The notes beneath the pieces are model-generated. The model ran no database searches. It was not told the DNA's origin and saw nothing but the letters and a program-made list of their open reading frames with translations. Of a stretch of DNA of 57,166 nt, positions 1 to 57,166 are shown in pieces. The stretch comes from an uncultured virus (IMG/VR IMGVR_UViG_3300005977_000003). Its lineage: Adnaviria > Zilligvirae > Taleaviricota > Tokiviricetes > Ligamenvirales. The position numbers and the translations under genes are program-made. Location: the IMG/VR virus record IMGVR_UViG_3300005977_000003. The stretch is one strand, 5' to 3'. Numbering within the stretch: position 1 is the stretch's first letter; each line of letters starts with the position of its first letter.

Positions 1-2
1 TG

Positions 3-275
3 TACATTGCAGGACAGGGAGGAGTAATAATCCACTCCAGTAAGTTACAGGCTGTTACTAACGCCGGTGTCCTCGGTGTAAAGAGTAACGTTAGTACGGT
101 CGCTTACCACGTTGCCGTTGTGAATACCGGTTTAAGTACCGGTACGGTTGGGAAGCAAGCCCCACAGACAAATGGAATACACATATACGTACAACAAATC
201 TCCGGTGGAGTGGTGACAGAGGCTCCGACAGGGACCATAAACGGTGTAATAACCTTATTAGTGGAGGGTAACTAA
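3..275 (+). CDS. 5'-truncated ORF, beta-rich putative virion protein
   Basis: Frame 3 open from the window edge to TAA 273-275 (YIAGQGGVIIHSS...TLLVEGN); G/V/T-rich; not in ORF track. Confidence 0.5.
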   Translation, partial: YIAGQGGVIIHSSKLQAVTNAGVLGVKSNVSTVAYHVAVVNTGLSTGTVGKQAPQTNGIHIYVQQISGGVVTEAPTGTINGVITLLVEGN

Positions 276-282
276 GAATTAT

Positions 283-1038
283 GTGAGGGCTATGAATCTG
301 GATACTTACCTTTTAAAGCCAAGTGACAAATTTTTTCTAGTCTTTCCACAGGGTTACGTCCCTCTGGTAGTTGTTGATAGTGACATTCCCTACAGCTTTA
401 TCTACGATCCTGTAACCGAGGGTGCATTACAGTCTCCGTTAGCGGCAAGTCCTCAGGGGAATGGTATTACAAGTTTGACGATTGCCGCTGACGTCCTGTT
501 CGGATCTAGATACATAACTGGTAATCCAAACGACGTCTTCAAGGTTGATAAGACAAACAACCTTTTACAGCTATTCTTCGGTGTAGCGCCAAGTTACACA
601 CGTGTCTACATCTACCAACCCGCAAACGTTGCACAGGGGAGGCTTGACGTTGCGACATGGAACTCCAGCTACAACCAATTTGGTTTTATTGACGGATACC
701 AAAGCCCACTTAATAATCCTAGCCCGTACACCCAGATTGCAGTACCATACGGTCTTGAGGTGGCGTTCGGGCTAGTCAACCCCACTACAGTCCCAATATC
801 TCCCCTCTTTAGGTTTGTTGTAAATAGGATGATTGTGAATAAGATAACAAATACGGAGATTGTTTATGACATGTTTACGAGGGAGAACACGAAGAAGCTA
901 ATTGTTGGTGGTGCCTCATCGTACACGATTAACGAGTATAACACTTACGGAGTAACACCAATAAATCCCAGTCTTGTGTTAAATAGTACTAAGGATGAGG
1001 CGTTGAAAGTAATAAAGGAGGGGATAGGAAGTGGATGA
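283..1038 (+). CDS. hypothetical protein, possible virion structural protein
   Basis: 251 aa, rich in N/P/V/Y/S, few charges, co-oriented with neighbours. Confidence 0.5.
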   Translation: MRAMNLDTYLLKPSDKFFLVFPQGYVPLVVVDSDIPYSFIYDPVTEGALQSPLAASPQGNGITSLTIAADVLFGSRYITGNPNDVFKVDKTNNLLQLFFGVAPSYTRVYIYQPANVAQGRLDVATWNSSYNQFGFIDGYQSPLNNPSPYTQIAVPYGLEVAFGLVNPTTVPISPLFRFVVNRMIVNKITNTEIVYDMFTRENTKKLIVGGASSYTINEYNTYGVTPINPSLVLNSTKDEALKVIKEGIGSG

Positions 1039-1378
1039 GGTACAGGTTTACGATATAATTTACAGTAGGTATCTCGTAGGTACTGTGATGGCAACAGTTG
1101 CGTCAACAATGAATAACCAGTCCCTGGTTATTAACAAGATACAGCTTAGCTTGGACTCAAGGGCTGGTTTAGGTACCGTCACATTACAAATTTATAGTGG
1201 TACTGTGGTCATTCAGGAGGTAACCGTTACACCTTCCTCGCCAACCTATGTTGAACAACATGACGAGGGAGTATTGAGGATAGGTCCTTCAAAATACCTA
1301 GGTTTGATGACTGAGGGAGGTAGCGTGAGCGTAACCTTGGGCTACTACTTCGTATATGGAAGGGTTGGTAACATCTAA
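1031..1378 (+). CDS. hypothetical beta-rich protein
   Basis: 115 aa ORF overlapping the upstream stop. Confidence 0.5.
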   Translation: MDEVQVYDIIYSRYLVGTVMATVASTMNNQSLVINKIQLSLDSRAGLGTVTLQIYSGTVVIQEVTVTPSSPTYVEQHDEGVLRIGPSKYLGLMTEGGSVSVTLGYYFVYGRVGNI

Positions 1379-1408
1379 ACTTTTAAGTCAGAATTTTTTA
1401 TTCTTCTT

Positions 1409-1636
1409 ATGAAGTGGTTTGCGTACAATGGTAGTCTATCCATCAAGGATGGTATACCCTCAATGGAGTCGACACAAGTCTCCACGCTCTCCCTTCATTT
1501 TGACGATGGACTGGACTTTCTAAACTTCGTCAACAACTTTGTTGTACCAACCGCGAAAAAGTACGGTTACGACATTAAGCTAGTTAAACTTGAGCAGACA
1601 AAACCCGAGAAGATCACGCTACTCAAGCGAGATTGA
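1409..1636 (+). CDS. hypothetical protein
   Basis: 75 aa ORF; TTTTAAG TATA-like box about 25 nt upstream. Confidence 0.45.
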   Translation: MKWFAYNGSLSIKDGIPSMESTQVSTLSLHFDDGLDFLNFVNNFVVPTAKKYGYDIKLVKLEQTKPEKITLLKRD

Positions 1637-2705
1637 ACAGCTGTTTGAAGTCACCTATCGCTCTATTTACGTTGTAAGTCGAGTACACCTTCCTACCATA
1701 TTTATGCCTTGTCTCTCCTATTGACATTATCTTCTCCACTGCGTCATCCAAGTCCGGGATCCAGTACACTCCACTTGTATCAGGGTAACCAAGGTTAACT
1801 TTCACAAATTTTGCGTAAGGGGATAGTAATTCCTTGTGGACTGGTATTTCACTAGCAACCACGGGAGTGTTGTAGGTTAACGCCTCTAACGCCGGCATAT
1901 CTATCCCCTCCAGAGAGGATAAGGTTACGTATACGTGTGCGTTCAAGTAAATGTACGCCAACTCCTCCTCCGTAAGACCGTAACCCTTCAGATAGGATTG
2001 GGGAGTGTAAACTCTGTTGTACAGGGCATATCTCTCTATAATACTCTCAAGTATGTACGCACCACTACTACTTAGTAAAACCAGCTTGTATTCCTCTGGT
2101 AACCTGCTTAAAACGTGTAATAGGAGCGCGTGGTTCTTTCTCTTATCGTCATTCACACCTATGAACAGGAGGTATTTATCCGGAAGTCCCTGTACCTTCT
2201 CTGGCTTTACAGGTCTAGGTATCCACGGTTTAACGGTGTACACTAGGTTGATCGGCATACCAGACGATACTAACACTCTCCTACCCCATTCCGTTGGGGT
2301 TGCAACAATGTCATAATTAACGAAGATCGCCTTCATTACCTTAGAGTCGAAGTAATCGTGCATAACCATTAAATATCCTATAGTCTTTGTACTCTTCCTT
2401 ATCCTGTCGAATTGATATGGATACTTGTAGTATTCCGTGTGTACTACCGGATCCCTTATGTGTATTAGCACATCGGGCTTAAACTCTCTCACCGCCTCTT
2501 CGATCAGTTGTTGGGTTAAACCACTGTAAACCTTGACCTTCTGGTTCATAAAAATATAGTAAAGAGGATTACCTTGATGTTGGAATGACACGTATGAGAC
2601 ATCGTAACCGTTTGCTATCAGCCCATTCGTTAAAACTCTACCAAGCTTTCCGTAACCCGTGTTAAAGTTTGGCCCATCTGACGCAATCATTACCTTTTCT
2701 TTCAT
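1623..2705 (-). CDS. glycosyltransferase family 4 (GT-B)
   Basis: N-terminal SDGPNFNTGYG, RKN motif, EGIDMPALEA (ExxxxxxxE). Confidence 0.9.
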   Translation of the reverse strand: MKEKVMIASDGPNFNTGYGKLGRVLTNGLIANGYDVSYVSFQHQGNPLYYIFMNQKVKVYSGLTQQLIEEAVREFKPDVLIHIRDPVVHTEYYKYPYQFDRIRKSTKTIGYLMVMHDYFDSKVMKAIFVNYDIVATPTEWGRRVLVSSGMPINLVYTVKPWIPRPVKPEKVQGLPDKYLLFIGVNDDKRKNHALLLHVLSRLPEEYKLVLLSSSGAYILESIIERYALYNRVYTPQSYLKGYGLTEEELAYIYLNAHVYVTLSSLEGIDMPALEALTYNTPVVASEIPVHKELLSPYAKFVKVNLGYPDTSGVYWIPDLDDAVEKIMSIGETRHKYGRKVYSTYNVNRAIGDFKQLFNLA

Positions 2706-2904
2706 GAAGTTTACTCATACGACAAGTACTTAACTTTTTGGGGGTTCAAAATGTCGGTACTGCCCTCAATACCAGAAAGTTAAAAACTCATGGGTAAGGC
2801 TAGATTGTGGATGGAAAGGAGGAGGCTAAATTCAGGTTAATTACAACAATTTCTGAATCTTCAAAAACTGAAACTTTTTAAGTTAGTACGTGTAACACAC
2901 ACGT

Positions 2905-4281
2905 ATGTGTAGCATATTCGGTGTCTACCTTCGTGAGGAGTTGGATGACAAGAAGGCGAGTAAGATCTCTAAATCCTTTGTGGATAGCTCAGACAGAGGA
3001 AGGGATAGTTGGGGGGTTTACGCCATAAGGGAGAATGGAGAGGTTGAAGCATTGAAGGGTACTGGTACACCTGACTACGACATTGTCAAGGACTTCCTGA
3101 TTAGGATGAAACCTAAGATGATTATAGGGAATAATAGGGCTGAGCCGACAACGGAGTACGTACCTAACAAAAGCCCAAAGGATATCCAACCCTTTCAATA
3201 TAACGACTGGATTGTTTCACACAACGGTGTGGTTGCAAACGATAAGGAGCTGATACAGAAGTACGGTTTAATACTGGATACAAACGTCGACAGTGCCGTC
3301 TTACCACGTATATTCTCAAGGATTGGGTCTTACGAGGGTGTGAGTAGATTCCTCTCGGAGGAGTTTAGGGGATCGCACGCCATGGTCTTCACAAATGTGA
3401 GAAGGGGAGAGCTATGCGTTAGTGTAGACTATAAGCCTGCCTACATACACAATGACTTCGAGAATAATTACTTAGTTATCACGTCCTTGGAGAGGTACTA
3501 TCCCCGTGAGGTTTACAGTAAGGTGAACACAACGTATGTTGAGCCTTACACAATGTATTGCTTCTCGCAAGATAGCTTTACTAAGTATAACCTGTTGAGG
3601 ACGGCTGAACAGATGAAGGTGTTAATGATAGCCAGTGGTGGGCTGGATAGTACTGTGGCTACGGCAAAACTACTGAATGAGGGGCATAAGGTTACGTTAC
3701 TACACTTCAATTACCATCATAAGGCTGAGGGACCTGAGCTCACGGCTGTAAAGAAAATCTCGGAATACTACAACCTTGAGTTGATCACAATGGATACCTC
3801 CTCCATGTTCAAGGTTATTGGAGGGACTAACCTACTTAAGGGCAGTAAGATACCAATAACGAAGGATAGGGGAGGAATTGTTGGGGCAGAGTATGCATAC
3901 GAGTGGGTGCCAGCTAGAAATCTAGTCTTCATTAGTGTCGCAGTGGCGTTGGCTGAGGCCAACGGGTTTGACGCAGTTGGTACTGGGATAAACCTGGAGG
4001 AATCAGGTGCCTATCCAGATAATGAGATGGAGTTTAACATCCTGTTGGACAGGGTTTTACCATTGGCAACTGAACCAAGGAGGAGAATAAGGTTGTTGAT
4101 GCCAGTTGGAAATCTAATGAAACATGAGATTGTAAAGCTAGGTTATGAGCTGAAAGTACCCTTCGAGCTTACGTGGAGTTGTTATGAGGGGAGGAAGAAA
4201 CACTGTGGTAGGTGTGGACCGTGTTTTATGAGAAAGAAGGCCTTTGAGATAAATGGTTTAAAAGATCCAGTCATGCAATAG
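2905..4281 (+). CDS. queC: GAT-QueC fusion (glutamine amidotransferase II + 7-cyano-7-deazaguanine synthase)
   Basis: N-terminal Cys2 (MCSIFG), RGRDSWG, HNG; C-terminal SGGLDS, VPARN, YPD, SCY...HCGRCGPC. Confidence 0.93.
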   Translation: MCSIFGVYLREELDDKKASKISKSFVDSSDRGRDSWGVYAIRENGEVEALKGTGTPDYDIVKDFLIRMKPKMIIGNNRAEPTTEYVPNKSPKDIQPFQYNDWIVSHNGVVANDKELIQKYGLILDTNVDSAVLPRIFSRIGSYEGVSRFLSEEFRGSHAMVFTNVRRGELCVSVDYKPAYIHNDFENNYLVITSLERYYPREVYSKVNTTYVEPYTMYCFSQDSFTKYNLLRTAEQMKVLMIASGGLDSTVATAKLLNEGHKVTLLHFNYHHKAEGPELTAVKKISEYYNLELITMDTSSMFKVIGGTNLLKGSKIPITKDRGGIVGAEYAYEWVPARNLVFISVAVALAEANGFDAVGTGINLEESGAYPDNEMEFNILLDRVLPLATEPRRRIRLLMPVGNLMKHEIVKLGYELKVPFELTWSCYEGRKKHCGRCGPCFMRKKAFEINGLKDPVMQ

Positions 4282-4287
4282 TACCTG

Positions 4288-4581
4288 TTGAAGGTGGAGA
4301 ACGAAAGGTTTTTTCGTTATTTACTCTCCACACCTGATTTCTACGCCATTGTTAGGAATCAGACTCTTCCTCCTGGTAGAATTGTGAGGGTGAACGAAAG
4401 GGTGAGGGCTAGGGTCGTAAAGGTTGTAGACTTGAGGAATGGTGATGTACGAAAAATACTTGGGGATTATGTACAGTATAGTACTTTCAAGAATGTCGAT
4501 GAGTGGTTGTCTCATCTAAGGAGGAAATACCACGGTAAACTACCCACAAAGCTAGTGTTGTTACGTATTCTGTACGATTGA
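4288..4581 (+). CDS. ASCH/PUA-like domain protein
   Basis: 97 aa; ARVVKVVDL...YSTFKNVDEWL..L pattern resembles ASCH. Confidence 0.55.
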   Translation: MKVENERFFRYLLSTPDFYAIVRNQTLPPGRIVRVNERVRARVVKVVDLRNGDVRKILGDYVQYSTFKNVDEWLSHLRRKYHGKLPTKLVLLRILYD

Positions 4582-4655
4582 GGCGTACACGTATTCTTCT
4601 ACCACGAGAATACCAACTCCAACAAGACTTATTATTCAATCTTCTGTAACATCTG

Positions 4656-5645
4656 TTGATGAAAGTAGGAATAACAGGTGTAACGGGTTTTATAGGATCA
4701 AAACTGTCCTCAAGACTTGTGAAGAAGGGTTACAAAGTAGTGGGTTTTGTAAGGAATGACGGTTTCTCAAGGAATAGGGTTGAAGGCGTGGATTACGTTG
4801 AGGTCGATTTGGCGAGCAACCCTATACCAAACAACGTTGAACTGGATGTACTTATAAACCTCGCAAGCATCACTCCCGTGAGATATAGTTACGACAATTC
4901 ACAACAGTACTTGGTAAACAATCTTTTGTTGGTACAGAATGTATTACAATACCTTGACAAACACAAGGACACCTTTCTAATTCACTCAAGTACAGCCGAG
5001 GTTTACCCATATCTTTCCGTGGCGGATTTCTCAAAAAAGTTTAAGGAGGAGGATGTGAATATCACGGGTGTATCCTCACCTTATGCAATAAGCAAGATTG
5101 GGCAGGAGATGCTTATACACCATCACTACTCCACACGACGCAAAAACTACTTGATCTTTAGAATGACAAACACCTATCACAGGGATGTGTTTAAGTTACC
5201 GGAAGAGGCTAGGGGTTATTTTGTGGAGAAGACAGTGTTGTCAATGTTGTGTGGTTTTAAGAAGATAAGTTACCATGGTTATCCGCAATCCCAAAGACAG
5301 TGGATACATTATACTGATCACGTTTCAATGTACGAGTACGCATTGGATCATTTGGAGAGGGTGAACGATGTTGGTAACGTAATAAATGTCGCAAAGGACG
5401 ACGCTGAGACGTTGGATCAGATAGTTAAGTTAGCCAAAAGGTATACAGAGTGGGATGGGGAGGTTGTGTGGGGTGTGAAACCCCGTCCTGTAGATCCCAA
5501 CAGCCTACTACTGGATAACGCTAGACTAAAGAAATTCTGGCCAAGTAAGGAGTTTCTACCTCTAACGGAGGGCTTAAACATAATGGTAATGGACTACATC
5601 CATGAGATGGTGAACAATCGTGAAATTTGCAGTCATATCGACTAA
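4656..5645 (+). CDS. NAD-dependent nucleotide-sugar epimerase/dehydratase (extended SDR)
   Basis: TGVTGFIG Rossmann motif, SSTAEVY, YAISK catalytic motif. Confidence 0.9.
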   Translation: MMKVGITGVTGFIGSKLSSRLVKKGYKVVGFVRNDGFSRNRVEGVDYVEVDLASNPIPNNVELDVLINLASITPVRYSYDNSQQYLVNNLLLVQNVLQYLDKHKDTFLIHSSTAEVYPYLSVADFSKKFKEEDVNITGVSSPYAISKIGQEMLIHHHYSTRRKNYLIFRMTNTYHRDVFKLPEEARGYFVEKTVLSMLCGFKKISYHGYPQSQRQWIHYTDHVSMYEYALDHLERVNDVGNVINVAKDDAETLDQIVKLAKRYTEWDGEVVWGVKPRPVDPNSLLLDNARLKKFWPSKEFLPLTEGLNIMVMDYIHEMVNNREICSHID

Positions 5646-6570
5646 GGAGGAGAAGACACCCCCACTTCGTTACGGGGGAATAGAAAGGTTGGCTTACGAC
5701 TTAGGTAATGCATTAAACGCCGATATCTTCGGTGTACCAAGGACGGATAATGTGATGACTTACGATGACATCAACACAAATTATGATGCCATGTTCGACT
5801 TCTCTCACCAAAAATACTTTCAAAACTTAGATAGTTTAGTTCTTGGTGTACCATTCCATCCCGATCCTGCTAGCTTACGTTACAACATGTATACAACCCG
5901 TGTAATTGCGAACATGTATAAGTTACCAGGTTTTGTGATCTATCCTGGGGTAAGTTATATCGATAAGCCAGAAGGTGATGAGGGTTACGTACTCTTTCTA
6001 GGTAGGTTTAGTGAGATAAAGAGACCTGACTTGGCAATAGAGGTGGCTAGAAAGCTAGGAAGAAGGATTATTTTGGCTGGACATGTTGGTAAATTCTCTG
6101 ATGGTTATTACGCCAGGCATTTAATGAGGAGGTACAGGGATGGTGTAGAATACAGGATTAACATAGATGACGATGAAAAGTACGAGTTGTTGTCGCATGC
6201 GTCCGCATTAGTAATGCCCAGTGATTGGAGGTCGTTGTCCAGTATTGAAAGCCTGGGGATTGTGGCGATGGAGGCAATGGTGTCGGGTTGTCCAGTTGTT
6301 ACTAGTGGTGAAGGCACATCCGAGTTGTTGTCCTTCGGTAAGGAGGTCAGGACTGGTGTGTTGATGGATGGGGGAGTTTACTGTAAACACGACGATATAG
6401 ACTGCTTCGTGAATGGGGTGAATGAAGTCACTAAGATAAGCAGGGCTTTGTTAAGGAAGAGGGCAAGGGAGTTCTTCTCAGTGAATAGGTGGGCGGAAGA
6501 CGTTAAACGTGTGGTTGGTGACATGTTGAAGGGGTTAGGTTTAACGCAAACACGAGGTGTGAAGGCGTGA
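5620..6570 (+). CDS. glycosyltransferase family 4
   Basis: PPLRYGGIER, FLGRFSEIKRPD, ESLGIVAMEAMVSGCPVV. Confidence 0.9.
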   Translation: MKFAVISTKEEKTPPLRYGGIERLAYDLGNALNADIFGVPRTDNVMTYDDINTNYDAMFDFSHQKYFQNLDSLVLGVPFHPDPASLRYNMYTTRVIANMYKLPGFVIYPGVSYIDKPEGDEGYVLFLGRFSEIKRPDLAIEVARKLGRRIILAGHVGKFSDGYYARHLMRRYRDGVEYRINIDDDEKYELLSHASALVMPSDWRSLSSIESLGIVAMEAMVSGCPVVTSGEGTSELLSFGKEVRTGVLMDGGVYCKHDDIDCFVNGVNEVTKISRALLRKRAREFFSVNRWAEDVKRVVGDMLKGLGLTQTRGVKA

Positions 6571-7412
6571 GGGAGAACACACGGGGTAGGTACACAACCA
6601 TTGTTATACCAACTTTGTTGAGGGAGTCAATATTTAAGACTATGTCATACATCCGCCAATACACAGAGGCAGAGGTAATACCGTATTACGACCCAACCGT
6701 CAACGAGTATGTCGTTAGGAATCTTGTGGCTGAGGGTGTTACAACCCCTTACATTTCCTTCATCGACGATGACGCATACCCAAGTACAAATTGGTATCAA
6801 AACCTGTTGAGGAATATTAGGAAGGGATGTGACATTATTACGGGTTACGTGTACAGCAACGGTAGGTTTTTCGGGCAGGCATATCATGCCATTGGTACCA
6901 ACCTAACGGTTAAAACCGAGGTTTTTAGAAGACTTGGCGGTTTTGAGGAGGATTGGGGCAATCCTAAGTTTGGTAACGCAGGATATGGGTGGAGAAGTGA
7001 CACGGACTTGTTGTGGAGGTATTTGGAGAGTGGTGGTGATAATTACTGCCACGATGACGGACTACTTGTCTACCACCCAAAACCATTCTCTAGCGAGTTC
7101 ATCCTTCCCATTGAGATAGAGTTTATCAAAAGGCATAAACCATACGTTGTTAAGTACTTTTACGACATCGACCCAAGGGCAGTGATTGTTAATGACGTTT
7201 TTATAGATGGGAAGGTGAGTGACAAGCTACTTGAGTGGTACAAAAACGCAAAGGAATTAACGTTACAGATGTGGGGCAGTGTTATGTTGTCAGCTAAGAA
7301 ACACGGTGTGAAGATAAACGTGAACGTGGACGAATTCCTCAAGGAGCTAGCTAGGTTGTCTTCCAACCCATCAATCACAAACACTACGAAAAACGTCAGC
7401 CAAACGAAATGA
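6567..7412 (+). CDS. glycosyltransferase family 2 (GT-A)
   Basis: IVIPT, FIDDDA (DxD), LGGFEE, SDTDL. Confidence 0.85.
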   Translation: MRENTRGRYTTIVIPTLLRESIFKTMSYIRQYTEAEVIPYYDPTVNEYVVRNLVAEGVTTPYISFIDDDAYPSTNWYQNLLRNIRKGCDIITGYVYSNGRFFGQAYHAIGTNLTVKTEVFRRLGGFEEDWGNPKFGNAGYGWRSDTDLLWRYLESGGDNYCHDDGLLVYHPKPFSSEFILPIEIEFIKRHKPYVVKYFYDIDPRAVIVNDVFIDGKVSDKLLEWYKNAKELTLQMWGSVMLSAKKHGVKINVNVDEFLKELARLSSNPSITNTTKNVSQTK

Positions 7413-7490
7413 TCTTTCTAGAATAGACAACGAGGACTTTCTAACCTTCACAAAACAAACTTTTTAAACCTGTGTTACACTAACACACAC

Positions 7491-7700
7491 ATGCAAAAGT
7501 ACAACAGAGAAAAACTCCTGTCCAGTTTGGATGAACACATCAGGCAACGGGGGTTGAGAAGGATGAAAGTTTTGGAGATTTCCCTGTTGCTTGATGTAAG
7601 CCCCACATATGCAAGGATGTTAGCAATGGAATATGCTAAAAGAAACGATGGCTGGTTGTACGAAGATGGAGAATTGTTGAAGGTGGTGGAAGATGAGTGA
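7491..7700 (+). CDS. small putative winged-helix DNA-binding protein
   Basis: 69 aa; EISLLLDVSPTYAR helix-turn-helix-like; TTTTTAAA box upstream. Confidence 0.5.
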   Translation: MQKYNREKLLSSLDEHIRQRGLRRMKVLEISLLLDVSPTYARMLAMEYAKRNDGWLYEDGELLKVVEDE

Positions 7701-8499
7701 AAGGGATATAGTAACACTTGCGGAAAGGCTACACATGAGTGTGGATGAGGTTAAAAGGAGGGTGAAGGAGCTGGCGGACACTAAGTTTGCCGCAATACCA
7801 GACGAGAAGAAGAGGCTGACACAGGCGTTCATCTACTACAGGGCAAAGATGTTGGCAAAGCCGGTTGGTAAGGACTTGAAGGTGATCGTCTACGGACTTA
7901 GGGAGCCGATACAGAAGGCAAAGAGGAAAATTGCCAGGGTTTACGTCATATACAGTACGGAGGAGGGTGATAGGAAGGGAGTTATAACCCTCTTCGATGA
8001 CATGAGCGTTCTCTACCAGAACGCACAACTATTCCACCTCTACACTGTCAACGTTGTTGAGACGGGTAAGGGTGCGTTGCTTGCGACCGCAAACACGAAC
8101 TTCGTCAATGGAAAACCGGTAGACCCACAAAAGGTTTTGGCTATATTGAAGAAAGACACCACAAACTTCGCTGAATTTGAGATAAATAACGCATATAACA
8201 TGTTGAGCAGAATGAACGGGCAGTATTACGACGAGTTTGACCTAAGGGCAACACAGGGTATCGTAACGAGGGCGAACTACAAGAAGGATGATAAGGGTAA
8301 CGTGGTGTTTGGGGTTTACGAACTAAGCGATCCTAACAATCCCGACAGCACATTAACCTGTTGGATTCCTCCACCTTTATACAAGTACGATGAGGGTAGC
8401 GAGCTTTACATGTATGGGACTTTGCAGATGGACAAGAACGGGGTGACGCAGTTTATGGTTCAAGGCATAATCCCTATTACTCCAATACCCTTAGTTTGA
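7693..8499 (+). CDS. putative OB-fold ssDNA-binding protein (RPA-like)
   Basis: 268 aa beta-rich with an N-terminal helical segment; located in the replication cluster. Confidence 0.45.
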   Translation: MSERDIVTLAERLHMSVDEVKRRVKELADTKFAAIPDEKKRLTQAFIYYRAKMLAKPVGKDLKVIVYGLREPIQKAKRKIARVYVIYSTEEGDRKGVITLFDDMSVLYQNAQLFHLYTVNVVETGKGALLATANTNFVNGKPVDPQKVLAILKKDTTNFAEFEINNAYNMLSRMNGQYYDEFDLRATQGIVTRANYKKDDKGNVVFGVYELSDPNNPDSTLTCWIPPPLYKYDEGSELYMYGTLQMDKNGVTQFMVQGIIPITPIPLV

Positions 8500-8510
8500 G
8501 GTGACAACAC

Positions 8511-9425
8511 ATGTCGGATATATTCGATGAATTGGTTGGAGAGGAAAAGAAGGAAGAAGTGAAGGAGGAGAAGAAGGAGACAACAAAACAAACGGAGAGG
8601 AAAGCCGAGGTACAACTGGATGAATTGGTTAGTGAGGAGAGGACAACGACAAAGGAGGAGGAAAAGCCCGTGGTTAATGTAAACAATACCACTACAAAAA
8701 CCGAAGAAAAGGGTGGAGAGATCGAGATAGAGGAGGAGTTAACGACTGGTAAGGAGGTATTCGTTATATATGGTGACAAGGGTGAGGGTAAGACTACATT
8801 GGCGTTGTCATTCCCAGGAGAGATATTGGCGTTATCCTTCGACAGGAAGACCTCTCCAATAAGGTGGAATTTGTACAAGAATAGGAAGGATATACATGTC
8901 TACGATCCAGTTAAGTACTGGGTGCAGACTGACGATAGAACTCTAGTTCTTACAGCAAAGAAGGTGTTTGACGTTATTGAGGAGATATTCCACAAGTTTG
9001 GGGAGAATGGTGTGGACTGGGTGTTGATTGACGGCGTGGAGATACTTGAACAGATTAGCGAATTTGTAATGAGGGCAAACCATGGTTTGACAGCCTTCCA
9101 GGGAATAGCCAACCTAAACCTGTGGAAGGAGAGGAGATTCCTACTGAGGCATATACACAACCTTGCGTTAAATACCGCAAGAAAGGGGGTGATCTACACT
9201 ATGTACACTACAATGGAACAGATAATTAACGACGGCGAGGTGACGCAACAGAGAAAGGTACCAAAGTGGGTTGATATAATAATGTTTGAGAGCGACTACG
9301 TCATTTACACATTCTATAAGGACGGTTACAAGGCTAGAGTTGTGACTACCAAGAATCCGGAAAAACTAAAACCAGGAGAATATGACATTACTGGTAAGGG
9401 CATAACTTCGTTAATGGGTGAGTAA
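8511..9425 (+). CDS. P-loop ATPase, AAA_24/Sak4-like
   Basis: IYGDKGEGKTT Walker A, VLIDG Walker B, acidic N-terminal tail. Confidence 0.7.
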   Translation: MSDIFDELVGEEKKEEVKEEKKETTKQTERKAEVQLDELVSEERTTTKEEEKPVVNVNNTTTKTEEKGGEIEIEEELTTGKEVFVIYGDKGEGKTTLALSFPGEILALSFDRKTSPIRWNLYKNRKDIHVYDPVKYWVQTDDRTLVLTAKKVFDVIEEIFHKFGENGVDWVLIDGVEILEQISEFVMRANHGLTAFQGIANLNLWKERRFLLRHIHNLALNTARKGVIYTMYTTMEQIINDGEVTQQRKVPKWVDIIMFESDYVIYTFYKDGYKARVVTTKNPEKLKPGEYDITGKGITSLMGE

Positions 9426-9427
9426 AA

Positions 9428-10141
9428 ATGCAGTTCGACTTGAATAGGTTGTACGACGTAATAAAGCAAGTAAGTTTGGATGGGTACATAGATGTTGTAA
9501 AGCTAACACCCGACGAGAAGACAGTAAACGTGGATTTGATGGATAAGGGTAGGATGGTAGGGATACACGCCAAGTACAGCAGGGAGTACCTGCCGTTGGA
9601 TAAGAAGGTAGTGATCTCGGCTGATAGTACAATGAAGGTGATAAGAAACCTGTTTAAGTATAATCCAATCGCTGAGTTTACTGTGACGGATACAGATATT
9701 ATAATCTCCAATAGTGACACCAGCTACGTGGTGAAGATGAGGGAGGATACCGTATTTGACAACATTATGAAACCCAAGTCGTTCGAGTTTGGACAGTTGC
9801 CAGTTTTCGAAAGGACAATCATAGCGAACTATACAGTAGACGCAGACGCACTTGCTAGCATAAAGACGGATGAGAATACAATGGAGCTTGTAAGTAACGA
9901 AAAGGGATTGATGATAAAGTTTAAGTACCTAGAGGGAGAGTCATCACGTATATTCTACGGTGAAAAGGCCACTGAGGACTTCGACGTCTATTTTGACGCC
10001 AACCTAATCAACAAGATAACTAGCGTGTTAAGTGGCAAGATTAGCCTAGTTTTGATGAAGGGTAAGGCATACCAATTAATGATAGGGAAACCAGACAAGT
10101 ACTCGGTGATAGCCTATCTACTTAACCAGAGAGTAAAGTGA
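9428..10141 (+). CDS. pcn: PCNA-like sliding clamp
   Basis: 237 aa two-domain clamp size; MDKGRMVGI and C-terminal YLLNQRV resemble PCNA; RFC and PolB nearby. Confidence 0.7.
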   Translation: MQFDLNRLYDVIKQVSLDGYIDVVKLTPDEKTVNVDLMDKGRMVGIHAKYSREYLPLDKKVVISADSTMKVIRNLFKYNPIAEFTVTDTDIIISNSDTSYVVKMREDTVFDNIMKPKSFEFGQLPVFERTIIANYTVDADALASIKTDENTMELVSNEKGLMIKFKYLEGESSRIFYGEKATEDFDVYFDANLINKITSVLSGKISLVLMKGKAYQLMIGKPDKYSVIAYLLNQRVK

Positions 10142-11067
10142 GGAGATTGAAGTTTGAGGTTGGTATTGAAAACGGAGGTAAGTTTTTTAGAAAGGTAGTG
10201 GATGATATACAATCCGTAATAAACAGGTATAATGGTATTGCAAATCTTTTTTATAACCCCTACAAATTCTCTAGCCAAATTAACTACTTCATCTTTGACT
10301 TGGATGGTGTTACTAGTTATGAGGACAACAACGCCCTTTGTGAGTACTTTAGTGATTTTCAACACGTACACGTTTTTAGTGGAAGGAAGGGTTTTCACTT
10401 CTATCTGAAGATAAAGCCGATCCCATTGAATGAAATGACAAAACTGTATTTTATGGGATTTATAAACTACATACGAGATGAATTACAGTTAAAAAGTTGG
10501 GACTACAACACCAGCATAAGGTTGGCTACGGGTAATGGACTGATACGTATACCAAACACAATTCACTTAAACGGAAGGTATTGCACCTACGTGCCGTGTC
10601 ATGCCGATTTCAACACTATACTTAAGGACAGTGAACATCCGAATCCTCTCATCATCCATCACGGCAAGGAGTACGACATAACCATTTATGTAGATTACAG
10701 TAGGAAGGTTAAGGACGTGTCCTTTGAGGTTACTAGTTACAAGATTGACGATGTGGAGTTAAGTACGGTTAGTGAGATTGTACGACCTTGTGTTTTTAGA
10801 CAGGCGTACACTAAGAAACCTGATCACTTTATAAGGACGCAGTTTGCCCTTGAGTTAATCTACCTTGGTTACGATGTTGAGAGTGTTGTCAACATTTTGA
10901 GGAAGATGGGATGGGAGAATTTCGACTACAATATAAGTAAATACCACGTCATCAAGTTGTATGAAAAGGTGAAGCAGAAGAAGCTATTCCCAGCCTCCTG
11001 TTCCGTGTTGAAGCAGAGGGGAATAGGTTGTAATACTTGTGAATACCACAATTGGTGGTATGACTGA
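10138..11067 (+). CDS. priS: archaeo-eukaryotic primase, PriS domain fused to a PriL-like Cys-rich C-terminal domain
   Basis: FDLD, FSGRKGFHFY, RIPNTIH; C-terminal RPC...SC..L...GC..C. Confidence 0.85.
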   Translation: MRRLKFEVGIENGGKFFRKVVDDIQSVINRYNGIANLFYNPYKFSSQINYFIFDLDGVTSYEDNNALCEYFSDFQHVHVFSGRKGFHFYLKIKPIPLNEMTKLYFMGFINYIRDELQLKSWDYNTSIRLATGNGLIRIPNTIHLNGRYCTYVPCHADFNTILKDSEHPNPLIIHHGKEYDITIYVDYSRKVKDVSFEVTSYKIDDVELSTVSEIVRPCVFRQAYTKKPDHFIRTQFALELIYLGYDVESVVNILRKMGWENFDYNISKYHVIKLYEKVKQKKLFPASCSVLKQRGIGCNTCEYHNWWYD

Positions 11068-11131
11068 ATAATTCCATAGTTTTTGGGTAGAAAACACAGA
11101 CTTTTTATATTAGTGTCGCCCTTTTTACTCA

Positions 11132-11299
11132 ATGTATGAAGAAAAAAGTTTAGAAAAAACGAAGGATCTATGGGTTCTGACGGTGTCCCTACCGTCAGAA
11201 TGGAGGGCAAGAGTGGATAGAAGTATGAAAGAGAAGGGATACAGGACGTACGCAGAGTACATACGGGACTTGGTGAGAAGGGACTTAGGTGAGGACTGA
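11132..11299 (+). CDS. ribbon-helix-helix regulator, 55 aa (not in ORF track)
   Basis: Manual translation MYEEKSLEKTKDLWVLTVSLPSEWRARVDRSMKEKGYRTYAEYIRDLVRRDLGED; TTTTTATAT box at 11102-11110; stop overlaps the queD start. Confidence 0.75.
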   Translation: MYEEKSLEKTKDLWVLTVSLPSEWRARVDRSMKEKGYRTYAEYIRDLVRRDLGED

Positions 11300-11709
11300 T
11301 GACGCAAAGAATACTAGAGATTTGTAAAGATTACAGGGCTAGTATGGCACATAGGATAGCGTTGGCATACGACACTAAATGCCGTAATCTACATGGGCAT
11401 AACTACTTGATAACAATCTGTATCACAGCCGATATTACTGAATTACCGGAGGTAGGTTATTATATGGACTTTATGGAGTTGGACGAGTACGTGAAACCGG
11501 TGATTGATGGGATTGATCACAAGTCGTTAAACGATTACGTTGGGGATAACGCATCGGCAGAAAGACTTGCCATGTACCTTGAATCTGCCATACCCTTTGG
11601 TGAGATAATAAAGAAGGTGAACAGTAGGAAGGCTAAAGTACAGTCCTACTCCATAAAGGTGGAAGAAAACGATAAATCCAGAATAAACTACAACGTAGTG
11701 GTGGAATAG
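11299..11709 (+). CDS. queD: 6-carboxy-tetrahydropterin synthase
   Basis: AHR, CRNLHGHNY, MDF, DHKSLN, SAERLA. Confidence 0.93.
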   Translation: MTQRILEICKDYRASMAHRIALAYDTKCRNLHGHNYLITICITADITELPEVGYYMDFMELDEYVKPVIDGIDHKSLNDYVGDNASAERLAMYLESAIPFGEIIKKVNSRKAKVQSYSIKVEENDKSRINYNVVVE

Positions 11710-11711
11710 TC

Positions 11712-12395
11712 ATGCCGTCAACTAATGCGTTACCAGTCAACGAGGTGTTTACTAGTATTAACGGCGAGCCACCGTTGTGGGGTTACCCATCAACCTTCCT
11801 CAGATTCTACGGCTGTAACTTAAGGTGCGTTTGGTGTGACACTAAGTACAGCTACGATACGGGTGACTATACTTTACGAGATATTGACAGTATAGCAAAG
11901 TGGGTGGCTGATGTAAGCAAACAGAAGGGAATTAGAGTACTTGTGATAACGGGTGGGGAGCCTACGATGTACATAACACAAGTTTATTCATTGTACAAAA
12001 AGTTGTACAATAGATTCGAGGCGTTTGTGATAGAGACGAATGGCACGGTTAGAATACCCGATGAGATACAGAAGGCATTGAACAGTGATCACTCCAAGGT
12101 TTACTGGGCTGTCTCTCCAAAGCTGAGGAGTTCAGGGGTGAATTACAGGTATGCCAATAACGAGTATAGCCCAGATAGGACGATATTTAAGTTCGTAACG
12201 AGTAAGCTACCGGAAGACCTAGATGAGATATTGCAGGACTACGCCATGTTGTTGAGGGATTACCCCGTTTACGTAACCACAAGCGACCTCAACATGTTTA
12301 CGAGGTTGTTTGACCTGGTAAGTCAAAGGTATACAATGTTCAAGGCATACTTACAGATACACGTGGTGGCACATGGCAGAGAAAGGGGCTATTGA
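11712..12395 (+). CDS. queE: 7-carboxy-7-deazaguanine synthase (radical SAM)
   Basis: EVFTSINGE, CNLRCVWCDT, TGGEP, IETNG, VSPK. Confidence 0.93.
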   Translation: MPSTNALPVNEVFTSINGEPPLWGYPSTFLRFYGCNLRCVWCDTKYSYDTGDYTLRDIDSIAKWVADVSKQKGIRVLVITGGEPTMYITQVYSLYKKLYNRFEAFVIETNGTVRIPDEIQKALNSDHSKVYWAVSPKLRSSGVNYRYANNEYSPDRTIFKFVTSKLPEDLDEILQDYAMLLRDYPVYVTTSDLNMFTRLFDLVSQRYTMFKAYLQIHVVAHGRERGY

Positions 12396-12855
12396 CGTAT
12401 TTAAAAACGTAGATCTAAGCGACCCACACTTCAGCAGGACACCATTGAGGATGCAGAGGTGGCTGGAGGAGTATACTACCCTCATCCCGTTGGAGGAGAT
12501 AAAGGAGAAGTACTGTGTAACCTTCCCAAGCAACCATCAAGGAGAGGTTAAGATTGTAGTTAAAGATACATACATGTTATGCCCACACCACTTCCTTCCA
12601 GTGGATATGAAGATAGAGATCGTGTACGTACCCAACGGAAGGATACTGGGCATGTCGAAGTTCAGTAGAATAGCAAGGGACTTAGCCAGGTATCCCAGAG
12701 TACAGGAGGAATACACTAGCTTACTTTACGAGATACTCCATTCCTGTCTTCAACCAAAACGGCTAAGTGTTGAGGTTACTGGTAAACACTACTGTGTGTT
12801 AATGAGAGGAATACGAAACAACAGTGTTATGGTTACAAGGAGGTGTAGTCAGTGA
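12373..12855 (+). CDS. folE: GTP cyclohydrolase I
   Basis: TPLR, CPHHFLP, GMSKFSR, VQEE, HYCVLMRG. Confidence 0.9.
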   Translation: MAEKGAIDVFKNVDLSDPHFSRTPLRMQRWLEEYTTLIPLEEIKEKYCVTFPSNHQGEVKIVVKDTYMLCPHHFLPVDMKIEIVYVPNGRILGMSKFSRIARDLARYPRVQEEYTSLLYEILHSCLQPKRLSVEVTGKHYCVLMRGIRNNSVMVTRRCSQ

Positions 12856-13844
12856 ATCTGTACTTCTTTCCAGCTATTACGGGTAGTTACTTAGCGGTAC
12901 TACACAGTTTGCCAAAGGAGATGATTTACTGGTGCGACGAATCACCGATAGGATACAAGAAGGTAATGTTATCCTATGGATCTGCGAAACAAACTAAGGC
13001 AAAGTTAAGGAAGGAATTGTTGAAGGACTGTAACGCCTTTGTCTTCGTTGATAGTGGTGGGTTGCAAACCTTTACCATAGGCTTATCCGTGAATATCAAT
13101 GAGCTGATTGACTTTCAGAACGAGTATGCGGACTGGGCTTTAAGTTTGGACTACGCACCTGCAGGAGTTAACGACACCATGGAGTCTGTTAGCCTGGAGA
13201 AGATTGAGGATTACGCCAAGATGACTGGTGAAAATAACAAGATTATGTTGGATAAGGTGGATAAGCCACTGTGGGGTATCCTACACGGTGATACTTTAGA
13301 ACAGATTGAAATTTGGTACAAGTACGCAATAAGGGATTACGTTGATGACCTTGAGGGTGTGGCAATAGCCTTTAGACCGACTACAAACTACGCCACCATG
13401 GTTAGGCAAATGTTATACCTTTACCAAAACGGTGTTAAAAAGATACACTTGCTTGGTGCTGGTAATGAGGGTGCGATGCTAATTAGTGCGGCCTTACTGA
13501 AGAGGAATTACTTTGAGCTGATAAGTATGGATAGTAGCAAGTACAGCATGGCGGCGGCATACGGAAGGTTTTACACACAGAATTCGGCTATTTACATTGG
13601 CAAGAGGTATTCATCTGAGGTTAGGTGCCATTGCCCAGTCTGTACTAGGTTTAATTTTACGAAGGACGTTTACATAGACATCAACTGGTATGTAAAGCTA
13701 ACACTACACAACCTGTGGAGGTTACTGGATTTCTACGACCACGTTTACAACCTGTACAGTTCGAACTTAATTGACGTGGCGTTGAAGGATAAGGGGCTTT
13801 ACGATTACGTGTCGTACATGGAGAACGTGGAGGGTTGGTTATGA
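12852..13844 (+). CDS. dpdA: TGT-family transglycosylase, probable DNA 7-deazaguanine insertase
   Basis: DSGG, SLD, HG, IHLLG, SMDS, CHCPVC...HN zinc site; lies between folE and polB. Confidence 0.8.
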   Translation: MNLYFFPAITGSYLAVLHSLPKEMIYWCDESPIGYKKVMLSYGSAKQTKAKLRKELLKDCNAFVFVDSGGLQTFTIGLSVNINELIDFQNEYADWALSLDYAPAGVNDTMESVSLEKIEDYAKMTGENNKIMLDKVDKPLWGILHGDTLEQIEIWYKYAIRDYVDDLEGVAIAFRPTTNYATMVRQMLYLYQNGVKKIHLLGAGNEGAMLISAALLKRNYFELISMDSSKYSMAAAYGRFYTQNSAIYIGKRYSSEVRCHCPVCTRFNFTKDVYIDINWYVKLTLHNLWRLLDFYDHVYNLYSSNLIDVALKDKGLYDYVSYMENVEGWL

Positions 13845-16021
13845 CGGTTGGTTTGTACATAACTAGCCGTGTTGTAAACGAGAGAGATATAGGCATCTGG
13901 TGGAGGACGGAAAGCGGTAAAAAGTACAAAGTTTACCAGTACAGACCATTCTTCTACGTACCGTCAAAACTTGGGGTGTACAGGAGTGTGTTTGGTGAGC
14001 CGTTGGATAGGGTTTACGTCAACACTCCCATTGATGTAAGGACTGCTAGGGAGAAGTATGAGAGGCATTACGAGGCTGATATACCCTACGTGAGAAGGTA
14101 CCTCATAGACAAGGATATACAGGAATGCCATGACATTGACACACTTGAGGCAAAACCCTGTACGATTAAGCCCGTTGTTGCCTATATTGACATTGAGGTG
14201 GATAATGAGAACGGTGAATTACCCTCTGAGGAAAACCCCATATACAAGATTGTTGCTGTGACAGTACACATACAGGGTAATTATCACGCCTATTACCTGA
14301 ATGATGTAGCAAAGGAAAGGACTGGTTACTACAAGCTAACTGCAAACGACAAGGAGTACGTTTTGTACCTCCACGCCCGTAGCTTCACTAACGAAAAGGA
14401 CTTGATACAGGAGGTTTACAACCTGATAAAGGATGTGGATATTGTTACGGCGTGGAATGTTAGTTTTGACATGAGGTACCTTTACGCCAGGGCAAAACAC
14501 CTCAACGTGAAGTTTACTTACAACGGATGGTTGGAGTTGGATTTACTCTCCGGTTATAAGGAGTTTGTTAGGGCGAGGAGTTATAAGTTGAAGGAGGTAA
14601 CTGTTGCGGAGGGATTGGAGAAGAAGGAGGAGGCAGTGGAGTTTGTGAAGGTTAACAAAAATCCCAACGAGATAATACGTTACAACATTCGTGATGTATG
14701 GAGGATTGTGATGATAGATAAAAAGTACTCAATTGTTGATTACTACCAGGCTTTGAAGAACGTAGTTGGTGTGGAGGACTTCTCATTCCAGTATTACACG
14801 AGTATTGTGATTGACACTTTACTACTTAGGTTGGCAAAGGGAGAGGGTGTGGTGTTGCCAACTAGCGTCGATAGGGATGAAAACCCCATTAGGGGTGCAA
14901 TTGTGTTAAACCCACCATCGGGAAGGTATGAGAACGTTGCCGTCCTAGATATGTCGAGGTATTACCCATCCATTATCATTAGTTTCAACGTATCTCCAGA
15001 GACAAAGTTAAAGCGTATTACTGATGAGATATGGGCTTTTATGCAGGATAAGATGGGGTTAATGCCCAAGTTAGCTATGATTCTACTGAAGAGGAGGGAG
15101 GAGGTGGAGGATGAGATGAAGAAGTACCCTGGCGATAGTGAGGAGTATAAAACTTTGGAGAAGAAGGTGATGGCCTTAAAATACATAATAAACTCAACCT
15201 ACGGTTACATGGGTCATCCACAGGCTAGGTTTTACGACAGGGATTGTGCAAGTACGATAACGGCGTTGGCTAGGGAGGGTATACAGTACGTTATTGAACA
15301 GTCCAAACGTTACGGGCATAAAACGTTGTACGGTGACACAGACAGCGTATTCATACAAGTGCCCTTCGAAAAGGCGGAGGAATTGTCCAAGCAGTTGACG
15401 AATGATTTACGTCGCTACTTCATGGAGAAGTACTCGTTGAAGTCCGAACCTACCTTAAGCCTAAAGTTTGAGAAGTACTTAGGGGCAGTCTATTTCACTG
15501 GTGTGAAGAAGAGGTATGCGGCTAAGGTTGTGTGGAAGAAGGGAAAACAGGTTAATGAGATTGACATTAAGGGATTTGAGGCGATAAGGACTGACTCCTC
15601 CAAGATTACTCAGGAGTTGGAGGAGAAGGTGTTTGAGTTGTTACTTGAGGGAAGACCTATGACTGAGGTAATACAGGTTAAGAATGACTTCATACGAAAG
15701 ATAAAGGAGTTACCCTTGGAGGATGTGGCTTTGTATAGGGGTATTACGAGGAGAATTGACGAGTACAAAACCCTTCCACCACACGTTAGAGCGGCTGTCC
15801 TGGCTAACAAATACTTTAACAAAAACTACGGTTATGGTAGTAGGATAAGGTACGTTTGGTGTAAGGGTTACGAAAACGGAATCTCGGCTGATGTGTGTGT
15901 TGTTGATGACGGGTTACCAAAGCCTATTGTGGATTGGAAGAGGCAGATTGAGGCGGTCATTGAAGGACCATTCAAGAATTTGGGAATAACAAACGGTATC
16001 ACACTGGAGTTGTGGGAGTAA
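13835..16021 (+). CDS. polB: family B DNA polymerase with 3'-5' exonuclease
   Basis: DIEV, WNVSFD, YNIRD exonuclease motifs; DMSRYYPS, KYIINSTYG, YGDTDS, KKRY. Confidence 0.97.
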   Translation: MVMTVGLYITSRVVNERDIGIWWRTESGKKYKVYQYRPFFYVPSKLGVYRSVFGEPLDRVYVNTPIDVRTAREKYERHYEADIPYVRRYLIDKDIQECHDIDTLEAKPCTIKPVVAYIDIEVDNENGELPSEENPIYKIVAVTVHIQGNYHAYYLNDVAKERTGYYKLTANDKEYVLYLHARSFTNEKDLIQEVYNLIKDVDIVTAWNVSFDMRYLYARAKHLNVKFTYNGWLELDLLSGYKEFVRARSYKLKEVTVAEGLEKKEEAVEFVKVNKNPNEIIRYNIRDVWRIVMIDKKYSIVDYYQALKNVVGVEDFSFQYYTSIVIDTLLLRLAKGEGVVLPTSVDRDENPIRGAIVLNPPSGRYENVAVLDMSRYYPSIIISFNVSPETKLKRITDEIWAFMQDKMGLMPKLAMILLKRREEVEDEMKKYPGDSEEYKTLEKKVMALKYIINSTYGYMGHPQARFYDRDCASTITALAREGIQYVIEQSKRYGHKTLYGDTDSVFIQVPFEKAEELSKQLTNDLRRYFMEKYSLKSEPTLSLKFEKYLGAVYFTGVKKRYAAKVVWKKGKQVNEIDIKGFEAIRTDSSKITQELEEKVFELLLEGRPMTEVIQVKNDFIRKIKELPLEDVALYRGITRRIDEYKTLPPHVRAAVLANKYFNKNYGYGSRIRYVWCKGYENGISADVCVVDDGLPKPIVDWKRQIEAVIEGPFKNLGITNGITLELWE

Positions 16022-16953
16022 TGTTGTCGGAGAAGTACCGTCCAAAAACGTTGGATGAGATTGTTGGACAAGAGGAGATAGTTGCGGCATTGAAGGAGTT
16101 CATTAGGAGAAAGGACTTTCCACACCTCATGTTTGTAGGTCCTCCAGGTTTAGGAAAGACAAGTACTGCCTATGCATTCGCACACGACGCTGGTATACCA
16201 ATTATAGAGTTCAACGCCAGTGACGACAGGACACTGGAGTTCATAAGGGAGAGGATAAAGCCAATAGCCATGAACGTGGAGGAGAAGATTATACTACTGG
16301 ACGAGTTTGACGCAATGACACAGAATGCCCAGTTTGCATTAAGGAGGATTATGGAGGAGACGAAGAGTACGCACTTCATACTTACTGGCAACAATGAGAG
16401 TAACATTATAGACGCAATAAAAAGTAGGTGCTCGTTGTTTAGGTTTAAGCCCATACCAAAGGACGAACTTACAAGGATGATCGTTAGGGTGCTTAAGGAG
16501 GAGAACGTGAAGTTCAAGAGTAAGGAAGAGGTACAACAGGTTATTAATGGTATTGTGGAGTTGAGTGAGGGTGATCTGAGGAGGACAATGAACTTACTTG
16601 AACAGAGTATCATTGGTGGTAACATTAGTCTTAACTACCTTAAGTTACTCGTATCACCCAACCTAATGAACTCCGTGTTACAGTTGGCAATGAAGGGAGA
16701 TCTGAATGAGGCTTTAAAGCAATTGGAGGATGTGTACACAAACTTGGGGTTGGACTACAACTTAGCCTTTAGAAAGATTTACCAAAGTATCTCAAAACTT
16801 GATATGAGGTATCGTGCCGTTTGCCTTATGGAGCTGGCTAGGGCTGAGCAGGCTGTGAAGGAGGGGGCAAACCCGTTAATACAGTTAAGTAGTGTTGTCG
16901 CTAGGTTATTCTACGAGGTGGTAACCAGTGAGGGTAAGCCCAACAACTCTTAA
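16012..16953 (+). CDS. rfcS: replication factor C small subunit (clamp loader)
   Basis: EKYRP, GPPGLGKT, NASDDR, LDEFD, SRC, GDLRR. Confidence 0.95.
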   Translation: MGVMLSEKYRPKTLDEIVGQEEIVAALKEFIRRKDFPHLMFVGPPGLGKTSTAYAFAHDAGIPIIEFNASDDRTLEFIRERIKPIAMNVEEKIILLDEFDAMTQNAQFALRRIMEETKSTHFILTGNNESNIIDAIKSRCSLFRFKPIPKDELTRMIVRVLKEENVKFKSKEEVQQVINGIVELSEGDLRRTMNLLEQSIIGGNISLNYLKLLVSPNLMNSVLQLAMKGDLNEALKQLEDVYTNLGLDYNLAFRKIYQSISKLDMRYRAVCLMELARAEQAVKEGANPLIQLSSVVARLFYEVVTSEGKPNNS

Positions 16954-17593
16954 CATGTACTTCGAATGCCCAAGAATGGCTTACTACAAGATAATGGGCT
17001 TTAAGGAGATTGCCCCATACTACAAGGAGAGTCTAGAGAGGGGTACGATTACACACAAGATTATTGAGGAATTTTACAAGGGTGATGTGGAGGGTTATAC
17101 GCTTACTGAGATTAAGTTAAGGTTGTCACAAATTTACCACACCATCTCGAGTATACACAGTGAACAGATCGAGAACTCCTTGCTTAACTTTGCCAAGTTT
17201 GAGGTTTGGAGGAAGGAGAGAATGTACAGGTTTGTTGCCTCGGAGAAGAAGATTACGAAGGAGTATAAGGGTGTTACGATAGTTGGTGTAATTGACCTGT
17301 TGTTGAAGGCTGGGGATAAGTATGTTATCGTTGACTGGAAGACTGGTTACAATGGTTACGTGACTGAGGACATCTTACGCCAGTTGTCGATTTACTCGTG
17401 GATGGTAAATGCGGACAAGGCTTACGTTGTCTTCCTGGACTGGGGCAATTGGGAGGAGGTGGAACCTTTCGACGTTACTACGGAGATTGAAACGATGATC
17501 AACGACAAGGAGTTTAAGCGTACCTATTCAAAGTGCGATACGTGTGGTTACCAAATAATCTGTTTGGGTGATAGAATTGTCCTCCACATCTAA
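16928..17593 (+). CDS. Cas4/RecB-like PD-(D/E)XK nuclease
   Basis: SPT..YFECP, GTITH, GVID, VDWKTG, QLSIY, C-terminal CDTCGYQIIC. Confidence 0.85.
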   Translation: MRVSPTTLNMYFECPRMAYYKIMGFKEIAPYYKESLERGTITHKIIEEFYKGDVEGYTLTEIKLRLSQIYHTISSIHSEQIENSLLNFAKFEVWRKERMYRFVASEKKITKEYKGVTIVGVIDLLLKAGDKYVIVDWKTGYNGYVTEDILRQLSIYSWMVNADKAYVVFLDWGNWEEVEPFDVTTEIETMINDKEFKRTYSKCDTCGYQIICLGDRIVLHI

Positions 17594-18284
17594 ACCAAAG
17601 GATACAACGTTTAGGCCCAGGGCAATAGACAGGATAAAGCAGGAGTTGGCAAACGAAAACGTAATACAGGTTGTTGGGCATACTGGCAGTGGGAAGACTT
17701 ACTCGATAAGGAAGGCTTGTGAGGAGTTGGGTTACGTTTGTATTACACTGGATAGGTACGAGGACTATCCAAAACTAGATTTTGACGGCAACAAGGTTGT
17801 GTTACACTTGGATCACCCATCATACTGGTATGATGGGACTGATAAACCCTTTAAGGAGAGGGGATTGGTGGTTATCGAGGAGGATAGACCAAGGTATTCC
17901 GTGCAGACGATATGGGTTGATACACCACCCTTGTCATTCTTTGAGGCTAGAGGAGTGAAGGTTAGGAATTGGTGGAAGATTGTGGTTGGAGGGCAGGCCG
18001 TTTCCGACGTTAGCTACAAAACGTTGTTGATACAGGCGTTTAACACTGGCGTGTTTGACAACGTGGATAAGGACGAGTTATATACCTTGTGGGATACGGG
18101 CATACGTAACTATTACGGGCTACAGTTGTTGAGGTTTGTGCAGTTAATGACGGTGGCTGACAGGTTTACTGATTTCAGATTTCTTAACGGTTTGAAGCTT
18201 GTGAAAAAGATAAATGAGGTAGATAACACCTTCCTGTACAGATTGAGGGAGATAAGGAACGAAAAGGATAGACCTGGAACCTAA
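17568..18284 (+). CDS. P-loop ATPase, possibly a degenerate RFC large subunit
   Basis: GHTGSGKT...ACEELGY; near rfcS. Confidence 0.5.
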   Translation: MIELSSTSKPKDTTFRPRAIDRIKQELANENVIQVVGHTGSGKTYSIRKACEELGYVCITLDRYEDYPKLDFDGNKVVLHLDHPSYWYDGTDKPFKERGLVVIEEDRPRYSVQTIWVDTPPLSFFEARGVKVRNWWKIVVGGQAVSDVSYKTLLIQAFNTGVFDNVDKDELYTLWDTGIRNYYGLQLLRFVQLMTVADRFTDFRFLNGLKLVKKINEVDNTFLYRLREIRNEKDRPGT

Positions 18285-18313
18285 TCTTTATTAACCTTAA
18301 ATCTAAGTATTAA

Positions 18314-18703
18314 GTGGAGAACATGCCAGGCGGTAGAGCTAGATCTGATCCACAAAAAGCTACGCAGAAGTGGGAAACCAACACCTTAGCCGCGGCAAAC
18401 ATCTGGAGCACTAACGTTAAGAAATACGCTAATAATTATGTTGCTGGTTTATCAGACTTCTTCGGGCAGGCTGTATCCGAAAACAATGTTCATGTTACTA
18501 ACTACAAAAACTTTGCAAATAACCCCGATTCCTACAAGAAAGCATTTGAAGATGGTGTACAAAATGCGGCCGCACAGAACAGGTGGTACACAAAGTTCAG
18601 CCAGGCTTTCGGTATCGGTACCGGTACGGCTGGTGGTGGAGGACCACCAACTGGTCCCACGTCAGGATCAGTGAGGGTCTACAGATTTGGTCCCAGATAT
18701 TAA
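18314..18703 (+). CDS. alpha-helical putative virion nucleoprotein
   Basis: 129 aa, A/N-rich with periodic W/Y; own TTTATTAA box upstream and T-rich tract downstream. Confidence 0.4.
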   Translation: MENMPGGRARSDPQKATQKWETNTLAAANIWSTNVKKYANNYVAGLSDFFGQAVSENNVHVTNYKNFANNPDSYKKAFEDGVQNAAAQNRWYTKFSQAFGIGTGTAGGGGPPTGPTSGSVRVYRFGPRY

Positions 18704-18705
18704 TT

Positions 18706-18751
18706 TTAATACAATTTTTGAGAATCTTTTTCTTCTTTCTGTTCTTTTCTT
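18706..18751 (+). terminator. oligo-T terminator region between convergent genes
   Basis: Multiple T-runs after the stop at 18703. Confidence 0.45.
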
Positions 18752-18767
18752 GATCTATTAAGTGATT

Positions 18768-20210
18768 TCAACCTTGTAAACTTGTCGAGTACTCGGTCTC
18801 TAACCACCAGTTAAGTACGTTGAAGGTTGGCATACCCCAACCTATCTCGTTACTTTTAACCTCAAGGCATTCACTTGGTAAGCCCTCATCTCCAACTACG
18901 CCATCCCTATCTCTATCACACTTGTCGTTAGCCATGTAGCTCCTCGTAAATCCGCTCTCTTTAGCCCAGCTACACATCATCCTCTTTATCTCAATCGTAG
19001 TCAACTCTTTATCCAAAACCTTTCTGTACACCTCGGCCATCAATACGGCGAAACCAGCCATGTGCGGTGTAGCCATACTAGTACCACTCAATACGTCAAA
19101 CCTGGACGGTAGGTGTTGGTATAGAAGGGTTAGCCAACCAGTTATACCATTTAGTATATTCACGCCAGGCATAACAACATCTGGCTTAACACTGTTGAAG
19201 GTTGTTGGGCCTCTACTACTGAAGGTGGCTAGGTTACCGTTTATCTCGTCCCACGCACCTACAGTCAACGACTGTGGCAAGTCACCCGGTGATGCTATTG
19301 TACCACAACCAGGACCACTGTTCCCTGCGGCAAACACCGGTATGCCCCCACTTTGTGTCACCTTCTCCAGGACTGGGTAGAATGGTGAGTCCGTTGGGTC
19401 GTCACTTTGTGGTGTACCACCCCAACTGTTGCTGTAAACCTTCACACCCTGGTTATAGGCAATCTCGAACGCTGAGATCAAGTCCGAATCCGTACCCGTA
19501 CCAACTATGTAATCCAACCCCTTTATTGCCATCCAACTCGACTTACTTGCTATCCCAGTCACACCTATTGGGAATAGGTTACTCCTCAAGCCCATAAGGG
19601 TTGAGACTGTCTTCCTTCCTGCAATCAATAGGGTACACCAAGTCCCATGCCCAGTAGTGTCAAGGAGACCCCACGGGAATACGCTTGAGTAATGCCCTAA
19701 CCTAAACCCACCCTCTGTAGGCATTTGTAGGTGGCGTAAGGCTAAACCCGTGTCAATAATCGCCACCTTCACTCCTCCTCCCTGGTAACCCAGTTTATTG
19801 AGGGTATCCACACCAATCATTTTAGTCGTGTACACACTTGTGGTAAAGGTGTCACCGTAGGGGTTGTGTAATTCACGTAAACTGTAAGTTTGTGTAACCT
19901 TAGTTGGCATTTGTGGTACGGACGAGAGGATTCTATTCCTACCATTGTAGTAGATTGCAACAACGTTACTGTCCTGTGATAATGCGTCAATCTCCTTTGG
20001 TGTTAACACTGTGGAGAACATACTGAAGGTTGGAATCTTTCTAACGTATGATATTCTGGATAGCCTCAACCCGTTCAAAAGTCCGTTATCGACCTTCATG
20101 TATACCTTCGAGATCTCATCCAGCTTTTCAGGATTGGTTTGTACAATGACTGGTATTGTGTTAACCTTTCCACCAACAAGGTCAATAACCTTTTTTGAAA
20201 TATGTACCAT
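18768..20210 (-). CDS. subtilisin-like S8 serine protease with propeptide
   Basis: IIDTG, GHGT, AAGNSG, SSRGP, GTSMATPH. Confidence 0.95.
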   Translation of the reverse strand: MVHISKKVIDLVGGKVNTIPVIVQTNPEKLDEISKVYMKVDNGLLNGLRLSRISYVRKIPTFSMFSTVLTPKEIDALSQDSNVVAIYYNGRNRILSSVPQMPTKVTQTYSLRELHNPYGDTFTTSVYTTKMIGVDTLNKLGYQGGGVKVAIIDTGLALRHLQMPTEGGFRLGHYSSVFPWGLLDTTGHGTWCTLLIAGRKTVSTLMGLRSNLFPIGVTGIASKSSWMAIKGLDYIVGTGTDSDLISAFEIAYNQGVKVYSNSWGGTPQSDDPTDSPFYPVLEKVTQSGGIPVFAAGNSGPGCGTIASPGDLPQSLTVGAWDEINGNLATFSSRGPTTFNSVKPDVVMPGVNILNGITGWLTLLYQHLPSRFDVLSGTSMATPHMAGFAVLMAEVYRKVLDKELTTIEIKRMMCSWAKESGFTRSYMANDKCDRDRDGVVGDEGLPSECLEVKSNEIGWGMPTFNVLNWWLETEYSTSLQG

Positions 20211-20285
20211 AACACCCCTTTGTTGACTCAGAATAATGACCTTTCCCTTTCGTTAGTTTCTTATTCTTAAAATTCAAAAACATTC

Positions 20286-21236
20286 ATGCGTCTCGTAAAA
20301 GGTTCGATACGTGACTGGTTACAGCTATTCCGGGCACAGACGGCTTTTGCCACAATCTACACGTTGTTAATACCATACATGTATGCGGGAGGAAGGGGGC
20401 TAGTCTTACCTTTAGTACTTGTGGGCTTACTTGTGCACTACTCATCATTTGGGCATAATAGCGTTATGGATTACTACCACGATTTGAAGGATGAGAATAA
20501 GGTACACCACCCGTTAACCTCCGGAAGAATAAAGTATGACGAGGCTGTGAAGGCTGTAAACCTGTTGCAGGTTATCTCTGCCATCTCCTTAATCTTGTTA
20601 ACCCTCTACACGGGTAGGTTATTCTCCCTCGTCTTCCTACTACTCTACGTTGTTTTTGGGCATGTTTACAATGACGGGGTGGATCACGTATCCCTTCACT
20701 CGTGGATACCAATCACCATATCATTCGCCTCGTTAACGGTCTATTCCCTCCTTCTCCAAAGTAGTAGCCCATTCCTAATGTTAGTCTTCTTCCTATTGGG
20801 AGTGAATGTCATCTTCTATCAAATTGCGTACGAGGGTAATAAGAAGGACTCTTCGCATGAGGACAACCTTTACTCTAGGTATGGTATTTACGGCAAGGGT
20901 AAGAAATCAAACCTGTTTGAGGTATTCTTTATGTTGGATAGATTGTTGATAGACAGTTTGTTAATCCTTATCCTCATTCCTCACGTAATTTCTAACACGT
21001 TGTTGTTTGTAACTTTCACGCTACTTGAGGCTTATTCAGTTTACCACGTGCACGTTGAGTATAGCGACCGTCTAAAGATGTTGAGGTATTTTGGTATGGC
21101 TGAGGCGTTCGAGTTCTTTAGGATTTTGACAATCCTTCCATCCATCTACTTCCTGTTGTTAGTGATCATTGGGCTGGGTTACTTCGTTTTGATGAATAAG
21201 TACCTGTGGAATACGGACTTTGCCCCAAGAGTCTGA
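20286..21236 (+). CDS. UbiA-family prenyltransferase
   Basis: NSVMDYYHDLKDENKVHHPLTSG Asp-rich motif, YN, multiple hydrophobic helices. Confidence 0.8.
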   Translation: MRLVKGSIRDWLQLFRAQTAFATIYTLLIPYMYAGGRGLVLPLVLVGLLVHYSSFGHNSVMDYYHDLKDENKVHHPLTSGRIKYDEAVKAVNLLQVISAISLILLTLYTGRLFSLVFLLLYVVFGHVYNDGVDHVSLHSWIPITISFASLTVYSLLLQSSSPFLMLVFFLLGVNVIFYQIAYEGNKKDSSHEDNLYSRYGIYGKGKKSNLFEVFFMLDRLLIDSLLILILIPHVISNTLLFVTFTLLEAYSVYHVHVEYSDRLKMLRYFGMAEAFEFFRILTILPSIYFLLLVIIGLGYFVLMNKYLWNTDFAPRV

Positions 21237-21615
21237 ACGTGATTTTTTTATACTCCCACGCGAAATAACACCTATGAGGTATGGTACTAGGAGGTTTTAC
21301 AGACAAGGGACACTAAGTGGACCAGAGGTCATACCTTCGGGTCCCAACGTCATAGAGTCCCCACACCCCTTTGGTTATAACCCACCTGGTATTGGACAGG
21401 GACAGGCGTTGAGTAGGCTGGTGATTGATGACAGGTTTAACAACGTCATAAACACCCTTACGGTAAGTATGAGGGGTAGCGGTGTGGTCGGTGCGGTGTT
21501 TAACATGGCGACAGGGTTTGCGGAGAATAATAGGAAATTGATATGGGGAGAGAATTACTACTTAAAGAAAGGACAATTCAGCTATCCGTTCCCAGTCGCC
21601 CCAGAGAATATGTGA
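21220..21615 (+). CDS. hypothetical protein (start probably internal MRYGT)
   Basis: 131 aa ORF. Confidence 0.45.
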   Translation: MPQESERDFFILPREITPMRYGTRRFYRQGTLSGPEVIPSGPNVIESPHPFGYNPPGIGQGQALSRLVIDDRFNNVINTLTVSMRGSGVVGAVFNMATGFAENNRKLIWGENYYLKKGQFSYPFPVAPENM

Positions 21616-21840
21616 ACTCCCCCATTCCCTGAAGGTTGATGATTTTTCGAGTTCTCGGGTTTTACGCCCTTTTTACGGTTGTTACTCCGTTATGCATTAC
21701 TAGGAATGATGACGGTTTCTTCATTGTTGAAACCACGATGCCAACATCTTTCTTCAGATGTTCAATTCACCGTTAAGATCTGAATGGAGTTTATTACTGA
21801 GTAAACATTTTTAACCCCTTTCTTTTACTTTTTTATTACC

Positions 21841-22029
21841 ATGGGTACTGTTGAAGACGCTATCGGTTTTCTCCGTGACATGGGGGTTATTAATGGTGAT
21901 ACCGTGGATTATAGCGGTATTTTACATTATACTGAAAGTATCTCCCTGATATTAGGACTGCCTCCCGAGGAGAGCGTCAAGAAGGTTCTCGATTACCTTA
22001 TTAAGAACGGATATGTCATGGTGGGCTAA
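21841..22029 (+). CDS. hypothetical protein
   Basis: 62 aa; TTTTTAA box upstream; stop overlaps the next start. Confidence 0.5.
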   Translation: MGTVEDAIGFLRDMGVINGDTVDYSGILHYTESISLILGLPPEESVKKVLDYLIKNGYVMVG

Positions 22030-22664
22030 TGGAAGTACAACTTTTCGTCGTGGAGTCAGGGAATAAGTACTACGTTTCCGGTACTATTTACACCCCTAAC
22101 GGTATAGAGGCTTACGACGCCATATTCGATTCGTTTGAACCAATTTACTTTATACTGCCTACTTTTGCAACACGTATAGTCGTTTATCCTTCTACGAGTA
22201 AGGTCACTCCTCTTTATTACTTGACTTACGATAATATCGAAGACCTCTGGAAGATGTTGGGTTTCATGGTTGGGAGCTCTGCCGAGTACCTCTCTTTCAT
22301 TCCTACTGACATTATAGAGAAATTTGGAATCCAGGTAGACAAATCTAAGATTACCTTCTCTTCCGTCCACGTCCCTCTTTCCCAATCGATACCCTGTAAT
22401 GCTTTAGGTTCGATTTATACTCCAGTTGTCGTTTCCAATAACAAAATTTATTTAAATGATGTCCAGGTCGGGAGCATATCGTCAAATAACGAGATCGTTA
22501 TATGTGGGGATAAGTGGACGATCGTCAAAGACCTTGAAACTACATTAAGAATGAGTACCAGGACAATGATTCTATGTTACTTCCGTGAGACTTATAAATA
22601 TTTTATAACTTGGAGCGACATTTTAAGGATGTGGTGCGGTATCAAGATATCGTTAATGATGTAA
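22029..22664 (+). CDS. hypothetical protein
   Basis: 211 aa ORF with T/C-rich codon usage. Confidence 0.55.
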   Translation: MEVQLFVVESGNKYYVSGTIYTPNGIEAYDAIFDSFEPIYFILPTFATRIVVYPSTSKVTPLYYLTYDNIEDLWKMLGFMVGSSAEYLSFIPTDIIEKFGIQVDKSKITFSSVHVPLSQSIPCNALGSIYTPVVVSNNKIYLNDVQVGSISSNNEIVICGDKWTIVKDLETTLRMSTRTMILCYFRETYKYFITWSDILRMWCGIKISLMM

Positions 22665-23287
22665 TTTCCAAGTTACCTCTTTTGGAACAGTGGAGAAGAG
22701 TCTATCCTCTTACTTTGTATTACCGTGATTACCTTGAATCCTGCTATGGTGAAGACGCTTCGTCTTTTATGATTAAACTCGCTTATGATGTTGATAAAAT
22801 TATTCCAGGGTTACGTATCAAGTATGACCTTCGCTGTATACCCGGGCTTGCCAATTTTCTTAGTTTGTGGGACAATTACGATCTTAAAAATAAATACATT
22901 TATCGTGCGACTAAAATAACTTTGATCTATGATTACGTTTATTCGTCGAGTTTCTTTCCAAATCAACGTTATTTATCGTTTTGGTCTGTCAGTCCTTACG
23001 TCTCGGATAGATATGTCCAGGAATATATTAAAAGTCATGTTGCACGCCCTGAAGACATTAGAGTCCTCGTTGCCCCTTACGACGATAATATCTGTAGTAA
23101 AGTCTGGTATGATAACCTTGCTCCTGAATATGAATCAACTGCTGGTGGCAAACTCGAAGCTTTCGGTAATATCTTTCATCTAAGCGAACTCGAAGTACGT
23201 TGTTACCGATATCCATCCTCTAAGGTTATTTATTCTCTCACTATCGATGATTTCCGTGAACTCATGAAACTCCTTCCTGAACTATGA
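22610..23287 (+). CDS. hypothetical protein
   Basis: 225 aa ORF, same atypical composition. Confidence 0.55.
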   Translation: MERHFKDVVRYQDIVNDVISKLPLLEQWRRVYPLTLYYRDYLESCYGEDASSFMIKLAYDVDKIIPGLRIKYDLRCIPGLANFLSLWDNYDLKNKYIYRATKITLIYDYVYSSSFFPNQRYLSFWSVSPYVSDRYVQEYIKSHVARPEDIRVLVAPYDDNICSKVWYDNLAPEYESTAGGKLEAFGNIFHLSELEVRCYRYPSSKVIYSLTIDDFRELMKLLPEL

Positions 23288-23529
23288 CTATGAAATTAAT
23301 TTTTTAACTTTCTGGGGTTAATGGGGCGTAAGTCCGCCATAATGATAGCCCATTATAGAAACCTTTTATTGTAATCTATTTATTCTAGATGTACGTTTTT
23401 AATTCATGGTTCTTTTAGCCAGTCCTTTGTTGAGGAGGTTGCTACAAAGGTTTTCGGTTGGGGAGTATCACATAGAGGGTCAACGAGGGATATTCCAGGA
23501 ATTGTTTATTAGCGACATCTACAACATCC

Positions 23530-23958
23530 TTGGAGAGGTACCAAGGAGAGAGAGGAAGAATGGACATAGAAACGGTTGAAAACGTTTTATCAAGGCATGT
23601 GATGATCAAGCCACCAAAACACGTGATAATAATTGATGACTACGTGTTGGACGAATTCTCCGAAAGGATGTACTACGTTAACGGTGCAACTCCATCCTGG
23701 TTACATGACGTGATAGTCCTCTCAAAAACTGCCACTGAGGAGACAGTGGTACACGAATTGCTACACACTTATGGTTTCGGAGAGGATGCGGCTTATTCAA
23801 TCTCACCAATCCTCTACAACCTGAGGAGATCGTTCGCACTAAGGAGGAGGAATGTGAAGTATTACCAGTGCAATGGTTGTAATAGGTTTAGGGTTTTACA
23901 TGAGAGATATTCAAATGTGGCTAAACACTACGTTTTACAAGGACAAAATCCCGACTAG
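23530..23958 (+). CDS. zincin-like metallopeptidase motif protein
   Basis: VVHELLH (HExxH) plus CxxC...H. Confidence 0.55.
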   Translation: MERYQGERGRMDIETVENVLSRHVMIKPPKHVIIIDDYVLDEFSERMYYVNGATPSWLHDVIVLSKTATEETVVHELLHTYGFGEDAAYSISPILYNLRRSFALRRRNVKYYQCNGCNRFRVLHERYSNVAKHYVLQGQNPD

Positions 23959-24257
23959 ATCAGGTGTAGGAGAGTCGCCAACAACAATGCGTACAAACCA
24001 CCCAGCATTGTAACCAACAGCTGTAACAACCGGGAATTGTTTTTCTGGTCACGTTCCAATTCTGCTATATGTACGAGTAAACCCGGATTCTCCACGTCAC
24101 CCATGAGAAGCTTTGTGTGTTCGTCAACCTTCTTCTCCACCTGTTCCAGCCTGTAGTTGTTTAGTTGTAAACTTTTACTCTGTTCGTCCATCGTTTTTAG
24201 TATTCTGTCTATTGCCGTCCTCATCTCGTCGATCTCTTGATCTTGCTTGGCTGGCAT
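23955..24257 (-). CDS. coiled-coil protein with C-terminal membrane anchor
   Basis: MPAKQDQ... heptad pattern then a hydrophobic tail; start trimmed from the ORF-track value 24371. Confidence 0.55.
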   Translation of the reverse strand: MPAKQDQEIDEMRTAIDRILKTMDEQSKSLQLNNYRLEQVEKKVDEHTKLLMGDVENPGLLVHIAELERDQKNNSRLLQLLVTMLGGLYALLLATLLHLI

Positions 24258-24388
24258 GATGATACTTATTGTACAGTGGTTTAAAATGATTAACTTCACG
24301 TAGATGAGTATGTAGATAGATGGACTATTAGAGTTCGTACTTAGTGGACTTTCAAGAAATGGTACCATCAAATTTCGACGAATCGCAT

Positions 24389-24727
24389 TTAGATTCTAAT
24401 TCCCAGCCCCAATAGGATCTGCCTTTCCTCACTCGTAAACTCCACAGGTTCGTTTGCGTAATACCACCACAGTTTTCTACCTGTACTTTTTATAGTCTTC
24501 CCATTGTGGTTACCAAGTAGACTGACGTACTTATCACATTCACCCTTAACATCCTCCAACCTATCCGTGTACACCACACCTTCATCATCTGGTGCGAAGA
24601 ACTCTAGGTTGTCGCCTCTAGCCGAGGCAATTAAGAAGGCAATGGTTGACACAACCTTGTCGTCCGTGTAGTAATCCTTCAAACAGTTTAGGTAAGAGGA
24701 AATCCTCCATCTGTGTATTGACAACAT
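24389..24727 (-). CDS. hypothetical protein
   Basis: 112 aa ORF. Confidence 0.5.
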   Translation of the reverse strand: MLSIHRWRISSYLNCLKDYYTDDKVVSTIAFLIASARGDNLEFFAPDDEGVVYTDRLEDVKGECDKYVSLLGNHNGKTIKSTGRKLWWYYANEPVEFTSEERQILLGLGIRI

Positions 24728-24879
24728 GAATACAACATATACGGAATTGAATTTAAGTTTTCCATATTTCTAGATTTTAGAAGGAGAAGATTTCTGGTGA
24801 ACTACCCCATCCTCACGAGGAGGACTTCCTCCCCTTAACCCCCAAAAAAAGTTAAAATGGTGTCTCACTAGTTTAAGTC

Positions 24880-25065
24880 ATGAGCGGTCTTTCAAAGCTC
24901 AAAGATGTGGCAAACATGATTAGTAGTGGTGATATACAAACCCTTAGGAATAACATGTCCTCACTAGTTAACCTGATGAACGAGTTGGTGGCGTTGGAGA
25001 GGGAGAATAACAAACTGTTGAGTAAGATATTGGAGGAGCTGAAGAATGGCAAGAAGGAAAAGTGA
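24880..25065 (+). CDS. small coiled-coil protein
   Basis: 61 aa with heptad pattern. Confidence 0.5.
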   Translation: MSGLSKLKDVANMISSGDIQTLRNNMSSLVNLMNELVALERENNKLLSKILEELKNGKKEK

Positions 25066-25309
25066 GGATGAGACCACTAAGAAGGAGTACGAGGAGACAC
25101 TTAACAAAGCCTTGGGTTTGCAAGTTAGGTGGAGTAAACTCTCCCTACAGGAATTGGAGGAGATTAGTAACAAGGTTGCTAACCTTCTGATGGAGAAGGG
25201 TAGTGGTGAGGAGAACAACGTTGGTAACTTGATAGACTTGCTAGTACCGAAGGAGTACCAAGGTCCGGCACTAAAGTTATTGAGGAAGGTTTTAAACAAC
25301 ATTAAATAG
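25046..25309 (+). CDS. hypothetical protein
   Basis: 87 aa, overlaps the upstream gene. Confidence 0.5.
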   Translation: MARRKSEDETTKKEYEETLNKALGLQVRWSKLSLQELEEISNKVANLLMEKGSGEENNVGNLIDLLVPKEYQGPALKLLRKVLNNIK

Positions 25310-26248
25310 CTAGAGCGGCTCACTTAATACAAGGATTGTTATCGTTGTGTTACTTGTATACTGGTAGTTTATTTGTACTCCTGATGGTAAGTCTATGTTG
25401 AATTCATACCATGAGTTTGCGTTCAACGGGTTTCCGCTATTGAGGTAGCTTTGTACAGTTGTCGTACCAACAGTTAACGCCAGGCTTAGCGTACCAGATG
25501 CACCTGCGGCGACAACTGTGTGGATACTACTGGGTTGCGTAACTGACAGGTTACTAGTAAAGATGTTTGTGTTCGCCGTTATGCTACCATTCACCACCTG
25601 CCCTAGTAGGGTTGCGTTAGGTTGTTCCACAGTGTTTACAGTACCACCTGTAACGTTTACGGAGATTGGCTGTCCTTCAATTGTGGCTAAAACGGTGGGC
25701 GTATTCGACACGTTGACGGAGATTGGTTGACCCTCAATTGTAGCTAACACAGTGGGGGTGTTTGTCACGTTCACTGAGATAGGTTGACCCTCAATCGTGG
25801 CTAGTACCGTAGGAGTATTCGACACCGTGACCGAGATTGGCTGTCCTTTAATCGTCGCGAGCACCGTTGGCGTATTCGACACAGTGACGGAGATTGGTTG
25901 ACCCTCAATCGTCGCCAATACCCTTGGCGTGTTTGCAACGTTCACGGAGGGGGTATTCGACACGTTCACGGAGATGGGTTGTCCCTCAATCGTGGCGAGT
26001 ACCTTGGGAGTATTTGCCACCGTAACGGAGATTGGTTGTCCCTCAATCGTCGCCAAAACTATTGGTGTGTTCACCACATCAACGTACAGGGTACCATTCT
26101 GAATGTTAGCCTCCACCGTACCCTCAACAATCCATGCATTGTTGAAGGTGTCGTAAGCGATTGCACTACTTTGTATATCAACAGGGACAATGATTGAGGT
26201 ACCAACGATAATGACGTTGCTTGCAGTGGTGATTGATGCCGCCATCAT
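25310..26248 (-). CDS. repeat-containing putative virion fibre/surface protein
   Basis: About seven 19-aa repeats (TPxVLATIEGQPISVxVxN). Confidence 0.65.
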   Translation of the reverse strand: MMAASITTASNVIIVGTSIIVPVDIQSSAIAYDTFNNAWIVEGTVEANIQNGTLYVDVVNTPIVLATIEGQPISVTVANTPKVLATIEGQPISVNVSNTPSVNVANTPRVLATIEGQPISVTVSNTPTVLATIKGQPISVTVSNTPTVLATIEGQPISVNVTNTPTVLATIEGQPISVNVSNTPTVLATIEGQPISVNVTGGTVNTVEQPNATLLGQVVNGSITANTNIFTSNLSVTQPSSIHTVVAAGASGTLSLALTVGTTTVQSYLNSGNPLNANSWYEFNIDLPSGVQINYQYTSNTTITILVLSEPL

Positions 26249-26487
26249 TACTAGTTAACCACTCTCCGTTAAAAATCTTGGCTGACTGCACCAGAATCCT
26301 GATTAGCCCGAGGGATGTTACTTGATGAGACGTTTTTACAAGTTGGTAACGGTGCTATGAACTAAGGACATAGAGGATGGTTTAGCCGTTGCCCATATTG
26401 GTGAATTCTACCTTCAGGATAAGAAGATCGTTTAATCCAACATGAGACCTGAAAGGTTAAATTCTTCTATCAACCAATTAACATGAA

Positions 26488-26988
26488 ATGCTAACGTTTG
26501 GTTTTACGCAGAAGGGTAGAGGAATGATACAGAGCACTCTAGTATCACCTGGTGATGGAAATCTCATCGTGTTAAATTACATCACGAATGACAAATTTAT
26601 CAACGACAGCCTGTTGTCACTCGTTAACAACAGTAGTAACCTACCTACATTAACGAGGCAAGTTGCATTACGTATACTCGGTTACTCAAAAAGGGTTGTA
26701 AACCAAGCGTTATCTGAGGGCATATGTGAAAAGGTTGGGGAGATTAAGGGTGAAGGAGTAACTGGTGTTGAGGTTACGTGTAATACTTACATATTCAACT
26801 ATGTTTACAACGGAGTTTTACAGTCGCATAAGTACACTCTTCACTATAGTAATGACGAGTCGCCAATACAACACACACTTGAGGTGTACGTTACGAGGGA
26901 GAAGGAGGTTCCGGATGGTGACGAGATGGTTACACAACTTTTTGACAGGTTGCAAAAATACGTTGAGGAGATGGAAAAACTGGTTTAG
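26488..26988 (+). CDS. hypothetical protein
   Basis: 166 aa ORF. Confidence 0.55.
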   Translation: MLTFGFTQKGRGMIQSTLVSPGDGNLIVLNYITNDKFINDSLLSLVNNSSNLPTLTRQVALRILGYSKRVVNQALSEGICEKVGEIKGEGVTGVEVTCNTYIFNYVYNGVLQSHKYTLHYSNDESPIQHTLEVYVTREKEVPDGDEMVTQLFDRLQKYVEEMEKLV

Positions 26989-27899
26989 GCTATTCTGAAC
27001 CCAGCCCTTCCTCCTAGTCTATGCATTGTGGTTGTTTGTCTTGTGGTGGTTGTTGGCTTTGTGGTGGTTGTTGATGGTTTCTGTGTGGTAGGTGGTTGTA
27101 ATCTACCAGTAGCGTAGGTTGGTTTCTGTATAAATTGTGGCGTAGTGTGTTGTATCGTGCTAGGCGTTATCTTCCCTCCTCTGTAACCTGGGTAAGGTAC
27201 AATGACTGGTCCCCTGTAGGGTATGGGGTTTGGGGGTGTGACAACACTTGGACGATGGTAGGTTGTCGTCTTACTCGTTGTTTGCGTAACTGGTCTTGTT
27301 ATAATGTGTATTGCAGTGTGGGAACCGGGATACGGTGCAATACCACCTATTGACCTTACAGTTGTTGTGATGATTGAAGGACCTGGTGGAGTAGACGTTG
27401 GTGTTGGGCGTATTATGCTCACGGTTGGGGTTGGTCTAGGGTACCTGGTTGTTGTGGTCACAGTTGGACGAGGATGTGTAGTCGTCGTTGTTGAGGTTGT
27501 GGTGGTCGGTATCGTCGTAGGAATTGTCGTAGGAATAGTTGTAGGAATAGTTGTGGGTATCGTCGTAGGAATTGTCGTAGGAATAGTTGTAGGAATTGTC
27601 GTAGGAATTGTCGTTGGTATCGTTGTAGGAATAGTTGTTGGAATGGTAGTGGGTATAGTGGTTGTACTTGTCGTTGTACTTGTCGTAGTTGTAGGTAGGT
27701 AGCGTACTATCACCCTTGCCGGTGCGATACCACTAAAATTGCTGGGAATTTGTATCCTACCAGTTAACGCACCGTTTGGATTCACATTCAACGGGTAGCT
27801 TCGTCCAAAAGCCTCGAGTGTGGCGGAAACGATGTTTTGTATTCCTGGGGCAAAGTATGCAACATTGACTATACTACCTGGTTGGACGACCTCTGGCAT
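26985..27899 (-). CDS. Thr/Pro-rich mucin-like protein
   Basis: About 13 tandem TTIP repeats plus T/P/R-rich low-complexity sequence. Confidence 0.65.
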   Translation of the reverse strand: MPEVVQPGSIVNVAYFAPGIQNIVSATLEAFGRSYPLNVNPNGALTGRIQIPSNFSGIAPARVIVRYLPTTTTSTTTSTTTIPTTIPTTIPTTIPTTIPTTIPTTIPTTIPTTIPTTIPTTIPTTIPTTIPTTTTSTTTTTHPRPTVTTTTRYPRPTPTVSIIRPTPTSTPPGPSIITTTVRSIGGIAPYPGSHTAIHIITRPVTQTTSKTTTYHRPSVVTPPNPIPYRGPVIVPYPGYRGGKITPSTIQHTTPQFIQKPTYATGRLQPPTTQKPSTTTTKPTTTTRQTTTMHRLGGRAGFRIA

Positions 27900-28164
27900 G
27901 AGTAATAATCACGTTACAAGTTAATTACGATTTGTGTTCGTGCAACGTATTCTATGTCGAAAACAAACTTGTCTTCCTAACTAGATTCACGTAACTAAAA
28001 ATTCGACCTTGACTTTGTTTTTGTCGGGCTAGCCCTTTGTTCACACTTTTCTCGTCTTGTAAGGAATACACGAAAACAACAAGGTTAGCCCTCCTCCCAT
28101 TTCTCGTGTACCTAATCCTCCCCCTTTGGGTTGGGTTATTCCTTTTTTGTTTTCGTCCCCTCTA

Positions 28165-28500
28165 CCGTTATATAACCTGTTGTAAAACTCTACGGTTACC
28201 GTTATACAATTATTGTAGTATAACTCCATTTTCCATAGTTTTCTCTCCTCCCTCTAGTTATACAACCTGTTGTAGTAACCCCAGGTGATTTTTAATTTTT
28301 TTTTTAATTTTTTTTAAATTAATTTACATATTACAAACTTACATAACATGTATTTATATTCTCACATTAAACTACTTGATAATTAACTCTTTAAGTTTTA
28401 GCTCTTTAAGTTTTAACTTATTAACTTTTTAGTCGTAATACCGCTTACGTAATTTTACGTATTTACTTATGTACTTATTTGCCGTAAACTTTAAATTCTC
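28165..28500. other. AT-rich non-coding tract with direct repeats, candidate replication origin or regulatory region
   Basis: TATAYAACCTGTTGTA twice plus one degenerate copy; long T-runs at 28288-28320; CTCTTTAAGTTTTA twice in tandem. Confidence 0.4.
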
Positions 28501-28519
28501 ACAAGTACAGTATTGTTTG

Positions 28520-29170
28520 TGGCGTGCGTGTGTGTGTGTGTAACACACACACATACGCCCAGTTTTTTTACTTAACATGGGCAAGTTTAACGTACTTGCC
28601 CTAACGCCACTCCTCCTAGGGGTGGGAAGGAGGGAAGGGGAGTTAGCGTTAAAAACGACCCCCCACGCCTAGGAGGAGAGTGGCGACCTCTGGAGGGCGG
28701 ACGGGGGCTCCCTCCCCCGTCGGGCACCTCCGGCGGCTGTGAAGCGGGGGTCCGATGAACCACCCCCCGGTGCACAGCGACCAGGGGAGGGCTCTCGCTG
28801 AGAAGCCGACCGTGCTTGGTGTTCAACGCCAAGTTCACGGCGGCAATGGGAGGGATCGGGCTAGCCCTTTTGCCGGGCGGCCCTTCGCCCTCGAGCCCCC
28901 CGCAAGAGGGTGCACGGGCAACCGTGCACCCTCCCCACTTTTTTCAAGTGGCTGGGGGGCTAAGCCCCTCTCTAATGGCAGGGGCAACCGGCGACGGGAA
29001 ACCCCTGCCAGATGTGAAGGGGTACGTGGTCAACCCTCGCCTGTCCTCTGGAGTTTCTAGGCCCGCCGTGGACAAGCGGCAGGCCACGGGTGCCCCACCC
29101 AAGCTCCCTGGTAAGGGGGCAAACCCCGAACTAGGGAGGCGAGGATGAAGCGGCGGGCCATAACGGGGAG
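28520..29170 (+). ncRNA. candidate large structured ncRNA (GC-rich island)
   Basis: Abrupt GC rise; many perfect stems and GNRA loops on the + strand; CTTTAAAT TATA-like box near 28490. Confidence 0.55.
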
Positions 29171-29173
29171 AAC

Positions 29174-29425
29174 GTGAGCAGGAGTCAACAGATACAAAGA
29201 ATCCTCCGCCAAATAAAGGCGGAGGACCAAGCCCTCCTCCGTGAGATCGCGGAGGAGCAGAAGGTGAGGGCTAAGTCCCTCACCCAACAAGAACTCTATC
29301 CCCTCCTCGCAGAGGAGGGTATAGAGTTGATAGGGGGGCGACTTTACGTCCCCCTATCGTGGGTCGCCGTTGTAAGGCGGCCCAGTATAAGGAATACCCT
29401 AGCCCTCATACCGAGGGCTAGGTGA
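29174..29425 (+). CDS. hypothetical protein
   Basis: 83 aa; GGGGAG upstream; stop followed by the cassette motif. Confidence 0.5.
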   Translation: MSRSQQIQRILRQIKAEDQALLREIAEEQKVRAKSLTQQELYPLLAEEGIELIGGRLYVPLSWVAVVRRPSIRNTLALIPRAR

Positions 29426-29442
29426 TTTTTCGGGGAAGGAAG

Positions 29443-29625
29443 ATGGTGGAACAGGCAAACATAATTCAGTTCTGCCCGGAATGTGGGCAAACATTGTTTA
29501 GAGTGGATAAAGACTACCTAGAATTTAGACCATGCGTTCATTATGCATGGTACGGTAGTTTGGGGTCTATAGGTAACGACGAAATATGGACGAATGGATT
29601 GAGAATTCGTTTATTAAAGAGATAA
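29443..29625 (+). CDS. family A small Zn-binding protein
   Basis: CPECG...PCVHYAW; start reassigned to the ATG after the motif. Confidence 0.65.
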   Translation: MVEQANIIQFCPECGQTLFRVDKDYLEFRPCVHYAWYGSLGSIGNDEIWTNGLRIRLLKR

Positions 29626-29644
29626 CTTTTTTCCGGGGATAGAA

Positions 29645-29770
29645 ATGAGTACCAAGATGTTTCCGTGCCTCTGGGGGCATGACCCCCAGAGGTGCGGGAC
29701 TTGTAGAAGGTGGTGCCTACCCCATGGAAGGTGTAACTTCCATGGGAATTATACTCGTTGGCCTCCATAA
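29645..29770 (+). CDS. 41-aa Cys/His-rich peptide (not in ORF track)
   Basis: MSTKMFPCLWGHDPQRCGTCRRWCLPHGRCNFHGNYTRWPP fills the gap between two motifs exactly. Confidence 0.45.
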   Translation: MSTKMFPCLWGHDPQRCGTCRRWCLPHGRCNFHGNYTRWPP

Positions 29771-29788
29771 ATTTTTCCGGGGATCCGT

Positions 29789-30127
29789 ATGAAAGTGAGA
29801 CTACAGGAATCAGGGGCACTAGGAATCTTACGATGCCCAACGGACAATAAGACGTTGTTGACCTTCAACAATGACGATGTTATTTTAGAGGACTGTGAAC
29901 ATTACCACTGGCATTTAGGTCCTGATGAAGGAGAGATCAACAAGAAAGACGAGAGGGGTGATGAAGAAGACGGTGAGGAGGAAACTGAAGAGGAAGACGA
30001 GGAGGGCGAGGAACTAGACGAACAAGATTGGTTTGAGATATTGAGACAGAACTATATTGCCGCCGTTAGCGTCGAAGGGACAAAGTTTTATCTAATACCG
30101 GTTAAAAAGGCAATGGAGAAAGGCTAA
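29789..30127 (+). CDS. family A protein with acidic insert
   Basis: RCPTD...DCEHYHW, poly-E/D tract. Confidence 0.65.
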   Translation: MKVRLQESGALGILRCPTDNKTLLTFNNDDVILEDCEHYHWHLGPDEGEINKKDERGDEEDGEEETEEEDEEGEELDEQDWFEILRQNYIAAVSVEGTKFYLIPVKKAMEKG

Positions 30128-30144
30128 CTTTTTCGGGGAGGAAG

Positions 30145-30423
30145 ATGGCAACCCAAACGGATATATTAGTTATACTATATCCTAACAATGGAAATGATAT
30201 AGAAGGTGTTTTTATATTAGATCCTTATGATGGAAAATTTGGCTTTTATAAGGCTACAACGTTAGAGGAGGTTAGACAAATTTTAAGGGAGAAACTGCCC
30301 TTTTGTTCGCAGTGGCATTCTCCAATTATACATGGTAGAGCGATTATCATAGATTGGAAGGATCTACCTTCCACTTTACAGGTTATACAAACTCCGAAGG
30401 ACATTGAAAAGTTATTAAGTTAA
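30145..30423 (+). CDS. hypothetical protein
   Basis: 92 aa, follows the motif. Confidence 0.6.
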   Translation: MATQTDILVILYPNNGNDIEGVFILDPYDGKFGFYKATTLEEVRQILREKLPFCSQWHSPIIHGRAIIIDWKDLPSTLQVIQTPKDIEKLLS

Positions 30424-30482
30424 TTTTTCAACGTTTTAATAAGAAGGTTATTTATGTAATCTAACTTTTTCCGGGGATAAAG

Positions 30483-30725
30483 GTGTGGGACGATAAAATG
30501 TTTAGAAGCTTAATCATCACAAAGACCTGTCCGCAGTGCGGACAGGAACTAATGAAAATAAGTGAGGAAGGAGATATACAGTTTCTGCCATGCGATCATT
30601 ACAAATGGTGGTTCCTTATTGCAACAAAGGAAGGTAGGGACGAGTTACAGATATCGGCAGGAACCTTCAAGGTTAGAATCAGGCTCTGGAAGAGAGAACT
30701 TAGCGAGCTTCAAGATAAGACTTAG
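30483..30725 (+). CDS. family A small Zn-binding protein
   Basis: CPQCG...PCDHYKW. Confidence 0.65.
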   Translation: MWDDKMFRSLIITKTCPQCGQELMKISEEGDIQFLPCDHYKWWFLIATKEGRDELQISAGTFKVRIRLWKRELSELQDKT

Positions 30726-30756
30726 GATTGGAAAAGGTAATTTTTCGGGGATAAGA

Positions 30757-31146
30757 ATGAAGATAACTCTAGAAGGTGAAAAATGGACGCCATACATAAG
30801 GTGTCCTGTTGACGGAACAGAGATACTGGTTGCACATGGTGACAATATTATTCTGCAGGACTGCGAACATCTGCATTGGCTTTATCCTGATGACCCTAGT
30901 GAACCTCCAGAGAAAACTAATAATGTCGACGAAGTGGATGAATATGCTAACTTTGATGACTTTTTGAAAAGAAGGTATATCACCACCATTATGACTGGGC
31001 AAAGAAAGCTTTATCTAGTGTGGTTTGTTGACAGACCGGCAGAAGGCGGTTTTGCTGTTCGAGATGGGCGCTTACCGCATGATGGTAGAATGCAGTGGGT
31101 TTTCTTCCTACCACCAGGTTTTCAAGATAACTTACCAACCCAGTAA
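30757..31146 (+). CDS. family A protein
   Basis: RCPVD...DCEHLHW; start reassigned after the motif. Confidence 0.65.
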   Translation: MKITLEGEKWTPYIRCPVDGTEILVAHGDNIILQDCEHLHWLYPDDPSEPPEKTNNVDEVDEYANFDDFLKRRYITTIMTGQRKLYLVWFVDRPAEGGFAVRDGRLPHDGRMQWVFFLPPGFQDNLPTQ

Positions 31147-31162
31147 TTTTTCGGGGATCAAG

Positions 31163-31681
31163 ATGGAGAAATGGGTGAACGAGCTGAGAAATCTTGAATT
31201 TCCAGAGTACAAGAAAGTGTTAGATGAGAAGATAGAAGAGGCTACAGTTTCTTCTAATGGTTACGTTGACTACTACAGGACTTTAATCTATTCCATCGCC
31301 GTCAATACCCTGAATAGAATGCCAAGGAATATCTACCAAGCTCTAAGGGATGAGTATGGAGATAGAGAACCTGTAATACTCGACGACGATGCGGACCCCC
31401 TAGTGGACTTGCTAGTTGAGAAACTACTTATGTATATTGACGTAAAGAGGTCAGGGGTTAAAGGAAAGGCAGAGATAAAGTTCAAGCAGGGAAACTGGTA
31501 TAAGATACAGGTTATTGTTGATATTCCTAGGAAGATAGTGCACGATGAATACGTTAAGTTCTTCGAGGATTACGTATGTGGAAACGAAACTGAATGGAAC
31601 TACAGAGAGGATGGAGTTGTCAACGATCACGAGATCTTCCTTACGAAGAAGGAACTAAGGAGATATAGGAGAATCTGTTAA
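31163..31681 (+). CDS. family B hypothetical protein
   Basis: VDIPRKIVHDEYVKFFE..C..ETEW...FLTKKELRRY; paralog of 34682 and 39778. Confidence 0.65.
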   Translation: MEKWVNELRNLEFPEYKKVLDEKIEEATVSSNGYVDYYRTLIYSIAVNTLNRMPRNIYQALRDEYGDREPVILDDDADPLVDLLVEKLLMYIDVKRSGVKGKAEIKFKQGNWYKIQVIVDIPRKIVHDEYVKFFEDYVCGNETEWNYREDGVVNDHEIFLTKKELRRYRRIC

Positions 31682-31713
31682 TCCACTTTCGTGATTTCTT
31701 TTCGGGGATAAGA

Positions 31714-32007
31714 ATGAAAAGAGAGGAGATAATTGAGCTGGTAAATAAAATTAACAATAATCCTAAGAGGTTGAAGAGAGGTCTTTACCCGTTGGAATAT
31801 AAGGACGACGGATTTAGAATAGTTTTTAGCGTTTACTTGAAACGATTTGCCTTCCTTCCAGAGGGTAAGTTGCTCTTGGAGGAGGCGATACTAGATTATG
31901 ACTTCAAAGGGATGTACTACTGGATCCCTTACGGTGAAATACCAAAAGGGTTCACCACACCAGCAATCAAATTGTCCACACTACACGATGAAGATAAGAA
32001 GGAGTAG
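31714..32007 (+). CDS. family C hypothetical protein
   Basis: LYPLEYKDDGFRIVF...YYWIPY..IPKGFTTPA. Confidence 0.65.
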   Translation: MKREEIIELVNKINNNPKRLKRGLYPLEYKDDGFRIVFSVYLKRFAFLPEGKLLLEEAILDYDFKGMYYWIPYGEIPKGFTTPAIKLSTLHDEDKKE

Positions 32008-32026
32008 CTTTTTCGGGGGTTTGTGT

Positions 32027-32311
32027 ATGAAAAAAGAGAAGATAATCAATTTGGTAAACAAAATTAACGCCAGCCCGGAAAGGATAAGGAGACGTCTCTA
32101 CCCGTTAGAGTACAAGGACGACGGTTTTAGGATTGTCTTCGAACCATATTTAGAACAGTTTATGTTTCTTCCTGAGGGAAAGCTCCTCAGGAAGAAAGCG
32201 ATCAAGGATTGGGATTCTAGAGGAATCTATTACTGGATACCATATCGCAAAATACCAAAAGGCTTCACTACACCTGCACTCCGGTTGGCTAAGTTACGTG
32301 AAGGTAGATAA
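32027..32311 (+). CDS. family C hypothetical protein (tandem paralog)
   Basis: Same motifs as the 31714 ORF; start reassigned after the motif. Confidence 0.65.
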   Translation: MKKEKIINLVNKINASPERIRRRLYPLEYKDDGFRIVFEPYLEQFMFLPEGKLLRKKAIKDWDSRGIYYWIPYRKIPKGFTTPALRLAKLREGR

Positions 32312-32329
32312 CGTTTTTCGGGGATAGAA

Positions 32330-32506
32330 ATGGTGGCAAGAATGGAGATTGTCAGGTGTGAGTACGATGGCGAACCGTTGCTAGCTATATCACTCGACGG
32401 AACGGTTTACCTTTGGAAATGCGAACACCATCAATGGCATCTGGAGAACGACGGTAAGTTTAATCGCAATGGAGTAGGAATATTAAGGATGATCAATAAG
32501 GTGTGA
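32330..32506 (+). CDS. family A protein, 58 aa (not in ORF track)
   Basis: MVARMEIVRCEYDGEPLL...KCEHHQW. Confidence 0.6.
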   Translation: MVARMEIVRCEYDGEPLLAISLDGTVYLWKCEHHQWHLENDGKFNRNGVGILRMINKV

Positions 32507-32522
32507 TTTTTCGGGGATAGAA

Positions 32523-32705
32523 ATGTCGGAAGATCTAAGAATAATATGGGCCTGCCCAGAATGTGGGCAGTACTTAATTAATGAGGCTAAAGAAGGAATT
32601 TTCTTCCAGAATTGCGAACATTTTGAATGGTGGACTAACCTGAGAAAATTAAGTATTGATGAATTAAAAACAAAGGGTATCCAACTACTACTTTCGAAAA
32701 GGTAA
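32523..32705 (+). CDS. family A small Zn-binding protein
   Basis: CPECG...NCEHFEW. Confidence 0.65.
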   Translation: MSEDLRIIWACPECGQYLINEAKEGIFFQNCEHFEWWTNLRKLSIDELKTKGIQLLLSKR

Positions 32706-32723
32706 TTTTTCGGGGGATATAAG

Positions 32724-33263
32724 ATGGAGGATCTGAAGATTGAGGTAGGTGTGAAGGATGATAAGTACCCCTATCTAGATGACAAGAACATTAACTTAAC
32801 CAATCTTAGAGGAGTGAGGGGAAGGCTTATCTACCTTTCCGCAAGGCTTATTAACGCTAATACTGTCACTTTAAAGAGGTTGAACGAGTTTGCCGCTAGG
32901 CTCGATAACGCCAAGATTGCGAAGACAGAGAAGGGGACGTTGGTTGTCAAGTATGAGGATGGATCAACCCTTTATCTGGTGGAAATTCCATCAGGCTATA
33001 GGGGTAGCGTTAACGTTGAGGTGGTTAATGGCGACTGCCAAATCTCTGAGGTGCTAACCTCGCCAAGAGGGTCACTGGGTGAGATTAAGCACGTATGGTG
33101 CAACGGTAATGCCGTAATAAAGTACAAGATCACAGGTAGGACTAGTACTGTTGGTTATGGGAAATTGAGGAATTTATATGGTGAGAATCTAGAGGGTACA
33201 GTGACCGTTGAGGGAGGGAAGGTTAGTGTCGTCTTTGACGAGGAATTGGACAAGTTGATCTAA
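32724..33263 (+). CDS. hypothetical protein
   Basis: 179 aa between motifs. Confidence 0.6.
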   Translation: MEDLKIEVGVKDDKYPYLDDKNINLTNLRGVRGRLIYLSARLINANTVTLKRLNEFAARLDNAKIAKTEKGTLVVKYEDGSTLYLVEIPSGYRGSVNVEVVNGDCQISEVLTSPRGSLGEIKHVWCNGNAVIKYKITGRTSTVGYGKLRNLYGENLEGTVTVEGGKVSVVFDEELDKLI

Positions 33264-33279
33264 TTTTTCGGGGATAAGT

Positions 33280-34164
33280 ATGAATACGTTTGAAATTAAT
33301 GATGGCAATCACAAATATATCCTCACAGGAAAGACGCTAATAGATGACACAATTCTAATAGAATTTAGGATAGAGGGTAATCTGTGGGACTGCCTGAAGA
33401 CTTACCCGTGGTATTTTGGTGTAACAAATTTTGAGGAACTTGTGAATCTCGATAAAGATGAAATTATTGAGATAATCGAGAGGCAATTCAATGAAAAATA
33501 TTTCTACCCAATGCCATACGAACAGGTTAGGAAATATGTTAAAACGCTTATCAAAAACACCATCGAATCTATAGACGTTGCAATTGATCATGTGAAGAAT
33601 AAGATTCCAGATTTCACATCCCTGATCAAAAATGTTACCTCGATTAGTAGTATATTTGATGGTAAGGTAAAATTAGTACTGGATGAGGAACACGACAAGC
33701 TATCTGAGTATTATTCTCTGATAACGACGGACGCTGGGCACATGCCCGTTCCTATATTTATGCAATACCTCGAGGTAGGGGTCAGGAGCGACGAGGACAA
33801 GATAAGTATTTTAAAGAATGTATTGTACTTCATCAAAGGATACGATGAAAAGATACCAGAGGAAAGGAGGGACTGGGAATCTGAGCTAACTGATGACGTG
33901 AGGGGGGCGAAGTCAGAGCTATTTCAAAAAGCAGTAGTGCTGTACAATAAATTGCCCGAGGAAAAGAGGTACCCTGTTGATGATGAATATTATTCCTATG
34001 AGTGTCCGGAGGACTCCTTGCCAGATGGTATAGGTTACTGCAGGAATTTCTACTATGAGGACTTGATGAAGAAGACCGAGGAAGAGTTAGCAAACGAGAT
34101 CATAGAATCACTTACCAAGATAAGGGAAAAGATGTTAAGTTTGAAAGAATACTACGATGGTTAA
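33280..34164 (+). CDS. acidic hypothetical protein
   Basis: 294 aa between motifs. Confidence 0.6.
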   Translation: MNTFEINDGNHKYILTGKTLIDDTILIEFRIEGNLWDCLKTYPWYFGVTNFEELVNLDKDEIIEIIERQFNEKYFYPMPYEQVRKYVKTLIKNTIESIDVAIDHVKNKIPDFTSLIKNVTSISSIFDGKVKLVLDEEHDKLSEYYSLITTDAGHMPVPIFMQYLEVGVRSDEDKISILKNVLYFIKGYDEKIPEERRDWESELTDDVRGAKSELFQKAVVLYNKLPEEKRYPVDDEYYSYECPEDSLPDGIGYCRNFYYEDLMKKTEEELANEIIESLTKIREKMLSLKEYYDG

Positions 34165-34188
34165 ATTATTTTTTAATCGGGGATAAAA

Positions 34189-34503
34189 ATGCAACCCAAC
34201 GAGGAAACGAATAAATTGATCACGGAATTCATCGAACTTTTCTTCAGAAATTACGTTAAAGAATTCAATGTTAAGTTCGACGAATTACAGGTACTACTTA
34301 ATGAAGACGAATTTAAAGAATTGATAGGTGAATACGACAGTAGTAACGGTGCAATTAATGACGGAGTTTACACCGACGAATATGTGTACGATATTGACGA
34401 TGTTAATATGAAGAAACTGATAATTGACTATATGAAGACAGATGACGGAGAATACGTAATACTGTCAATACAAGGATTTGACGACGTGAAACCGACAAAC
34501 TAA
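34189..34503 (+). CDS. acidic DUF1374/AcrID1-like protein (candidate anti-CRISPR)
   Basis: F.N..KE....FD...V.....EF..L...Y.DEY...LIIDY......VI pattern and size resemble AcrID1 as recalled from memory. Confidence 0.5.
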   Translation: MQPNEETNKLITEFIELFFRNYVKEFNVKFDELQVLLNEDEFKELIGEYDSSNGAINDGVYTDEYVYDIDDVNMKKLIIDYMKTDDGEYVILSIQGFDDVKPTN

Positions 34504-34521
34504 TCTTTTTCGGGGATGAAC

Positions 34522-34620
34522 ATGGGAATATTAAGGATAATAAGACTAAGAATAAGGCTACTAAGACTAAGGTTGAGACTACTTAGGATGAGACTGTGGA
34601 AGCTGAGACCGTTGGTGTAA
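34522..34620 (+). CDS. 32-aa Arg/Leu-rich peptide (not in ORF track)
   Basis: MGILRIIRLRIRLLRLRLRLLRMRLWKLRPLV, directly after a motif. Confidence 0.45.
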   Translation: MGILRIIRLRIRLLRLRLRLLRMRLWKLRPLV

Positions 34621-34681
34621 TGCGGAGAAAAGCGAACATTTTTTCGGGGATGGAGGAGTAACGTTTCTTCGGGGATCAGTA

Positions 34682-35215
34682 ATGGAAGAGGTATTGTGGG
34701 TTAACGAAATAAGGGACGTCGGATTTCCAGAGTTCGACAAAGTAATAAAGGAGATGATAGAGGCAGACACCACAGGATACAGAGTCTGTTTTGCAGACTA
34801 CCAATGGATGTTAATTCATTCCATTGTATTGAATACTATAAACAGCTTACCAAAACCTATCTATCAGGCCATGATATCCAAATACAACGATGACGAATAT
34901 ATAATACGTGCGTTAAGTAGACGACTACTTAGGAGATTACAGATAAAGAGAAACGGAGCTAAAGGAAAGGTGACGATGAGGGTTAAAGGGGATAAACCGT
35001 ATAAACTGAGAATAGTTGTTGACATCCCTAGGAAGGTACTACACGACAAATATGTCGAGTTTTTCGAGAAATACGTTTGCGATAATGAAACGGAGTGGTG
35101 CTACTGTAGGGGGGAGGGTGAAGTTCTTGACCACGAGGTCTTCCTTACGAAGAAGGAGTTAAGGAAGTATAAGCGAATGTGTGAATCCACTTGTGTAGAT
35201 TTCATACCCTATTAG
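34682..35215 (+). CDS. family B hypothetical protein
   Basis: VDIPRKVLHDKYVEFFE..C..ETEWCYC. Confidence 0.65.
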   Translation: MEEVLWVNEIRDVGFPEFDKVIKEMIEADTTGYRVCFADYQWMLIHSIVLNTINSLPKPIYQAMISKYNDDEYIIRALSRRLLRRLQIKRNGAKGKVTMRVKGDKPYKLRIVVDIPRKVLHDKYVEFFEKYVCDNETEWCYCRGEGEVLDHEVFLTKKELRKYKRMCESTCVDFIPY

Positions 35216-35261
35216 CGTCCATCTAGTAATTCTAATAGGTCAAGATTTTTCGGGGATTGAG

Positions 35262-35558
35262 ATGGGAGTTGAAAGGGCAATACACACCTTACAGGATGGA
35301 CAGGAGGAGAGCTTGTACTGTAAGATGTGCTACGAAGAGTTGTCCAGGGAGTTCTATAACGATAGTGGTATACAAGTGCTCCTTAGGGTGAACGACTGTG
35401 AACATTACCAGTGGATTTTTGTGGGGGATCCGTTTTTGGATCCCCCATGGGATGTGGTGACAAGGGAGATCATTAACAATGCCGTTGCTAAGGTGGACGC
35501 AAGTGGTGGCAAGTATTTCCTCCTACCAAGAAGTCTGGCTGAGAGGTATTCGAATTGA
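35262..35558 (+). CDS. family A protein
   Basis: CKMC...DCEHYQW...LDPPWD...KYFLLPRS. Confidence 0.65.
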   Translation: MGVERAIHTLQDGQEESLYCKMCYEELSREFYNDSGIQVLLRVNDCEHYQWIFVGDPFLDPPWDVVTREIINNAVAKVDASGGKYFLLPRSLAERYSN

Positions 35559-35575
35559 TTTTTCGGGGAAAGAAG

Positions 35576-35869
35576 ATGGCTGTGAAGTGGATAGTGGAGA
35601 ACGAAGAGAATGGACAGCTAGGAAAGTTCTACTGTACAATATGTAAGCAAGATCTGTCTAGAGTATTCTATACCTGGGGAGGTGCCTACCAGTTTCTCGG
35701 TGTTTACGATTGCAAACACTATGAATGGGTCTTCGTAGGGGACTACGACTTGGATCCCCCATGGGATGAGGAGACAAAGAAGATTGTAGAGAATTCCCTA
35801 GGATCCGTTGTGGAACAGCACGGTAAGTACTTCCTTCTACCAAGGAGTTTTGTAGACAGGTACAAGTAA
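35576..35869 (+). CDS. family A protein
   Basis: CTIC...DCKHYEW...LDPPWD...KYFLLPRS; start reassigned after the motif. Confidence 0.65.
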   Translation: MAVKWIVENEENGQLGKFYCTICKQDLSRVFYTWGGAYQFLGVYDCKHYEWVFVGDYDLDPPWDEETKKIVENSLGSVVEQHGKYFLLPRSFVDRYK

Positions 35870-35889
35870 CAAATTTTTCGGGGGTCAGC

Positions 35890-36408
35890 ATGTTATACCC
35901 TACTTTCAATGAGAAAGGTATACCCAACAAAAAGTTGATGTTAAACGTGGACAGAGATGGGGTATTACTGGTGGATGGGGAGAAACTGATAACATTAACT
36001 GTGAGCTATAAGGGGGTGGTGAAGGCGGTTATGAAAAACCTGGTGTTCAAACCCGAATTGATAGCAGGAGGGAGAATAGAAATAGAGGATGTGAACTACG
36101 ATATGGATGGTCTTATACGTTTCCTATCCACGGCATCATATCAAGTGTTTGGTTCTGAAAAGGCGTTAATTGCAATGTTATACAAGAAGGTCTTCAAGGA
36201 TAAAGTGTACACATTTTACGCTATAGTACCAAAACCCACAGGAGAACTCCTCCCTAATTACGTCGTGCAGGAAATGGTGAAGGGGGAGAAGAGGTACTAT
36301 ATCATGTACACTGGACTTGGAATGTTTGGAATAGTCAGTAACGTTGAAGGTGGAAAAGGAATAATAAGGAAGATTAACAAAACCTTTAGTGTGTGGGTGT
36401 ACAAATGA
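35890..36408 (+). CDS. hypothetical protein
   Basis: 172 aa, follows the motif. Confidence 0.6.
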   Translation: MLYPTFNEKGIPNKKLMLNVDRDGVLLVDGEKLITLTVSYKGVVKAVMKNLVFKPELIAGGRIEIEDVNYDMDGLIRFLSTASYQVFGSEKALIAMLYKKVFKDKVYTFYAIVPKPTGELLPNYVVQEMVKGEKRYYIMYTGLGMFGIVSNVEGGKGIIRKINKTFSVWVYK

Positions 36409-36647
36409 TCGAGATAAGGAATATTCTATTACGTGAGAAACCCACGATACTCAAAGTTATCTCTGAGGATGGAAGGGTAATACTTGTGATGAATAAGGAG
36501 AGGCATAGGTTAATCTCGACACTGGAAGAGGTGGAGGAAACCTTGGAGGGTTTGAGGAAGATTGGTGTTCTACAGGACTTCATGGTTGTTGAAAGGTTTG
36601 ATGCGGAGACAAGTAGTTGGAGGACTTACAGGCTTAAGTGGTTGTGA
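36393..36647 (+). CDS. hypothetical protein
   Basis: 84 aa, overlaps the upstream gene. Confidence 0.55.
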   Translation: MGVQMIEIRNILLREKPTILKVISEDGRVILVMNKERHRLISTLEEVEETLEGLRKIGVLQDFMVVERFDAETSSWRTYRLKWL

Positions 36648-36665
36648 TTTTTTCGGGGTGATAGA

Positions 36666-36872
36666 TTGGTAAAAATAATAAGGATAACGGTTAAAGAGGG
36701 CGAAACAAAGGTTGACTACATTGGTTATGAGGGAAAGCAGTGTGACGCCGCTGATGATAGGTTTAGGAGTAGCCTAAGGAAGATAACGGGTTTTGAAGTG
36801 GTGGAGAGGAGGAATAAGCCAGAGTATTACGAGGGTGAGGGCAGTGAGAATATGCTTAGGAGTGAGGAGTGA
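36666..36872 (+). CDS. DUF2997-like small protein
   Basis: G.TKVD..G.EG..C......L......KPEYY pattern; next to an AAA ATPase. Confidence 0.6.
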   Translation: MVKIIRITVKEGETKVDYIGYEGKQCDAADDRFRSSLRKITGFEVVERRNKPEYYEGEGSENMLRSEE

Positions 36873-37004
36873 CGAGTGCGATGCCTTAGTTTACGATGGT
36901 TATGCGGTTGTGAATACGAACGTTGACGCAAAGAAGTTGGCAAAGATGTTGGGGTCGGATGAAAAGGCAATAAGCCCGTGCGGATAACTTTTTCGGGGAT
37001 CGAG

Positions 37005-38519
37005 ATGCACTGGTATGATAAGATAACCGGTTATGTTAAGAATAAAATTAGTAACGTCGGAGTGGTTGTCACGGATGATATTTACAGGCTTTACGAGTTA
37101 ATTAACATCACGAGGGATAGGAAGGAGGACGTGTGTTTTGTGGATTTACAGCAGGGTGATCTCGATAACCACAGTTTTACCATTTTCAGTGGTAGTACTG
37201 CGAGTAGGCAAACGCTTAATAGCGACACACATGCGGACTTCCTCTACAACCTATCGAGTAGGTGTACCGTCGTTTTGAAGTGGGTGGTAAATAAGTCGTT
37301 GGCTGACAGGCTTGAACCCATTATCTTCTCTCTACACTCCAACATCGACATGTATGACGACAGGATGAGGAATAGACATCCGGTACTCGTATTTAGCGTT
37401 AGTTACTTCTGGAATATCATTGACCTTGCCAGTGTTGAGGTGAACCCCACGGATGAGGAGTACGAACAACTACTACAGCAGGCGAAAAAGGTTTACGAGT
37501 ATACCCACAAGAGCGAGGTTGTTTTACCAAGTAGTGACGTGGTAAAGGGGCTTAACCTATGGACAGCACAGGGTGTCCTAAGGAACTCCATAGTTGTTGA
37601 GAAGGGTAAGGTGACTTTTGACAGTGACAAGATTAACGACTTTAAGAAGGAGATATTCCATAAGGCTGGTATTACCCTAATAAAAAGCGACATTAACTTC
37701 GAGTTTGTTGGAGGGCAGAGGTTACTGAAGGAATACGTTAGGAATAAGTGGAAGAGTATACTTAACCACCCAGAGGAGGCAATGGAGTATGGTGTCAGGT
37801 TGCCTAGGGGTATGATACTTCATGGTCCACCAGGTACAGGAAAGACTTGGTTCGTTAAGGCGTTGGCAGGCGAGTTAAACTTGCTAATGCTACAGATTAA
37901 TGCCGCAGACATTTTTAGTAAGTGGGTGGGAGAGTCGGAACAGAAGCTGAGGATGTTGACGAAGTACGCAGACATCACGAGGGCTGTCCTGTTCATAGAT
38001 GAGCTAGACGCATTAGCCTCCAAGAGGACGTCGGAAGAACATGAGGTTAGTAGGAGGGTTAAAAACATGTTTTTAGAGTGGCTTGGTGACGCTAACAGAA
38101 AGGCAATCGTGATAGGGGCGACCAACATGTTACAGGAGTTGGACGAGGCGTTCACTAGACCAGGAAGGTTTGATGATATACTACCAGTATCCTACCCCAA
38201 TAGGGAGGACTTAAAGGAGATATTCGGTGTACACATTTATAAGTACAACCCCATCAAACACGTTGACAAACTTGACATGGATAGGATTGCGGAGAGGGCG
38301 TATGGGTACTATTTGAAGCCTAACGAGGTTGAAAAGGTGGTACACAATGCGAAATTGAAGGCTTTCCTAAGTAAGGGAAAGCTTACGACTGAGATAATAT
38401 TGGAGGAGATAGACGAGGTAGGTAAGACTGTCAACGTTTCAGAGAGGTCGAGGTATATGAACGAGTATGAGAAGAAGGAGAAGGAGTTGTTAAGTAGCGT
38501 TAATACGAGGTGGTTCTAA
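37005..38519 (+). CDS. AAA+ ATPase (Ycf46/CDC48-like)
   Basis: GPPGTGKT, SKWVGESE, FIDELD, GATN, RPGRFD; start reassigned after the motif. Confidence 0.9.
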   Translation: MHWYDKITGYVKNKISNVGVVVTDDIYRLYELINITRDRKEDVCFVDLQQGDLDNHSFTIFSGSTASRQTLNSDTHADFLYNLSSRCTVVLKWVVNKSLADRLEPIIFSLHSNIDMYDDRMRNRHPVLVFSVSYFWNIIDLASVEVNPTDEEYEQLLQQAKKVYEYTHKSEVVLPSSDVVKGLNLWTAQGVLRNSIVVEKGKVTFDSDKINDFKKEIFHKAGITLIKSDINFEFVGGQRLLKEYVRNKWKSILNHPEEAMEYGVRLPRGMILHGPPGTGKTWFVKALAGELNLLMLQINAADIFSKWVGESEQKLRMLTKYADITRAVLFIDELDALASKRTSEEHEVSRRVKNMFLEWLGDANRKAIVIGATNMLQELDEAFTRPGRFDDILPVSYPNREDLKEIFGVHIYKYNPIKHVDKLDMDRIAERAYGYYLKPNEVEKVVHNAKLKAFLSKGKLTTEIILEEIDEVGKTVNVSERSRYMNEYEKKEKELLSSVNTRWF

Positions 38520-38539
38520 ACTTTTTTCGGGGTGAAGGC

Positions 38540-38911
38540 ATGTCCCACATAGTGAAGATAAACTTAAGTTTAAACATTAACGATAAGCAGGCTGTACTAC
38601 AGGCGTTGACTAAAATGGGTGTGAAGATATCGAGCGAACATAAGGTTAGCGACTATTACGGTAAGGTTACAACTGTCAGTGACGGATTAATCTCGTTTAA
38701 TGTGAAGGGTAGATGGTTTACGCTGGATAAGAATGGCAATCTCATTGGCGATACCTATGGTCTAGGCGAATTACCGATAAACACTATCAAGTTTGCCGTG
38801 TTACTTGCGGCAACGATGAAGAATGGAGGAAGGGTTAAGAAGGTTGAGATGATTGGTGATGGATGGACGGCTGACGTGGAGGACACGGTGGAGGAGAAGT
38901 TTGCGGCTTAA
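38540..38911 (+). CDS. DUF1257/Ycf35-like protein
   Basis: MSH....I.D...L.AL..MG...D.YG pattern; follows the ATPase. Confidence 0.55.
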   Translation: MSHIVKINLSLNINDKQAVLQALTKMGVKISSEHKVSDYYGKVTTVSDGLISFNVKGRWFTLDKNGNLIGDTYGLGELPINTIKFAVLLAATMKNGGRVKKVEMIGDGWTADVEDTVEEKFAA

Positions 38912-38941
38912 GCAAGTAGACTAATTTTTCGGGGAAAGAAG

Positions 38942-39757
38942 ATGGAAAGTCGTGGTGCTTTTAACATACAATATCTACAAACTTATGTAGTTTTTTCAAG
39001 CCCACCGTTGTTGAGATTTTACATGGATGGGCTTGATGATCAAAGGCTTAATCAAGTGTGGGATAAGTTGAAGGAGATAACGAATAAGTACTCGCCGAAA
39101 CTGACGTATAACGACTTGATGATAATAAGTAGGAATAGGAGTGGTTATAGGGTGGACTTAATATTAATGGATAAGAGAACGCTACTGGATTATGGGAACC
39201 TGAAGTCCGAGGTGAAGAGGTGGCTTGCCAAGAATGCGTTAGCCCTACCTGCAAGAATAATCACCATCTTTCTTTTGCCTGAGGCTTCAGAGGGGAACTA
39301 CATTCGGATGCTGGATCAGGTAAACAAATCTGTGGACGAGTTAAACGAAAGGCTAAAGCAGTATTATGAGAGTAATGACTTTAGGGAATTGATTGATACG
39401 ATAGACAGGGTGAGGGATAAGAGAAGGGAAACGGTATACGAGAGAATGTACATCAACAAACCCAGGGTTTACTTGAACAAGATCGTTTACGAGATTGTAC
39501 CAGGTTCTCCGACTGAAAAGTACGTTAGGGAGACGTTAAGGCATGAGATTGAAACCTTCCTCATAAGCACCATTAAGATGAATGGGAACATTAAGAGTAT
39601 GGACTTATTTAGGAGGAAGGTGTTGACACAGGTAGAGAAGTTGGAGATCATGACAGGTCTTAATGGGTTAAAGGACGATGTGGAGAAGGTACTGGTAACT
39701 AAGGACATTGAGGTGCTTAAGAAGTCCCTAGGAGATGTAGTGAATAGGTGGATTTGA
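38942..39757 (+). CDS. hypothetical helical protein
   Basis: 271 aa between motifs. Confidence 0.6.
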   Translation: MESRGAFNIQYLQTYVVFSSPPLLRFYMDGLDDQRLNQVWDKLKEITNKYSPKLTYNDLMIISRNRSGYRVDLILMDKRTLLDYGNLKSEVKRWLAKNALALPARIITIFLLPEASEGNYIRMLDQVNKSVDELNERLKQYYESNDFRELIDTIDRVRDKRRETVYERMYINKPRVYLNKIVYEIVPGSPTEKYVRETLRHEIETFLISTIKMNGNIKSMDLFRRKVLTQVEKLEIMTGLNGLKDDVEKVLVTKDIEVLKKSLGDVVNRWI

Positions 39758-39777
39758 ACCCTTTTTCGGGGATCGAA

Positions 39778-40275
39778 ATGGGTGAAGACGTAAAGAAGAT
39801 TGTGATCACGAATGTGGATTGGAATGCTTACTTGGAGATAGAACGTGGTTCCTTACAGGGCGACTTTATGACTCAGTCGTGTGATAGTGACTTTCTTGAC
39901 ATGGTGGCTTACACCTTAGCCAACCAAGCCCTTCCACATGGAAATACCATCAAGCTATCCGATGAGATAAAGGAGGCTTTCAGGAAGACAGAGTACGGCA
40001 ATGACTTCAAGTTTAGTAAACTGTTGGTTATTGAGAAAGAGGGTAAAACGAATAAGTACCTCTTGGAGATACAAATACCTTGGGATGTTATGCACGACAA
40101 GTTTATAGCGTTTATGGAGAGGATACAGGAGAGTTGGTGGCAATTATGTTACTGCCGTTTCAATCCAGGATCCTTCCCAGAGGGTGCCGACTACAACGTG
40201 TTACTGAATGAGGAGGAGAGGGAGAGATATAGATACGTTTGCGAGGAGGGAAGATTGGAGAAGAGGTGGTTGTAA
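39778..40275 (+). CDS. family B hypothetical protein (divergent)
   Basis: IQIPWDVMHDKFIAFME...LCYCR...VLLNEEERERYRYVC. Confidence 0.6.
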   Translation: MGEDVKKIVITNVDWNAYLEIERGSLQGDFMTQSCDSDFLDMVAYTLANQALPHGNTIKLSDEIKEAFRKTEYGNDFKFSKLLVIEKEGKTNKYLLEIQIPWDVMHDKFIAFMERIQESWWQLCYCRFNPGSFPEGADYNVLLNEEERERYRYVCEEGRLEKRWL

Positions 40276-40292
40276 CTTTTTCGGGGATGGAA

Positions 40293-40751
40293 ATGAGTGA
40301 TGAATCCGTGGTAGTATACGAGGAAGACACTTGGGGTACACACGGGCAACATAAGAAGAAAATGTTGTTTATCGTGGACTTAAAGGAGAGGACACAAAAG
40401 GCGTTGTGGACTTTCTCTGGTGTTGAGTGGGTGAATAACGACTCAAGTAAGAATAGGCATAGGAAGGCGTTGATGGATTACAAACAACTACAAGGTTTGA
40501 TGATTGGTGATAGGTTACTGAAGGTGGTGACAGATCATAAGTCCTCCAGTAGGAGGGAGATAACAACGAGTTACTACACGATGATTGATGGTAAACTAGT
40601 GGAGATACCTAGCAAAAACGTGAGGGTGGATGGTAAGTTTTACGATCTAGTCGAGTATAACAACGTTAAGGTTTACACGAATAAGGATGAGGTGAGGATA
40701 GACCCATCGAACCTACCGGAGGAGAAGAAGGTGGAGAAGAGGTGGTTGTAA
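40293..40751 (+). CDS. hypothetical protein
   Basis: Start reassigned after the motif; ends in EKRWL like the previous gene. Confidence 0.6.
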   Translation: MSDESVVVYEEDTWGTHGQHKKKMLFIVDLKERTQKALWTFSGVEWVNNDSSKNRHRKALMDYKQLQGLMIGDRLLKVVTDHKSSSRREITTSYYTMIDGKLVEIPSKNVRVDGKFYDLVEYNNVKVYTNKDEVRIDPSNLPEEKKVEKRWL

Positions 40752-40869
40752 CTTTTTTCGGGGATGGAGACACGTGGTAGAATGTAGAACAGACATCCTC
40801 GTTCATTACTAGTGAAAATATATCAAATTGCCTAACTAAATTTTTCAGTGATGTGAGACGAAGGCAAGA

Positions 40870-41139
40870 ATGGAAGGAGTTGGTGTGTCAGGATATTTAC
40901 GCTGTGAGTTTGACGACAAAACCCTACTGGAGTTTGACGAGTACACCGTTACCATTCAAGACTGCCCACACTACCGATGGTATCCTGCTCCGGAAGTTCA
41001 GGTTGAGGAAGGGATACACACAGAAGATGAGGAGGAGGAAGAAGAAAGCTGGGAACAGTTTTTAGAGAGAGCCCACGTTGCATCCATTAATGTACAAGGA
41101 GGAAAATACTACTTGGTACGAATGGAACAGGTAAGCTAA
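40870..41139 (+). CDS. family A protein with acidic insert
   Basis: RCEFD.KTLL...DCPHYRW...poly-E...KYYLV; similar to 29789. Confidence 0.65.
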   Translation: MEGVGVSGYLRCEFDDKTLLEFDEYTVTIQDCPHYRWYPAPEVQVEEGIHTEDEEEEEESWEQFLERAHVASINVQGGKYYLVRMEQVS

Positions 41140-41150
41140 CTTTTTCGGGG

Positions 41151-41381
41151 ATGGAGATGCAAGTGGAGATATATGAGTATGGTTTTAGGGTTAATAATGG
41201 AGATGAAAGCCTCTTCTTTCAGAGAGGACCGGAAGACGGCTTAGTCGTCGTTTACTATGAGAGGAATCTGGAGATGGTGGATGTGATGTACATACCTCTT
41301 GATAGGTATGGGGTGGAGAGTTTTGATGAGCTACAGAAGGTAGTGACGAGGAATCCTGAAATAGCCTGGAGACCAATGTAA
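41151..41381 (+). CDS. small acidic hypothetical protein
   Basis: 76 aa, follows the motif. Confidence 0.55.
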   Translation: MEMQVEIYEYGFRVNNGDESLFFQRGPEDGLVVVYYERNLEMVDVMYIPLDRYGVESFDELQKVVTRNPEIAWRPM

Positions 41382-41397
41382 AACAACTGACCGGGGG

Positions 41398-42324
41398 TTG
41401 TCAATGTACGAGGAAGAACACGAATTTGGATCACCAAAGGTGGTTGACGAGAGGAATGAGGTGACTTACAATAGATACGGTGACCACTACATCAGGACTG
41501 TAACCACACGTAGGTTAATAGCATACAGGTGTAGAATTTGTGGTTACGAGGAGGTGGAGGAGGAAAAGGAGGTATATGATGAGGAGGTGGACATTATATC
41601 GATTGATGGTATACCGTATTTGTTGAAACACAATCAGCTAAGTCCGTTAGAAAGATTGAATACTCCTCCACCTAAGGCGGAGTTGGAATACGTTAGTGTA
41701 TACAATTACTACATTCCCGTGAATTTTATTGATGAGGAGGTTATGAGTAGGGTTGAGGAATTAGTGAATGAGGTTGAGGAATTGGACAAGCGGATACGGT
41801 ACATTAACGATTATGACGTTTACCTCACAAAACTGGGAAGGTTGGCAAAGAAGGTGACGAATGAGATTAAGGAATACGACTCACAACACGATCTGCTATA
41901 TGTTACGGAGGAGGCATACTATGTACTGGAGGATGGGACAAGTTTGACGAAGGAGATCGTTGAGTATAGGAAGTATAGATGCAGGAAACGCTCCTTTCAA
42001 ACAGAAGAGGGAGAGTGGGCACCCCAAGAGGAGTGTGAATCTATGGTGAAGGAGGTTGTTGAATCACATGACTACGGTGAGATACCGACGTACAAGACAG
42101 ACTTTTACATCAACTACCAAAAACAAAAAGATAGCCTAATGCGGACAATGAAGGGATTGCTACAGCAAATGGTTAGGAATAAAGTGAGGGTTGACGTGCA
42201 GAAGGTTGGCGAGAGGGTGAAGATAAAGGTTGACAACGACGAAGGAGAGTTCATGTACAATTGGATAGACAGAGCTAACTATTACAGAGGTAAATACGGC
42301 CCACTTGCAATGTTATTTGTATAA
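41398..42324 (+). CDS. hypothetical protein with CxxC
   Basis: 308 aa; CRICG, coiled-coil segment. Confidence 0.6.
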   Translation: MSMYEEEHEFGSPKVVDERNEVTYNRYGDHYIRTVTTRRLIAYRCRICGYEEVEEEKEVYDEEVDIISIDGIPYLLKHNQLSPLERLNTPPPKAELEYVSVYNYYIPVNFIDEEVMSRVEELVNEVEELDKRIRYINDYDVYLTKLGRLAKKVTNEIKEYDSQHDLLYVTEEAYYVLEDGTSLTKEIVEYRKYRCRKRSFQTEEGEWAPQEECESMVKEVVESHDYGEIPTYKTDFYINYQKQKDSLMRTMKGLLQQMVRNKVRVDVQKVGERVKIKVDNDEGEFMYNWIDRANYYRGKYGPLAMLFV

Positions 42325-42356
42325 TCTTTTTCGGGGGCACAGAGAAATATAGCTGA

Positions 42357-42952
42357 TGTAATACACAGGATGACCCATTCCTTCAATCTGCTGTTAGCAT
42401 CAATACTTTTGTAATACACAGAATATTGTCTGCCCATTAGATAGTCGTATGTAATAAACATGGTCCTTGCCGCATAGTAGTAGGAAAGCTGTAATACACA
42501 TTATACTTCTTGTATAACATTAACAAGGATGTAATAAACATCGGCTTGACTTGTCATATAGCATTAGCTTTATTGTAATACACAAGATAAATTGTGCATA
42601 GCATGAGTCAGAATGTAATGTACATAATAATGTTTGTATAGTAGTGCTGTATAGCAATGGGAACGGTGTAATACACATAAAAATTTCTGCATAGCATTAA
42701 CTAGGATGTAATACACATAATAATCGTTGTACAACAGTATTGAGAATGTAATACACAGAAGGTTATCTGTAGAGTATTACCGTTATTGTAATACACATTA
42801 GAACCGTTGCATAGCAGGTGTCTTATTGTAATATACATGATGTCTTCTGTAAAACACATACCGCGATGAAATAGTCAGAAAAGATCATGTAAAGCAGGTA
42901 GACCTCTGTAACGCTCAAACACGATACTGCCACACTATCCTTGAAATACTCA
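42357..42952 (+). repeat. TIGR-like dual-repeat guide RNA array (about 14 units, 40-nt period)
   Basis: TGTAATACACA-type repeats start at 42357, 42410, 42450, 42490, 42530, 42574, 42614, 42667, 42707, 42747, 42787, 42827, 42867, 42907, 42942; most units continue with 10 variable nt, a 9-nt TGYAWARCA-type repeat and 10 more variable nt; no ORF. Confidence 0.88.
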
Positions 42953-42977
42953 ACCTGTGCCCTCTCGGGGATAAAAG

Positions 42978-44036
42978 ATGAAGGAGGATAAACTACAACT
43001 ATACGTTAACGGAAGAGAGACCATTCAGAGGGCTAGAATTGTCTATGGTAATATGATAGGGGCAAAACGTGAGGGTGGTAAATGGAAGTTTGTGAGGTAC
43101 TATAGCCTTTGTGAGAATAAGCACAAAGTCTTCCTGAAGGAGGGTGAGAAACGTGAGGTATGCCCAATCTGTAAACAGAAGGTTGTAATATATCAGGAAG
43201 AACCAGACGAAATGTTGATTGAAGTTTTCGAGAAGATTGATAAGGAGATAATAAAGTTGCTGGAGGCGGAAATCTCAAAGAATGTTACGGAGTATGCTGA
43301 GTGGCAAAACTTCCTTGTCTTTGTTAAGGGTGTTGGGCCAACTATTTCCGCTGAACTAGTTAGTATCTTACCACCGGAAAAGTTTAATTGGAATTTGGCA
43401 AAGCTAAAGTCTTACGCAGGAATAGGGATTGCTGGGGTTTGTGAGAAGGACAACTACCTAGTTTACGGTTCGCAGGCTTATAAGGACAGGAAACCTGTGG
43501 ATAATAAGCCGTTGAATGGTAATTGCCCATACTGCGGTAATCCGTTAAAGTGGAGGGCTGTGAATAAGGCAGACCCAGTAAAGTATCACAGACAGGCAAA
43601 GGCACTTCTAACCTACAAGCTAGCCACTAGCTTAATGAAGGCAAAGGGAGTGTACTACCAACTCTACCTCAAGTTCAAGGAGGAGATTTCGAAGAAGCAT
43701 CCAGACTGGAATAAGGCAAAGGTTAACATGACTGCTGTGAGAAAGATGTTAACGGTCTTCTTAACTGTCTATCTTTCAATCTCATACTCGATAACGCATA
43801 ACGTGGACTACAAAACCGCTTTAGTACACGTTTTAGGAGAGAAAGAATACAACATTTTGAGGAATCACAAGGACTTTATCGACTTCCCACTATTCGACGA
43901 TCTCATCGACACTAAGAGGAAGACAATGAAGGTGAATCAAACGGTAAAGAAGACACTGGAAAGACTGGGTCTGGATGAGGGCGATTTGAACAACATGGTT
44001 ATCTTCCACCAGAAACAACTGAAACAAGAGGATTGA
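42978..44036 (+). CDS. IS110/Nop-domain RNA-binding protein, TasA-like, with Zn-ribbon inserts
   Basis: VKGVGPTISAELV...LAKLKSYAGI and YYQLY...AVRKMLTVFL match the IS110 C-terminal/Nop fold; no N-terminal DEDD RuvC visible; C..H/CPIC and C..D/CPYC; directly downstream of the array. Confidence 0.8.
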   Translation: MKEDKLQLYVNGRETIQRARIVYGNMIGAKREGGKWKFVRYYSLCENKHKVFLKEGEKREVCPICKQKVVIYQEEPDEMLIEVFEKIDKEIIKLLEAEISKNVTEYAEWQNFLVFVKGVGPTISAELVSILPPEKFNWNLAKLKSYAGIGIAGVCEKDNYLVYGSQAYKDRKPVDNKPLNGNCPYCGNPLKWRAVNKADPVKYHRQAKALLTYKLATSLMKAKGVYYQLYLKFKEEISKKHPDWNKAKVNMTAVRKMLTVFLTVYLSISYSITHNVDYKTALVHVLGEKEYNILRNHKDFIDFPLFDDLIDTKRKTMKVNQTVKKTLERLGLDEGDLNNMVIFHQKQLKQED

Positions 44037-44071
44037 AGAGGATGAAGGTAGATTTTTTATCGGGGATGAAC

Positions 44072-44356
44072 ATGTTACTAGTAATAAAAGAGAGGAAATA
44101 CAAACCTGGTCTGTCCTACCAGGTAGGACTGGAGGAGGTTGTTGAAAACTATCTAAACCCGTCCTTACGTAGAAAGAGAAAACCATACTACTCCTACTTA
44201 GACACGAACGAGGTGTTTTACCAACGAATGGAGGTTTATGATGGAGGAAGACTTCTCATGGAGTATAACGGTGATAAGCTAACCTTCTACGACAAAAAGT
44301 TTGAGGAGGAATTCAAGAGGGTGTTGGAGAGGAAAAAGATGGGGGTGGCAAAATGA
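44072..44356 (+). CDS. hypothetical protein
   Basis: Start reassigned after a motif variant near 44053. Confidence 0.55.
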   Translation: MLLVIKERKYKPGLSYQVGLEEVVENYLNPSLRRKRKPYYSYLDTNEVFYQRMEVYDGGRLLMEYNGDKLTFYDKKFEEEFKRVLERKKMGVAK

Positions 44357-44694
44357 ACGTAAGTATAAGCGTTGATAATGAAACTTTTGAAAAGATTAAA
44401 TTACTCGCAGACAGGATCGGAGTAAACAGGTCACAACTGATACGGATGATACTACAAGAGGTTTTTGGAGTGAAACACTACAACAACTTTCTCTCCATCT
44501 TACCAAGTAACAACAGTACGACGAGACTGATTGAGAAGTGTGTTGTTGACCCTGAGTGTAAGGCAATCGACCTAAAACAACAAAAAGTGTATGTGACGAA
44601 CGGGCTACTGTGGAGGGACTTGGAGAACGTGAAGGTTGAGGAGGGCAATGTTGTGATACCAATCAATGGTAGGTTAATCTACGTTATTACATGA
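44353..44694 (+). CDS. CopG/ribbon-helix-helix regulator with C-terminal domain
   Basis: VSISVD.E....I..LA...GVNRSQLIR. Confidence 0.75.
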   Translation: MNVSISVDNETFEKIKLLADRIGVNRSQLIRMILQEVFGVKHYNNFLSILPSNNSTTRLIEKCVVDPECKAIDLKQQKVYVTNGLLWRDLENVKVEEGNVVIPINGRLIYVIT

Positions 44695-44764
44695 TTTTTT
44701 CGGGGGTCGTTTTGTGGTAAAATCCATTAGTAAAGCTTTTATCTCGTGTATAGTATAGCTATAC

Positions 44765-45085
44765 ATGGGTTTTGGTTTCTATTACGCTGGGATAATTACT
44801 AAGGCAGACGTAGTGAGGATTGTTGATCTACTGAATAAGAAGGGTCTTTCTAAGTCAGAGATTGCAAACAGAATAGGAATAACCAGGGGTTCCATCTACC
44901 TATGGATTTGGGATGTTGTGAAAGATGTAGATTATGAAAACAAAGTAAAGCTTCTTGATTTATTTTATGAGGTAGATAAATTTGAAGCTATAAACTTCAT
45001 AGAAGAAATTTTAATGGGACATCTAAAGATACTAGAAAAGGAAAAGGCTGGTGTGGAGACGCAAACTTCAGAGTCCGTGCTGTAG
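44765..45085 (+). CDS. helix-turn-helix regulator
   Basis: GLSKSEIANRIGITRGSIYLW. Confidence 0.75.
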   Translation: MGFGFYYAGIITKADVVRIVDLLNKKGLSKSEIANRIGITRGSIYLWIWDVVKDVDYENKVKLLDLFYEVDKFEAINFIEEILMGHLKILEKEKAGVETQTSESVL

Positions 45086-45161
45086 AAACCCTTTTAGGTT
45101 TAAAACGGGGTGTAAGGATAAAAACTGGGCTATCTTTTATTTGTAGCTAAATCGACCTAGA

Positions 45162-46031
45162 TCACTGGAGTTCTACGATCTTCATTCCTAATTTTATGGA
45201 GTCCTTAATACTTTCTTCAGATATTTCAAAACTGTGATCAAATAACCTAACGAAATAACCTTCCTCTACTTCAACCATCCAAGAACCTGAATACTCTCCT
45301 TCACAGAATTGTTCATTGATCGTTATGCGATTTAATGGAATCATACCACGTATAATTTTATGGGGTCTATGAGACTTCACAAACATACCTTTTATCTGAC
45401 CAAAGGAAGACAATTCCATTAGTTTTCCGAAAACGGTTTCGCTAGTGTTTAATAAGGTATCCGTGTAGCAAACTTGTGAAATATCCAAAAACCCTAGATA
45501 TTTGGTTGGTATAGGAATAGCTGAGATGATAGGAAGTGCTATTGATGGATTAAAGATGTTGATGGGTATGTAGGCAGTTGAGATTATGTCCCTATAGCAA
45601 ACCTCTTCTTCCGTTATTTTCGTGAAATTCAGTTTCTTCTTTACAAAACTAGAGTTTAAAAGCCCAATCTTGTCCCTAACACTATTCTCATCTACCTTCA
45701 TTCTTTCGCATCTTATTCTGTAAAAGAAGGGGACATTTCCAAGCCAAATCACAGTTCCTCCCCTTTTAAGAAAACCGTATAACCTATTATCTTCAGAGAA
45801 AAGGTTCTCAAATTCAGCGTTAAATGCACTATATGGCATTACATCCTGAAAGAATAAAAGCAAGTCCTTCCTACCGTGTTCTTCTAGCCAATTTCCTACC
45901 TCGTGATAACCTAGTATCTTAACACTCGACTTTACCTCCTCAAGTACGTTTTGTATTTTATTATCCACTTCTTTGAGGAATTCCATCCCAACATCTTTAA
46001 GTCTATAATCGTAATAAATTCCTATTTCCAC
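45162..46031 (-). CDS. hypothetical protein
   Basis: 289 aa ORF in a low-GC segment. Confidence 0.6.
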   Translation of the reverse strand: MEIGIYYDYRLKDVGMEFLKEVDNKIQNVLEEVKSSVKILGYHEVGNWLEEHGRKDLLLFFQDVMPYSAFNAEFENLFSEDNRLYGFLKRGGTVIWLGNVPFFYRIRCERMKVDENSVRDKIGLLNSSFVKKKLNFTKITEEEVCYRDIISTAYIPINIFNPSIALPIISAIPIPTKYLGFLDISQVCYTDTLLNTSETVFGKLMELSSFGQIKGMFVKSHRPHKIIRGMIPLNRITINEQFCEGEYSGSWMVEVEEGYFVRLFDHSFEISEESIKDSIKLGMKIVELQ

Positions 46032-46149
46032 GAGATAAAGTCAGTTGTGGAGTAAATAAACTTTTTGATAATCTTAAGATCACTATTCCAATAGAGTGAA
46101 ATATACGAATATCATAACGAGGAAAGAAATGAAAGATTGAATCTATCGG

Positions 46150-46914
46150 GTGGTAAATGTGGAAAGTCCTACGCCCTATGTTGTCTCAAAGGAAGCAATG
46201 AACTTCCTCAAAGTCCTTTTTTCAAGTAAACCGATAAAAGATGAGAAGGCTATAATAGACGCTTTCAAAAAGGGGTTCGTAAACAATACTATTCTTAACA
46301 TATCTCCAGATACGTTAATCGGATTTGAGGGTATCATAGAGAAATACCTTGATGCTGACCTTGTCAACGACGAATACTATAAAACTGTGGAGTTAGGCAT
46401 TATAGCGATAGCCATAACACTACTGGCACGTAGATTAAGCTTAATCACCCCACAAGGACCAACCGAACTGCTAGATAAATACCTTTCTTACATTTCTTTA
46501 CTTAGATTCAGAGCAAATAAGAATGAAGTAATACCATTGTTAGCCCTATCTCTTGTAACGGAAGAAGGTAATGGGTTCTATAAAGTTACTGGTCTAGCAT
46601 TATACCTCCTTAATTCTCTACTATCAATAAAAGCGTACAACGCATTGCCTAAGGCATACCTAAAAGACTTCATAGAAGATTTGAATAAAATACTGTTGTT
46701 TCATAAATTCTTAGTTGAACGTGTGACCAGTTTGCTTTATGAGGCACCTTCATCATTATACCAAGCATATCATGGATCCAGTAGATACAATGAACTAATG
46801 GCTGAGCTTGATTACCAAAACATAATAAATACAATGAAGTCCTTGGGTGGAAAACTGGCACCACCGTACAGGTATGAGATACCAATAGTTAGAGAAGAAA
46901 GGAGAGTTTTTTAA
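46150..46914 (+). CDS. hypothetical protein
   Basis: 254 aa ORF in a low-GC segment. Confidence 0.6.
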   Translation: MVNVESPTPYVVSKEAMNFLKVLFSSKPIKDEKAIIDAFKKGFVNNTILNISPDTLIGFEGIIEKYLDADLVNDEYYKTVELGIIAIAITLLARRLSLITPQGPTELLDKYLSYISLLRFRANKNEVIPLLALSLVTEEGNGFYKVTGLALYLLNSLLSIKAYNALPKAYLKDFIEDLNKILLFHKFLVERVTSLLYEAPSSLYQAYHGSSRYNELMAELDYQNIINTMKSLGGKLAPPYRYEIPIVREERRVF

Positions 46915-47024
46915 CTTTCTCGGGGTTCGAAGGTGGCGTAAAGATGAAGTCCAGGATAGCCACCATTTGTGTAGGAAACCTAGATCACCCAAACATTTTT
47001 TAACTTCCAGAAAAAGATAAAATC

Positions 47025-47924
47025 ATGAATATAAGTGAGACAAATGTAGAGGGTTTCAGAGGACTTAAGATTGATACCAAACTTAAGAGGGTTAATATTG
47101 TTGTTGGGGAGAACGGCGGTGGTAAGACTTCTTTTCTTGAATCAATCTTCATGGCAACTCTTTTCCAATCAGATGTGAATGACAATGATATAAATTCCTC
47201 TATGATTTATATGCTAAACAGTAGGGGTGATATTCTTTCAACTTTCTCCAACCTATCTAGCTCTAAAGTTAGACTTGACGATACAACAACACAATTTAAG
47301 AGGATTGACCCTTACAGTATTGATGTTGAGATAAACAATGAAAAAGTGGCTGAAATTAGGGTAAAATCCGGGATCTTAATAGCTGAAAATTTATCCGGGC
47401 CTCTATACACACTAAATGTAAGAATTATAAAAAGGGTTAATACTAAATACTCACCCCTTTACATCTCTACCTTTTTTGATACCTCAAGTAATTCGGAAAG
47501 AATTTATAGTATTGCTAGAAGGAAGAATAAAGAGATAGAGTCCAATTTCAGAATATCACAGAACGAATATGGTCTGTTTAAGTTATATTATGATGGATTG
47601 CCCGCCTACGTTATGGGTAGAGGACTTCTAAAGAGAGAATTAATAAAGCTATCCCTAATGTCATCTAACATCCTCTTAATCGACGAAATCGAAGATTCCC
47701 TTCATCCAGATACTGTGAAGGAGGTGTTGAATGATATGAAGAGCAAAGATGGGGTTCAAGTAATTTTCACTACCCACTCAAATGAGGTTATAAAGATGGC
47801 CGAAAAAGTGTTTGACGATTCTGATACACAAGTGATCTATCTATCAAAAGCAGGGTATAAAACGTATAATCTTTCAGAATTCTCTAGATTTGAAAAACCA
47901 CTTAGTTGGTTAGGATACATATGA
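47025..47924 (+). CDS. ABC-type ATPase (AAA_15/AAA_21-like)
   Basis: GENGGGKT, MGRG, LIDEIEDSLHP, TTHS. Confidence 0.85.
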   Translation: MNISETNVEGFRGLKIDTKLKRVNIVVGENGGGKTSFLESIFMATLFQSDVNDNDINSSMIYMLNSRGDILSTFSNLSSSKVRLDDTTTQFKRIDPYSIDVEINNEKVAEIRVKSGILIAENLSGPLYTLNVRIIKRVNTKYSPLYISTFFDTSSNSERIYSIARRKNKEIESNFRISQNEYGLFKLYYDGLPAYVMGRGLLKRELIKLSLMSSNILLIDEIEDSLHPDTVKEVLNDMKSKDGVQVIFTTHSNEVIKMAEKVFDDSDTQVIYLSKAGYKTYNLSEFSRFEKPLSWLGYI

Positions 47925-47984
47925 GGCTCATAGCTATACGAGATCAAAGATCTCCAACATCACCCCAGACCTTCCAGGTCGAGC

Positions 47985-48281
47985 TTGAGTTCAGAAGGTG
48001 TTAAAATGCACGTCGTTGTAATGGATAAAACACGGGAAGAATTGGAATGTATTAAGGAAGGGGATATAGAATTATACTACGATATGATTACAATTCTAGC
48101 GGACAAGGACATCGTTGAGGAATATTTCGTAAACGTATCAGACGAAACGTGGAACACCTTTAAGGATACGTACGCGAAAAGGGTCTTTGTAAATGAATCA
48201 GAACTAGAGAAATACCTCAAGTCGGCTACATATGTTTTTGTCTATAAAAACGGAAATGTTAAATTATGCCTTCCAATTTAA
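47985..48281 (+). CDS. hypothetical protein
   Basis: 98 aa ORF. Confidence 0.5.
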   Translation: MSSEGVKMHVVVMDKTREELECIKEGDIELYYDMITILADKDIVEEYFVNVSDETWNTFKDTYAKRVFVNESELEKYLKSATYVFVYKNGNVKLCLPI

Positions 48282-48359
48282 CTTAGATAACTCTTAGAAA
48301 GATCACTAATTAGTATAAAACTACTCATTCTTTATAACCCCCATTTGTATAAAACTATT

Positions 48360-48794
48360 GTGAACTACAGGAAGAGAAGGGGAACGGAAGAGGAGAGAAG
48401 GATCCTCAACCTCCTGAGGGATAGGGGGTTTGCAGTTATAAGGGCACCCGCCAGCGGAAGTAAAAGAAAAGATCCAGTACCTGACATCGTGGCAATGAAG
48501 AACGGGGTCATACTCTTGATAGAGGTTAAGAGTAGGAGGAACGGCAAACAGGTTTATGTGATGAGGCATCAGGCAGAGGGAATAATGGAGTTCGCCCACA
48601 AGAGCGGGGGTGAGCTCTTCTTAGCTGTGAAGAGACCCAGGGAACTCAGATTCCTTAGGTTCTCAGAGCTAAGAAGAACGGGTGGAGGAAACTTTGTGGC
48701 TACGGAGGACAACATTAAAGCCGGAATGGACTTGGACGGGCTAGTTCGTTACGTGGAGTCCAAGTTCAGTAAACCCTTGGACTCATTCTCATAA
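48360..48794 (+). CDS. hjc: archaeal Holliday junction resolvase
   Basis: ER..L..LRDRGFAVIRAPASGSKRKDPVPDIVA...IEVKSR closely matches Sulfolobus Hjc; GTG start about 25 nt after TTTATAA. Confidence 0.93.
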   Translation: MNYRKRRGTEEERRILNLLRDRGFAVIRAPASGSKRKDPVPDIVAMKNGVILLIEVKSRRNGKQVYVMRHQAEGIMEFAHKSGGELFLAVKRPRELRFLRFSELRRTGGGNFVATEDNIKAGMDLDGLVRYVESKFSKPLDSFS

Positions 48795-48861
48795 TCTTTC
48801 ACACTAAAGTAGCTTCCAAACGGGTCAATATGTTTATTACCTACCTTTTTTAACTTTACCC

Positions 48862-49254
48862 ATGAGTGCTGTTGAAGATTATATTCAAAGGTTAAGGAAG
48901 TTGGCGTTCGACCTCATGCCGAACGTCACACAGGGAAAGAGACCAGTTTTGAACAGGTTAAATAGCCTAACACAACAACCACTCCTAAACGGACCTATAA
49001 TGACTGCAATAAGGAATGGAGCTCAGACTGGTCCGCTTAGGCAGATGTTAAGTAAGCCCGTCATCAGTAACGTGACAAACAATTTTGGTAGCAGGTTACA
49101 GGGCATAGCGAACGCAGTTTCGGAGACTAACATGCAACCCGTGGCACAGAAGGAGACACTGGAGATAAGGAACGCAAACAATGTACAGAATGAGGTACAA
49201 CCAATGCCTCCAACACAAGTTAAGAAGAATGAGAAAAAGATGAGAGTAATCTAA
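48862..49254 (+). CDS. hypothetical N/Q-rich protein
   Basis: 130 aa ORF. Confidence 0.5.
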   Translation: MSAVEDYIQRLRKLAFDLMPNVTQGKRPVLNRLNSLTQQPLLNGPIMTAIRNGAQTGPLRQMLSKPVISNVTNNFGSRLQGIANAVSETNMQPVAQKETLEIRNANNVQNEVQPMPPTQVKKNEKKMRVI

Positions 49255-50174
49255 AGGGTCCCATTATACTTCTTGTACGTCACTATCACGTCATGTATCT
49301 CCTCCTTCGTTTTAGCTATTTTTGCTATCTTCCTGGCATCCCTCGGATCCCTAAATCCATGCTTAATTAACTCGTCCGCAGTGAATGAGGCTAAATCGTC
49401 ATTAAATCCCTCCTGCATCTTCAATAAGTGTATGTAAACTCTCCTCAATTCCTCCGTTGTGTACTCCTTGAATTTAAACACCATAAACCTACTCTTTAGC
49501 TCCGGTAACCTCTTCTCTATCAAGTCAAACCTGTTTGCCGCGGCATAAACGTTAAGCTTTAAGTCCTTCTCAATCCTCTTACCATGTTGCGTAACGATAA
49601 TCTTTTGTGATTCCATTGCGTTAAGCAGTATTGTTAAGTCCTCCGGCTTCATCTTTTCAATCTCATCGATAATCAAATAACGAATGTCATACTGCACTAA
49701 CAAGTCCTTTAAACCAGCCTTTGTCGTAGACTCACCAAAGAACTTATAGGCGTTCTGTAGCCCGTCCAATGCCATCAGCAATAACGACTTTGCCGTGGCT
49801 GGAGGACCCACGAAAAGAATGTGATGTCCAACTGCGTTTATACTCCTCAATAAGATACGTTTAACATCATCGTAACCCAACACTAGGTTTAGCATCTCCC
49901 TTACCCGTTTCACATCTGGGTTCTCCTCACCCGTGTGATTACTGGGTTTCTGTAATTCCTTCAACTGCTTATCGTACGTGTCAAAATCCGCCAGTCTGTA
50001 CTTACCGTATATCGTCCTTACTATCAAACCCTCTCTCAACAACCTCTGTATCTTAAAGGCGTCCAACCCCACGTCATCAGGTGTCCATGACCACAGATAG
50101 GGGTTGTCGGGATTCTTACTCCTCAGCTCCCTTTCAACTTCTACTATCTTCACTACCTCTGGCCTCATTACCAT
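49251..50174 (-). CDS. AAA+ ATPase with N-terminal winged helix (MCM/RuvB-like clade)
   Basis: GPPATAKS, IIDEIEKM, LLNAME, AAAN, SRF. Confidence 0.8.
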   Translation of the reverse strand: MVMRPEVVKIVEVERELRSKNPDNPYLWSWTPDDVGLDAFKIQRLLREGLIVRTIYGKYRLADFDTYDKQLKELQKPSNHTGEENPDVKRVREMLNLVLGYDDVKRILLRSINAVGHHILFVGPPATAKSLLLMALDGLQNAYKFFGESTTKAGLKDLLVQYDIRYLIIDEIEKMKPEDLTILLNAMESQKIIVTQHGKRIEKDLKLNVYAAANRFDLIEKRLPELKSRFMVFKFKEYTTEELRRVYIHLLKMQEGFNDDLASFTADELIKHGFRDPRDARKIAKIAKTKEEIHDVIVTYKKYNGTL

Positions 50175-51009
50175 TCACCTTGAGTTTCTCCCTCAAGTCG
50201 TTTGCCGTGTAGTGAAGGTAGACGGAGGTTGTCTCCAAAAGTTTATGCCTCAGTAACCTATTGACAGTGTACAAATCTACCCCAGCCTTAAGTAGGTTTG
50301 TTGCACGGCTATGCCTTGCAAACTCGTGGTAATGTATGTCGTATGGTCCCGCCTCATCCACCACCTTATTAAACATCTCCGTAAACCTCACCGTATTCCA
50401 CTTATTCTTATACTTAGTCTCGAAGAGATACTTTTTAGGTTTCTCCTTATTCAAGTACTCCTTCAGGTTAATACACAAGTCCTTACTTATTGGTATACTT
50501 TGTACGTAACCCTTCTTCAAAGCCCTCACCGTAATTGTACACTCAGTATAGTTGAAGTCCTCCACCTTTAAGTCGCACAACTCACTTACACGGAGGGCAC
50601 ATTCATAACCCGTCTGCAACATCAACCCGTACTTAACGTTTATCCTATAAGCCGTCTCTATTATCTTCGCTATGTCCTCCTCGGGTAGGATTCTATACTC
50701 TCGTTGTACATCCCCAAGTCTCACCTGCCTCCAGTCTATGTCCGCCTTACCAAGAATGGTGAAGAAGGTTTTCAATGCATGATAATGCAGTTTCACCGTA
50801 TTTATATTATACCTCTTTCCCAATTCAACCAGATAGTCGAGGATGTCCTTGGTGGTCACGCCCTCATAATCTCTGTCACCCATCCACTCCTGAAACTTGC
50901 TTACGGCAACTCGATAATTCCTTATCGTTAATTCACTGTCCTTATACAGATGCCTAAGCCTATCTTCCACCTTAACCCAGGCTTGACTTAACTTTGTCAC
51001 GATATACAA
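50134..51009 (-). CDS. tyrosine recombinase (XerA/integrase family)
   Basis: LRVSEL, HEFARHSRAT, LLRH, TTSVY catalytic residues. Confidence 0.92.
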   Translation of the reverse strand: MYIVTKLSQAWVKVEDRLRHLYKDSELTIRNYRVAVSKFQEWMGDRDYEGVTTKDILDYLVELGKRYNINTVKLHYHALKTFFTILGKADIDWRQVRLGDVQREYRILPEEDIAKIIETAYRINVKYGLMLQTGYECALRVSELCDLKVEDFNYTECTITVRALKKGYVQSIPISKDLCINLKEYLNKEKPKKYLFETKYKNKWNTVRFTEMFNKVVDEAGPYDIHYHEFARHSRATNLLKAGVDLYTVNRLLRHKLLETTSVYLHYTANDLREKLKVNGNEARGSEDSRS

Positions 51010-51083
51010 GTTGTAGTTTTACTTAAAAAGTTAGGGGAAGGACCTAGAAAAGCGATTACAGAATTCATGAAGTCACACGGGAC

Positions 51084-52235
51084 ATGTCGATTTATCTTAA
51101 TACTAGAAGATATCAAAACTTGAATCTATCAATAAAGAAAATTTTTAAACTAGATCTCTTAATTTATCGTATGATAAAAAGATTAAAAATAAAGAACTTC
51201 AAGAGTTATCGTGACAGTGAACTTGAGTTTGGAAAGGTAAACGTCGTTGTGGGAGGAAGTAGTACCGGTAAAACCAATCTTGTTGACGCTTTTGGTTTTC
51301 TAAAACATGTTATCAGACCTATATCTTATCCCCCTCTTCGTTACGTTAGATTGGGTGACTACAAGAACGTGGTATTTATGCAAGATGAGAATCTGGACGT
51401 ATCCTTTGAGATTGATGGTGAATATAAGGGTAAAGGTTACCATTATGAGATCTCGATAGATAATCTACAGATAAAGAAGGAGATCATAGATTTTGACTCT
51501 TACAGCATTGAAAGAAGAGTTAACATGATAAGATATGAAGGTAAAGAGATAACGATTCCTGACGACTTAAGTGTATTCAGCCTATCTTCTGACCTTGACT
51601 TCAACCTTCCACCTGAGTTCTCGAACTTCCTGACAAATCTCCCAAATGACGTGGGAGTGTTTAGAATAGTCCCTCAGATGGCGGTATCACCAGTCCGTTA
51701 CACACCCACAGAAACGCTGGACGAAAACGGTTACGGTTTAGTTAGCGTGATAACCAACAAGCTGTTTAGAATTAATGAGGTTAAACAGATTCACGATTTC
51801 TTAACGGAAAACAACATCTCCCTAAAACCCGTCTTCACTGAGGACAAAAGTGTAAGCCTGTATTTTATTGAAAGAAGTGAAAATAAAGAGTTAATTTTAC
51901 CCCCAACATCGGTACCTGACGGATTCATAAAGATGTTAACGATCCTTACAGCTGTATACCTGTTAGGAATATCCACCATCATTATCGACGAAATAGAGAA
52001 CTCACTCAACCTTAAATACATCGAAAGACTAGTTGATGTAATGCGTTATTCAAGCTCACAGTTCATAGTAACCACACATTCTCCACTAATCATCGACTTC
52101 ATGGATCCTTCAGAAATAATAATTCTTGATAAAGAAAGGGGAGAGACTAAGGTTAATAGAGTACGTGATCCAGAGAAATTGAGGGAGAGGTTGGCTGAGA
52201 ACGGTATTTTGTTAAGTGAATGGTTATTATATTGA
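51084..52235 (+). CDS. ABC-type ATPase (AAA_21-like); start probably at MIKRL
   Basis: IKNFKS, GGSSTGKTN, VPDG, IIDEIENSL, TTHSP. Confidence 0.85.
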   Translation: MSIYLNTRRYQNLNLSIKKIFKLDLLIYRMIKRLKIKNFKSYRDSELEFGKVNVVVGGSSTGKTNLVDAFGFLKHVIRPISYPPLRYVRLGDYKNVVFMQDENLDVSFEIDGEYKGKGYHYEISIDNLQIKKEIIDFDSYSIERRVNMIRYEGKEITIPDDLSVFSLSSDLDFNLPPEFSNFLTNLPNDVGVFRIVPQMAVSPVRYTPTETLDENGYGLVSVITNKLFRINEVKQIHDFLTENNISLKPVFTEDKSVSLYFIERSENKELILPPTSVPDGFIKMLTILTAVYLLGISTIIIDEIENSLNLKYIERLVDVMRYSSSQFIVTTHSPLIIDFMDPSEIIILDKERGETKVNRVRDPEKLRERLAENGILLSEWLLY

Positions 52236-52246
52236 CTAAATTCAGA

Positions 52247-52972
52247 TTAAACAACGAGCCCAGGCTCACCCTGCATACCACATCCATAGTTATAGCTAAT
52301 CTTTGCCACGTTTTTATACCTAAACTTCTCCCCTCCACCCTCAAAAGTTGAAAAGTCGATGTAGTAGTAGTTGGGGTTGTTTGTGGATGGCATGTATTTT
52401 ACTAGCGAAAGATAACTGAACACCATTTCAGGTGGGTTCTGCCTGGACTCGTTATACATGAAAGCCATTTGTATTGGTATTAAGGTTAGGAAGTTACGCA
52501 AATCGACATTTCTTAATCCAACCTGAAAGATCAAGTTATACAACGAGGATACGTTACAGAGGAAGTCCCTAAAGTTACCAAACGATGTCAACCTCATCTC
52601 AGTGTTGCTCGTTAGGTAGATGGCATAGGATACATACGTGAAAAAGTTATCCACAGGTTTTGTCGAGTAGTCATCCACATCACTAGTGTAGTTACTAAAG
52701 TTCTGTACCGCCCCAGTGTTGAAATCATAGACGGTTACCCTTTCACCCTGTATGTCGTCCATTCTTAAGTACCTGGCGTTTTGAAATACCTTCACAGGGT
52801 CATCATTGGATAGGGTAAAGAATCCAAATACGATTGATGGATAAGCCAATATCTGCACCCTATCCGTTGTCATACCTTTGAGGTAATCTCCCCACTCCTT
52901 GAAATTACTTATCTCAATCTTGTACTCAAACGGTGCGTAATACTTCCCGTCAGTAAAGAGATAGTAGGGCAT
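52247..52972 (-). CDS. hypothetical protein
   Basis: 241 aa ORF. Confidence 0.55.
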   Translation of the reverse strand: MPYYLFTDGKYYAPFEYKIEISNFKEWGDYLKGMTTDRVQILAYPSIVFGFFTLSNDDPVKVFQNARYLRMDDIQGERVTVYDFNTGAVQNFSNYTSDVDDYSTKPVDNFFTYVSYAIYLTSNTEMRLTSFGNFRDFLCNVSSLYNLIFQVGLRNVDLRNFLTLIPIQMAFMYNESRQNPPEMVFSYLSLVKYMPSTNNPNYYYIDFSTFEGGGEKFRYKNVAKISYNYGCGMQGEPGLVV

Positions 52973-53043
52973 GATAGATAAGTCAACTTTGTTCTTTTCA
53001 ACTTTCTGGGGTTAGGTTGAAGAAACTTTCTTTTAGGAATTAT

Positions 53044-53886
53044 TTAAGGAGGAGAAGCTGGATTCTTTAATGCCGTATACCTCAAATCTTCATAATCTAA
53101 TCTATCTAAAGCTTCTTCTCTATCCATTACAATATGATTATTCTTTTGCAATAGAAGGATTTTTGCCCTCTCATCAGCCTCTAACAAATCAACATATGCA
53201 TCACTACTATTTGTGGTGAACAACATTGCCTTTAATTTATTGTCTCTTATATATTCTGCAAACAACTTAAGAAACAACTGCAACCTTTTCGGGAATAAGA
53301 CTAGTGCCTCGATATCATCTATTAAAAGTATATCTGGTTTGTAATAGTATACCAACCAAAGTAACTTTACCGTGCTACTAACACCTTTTCCTAAATTATC
53401 CAAATATGTTGCATCGACACCGTTTCCATATAAGAAATCGTCGATCACTTTTGTGTCAACACCATCAAGGAGTTCTTTTATCATATCATTGTACTTCACA
53501 TCTTCGTCGCTAGGCTTAACGAATATACCGTAACGTGGTTGGTAAGCCACTGTCCTAAAGGCGTAAGGATATATTATCATTACCCTATACTTAGTACTAC
53601 CTTTACAACCATAATAACGTGTTTCAGAACCAAGTGAAACACGTGTTTTCTTTGCTTTAACACGTTCACATTCTACTTCTTCGCTGTCAATATTAACTGA
53701 AAACCTTCCATAATCAATGCTACCTCTTGCATTCAAAATTGTAGGAATATTATCCTCGTTCGTTAGTGCTATTCTCTCCAAAAACGCAGTTTTACCGACT
53801 CCGTTGTCACCAAGTATAGCAACTGTGGTTATATTCTCAAGTGTTATGGAACGATTATCATAAACTACTGATAGCTTATTTATCAT
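53044..53886 (-). CDS. ABC-type ATPase, degenerate
   Basis: GDNGVGKT, LGKG, LLIDDIE, TTNS. Confidence 0.75.
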   Translation of the reverse strand: MINKLSVVYDNRSITLENITTVAILGDNGVGKTAFLERIALTNEDNIPTILNARGSIDYGRFSVNIDSEEVECERVKAKKTRVSLGSETRYYGCKGSTKYRVMIIYPYAFRTVAYQPRYGIFVKPSDEDVKYNDMIKELLDGVDTKVIDDFLYGNGVDATYLDNLGKGVSSTVKLLWLVYYYKPDILLIDDIEALVLFPKRLQLFLKLFAEYIRDNKLKAMLFTTNSSDAYVDLLEADERAKILLLQKNNHIVMDREEALDRLDYEDLRYTALKNPASPP

Positions 53887-53965
53887 GGAAAATTTCTCCC
53901 TAAATAGAAATTTTGAAAAAGAGATATTTAAATGTAACTAAAAAGGGGTTTGTCCATCTCCACCC

Positions 53966-54436
53966 TTACGGATTAAGATAAGCACCCTCCGTTAGATTTC
54001 TTCCATCCACATCTTTCAACCTATCTAGTATCACCTCAATTATCTTTCTCCTTTCTATGTCCCTCACGCCATCCAACAATCCGGAGTTTTCTTCCATTAT
54101 TCCCTTGATTTCCTCCGCCAAATCTTTGTTACTTTTGATCTCCTCACCTACAGCGGACAACACATCAACGATGAAATTGGTGTAAACGGTTTTCATCCTT
54201 CCATACAGGACTCTTATAACGGTCCTCTTATCAAGGAGTTTAAGAGCCTCGTTAATTACTCTTTGTTTCACCTCGGTTTGGTGTAGTTGGGTGACACCAA
54301 TCCCTAACTCATCAAACATCTCTCTCTTACCCCTCTTCTCCTCTCTGGCAATGAGCTCCACCAGGTAATTGATGGTACCCATGTCAATGTACTCCGCATA
54401 TTCACTTAACAATAATTCATCCCATTCCTCCAACAT
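53966..54436 (-). CDS. hypothetical protein, possible HTH
   Basis: 156 aa; GKREMFDELGIGVTQL. Confidence 0.5.
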   Translation of the reverse strand: MLEEWDELLLSEYAEYIDMGTINYLVELIAREEKRGKREMFDELGIGVTQLHQTEVKQRVINEALKLLDKRTVIRVLYGRMKTVYTNFIVDVLSAVGEEIKSNKDLAEEIKGIMEENSGLLDGVRDIERRKIIEVILDRLKDVDGRNLTEGAYLNP

Positions 54437-54494
54437 ACAACAACACCTTGAATCTTAAAGTCCAAAAGTTAAAAAGTTTAGTACTTTCAATCTT

Positions 54495-55373
54495 CTATGC
54501 CTGTTGGCATATCGCGTTCTTCAAATCCATTAAGTAACCTTCCATTACTTGACTACCCATCTTCAGTATTCCCATGTTGTAGTCTTTATTCCTTGGGTCA
54601 TTAACAAAGATCAAGCCGTTGGCATCTGCACTTAGCATGTACTTACCATACGAAAGGTGTGGTAAACTTATTCCTTCCTGGTATCTTGGTGCATAGAATG
54701 GAACTCTAAGCATTAACAAATCCATCACCTGTTGTGTAGGATCACCGAAATTCTTGTTCTCCTCCACACCCTTGATTAGCGTATTCAAGATGGTACACAT
54801 ATCCGTTTGTACGTGTAACCCAGAGATAACCCTATCACCTTCAATCCTGTTGGCAAAGTACACGTAATAACCTTGATCTACGTTTGCCCCCTTCTGCATG
54901 TACAAATCCTCTTCCTCCTCCACCTCACCCACGTAATCCACCTCACTCACGTAATCCTCAATTCCCACGTAATCACCCAATTCTCTCCAAGTCCTCACGT
55001 TATCTGGATTGGGGTAAACATCGAGCAGTCCGGCATGAAATCCCCTACCCTTCTCCTTCTCGAACTTCAATACGAAGGTTTCAAAGAACCAAGTTTTTCC
55101 TTCGTAATAGACTGAAGGAAAGACAAATGGATAAATCCACCTCATGTTACTGATGTAGAATTCCCTATACCAATCTAAGTAACGAATCAACAAGGTTTTT
55201 ACATCATACACGCTGTTGTCCTTTGCAATCTTCTTTATATCCTTCTCAAACCTTAACAGATCGTACCTCTTCGGCACATCTCTTATAAAAAGTATGTAAA
55301 ATTTGCCTCGTCTCATATCTTCTGGGTTATCACCCATCCTTAAAACTGCGTAACCCATTACCTTACACCTCAT
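54495..55373 (-). CDS. hypothetical protein (paralog of 55370-56434)
   Basis: TFVLKFEKEKGRGFHAG, DMCTILN, ANGLIFV. Confidence 0.6.
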   Translation of the reverse strand: MRCKVMGYAVLRMGDNPEDMRRGKFYILFIRDVPKRYDLLRFEKDIKKIAKDNSVYDVKTLLIRYLDWYREFYISNMRWIYPFVFPSVYYEGKTWFFETFVLKFEKEKGRGFHAGLLDVYPNPDNVRTWRELGDYVGIEDYVSEVDYVGEVEEEEDLYMQKGANVDQGYYVYFANRIEGDRVISGLHVQTDMCTILNTLIKGVEENKNFGDPTQQVMDLLMLRVPFYAPRYQEGISLPHLSYGKYMLSADANGLIFVNDPRNKDYNMGILKMGSQVMEGYLMDLKNAICQQA

Positions 55374-56434
55374 AAAAAGCTAGTACCACACAGCTGTTTA
55401 GCCACCTCGTACACATTATCGAGCACCATCAGAGCTCTCAATTCCGTTGCACCCATCATGGGTGGAGTCTGCACATACATGAAGTTACTTGGATGTAGAT
55501 AGATTATTCCAGCCTCATTAGACAACAACCCGTCAAAGATGTTGGCTATGAATCCCCTCCCTAGTTTTACCTGTGACAATCTATCCATTGGCATAGGTAT
55601 CCTGTAGTTAACCCCATTAGAATACATGTCTTGTACATCCTTACTAAAATACATGTCTTGTACATAATAGCTAAACGCATACAAACCATATCTAAAGAGG
55701 TAATTCTTTGAGACATTTAGCTTAACCGTCCAGTTTATCGCATCACATACACTTAGCCTTTCCAATTTTACACCAAAAGCTCGTTGTAGAGTGTCGTCAG
55801 ACCAGTAGTAGTAAATCCTGTCAAGTTTTCGGAACGTCTGTGACTCATCTGGTTTGTTAACCAACTTTATGGGCTGTAACGTTGGCTCTCTTGTCACTGG
55901 TTCTTGAGGATATTGGAAGTAGAGGTCCTTTTTGCTAGTAGGCTCTGGTAAACTAACTCTCTTCTTCTTACCGGGTAAAAACGTGTTGAAACCAGGGGGT
56001 TGATTAACCATCTCCTGTGGTGTTGGTGTTATCTCACCAGGGTAACCTTGTATGAAACCCTTACCATACTTCTTGAAGTACCTAAGGACGAAGGTATACT
56101 CGTTCTGAAAGAATGACCTGTCATTCAGATTCTTCCTATTGAAGTAGTACACGATTGGATTTAGCAAAGGATAGGGAGGGGGATTTCCATTGACACCCGT
56201 AAGTTGTACAAGAAAGAGGTTATACGCCAGGTCCTCCGCACTGATGGCGTTTACAGCCAAGCTTCTTATTATGTCTAGCACTCCTGGTATCGTGTACTCG
56301 TCTGGTATCTTACCGGATAAGGGTGGAGTGTACGCAAAGGCGTAAACCTCTCCGTTTCTAAAGGCGTCAGGGTCCATGGTTAAGTAGATTGCTGTAGGTT
56401 TGCCAAACTGCACAGACATGGTTGTAGTAAACAA
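55370..56434 (-). CDS. hypothetical protein (paralog of 54495-55373)
   Basis: TFVLRYFKKYGKGFIQG, SVCDAIN, EAGIIYL. Confidence 0.6.
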   Translation of the reverse strand: MFTTTMSVQFGKPTAIYLTMDPDAFRNGEVYAFAYTPPLSGKIPDEYTIPGVLDIIRSLAVNAISAEDLAYNLFLVQLTGVNGNPPPYPLLNPIVYYFNRKNLNDRSFFQNEYTFVLRYFKKYGKGFIQGYPGEITPTPQEMVNQPPGFNTFLPGKKKRVSLPEPTSKKDLYFQYPQEPVTREPTLQPIKLVNKPDESQTFRKLDRIYYYWSDDTLQRAFGVKLERLSVCDAINWTVKLNVSKNYLFRYGLYAFSYYVQDMYFSKDVQDMYSNGVNYRIPMPMDRLSQVKLGRGFIANIFDGLLSNEAGIIYLHPSNFMYVQTPPMMGATELRALMVLDNVYEVAKQLCGTSFL

Positions 56435-56461
56435 CTATGGTATTTTACCTTTTTGTCTCGA

Positions 56462-56677
56462 TCACTTCGCGATGAGGCTGAAAAGAATACTTATTAGTAG
56501 CCCAAGTCTATTCTCCTTCTTCCTCAGGTGTTTAGCAACGTTGTAAGCCAGTTTGAGTGCATGCCTATACTGTTGTTTGTGTAGGATGAGCGGTTCTCTC
56601 TCCATAAGTATTAGGATTAACCAAGGTTTCTCGTCAATAATCTCCAACAAATCGTCAAATTCTTTCTCTCTGTCCAT
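56462..56677 (-). CDS. small hypothetical protein with hydrophobic C-terminus
   Basis: 71 aa ORF. Confidence 0.5.
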   Translation of the reverse strand: MDREKEFDDLLEIIDEKPWLILILMEREPLILHKQQYRHALKLAYNVAKHLRKKENRLGLLISILFSLIAK

Positions 56678-56846
56678 AGTCTACGTTTTCTTTTGATGAT
56701 AAAACGGTTTTTGTTTTGTGATAAGTTGTACAAGTTAATCATACAGAAAGGTGGGGTGGTTCACAATACCCAATTGTCGAGCTTTACATCGTAATCAATA
56801 CGGAACACGACATAAGGTTGAAAAGGGTGATACAGATACTAAAGTC

Positions 56847-57166
56847 ATGATTCATGGAATTAGACAGGCTTACGAACCAATAAAAACAAAGTACAAGTAC
56901 TACCTTCAGCTCATAAAACCCTTTACCGTCATCTCTGCGTTTGTTGCCGTGTTGTTGCTGTCATTTTACGCAAAACTACCCTTGTATGTAGGATTAACCT
57001 TATCTACTGCAATGGCTTTGGGGCAGGCATTTGGACAGGCTGTCAATCAGATTGAGGACATAGAGATAGACAGGATAAACAAACCGTATAGGCCACTACC
57101 AAGTGGTAAACTTACGGAGAAAGAGGCGTGGAGATTCTCTCTATCCCTCTTTGTTTTAAGCGAGGC
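56847..57166 (+). CDS. UbiA-family prenyltransferase (DGGGP synthase-like), 3'-truncated, not in ORF track
   Basis: Manual translation ...YLQLIKPFT...AVNQIEDIEIDRINKPYRPLPSG; open to the window end. Confidence 0.85.
   Translation, partial: MIHGIRQAYEPIKTKYKYYLQLIKPFTVISAFVAVLLLSFYAKLPLYVGLTLSTAMALGQAFGQAVNQIEDIEIDRINKPYRPLPSGKLTEKEAWRFSLSLFVLSE

Follow-up and report, generated by a model that had tools for sequence, protein, structure and literature searches.

What is the sharply GC-rich island at positions 28520-29170 of the genome record of an uncultured hot-spring virus (IMG/VR IMGVR_UViG_3300005977_000003), and what could it do for the genes that follow it? The whole stretch of DNA analysed (57,166 nt, hereafter the window) looks, from its gene content, like most of a crenarchaeal virus genome. 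It encodes PolB, a clamp loader, a Cas4-like nuclease, a Holliday-junction resolvase, an integrase, queC/D/E, folE and DUF1374, and for its AAA ATPase the closest counterpart is in Acidianus tailed spindle virus (ATSV; 41%). Five metagenome CRISPR arrays carry many spacers against this virus, several of them at the ends of the island and in the first ORF downstream of it. As the repeat of these arrays was found in a single genome of a 185,579-species collection, that of Metallosphaera yellowstonensis MK1, this species is the likely host.

Elsewhere in the window, a GATase-QueC fusion, QueD, QueE and FolE beside PolB (2905-4281 and 11299-13844) form a 7-deazaguanine DNA-modification set. PolB, the clamp loader and the Cas4-like nuclease lie at 13835-17593, PolB having a best match of 25% among phage records and none in ten spindle-type genomes compared. 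Two repeat proteins encoded at 26985-27899 and 25310-26248 (minus strand), a PTTI-repeat, threonine-rich protein and an NTP-x-VLATIEGQPISV-repeat protein, are probably virion surface or tail parts, and genes for a subtilase-family protease and a UbiA-family prenyltransferase, unusual for a virus, are found at 18768-21236.

Covariation and architecture of the island

An earlier note, drawn up from the sequence alone, had claimed a sharp rise in GC at this place and a candidate large structured viral RNA. The rise was evident, as the best 600-nt segment (start 28591-28661) reached 66.2% GC compared to 42.0 ± 3.1% outside the island, where the maximum was 51.3%. Folding of 28500-29200 was more stable than that of shuffled sequences on both strands (z of -8.2 for the plus strand and -11.3 for the minus strand), with 0/20 shuffles equally stable.

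The 41 homologues of the 83-aa first ORF downstream of the island were aligned and used to retrieve 36 metagenome loci, 31 of them viral and 5 CRISPR arrays. The DNA upstream of the ORF matched the island in 28/28 viral loci reaching that far, these loci having been selected by the ORF. The window and 18 of the 31 viral loci were aligned (19 rows), with exclusion of 12 loci covering the 3' part only and of one near-duplicate. Pairwise identity in the core was 72-100% (mean 82%), and because the rows are related and visibly mosaic, the counts given here are of sequences, not of events. In a curated model of 167 pairs, drawn from the same 19 rows, 98.9% of the cells were paired and 39 pairs had changes in both bases; shuffles gave 20.7 such pairs and slid controls no more than 7. 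RNAalifold predicted 239 pairs on the alignment, 51 with compensatory change. Relatives and covariation, both of which the earlier note had proposed to look for, were thus found. The four ORFs that overlap the RNA were intact in 7/19, 4/19, 3/15 and 3/19 rows and showed no third-position excess, so that the coding conservation which the same note had set against an RNA was seen in none of these frames. The comparison supports a conserved plus-strand RNA fold of about 640 nt, and the claim of a large structured viral RNA gains from the covariation, from the lack of a conserved overlapping ORF and of any matching Rfam family, and from a weak hint of expression described below. The predicted elements and the genes that follow them are:

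28482-28497, plus strand: promoter, a BRE-like purine-rich stretch with a TATA box (position of the TATA-like box conserved in 16/16 rows covering it)
28520-29160, plus strand: structured RNA, about 640 nt (covariation; weak hint from RNA depth)
28521-28569, plus strand: 5' hairpin H0 and T6-T8 run (15/15 rows covering it; -15 to -29 kcal/mol)
28579-28601, plus strand: hairpin H1 with an invariant 7-nt loop (8 pairs, 3 compensatory, 100% paired)
28605-28685, plus strand: long hairpin H2 (one long stem in 18/18 rows folded singly; inner sequence differs)
28688-29053, plus strand: core domain, 365 nt, closed by long-range helix P1 (28688-28707 with 29034-29053)
28709-28855, plus strand: four-way junction and an arm bent by two K-turns
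28737-28802, plus strand: K-turn 1 (28737-45 / 28797-802) and K-turn 3 (28753-61 / 28784-89)
28724-28773, plus strand: pseudoknot PK1, loop-loop pairing of 28724-28 with 28769-73 (97.9% paired)
29026-29087, plus strand: pseudoknot PK2, 29026-30 with loop 29083-87, connecting core and 3' domain (100% paired)
29060-29159, plus strand: 3' domain, 100 nt, with closing helix, K-turn 2 (29069-73 / 29143-50) and a hairpin
29163-29169, plus strand: invariant ACGGGGA at the ribosome-binding position of the first ORF
29174-29425, plus strand: first ORF, 83 aa (41 homologues, 65-99% identity)
29426-44704, plus strand: cassette operon, 15 kb, with 30 junction motifs T4-6(N0-4)CGGGG(AT)

The boundaries given by the earlier note (28520 and 29170) matched the TATA box and the 3' closing helix, and the start site would fall at about 28519-28521 by the usual promoter spacing; covarying hairpins extend beyond the second boundary, through the first ORF to 29422. 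Upstream, between divergent genes, the stretch 28280-28500 is AT-rich (15-26% GC), contains short direct repeats and is a candidate origin or promoter; its part 28367-28420 is replaced in most relatives.

At the 5' end, H0 is GT/AC-rich and variable in sequence, with only 29% of its columns invariant, and together with its T-run is attenuator- or terminator-like in appearance. P1 consists of 19 pairs (99.2% paired) with 3 compensatory and 5 one-side changes. The longest invariant runs of the four-way junction are 28709-22, 28803-15 and 28833-56, and its arm helix has 5 compensatory pairs. As helices P3 and P4 of the central junction are invariant, their pairing is only predicted and their sequence would be under extra constraint. 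Three sites showed, in 19/19 rows, a bulge of 3 nt and then tandem G-A/A-G pairs, flanked by two helices, the NNU-GA/GA signature being kept at each and the G-A pairs never varying. The flanking pairs covary at K-turn 1, whose closing pair 28737-28802 is C-G in 10 rows and U-A in 9. In PK1, one pair is G-C in 13 rows and C-G in 6, and PK2 has two compensatory pairs (C-G 13/U-A 6; G-C 18/C-G 1). In the 3' domain, 73% of the columns are invariant and the helices are 93-100% paired; its hairpin carries a UAA/GAA internal loop (29112-14 / 29128-30), which we take to be a UAA/GAN motif.

Every stem named in the earlier note was present at or near the place given for it, and its near-perfect long pairing corresponds to H2, but not all of these stems belong to the conserved fold. 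The two helices that it described as crossing are perfectly complementary in the window; one of them (29035-42 with 29137-44) is broken in 9/19 rows, and has 92.8% of its cells paired compared to about 99% for competing partners of the same bases. The RNA would be pseudoknotted, as the note had proposed, through PK1 and PK2, which covary, and not through the helix named. Similarly, the gacggggg/cccccgtc stem exists in the window but is 92.1% paired with zero compensatory change and is not favoured, whereas gct-GTGA-agc and gct-GAGA-agc, read by the note as loops, are the two strands of K-turn 1 and not tetraloops.

A structure of the DNA itself, such as a single-strand origin or a cruciform array, could also produce strong folding, and the minus strand does fold well. 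We consider this extremely improbable, as the three K-turn signatures are invariant in 19/19 rows, the TATA box is conserved, and the plus strand has 247 G-U cells against 9 A-C cells, an excess that is partly by construction since the helices were chosen with G-U allowed. The K-turns and the G-U cells likewise disfavour the single-stranded DNA origin that the note had left as an option.

Family searches, possible L7Ae binding and hints of transcription

When the RNA was compared with Rfam 15 (including GOLLD, ROOL, OLE, ribozymes, riboswitches, SRP and RNase P), the best score was 21.4 bits against a threshold of 58.6 (E = 0.075), and no family was matched. ARAGORN found 0 tRNA or tmRNA genes in the window. 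By their characteristic motifs, RNase P RNA regions CR-I and CR-V were found in 0/19 rows on both strands with 1 mismatch allowed, the group II intron domain V hairpin in 0/19 rows, and the group I intron core only as an R-like element in 1/19 rows per strand with S in 0/19. These outcomes agree with the earlier remark that the island lacks hallmarks of tRNA, RNase P, SRP and self-splicing introns. A box C/D guide RNA was considered and rejected, the arm having the order C, C, D, D, with its intervening stretches paired through 5 compensatory pairs and a full C box in only 4/19 rows. As judged by these searches, the RNA belongs to no known family.

Outside the retrieved loci, no DNA match to the island was found among 50,697 phage records. 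In IMG/VR, a 24-mer of the island gave 0 matches, a 16-mer gave 117 chance matches of which none extended, and three protein scans returned no relative. An invariant 22-mer had 0 matches in the 185,579-species genome collection, and a model of the island matched 0 of 151 Sulfolobales genomes in a search run without a positive control. A literature search found no large structured RNA of an archaeal virus and no description of the window RNA or of the ATSV island discussed below as an RNA, though ATSV's own paper may discuss stem-loops. A survey of candidate viral RNAs appears to omit Sulfolobales, and its supplements could list fragments (PMC10690425).

Archaeal L7Ae binds K-turns (PMC6298567; PMC5539422), and the three K-turns of the RNA may bind the L7Ae of the host. 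They share the standard 3-nt bulge and tandem G-A/A-G pairs with the archaeal RNAs described as bound by this protein, namely box C/D and H/ACA guides, RNase P RNA and the l7ae leader (PMC6298567). In contrast to those RNAs, the K-turns of the window lie stacked in arms that are paired throughout and leave no single-stranded guide, and the RNase P regions are absent.

Part of the window was contained in 21 sequencing runs, 7 of them recorded as RNA; four runs were compared, all as contigs. Relative to the median of the other bins, depth of the bin 28728-29216 was 10.2, 4.8 and 8.8 times in three RNA runs from three studies, compared to 1.0 times in a DNA-like run. In two of the runs the depth was about 86-108 on the island vs. 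about 9-10 on the first ORF. Overall, the drop from RNA to first ORF was about 4-10 fold, and in another run one contig runs into adapter sequence at 29154. Depth on contigs gives no ranking of genes, the runs had been selected because they contain the island, and DNA may be present in them. The RNA-seq check that the earlier note had proposed is thus represented by three metatranscriptomes, which hint weakly at an abundant RNA that ends upstream of the first ORF. These data and the conserved promoter suggest that the island is transcribed from the TATA box as a leader RNA.

The same data bear on a reading that we hold to be rather doubtful, in which the island would be an independent RNP or RNA cage that acts in trans, in the manner of GOLLD, ROOL or OLE. 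It would serve as scaffold, decoy or L7Ae sponge and, although co-transcribed with the operon, would not act on its junctions. The depth difference and the contig end at 29154 are what such an RNA could leave, and its size and ornate fold with loop-loop pairings recall ROOL and GOLLD. GOLLD, ROOL and OLE are described as heavily paired RNAs of about 600-800 nt with pseudoknots and kissing loops; GOLLD and ROOL are phage-borne, OLE has a K-turn, and the function of all three is largely obscure (PMC12286853). The kissing loops of ROOL and GOLLD build nanocages, and the functions of these two RNAs are poorly understood (PMC12286853). In contrast to these RNAs, that of the window comes from an archaeal virus, has no Rfam match to them and no tRNA gene in the window, and is accompanied by a repeated junction motif. 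Such a particle would also leave unexplained why an island and a junction array occur together in two distant viruses and are both absent from nine others.

The cassette operon and its junction motif

The claim that the RNA heads the cassette region was supported by the distribution of the junction motif, with 30 copies in the operon downstream, one extra copy at 46907, none upstream of the RNA and none on the minus strand. In the typical layout (stop-TTTTT-CGGGGAT-N4-start), a stop codon lies at most 9 nt upstream of the motif in 28/30 cases and a start codon 6 nt downstream in 20/30. This 6-nt spacing is the register of the canonical GGTG site used by the remaining genome. Among T-run-preceded xGGyG sites before start codons of the operon, 26/27 are CGGGG and 0 are canonical GGTG, and pairing with the host 16S tail is the weaker for the motif (-5.4 vs. 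-13.6 kcal/mol at 37 °C). The strict motif is rare in the host order (2/201 genomes, one match each, both isolated), and of the 71 loci returned by a scan of IMG/VR, each had at most 2 copies and none resembled the island. In the other long plus-strand gene run of the window, T5 follows 0/17 gene ends checked. TATA-like words precede 13/139 distinct junction contexts (background 3.5%), and thus most cassettes would be without a promoter of their own.

Cassette content and order vary among relatives, and two contigs skip from motif to motif, 34639 to 35246 and 40753 to 41141 (606 and 387 bases), with 15-16 shared bases. These differences and skips could be taken to mean that the RNA guides cassette shuffling at the motif in the manner of a bridge RNA, which is very improbable, as ordinary recombination at a repeated 15-nt signal would suffice and no IS110-type recombinase was found among 75 ORFs scanned. 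T4-like phages have PeSL cassettes, small accessory genes that are shuffled by crossover at an intergenic signal repeated between them. PeSLs contain promoters and stem-loops, whereas the junction of the window is of 12 nt, has no hairpin and belongs to an array headed by a large RNA.

Several cassettes are paralogues, and degenerate tandem repeats occupy an ORF-free gap (42450-42851) after the motif at 42327. A trio of genes for a 68-aa protein, an AAA ATPase and a 123-aa protein (36666-38911) is common to the window and ATSV. A DUF1257 lead was obtained for the trio (score 0.87), to which a profile search added nothing. The trio is presumably a Ycf46/DUF1257/DUF2997-type module, and given this resemblance to a known module it was not taken as the partner of the RNA.

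The first ORF is open and in frame in 19/19 rows, with third positions the most variable. Its product had no Pfam, PHROG, Atlas or fold match, and its AlphaFold model has pLDDT 68.5 and pTM 0.30. Besides coding for a protein, the ORF is covered by five covarying hairpins; it begins with GTG in the window and with ATG in relatives, and the spacer before it has a deletion in the window and one relative.

A comparable arrangement was found in ATSV (NC_029316.1), where an island at 385-950 (566 nt, 65% GC in a genome of 36% GC, z of -9.7) directly precedes the T-run/CGGGG signal of the first ORF, one of 12 copies in total. Of the T-run-preceded xGGyG sites of ATSV, 8/9 are CGGGG. Annotation of this island in the record is limited to stem_loops and a hypothetical ORF (gp01) that overlaps it on the minus strand. 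Both islands are similar in size, GC excess and folding strength, and both head an operon, the two operons having five homologous genes in common. In contrast, the ATSV island shares with that of the window no sequence similarity by alignment (43/200 shuffles score as high), no match by nhmmer and two covariance models (best 14.3 bits), no K-turn by strict criteria, which recovered 2 of the three in the window, and, in the ATSV genome, no homologue of the 83-aa ORF. Its best score against Rfam was 24.5 (threshold 43), and a 22-mer from one of its loops had 0 matches in IMG/VR. It is probably an unrecognised large RNA. Both viruses have the operon by common descent, and so the joint presence of island and motif counts as one event, not two. 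Neither an island above 55% GC nor more than 2 motif matches was found in STSV1, STSV2, ATV, ATV2, SMV1-4 and YNP1. A repeat region and a possible mini-CRISPR were also noted in the operon that ATSV shares with the window.

These comparisons also touch on the idea of a replication primer like ColE1 RNA II (about 555 nt), placed at an origin beside the AT-rich repeats. The repeats lie immediately upstream at the point where gene orientation diverges, the virus encodes PolB and RFC, and the ATSV and STSV1 records annotate a stem_loop and repeats at the genome start. A primer is nonetheless quite improbable, because the RNA would be transcribed away from the AT-rich stretch and into a coding gene, the STSV1, STSV2, ATV and SMV genomes are without a comparable GC island, and the junction motif would not be accounted for.

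Possible roles of the RNA in expression of the operon

The RNA probably controls expression of the operon that it heads. Our preferred reading, held tentatively, is that it may be a cis-acting, L7Ae-bound processive antiterminator of the conAn/put kind. A leader would be transcribed from the TATA promoter at the head of a 15-kb operon of small genes, and L7Ae bound at its three K-turns would help it to fold at high temperature. The folded nascent RNA would then modify the elongating RNA polymerase of the host or shield the transcript from aCPSF1, resulting in read-through of the 5' hairpin-U tract and of the approximately 30 U-tracts after stop codons. The 83-aa protein may assist the RNA in the way that ConAn1 assists conAn2, and the folded part may outlast the message as a stable remnant, of which the depth data give a weak hint. 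The action would resemble that of the bacterial antiterminators put, EAR and conAn2, although the RNA is not one of them.

Antitermination is favoured because the RNA is the first element of a one-directional operon in which 28/30 motifs follow a stop codon, compared to T5 after 0/17 gene ends elsewhere, because ATSV has the same layout and 9/9 other genomes have neither feature, and because most cassettes have no TATA-like word while the 5' hairpin and T-run are present in 15/15 rows. To these may be added that operon depth did not fall from the first to the second half in the 3 RNA runs, weak as contig depth is for this comparison. U-tracts are described as archaeal terminator signals read by aCPSF1 (10.1101/2021.05.26.445813; PMC13675443), and with the 30 putative U-tract terminators, all downstream of it, the RNA opens a long operon that has a series of such internal signals. 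The conAn2 RNAs measure about 260-600 nt and open long operons of mobile elements that are rich in terminators; they work in cis together with a small protein, and their identity to one another is no more than 30-40% (PMC8191782). The conAn, put and EAR systems thus have in common with the window a large RNA starting a long mobile-element operon with many internal termination signals, an adjacent small protein gene and an RNA sequence poorly conserved between elements (PMC8191782). The described systems are all bacterial and act on hairpin-U terminators, whereas the window has an archaeal host, bare U-tracts, K-turns and two pseudoknots; in addition, the conAn protein gene lies upstream of its RNA (PMC8191782) and the 83-aa ORF downstream. 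No homology to a known antiterminator RNA was seen in the comparison with Rfam.

Several observations stand against antitermination. It leaves the conservation of CGGGG unexplained, a single U5 tract may terminate weakly, and the drop in depth from the RNA to the first ORF fits a stand-alone RNA equally well. The ATSV island has no detectable RNA homology and no 83-aa ORF beside it, and no precedent for antitermination in archaeal viruses, nor for RNA-based antitermination in archaea, was found in the literature search.

In another reading, the RNA would read the CGGGG motif by base pairing, either recruiting ribosomes to a virus-specific site or cleaving each junction to yield near-leaderless single-gene messages. 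This is unlikely on balance, even if the site is non-canonical, dominates in both viruses (26/27 and 8/9) and is rare in the host order, and lies in the register of a Shine-Dalgarno site yet is bound poorly by the host 16S tail. Pairing of the core strand 28715-22, which is invariant, with the ACGGGGA of the first ORF is possible in 19/19 rows, through 6 consecutive pairs in 10 rows and 8 in 9 without true covariation, but a typical junction could form only 5 pairs with this strand. For each virus, the strongest duplex that its island can form with its own motif is a 7-bp CCCCGA(A/U) in the 3' domain. Taken singly, either 7-mer does no better than chance (13% and 7% of shuffles), the matches were noticed only afterwards, and that of the window lies within a covarying stem. 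No joint from the RNA to a cassette, as expected from splicing of a leader, was seen among 15 of 17 joints, contigs being able to show presence and not absence, and a weak Shine-Dalgarno site may suffice given translational coupling. In its fuller form, likewise unlikely, an L7Ae-bound viral RNP would pair with the virus-specific site and load ribosomes or cut the polycistron as a private expression system.

Whichever reading applies, the RNA comes with an obvious candidate target, the junction motif, and a second example sits in a published virus record, that of ATSV, so that reporters in Sulfolobales could test the function directly. As a thermostable 640-nt molecule with K-turns and pseudoknots, the RNA would also be a good target for cryo-EM. 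If antitermination is true, this would be the first archaeal RNA to reprogram an RNA polymerase II-like enzyme or the aCPSF1 termination factor. If instead translation is what it controls, it would be the first archaeal RNA to define a private ribosome-binding signal, and direct reading of CGGGG by the RNA would be categorically new. Under a private expression system, any gene captured behind the 12-nt signal would be expressed only in infected cells.

Follow-up and report, generated by a model that had tools for sequence, protein, structure and literature searches.

Integrons, with their attI and attC sites and the integrase IntI, hold same-strand, promoterless cassettes behind a single promoter and turn over at the first position. 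The closest known systems to the locus described here are, however, two sets of phage elements. PeSL linkers of T4-type phages – promoter plus stem-loop, and dispersed – are conserved regulatory elements that lie between accessory ORFans and act as points of exchange; the catalyst is unresolved, and the authors compared PeSLs with integrons (PMC2839356, PMC4122927). The Start Associated Sequences (SAS) of Cluster K mycobacteriophages are asymmetric, lie in one orientation at the Shine-Dalgarno (SD) position of non-structural genes only, and contain conserved bases unable to pair with 16S rRNA; their function is unknown, the genes have intergenic gaps >50 bp, half with inverted repeats, and shuffling is not reported in the part of that account consulted (PMC3203893). 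In archaeal viruses, early anti-defence genes share non-coding sequence in the form of per-gene TATA/BRE promoters (PMC11065993).

We analysed a 57,166-nt stretch of an uncultured archaeal virus from a hot spring (hereafter the window), in which a 10-nt motif, TTTTTCGGGG, marks nearly every boundary of a single 15.5-kb run of small genes behind a folded RNA. As with PeSLs, the element is where accessory ORFs that have been inserted, deleted or replaced have their ends (here 16 of 20 new adjacencies), but this is a 10-nt element of an archaeal virus and has neither promoter nor hairpin: TATA-like boxes lie upstream of 4 of 32 sites (random mean 1.4), and the sites show no hairpin excess. As with SAS, the motif is asymmetric, oriented, at SD distance, confined to accessory genes and endowed with conserved non-pairing bases; unlike SAS, so far as the available part of their description goes, the stop codon abuts it, ORF-less sites exist and junctions map to it. 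Because its sequence is unrelated to the mycobacteriophage 13-mer, it is an analog only. The anti-defence regulatory sequences also mark small early genes of Sulfolobales viruses, but as per-gene promoters, which the scarcity of TATA-like boxes here does not match.

The motif and its cassettes

The features are listed below, called from the sequence unless another basis is given; ATSV is Acidianus tailed spindle virus.

28490..28495, +: TATA-like box TTTAAA behind an AT-rich tract, identical in relative L052; putative promoter driving the entire unit
28520..29163, +: leader RNA of ~640 nt, non-coding and GC-rich, with multiple hairpins (fold z, RNA-run depth, compensatory pairs)
29124..29130, +: CCCCGAA, the reverse complement of TTCGGGG in the motif; it lies in a stem that shows compensatory changes and is no more than a lead
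29164..29425, +: first CGGGG site, without T-tract, and ORF0 (83 aa, 29174-29425; ATG start in L052), for which no protein family was found
29426..36648, +: cassettes W01-W20, motif-bounded small genes, among them a Cys/Zn-ribbon paralog family, two pairs of paralogs, a 179-aa gene related to SIRV, and DUF1374 (also profile and homology searches)
34640..35245, +: cassettes W16+W17, missing motif-to-motif in L052 and runs X1 and X9
35246..39761, +: block W18-W24, with a 504-aa AAA ATPase (37005-38519) and small partners common to ATSV (relatives' contigs)
39762..42326, +: cassettes W25-W28
40754-41140, +: W27, degenerate; lost in L053, L054 and L060
42327..42960, +: non-coding cassette with dual repeats in a TIGR-like array (about 42357-42850) whose period is 40 nt
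42978..44036, +: Tas-like protein, motif variant upstream (NCBIfam TIGR_Tas_endo E 9e-18, below cut-off); shares 39% identity with a protein of ATSV
44056..44694, +: final cassette, comprising a 94-aa ORF and the gene of an RHH protein (RHH 44353-44694; also profile search)
44696..44705, +: terminal motif, no ORF at SD distance; found in all relatives that extend to the end of the array, among them L061, a lineage of 67% identity
44765-45085: HTH protein, candidate regulator
8511..9425, +: Sak4-like ssDNA annealing protein, candidate helper in microhomology exchange (PHROG 124, E 6.5e-9)
16928-17593: Cas4-like nuclease, candidate partner in such exchange
50134..51009, -: XerA-like recombinase of the tyrosine family, probably not responsible for cassette exchange (profile search, structure alignment)

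Many cassettes are paralogs of one another. The cassettes likely belong to the same class as the small early anti-defence genes of Sulfolobales viruses. Few relatives of W24 were found. The eight spacer pairs of the TIGR-like array have no full match in the window, and the motif is not targeted.

Over both strands of the window, exact TTTTTCGGGG occurs 24 times, from 29426 to 44696-44705, always on the + strand, and never on the - strand or outside 29.4-44.7 kb; shuffled sequence holds 0.06 copies on average and 1 at most. A sequence-only reading of the window, which had not noticed the exact motif in the replication or structural modules, is thereby confirmed. Its count of about 30 holds when variants are included – the + strand of 29100-44720 carries 34 CGGGG, namely 33 listed sites and 41392 – but not for the exact motif, and its start at 29426 holds for the exact motif only, the CGGGG at 29164 lying further upstream. 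All 34 stand at a gene or array boundary, none within coding sequence. Its order of stop codon, 0-15 nt, motif and start at nearly every boundary is borne out by the measured stop-to-motif gap of 0-15 nt at 26 of 33 sites. Four cassettes have two genes, and four sites (34640, 40754, 42327 and 44696) lack an ORF at SD distance. The motif does bracket the guide array, with a copy before it at 42327 and the variant CCTCTCGGGG after it (42961-42970), and it does close the region, at 44696 rather than 44695. For a near-match at 46916, the relic of an IS605 end is the better interpretation. An IS200/IS605 left end was rejected as the identity of the motif, since the subterminal hairpin is lacking and array sites lead directly into start codons; left-end look-alikes occur outside the array only.

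We give about an even chance to the reading that this region is an early accessory unit bounded by a sense-strand, C-requiring signal that combines processing with ribosome binding, its copies doubling as crossover points. A Sulfolobales-type virus would here carry one transcription unit comprising promoter, ~640-nt folded RNA and about 33 cassettes, whose long transcript would be cut or released at U5-CGGGG. Each cassette RNA would therefore end in a U-tract and start with its own weak GGGG ribosome-binding site, and the same cutting would free the guide-array precursor. Since each boundary repeats the same 10-17 bp, always directly oriented, the copies could act as crossovers for microhomology recombination, perhaps via viral Sak4-type annealing or host repair, and so delete, duplicate, replace or relocate whole cassettes, leaving one motif per junction.

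The leader RNA and the parallel in ATSV

The leader folds strongly (z = -7.0) and shows two compensatory base pairs against L052. In one RNA run, represented by assembled contigs from a library that may contain DNA, its contig depth is 189, against 7-30 in 27 of 29 other bins, with no excess in three DNA runs. It matched no Rfam or ribozyme family and was not matched by a covariance model from the 3' part of the ATSV leader; no tRNA was found.

ATSV (NC_029316, about 375-14400), which belongs to another family, has the same architecture: in it and its relative L068 a GC-rich folded tract is followed by CGGGG-led cassettes. Shared with the window are the T-rich sequence ahead of CGGGG, the AAA module, Tas, a repeat array, and junctions (against L068) at CGGGG; the virus family and integrase differ, and the T-tract is looser, varying in length and spacing. 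The ATSV record annotates only stem-loops upstream of the GC-rich tract. No homolog of the window's XerA-like recombinase was detectable in ATSV or L068, nor of its Sak4, RHH or HTH proteins in ATSV, a pattern suggesting that the signal predates any single enzyme.

A tract of 500 nt with at least 65% GC is present in all three records that show array and leader region (window, ATSV, L068) and in none of six control Sulfolobales viruses. This distribution, together with the apparent abundance of the leader in the RNA run, would suit a leader RNA that, by pairing with the motif (CCCCGA:UCGGGG), guides each boundary's cleavage, translation or strand exchange. The ATSV and L068 leaders, moreover, hold CACCCCGA in a predicted unpaired loop, and the seventh base of the leader sequence tracks the commonest motif form (CCCCGAA/TTCGGGG in the window, CCCCGAT/ATCGGGG in ATSV). 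Yet these 7-mers, chosen post hoc, each occur in 6-21% of shuffles (11-14% for CCCCGAA of the window), the window copy is predicted to be paired inside a hairpin, and L068 has CCCCGAA as well. Leader homology between the window and the ATSV group is weak, with only two independent lineages, no ribozyme family matches, and none of the 15 joints listed links leader to body. We consider such pairing unlikely. Equally doubtful is its broadest form, in which a structured RNA of ~600 nt, encoded by the virus, would make up a portable cassette platform with a 5-nt CGGGG tag across unrelated Sulfolobales viruses, base-pairing serving to process or activate cistrons and to drive scar-free excision and re-insertion of cassettes with no need for a dedicated integrase.

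Turnover and reordering at the motif

Eleven close metagenomic relatives, available as assembled contigs, allowed junctions to be read at base level: 16 of 20 distinct new gene adjacencies lie within the motif and 4 outside it. Changes at the motif comprise losses, duplications and the move of a block of ~4.2 kb to the terminal site, with overlaps at the new junctions of about 10-21 nt. Loss of W16+W17, seen in L052, recurs in two sequencing runs (X1, X9); in both L058 and L060 the terminal site holds block W18-W24, which there follows W31; and new cassettes appear at position 1 in both virus groups. An L068 element (8319-8648) ending at CGGGG was read as an IS605-type MITE and excluded from the junctions. 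Because most breakpoints between relatives fall in the motif, rather than being unrelated to it, the comparison of cassette order strongly supports the shuffling that the sequence-only reading had proposed. As nearly every boundary has the motif, selection for intact genes would also gather surviving junctions there. Scans of IMG/VR by motif pattern and single protein found no close relatives, one recovering only the L068 contig (1 of 33 loci); GTDB yielded no close relative of the AAA ATPase; and none of 80 distant AAA loci has an array-like layout, L167 alone having at least three AT-flanked CGGGG on one strand (four, on the opposite strand).

A tyrosine recombinase is indeed encoded at 50134-51009, but the idea that this nearby enzyme shuffles cassettes in an integron-like way is not supported, given the lack of attC sites, of an IntI insertion and of a homolog in ATSV. 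The protein best matches XerA, scores 75.8 bits against the integron IntI profile TIGR02249 (cut-off 265) in two stretches, and shows no long gap when aligned to PDB 4a8e, the integron-specific insertion being absent. Of 33 sites, just one has the attC-like inverse core CCCCG within 160 nt; the fold energy of the DNA is -2.5 around motif sites versus -3.2 at random array positions, with no attC-like hairpin. The array is not an integron, although it resembles one in its same-strand cassettes behind one promoter and first-position turnover, and junctions of relatives show whole-cassette excision, insertion and reordering at the site: attC hairpins and the IntI insertion are lacking, and the recombinase lies 5.4 kb off and is not common to ATSV.

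Might CGGGG nonetheless be the core of integron-like, site-specific DNA recombination by XerA or another enzyme, circles being re-inserted elsewhere? Scar-free junctions, movement of a multi-kb block to the terminal site and new position-1 cassettes are compatible with this, as are an ATSV/L068 switch exactly at the C and the L058 junction, where the terminal motif is joined to a point within the Hjc gene, 2 nt beyond a bare CGGGG. Some ATSV/L068 junctions share just 5-9 nt, which is short for annealing and counts against microhomology crossover. But the sites lack dyad symmetry, inverse core and hairpin, the ATSV T-tract varies, the XerA-type recombinase is not shared, the L058 junction is a single contig readable as microhomology, and no cassette circle occurs among the 15 joints listed. 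Such recombination thus seems improbable. Crossover between motif copies, as in our favoured reading, is supported by the 16 adjacencies within the motif and by the length of the overlaps.

The conserved C and the nature of the signal

CGGGG precedes the start by 6, 7 or 8 nt in 19, 7 and 2 of 28 genes, which places GGGG at the SD position; T5C is incapable of pairing with the anti-SD. Pairing energy is ordinary (median -5.9 for motif genes versus -6.55 kcal/mol for other genes). That the motif is more than a ribosome-binding site, as had been suspected, is supported by the unpaired T5C, by ORF-less sites kept in relatives and by the purging of CGGG from cassette genes. On the sense strand of cassette coding sequence, CGGG occurs 4 times against 19.4 expected in the window (rank 4 of 256 4-mers), 0 against 9.1 in ATSV and 1 against 7.0 in L068; outside cassettes, observed/expected is 30/38.8, 13/10.1 and 44/48.5, respectively. 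The reverse complement CCCG is undepleted in ATSV and L068 and mildly depleted in the window (10/16.7), and the equally good SDs AGGGG and TGGGG are undepleted in window cassettes. Against C-specific purging count this mild CCCG depletion, the non-significant depletion in the L061 (4/5.6) and L060 (4/8.2) arrays and the partial depletion in arrayless ATV (43/64) and STSV1 (14/27).

These data bear on two further explanations. About 30 asymmetric, oriented, intergenic copies in an integrase-bearing virus recall stoperators, at which a viral repressor (RHH or HTH) would silence the early unit via an asymmetric DNA site, shuffling being a by-product; an RHH homolog (46%) lies within the L061 array. 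ATSV, however, has no homolog of either protein, and fixed SD spacing and purging of internal sites are unexpected for a roadblock, which works inside genes too, leaving this explanation very unlikely. That the motif is only a U-tract terminator fused to an SD and spread through gene duplication, its junctions clustered by selection alone, has little chance of being right: it accommodates the tight SD spacing, ordinary pairing energy and many paralogous cassettes, but not the C, its specific purging, the conserved ORF-less sites, the ATSV parallel or the ordinary SDs of homologous genes in YNP1 and SIRV7.

We return to the early accessory unit with its boundary signal, a reading supported by the confinement of all 34 CGGGG to boundaries, the purging of CGGG and its CCCG, AGGGG and TGGGG controls, and equally by conserved ORF-less sites, rare TATA-like boxes and RNA-run contigs that span several motifs. 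An RNA contig starting exactly at the C of 41146 was rejected as an RNA end, DNA contigs also stopping at motifs. The TTTTTCGGGG signal is probably an RNA-processing site plus a ribosome-binding site.

The accessory genes of an archaeal virus are thus turned over and reordered at a defined 10-nt linker, with junctions resolved to the base. This is linker shuffling of the Botstein type, for which the literature we found with such elements covers bacterial phages only. That internal CGGG is purged implies that Sulfolobales or their viruses possess a sequence-specific activity not yet known, and since ATSV, a cultured virus, shares the layout, the question is open to direct test. As a tag, the motif picks out about 30 candidates for early anti-defence genes in each genome, which single-gene promoter screens would miss.

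The motif and its setting

The sequence-only reading described about 30 gene cassettes delimited by a fixed motif, and the run is real: exact TTTTTCGGGG, a T-tract joined to CGGGG, occurs 24 times, always on the + strand and always inside 29426-44705, against a shuffled expectation of 0.06. All 34 + strand CGGGG in 29100-44720 lie at gene or array boundaries, and aligning sites with their counterparts in relatives (62 alignments) gives 94-98% identity across the ten motif positions, compared with 81% at third codon positions. Comparison with the closest known systems drew on papers on PeSL of T4-type phages (PMC2839356, PMC4122927), SAS of mycobacteriophages (PMC3203893) and early anti-defence gene regulatory sequences of archaeal viruses (PMC11065993); PMC12045711 was consulted as well. 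The literature searched yielded no paper describing the motif or array, though the original paper on Acidianus tailed spindle virus (ATSV) or supplementary files could mention the motif.

The window encodes PolB, RFC-like, Cas4-like, Hjc, 7-deazaguanine, glycosyltransferase and tyrosine recombinase (XerA) genes; cassette-region genes match SIRV rudiviruses at about 50%, and ATSV and YNP1 at 38-41%. Runs containing the stretch are mostly from hot springs and mats. We take it to come from an uncultured virus of the Sulfolobales type, the host being inferred. Further features are:

2905-4281 and 11299-13844: 7-deazaguanine pathway (QueC with glutamine amidotransferase domain, QueD, QueE-like radical SAM, FolE, TGT-like), suggesting that the viral DNA is modified
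18326-18703: a basic protein (125 aa) outside the known families, which we take, by resemblance, as a possible DNA-coating capsid protein
29443-32705, 35262-35869 and 40870-41139: family of eight or more small Cys/His (Zn-ribbon-like) paralogs, which are candidates for anti-defence proteins
36666-38911: AAA ATPase and two small partner genes, common to ATSV (41%, 46%, 34%) and the related locus L061
42357-44036: TIGR-like array (10-nt spacers, 40-nt period, spacers differing between relatives) and Tas-like protein with Cys-rich inserts and homologs in ATSV and YNP1
46151-46963: 811 bp missing from runs X7 and X9, removing the gene at 46150-46914, with ends away from the motif

Cassette turnover among relatives

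A metagenome scan gave 13 related loci, 11 close and two at 65-67% AAA identity. Cassettes shuffle at the motif: among the close loci, two of which (L055, L063) are collinear with the window, we count 20 distinct new gene-scale adjacencies, 16 of them inside it. With cassettes numbered from W01 onward, losses take W16+W17 (L052, and again runs X1 and X9, with the same 606-bp skip and 16 shared letters), W10 (L053), W27 (L053, L054, L060), W05-07 (L057) and W13+14 (L059). Tandem paralogs occur in L056, L057, L059 and L060; the ATPase block has moved to behind W31 in L058 and L060, the latter also having the order W15-W25-W14. The first cassette differs in L057, and past position 29436 runs X1, X8 and X9 carry other letters.

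One of the 16 motif junctions (W18-like to W20) may be a chimera of paralogs; another, from the terminal motif to Hjc in a single contig (L058), falls 2 nt past a bare CGGGG. The remaining four adjacencies are two coupled-gene junctions in L060 and both edges of an insertion that L054 carries ahead of tas. Outside the count stand a 25-nt difference in W16, small indels within genes, altered spacers in the guide array and junctions in the flanks, none at the motif except that of W16. Sites with 15 nt to either side cover only 6.7% of array positions; a stricter null, selection for intact genes, is not fully separable from motif-targeted exchange. The distant L061 keeps 11 exact motifs around cassettes mostly unrelated to the window's. 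Set beside the features of integrons, the earlier suggestion that this exchange is integron-like fails its tests.

A second array and the leader RNA

ATSV, of another virus family, carries 19 + strand CGGGG at 966-14353, most after T/A-rich tracts and before small genes, in a region that also has an AAA module, Tas and a repeat array. Its GC-rich folded tract (z -9.4), followed directly by TTTTTTCGGGG and a start codon, precedes these sites. Between ATSV and its IMG/VR relative L068, cassettes differ in blocks that end at CGGGG in several cases and elsewhere in others; the CGGGG cases include new sequence in the first position and a switch exactly at the C at 19908. In the two leaders, 11 of 177 pairs are changed on both sides. 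The array is absent from YNP1, SIRV7 and SMV1 (whole records) and from SMV3, ATV and STSV1 (first 50 kb); across the same extents there is no 500-nt stretch of at least 65% GC, such as the window, ATSV and L068 possess. Cassette-gene homologs in YNP1 and SIRV7 have ordinary ribosome-binding sites (SDs). Preceding the window's cassettes are:

28520-29163: folded non-coding RNA of about 640 nt that matches no Rfam family and, in a metatranscriptome, appears to be abundant; ATSV counterpart at about 375-960
28520-28560: near-perfect GT/AC hairpin then a T7 run, immediately downstream of the inferred promoter, a possible attenuator

The fold of 28560-29200 has a z of -7.0. Contig depth, a poor gauge of expression, is 189 in the leader bin of one RNA run; 27 of the 29 other bins range over 7-30, and the remaining two reach 59 and 65. 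Three DNA runs show no such excess. The leader is weakly similar to that of ATSV (its score of 99 was matched by 1 of 150 4-mer shuffles, and for L068 by 3 of 150), and a covariance model of the 3' part of the ATSV leader had no hit in the window's.

Purging of CGGG and the nature of the signal

With synonymous codons shuffled, window cassette coding sequence has no CGGGG where 5.2 are expected, with AGGGG and TGGGG at expectation. CGGG is purged in the window (4 versus 19.4, rank 4 of 256), ATSV (0 versus 9.1) and L068 (1 versus 7.0), and lies near expectation outside the cassettes of window and ATSV. Depletion is not significant in L061 (4/5.6) and L060 (4/8.2) and is partial in ATV and STSV1, which are without arrays; CCCG in the window stands at 10 versus 16.7. 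The purging fits a signal that would do harm inside genes, for example a maturation cut or crossover core, and speaks against a shut-off nuclease such as T4 RegB or a repressor roadblock.

We give an even chance to the reading that the motif is a boundary signal acting at the RNA level, with microhomology exchange resulting from that role. The background here is U-tract termination in archaea, Sak4 annealing and short-homology recombination in Sulfolobus, on the last of which a literature search found no paper. Recognition of the motif guided by the leader seems improbable; leader and array occur together in three viruses, and the window's leader resembles the other two weakly. Dedicated DNA recombination at the motif, with CGGGG perhaps as crossover core, we hold to be equally improbable. 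Window XerA (50134-51009, -), Sak4, SSB, Cas4, Hjc, RHH, HTH and ORF0 have no tblastn match in either the complete ATSV genome or the searched parts of the L068 record, and the ATSV integrase gives no alignment with XerA. Stoperators are less likely still, for repressors act as roadblocks and purging of CGGG inside genes does not fit this.

A plain terminator with SD is just as unlikely as stoperators. Of 28 genes, 19 start 6 nt after CGGGG, seven start 7 nt after it and two start 8 nt after it, and median SD pairing is -5.9 kcal/mol versus -6.55 for 34 other genes, using the anti-SD of a Desulfurococcaceae 16S gene, not the host's. Pairing is confined to the G-run and the bases after it, leaving T5C unpaired. 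At four sites no ORF begins at SD distance. Of these, the terminal site is preserved intact in L052, L054, L058, L060 and L062 and also in L061, the lineage at 67% identity, and the last genes before it differ between these relatives.

By their resemblance to the end sequences of IS605 elements, we take the following as look-alikes:

24790-24860 (-): mini-element of about 60 nt with both ends
2735 (+) and 46916 (+): left-end relics

The array motif resembles the first 12 nt of an IS605-type left end and may have originated from one.
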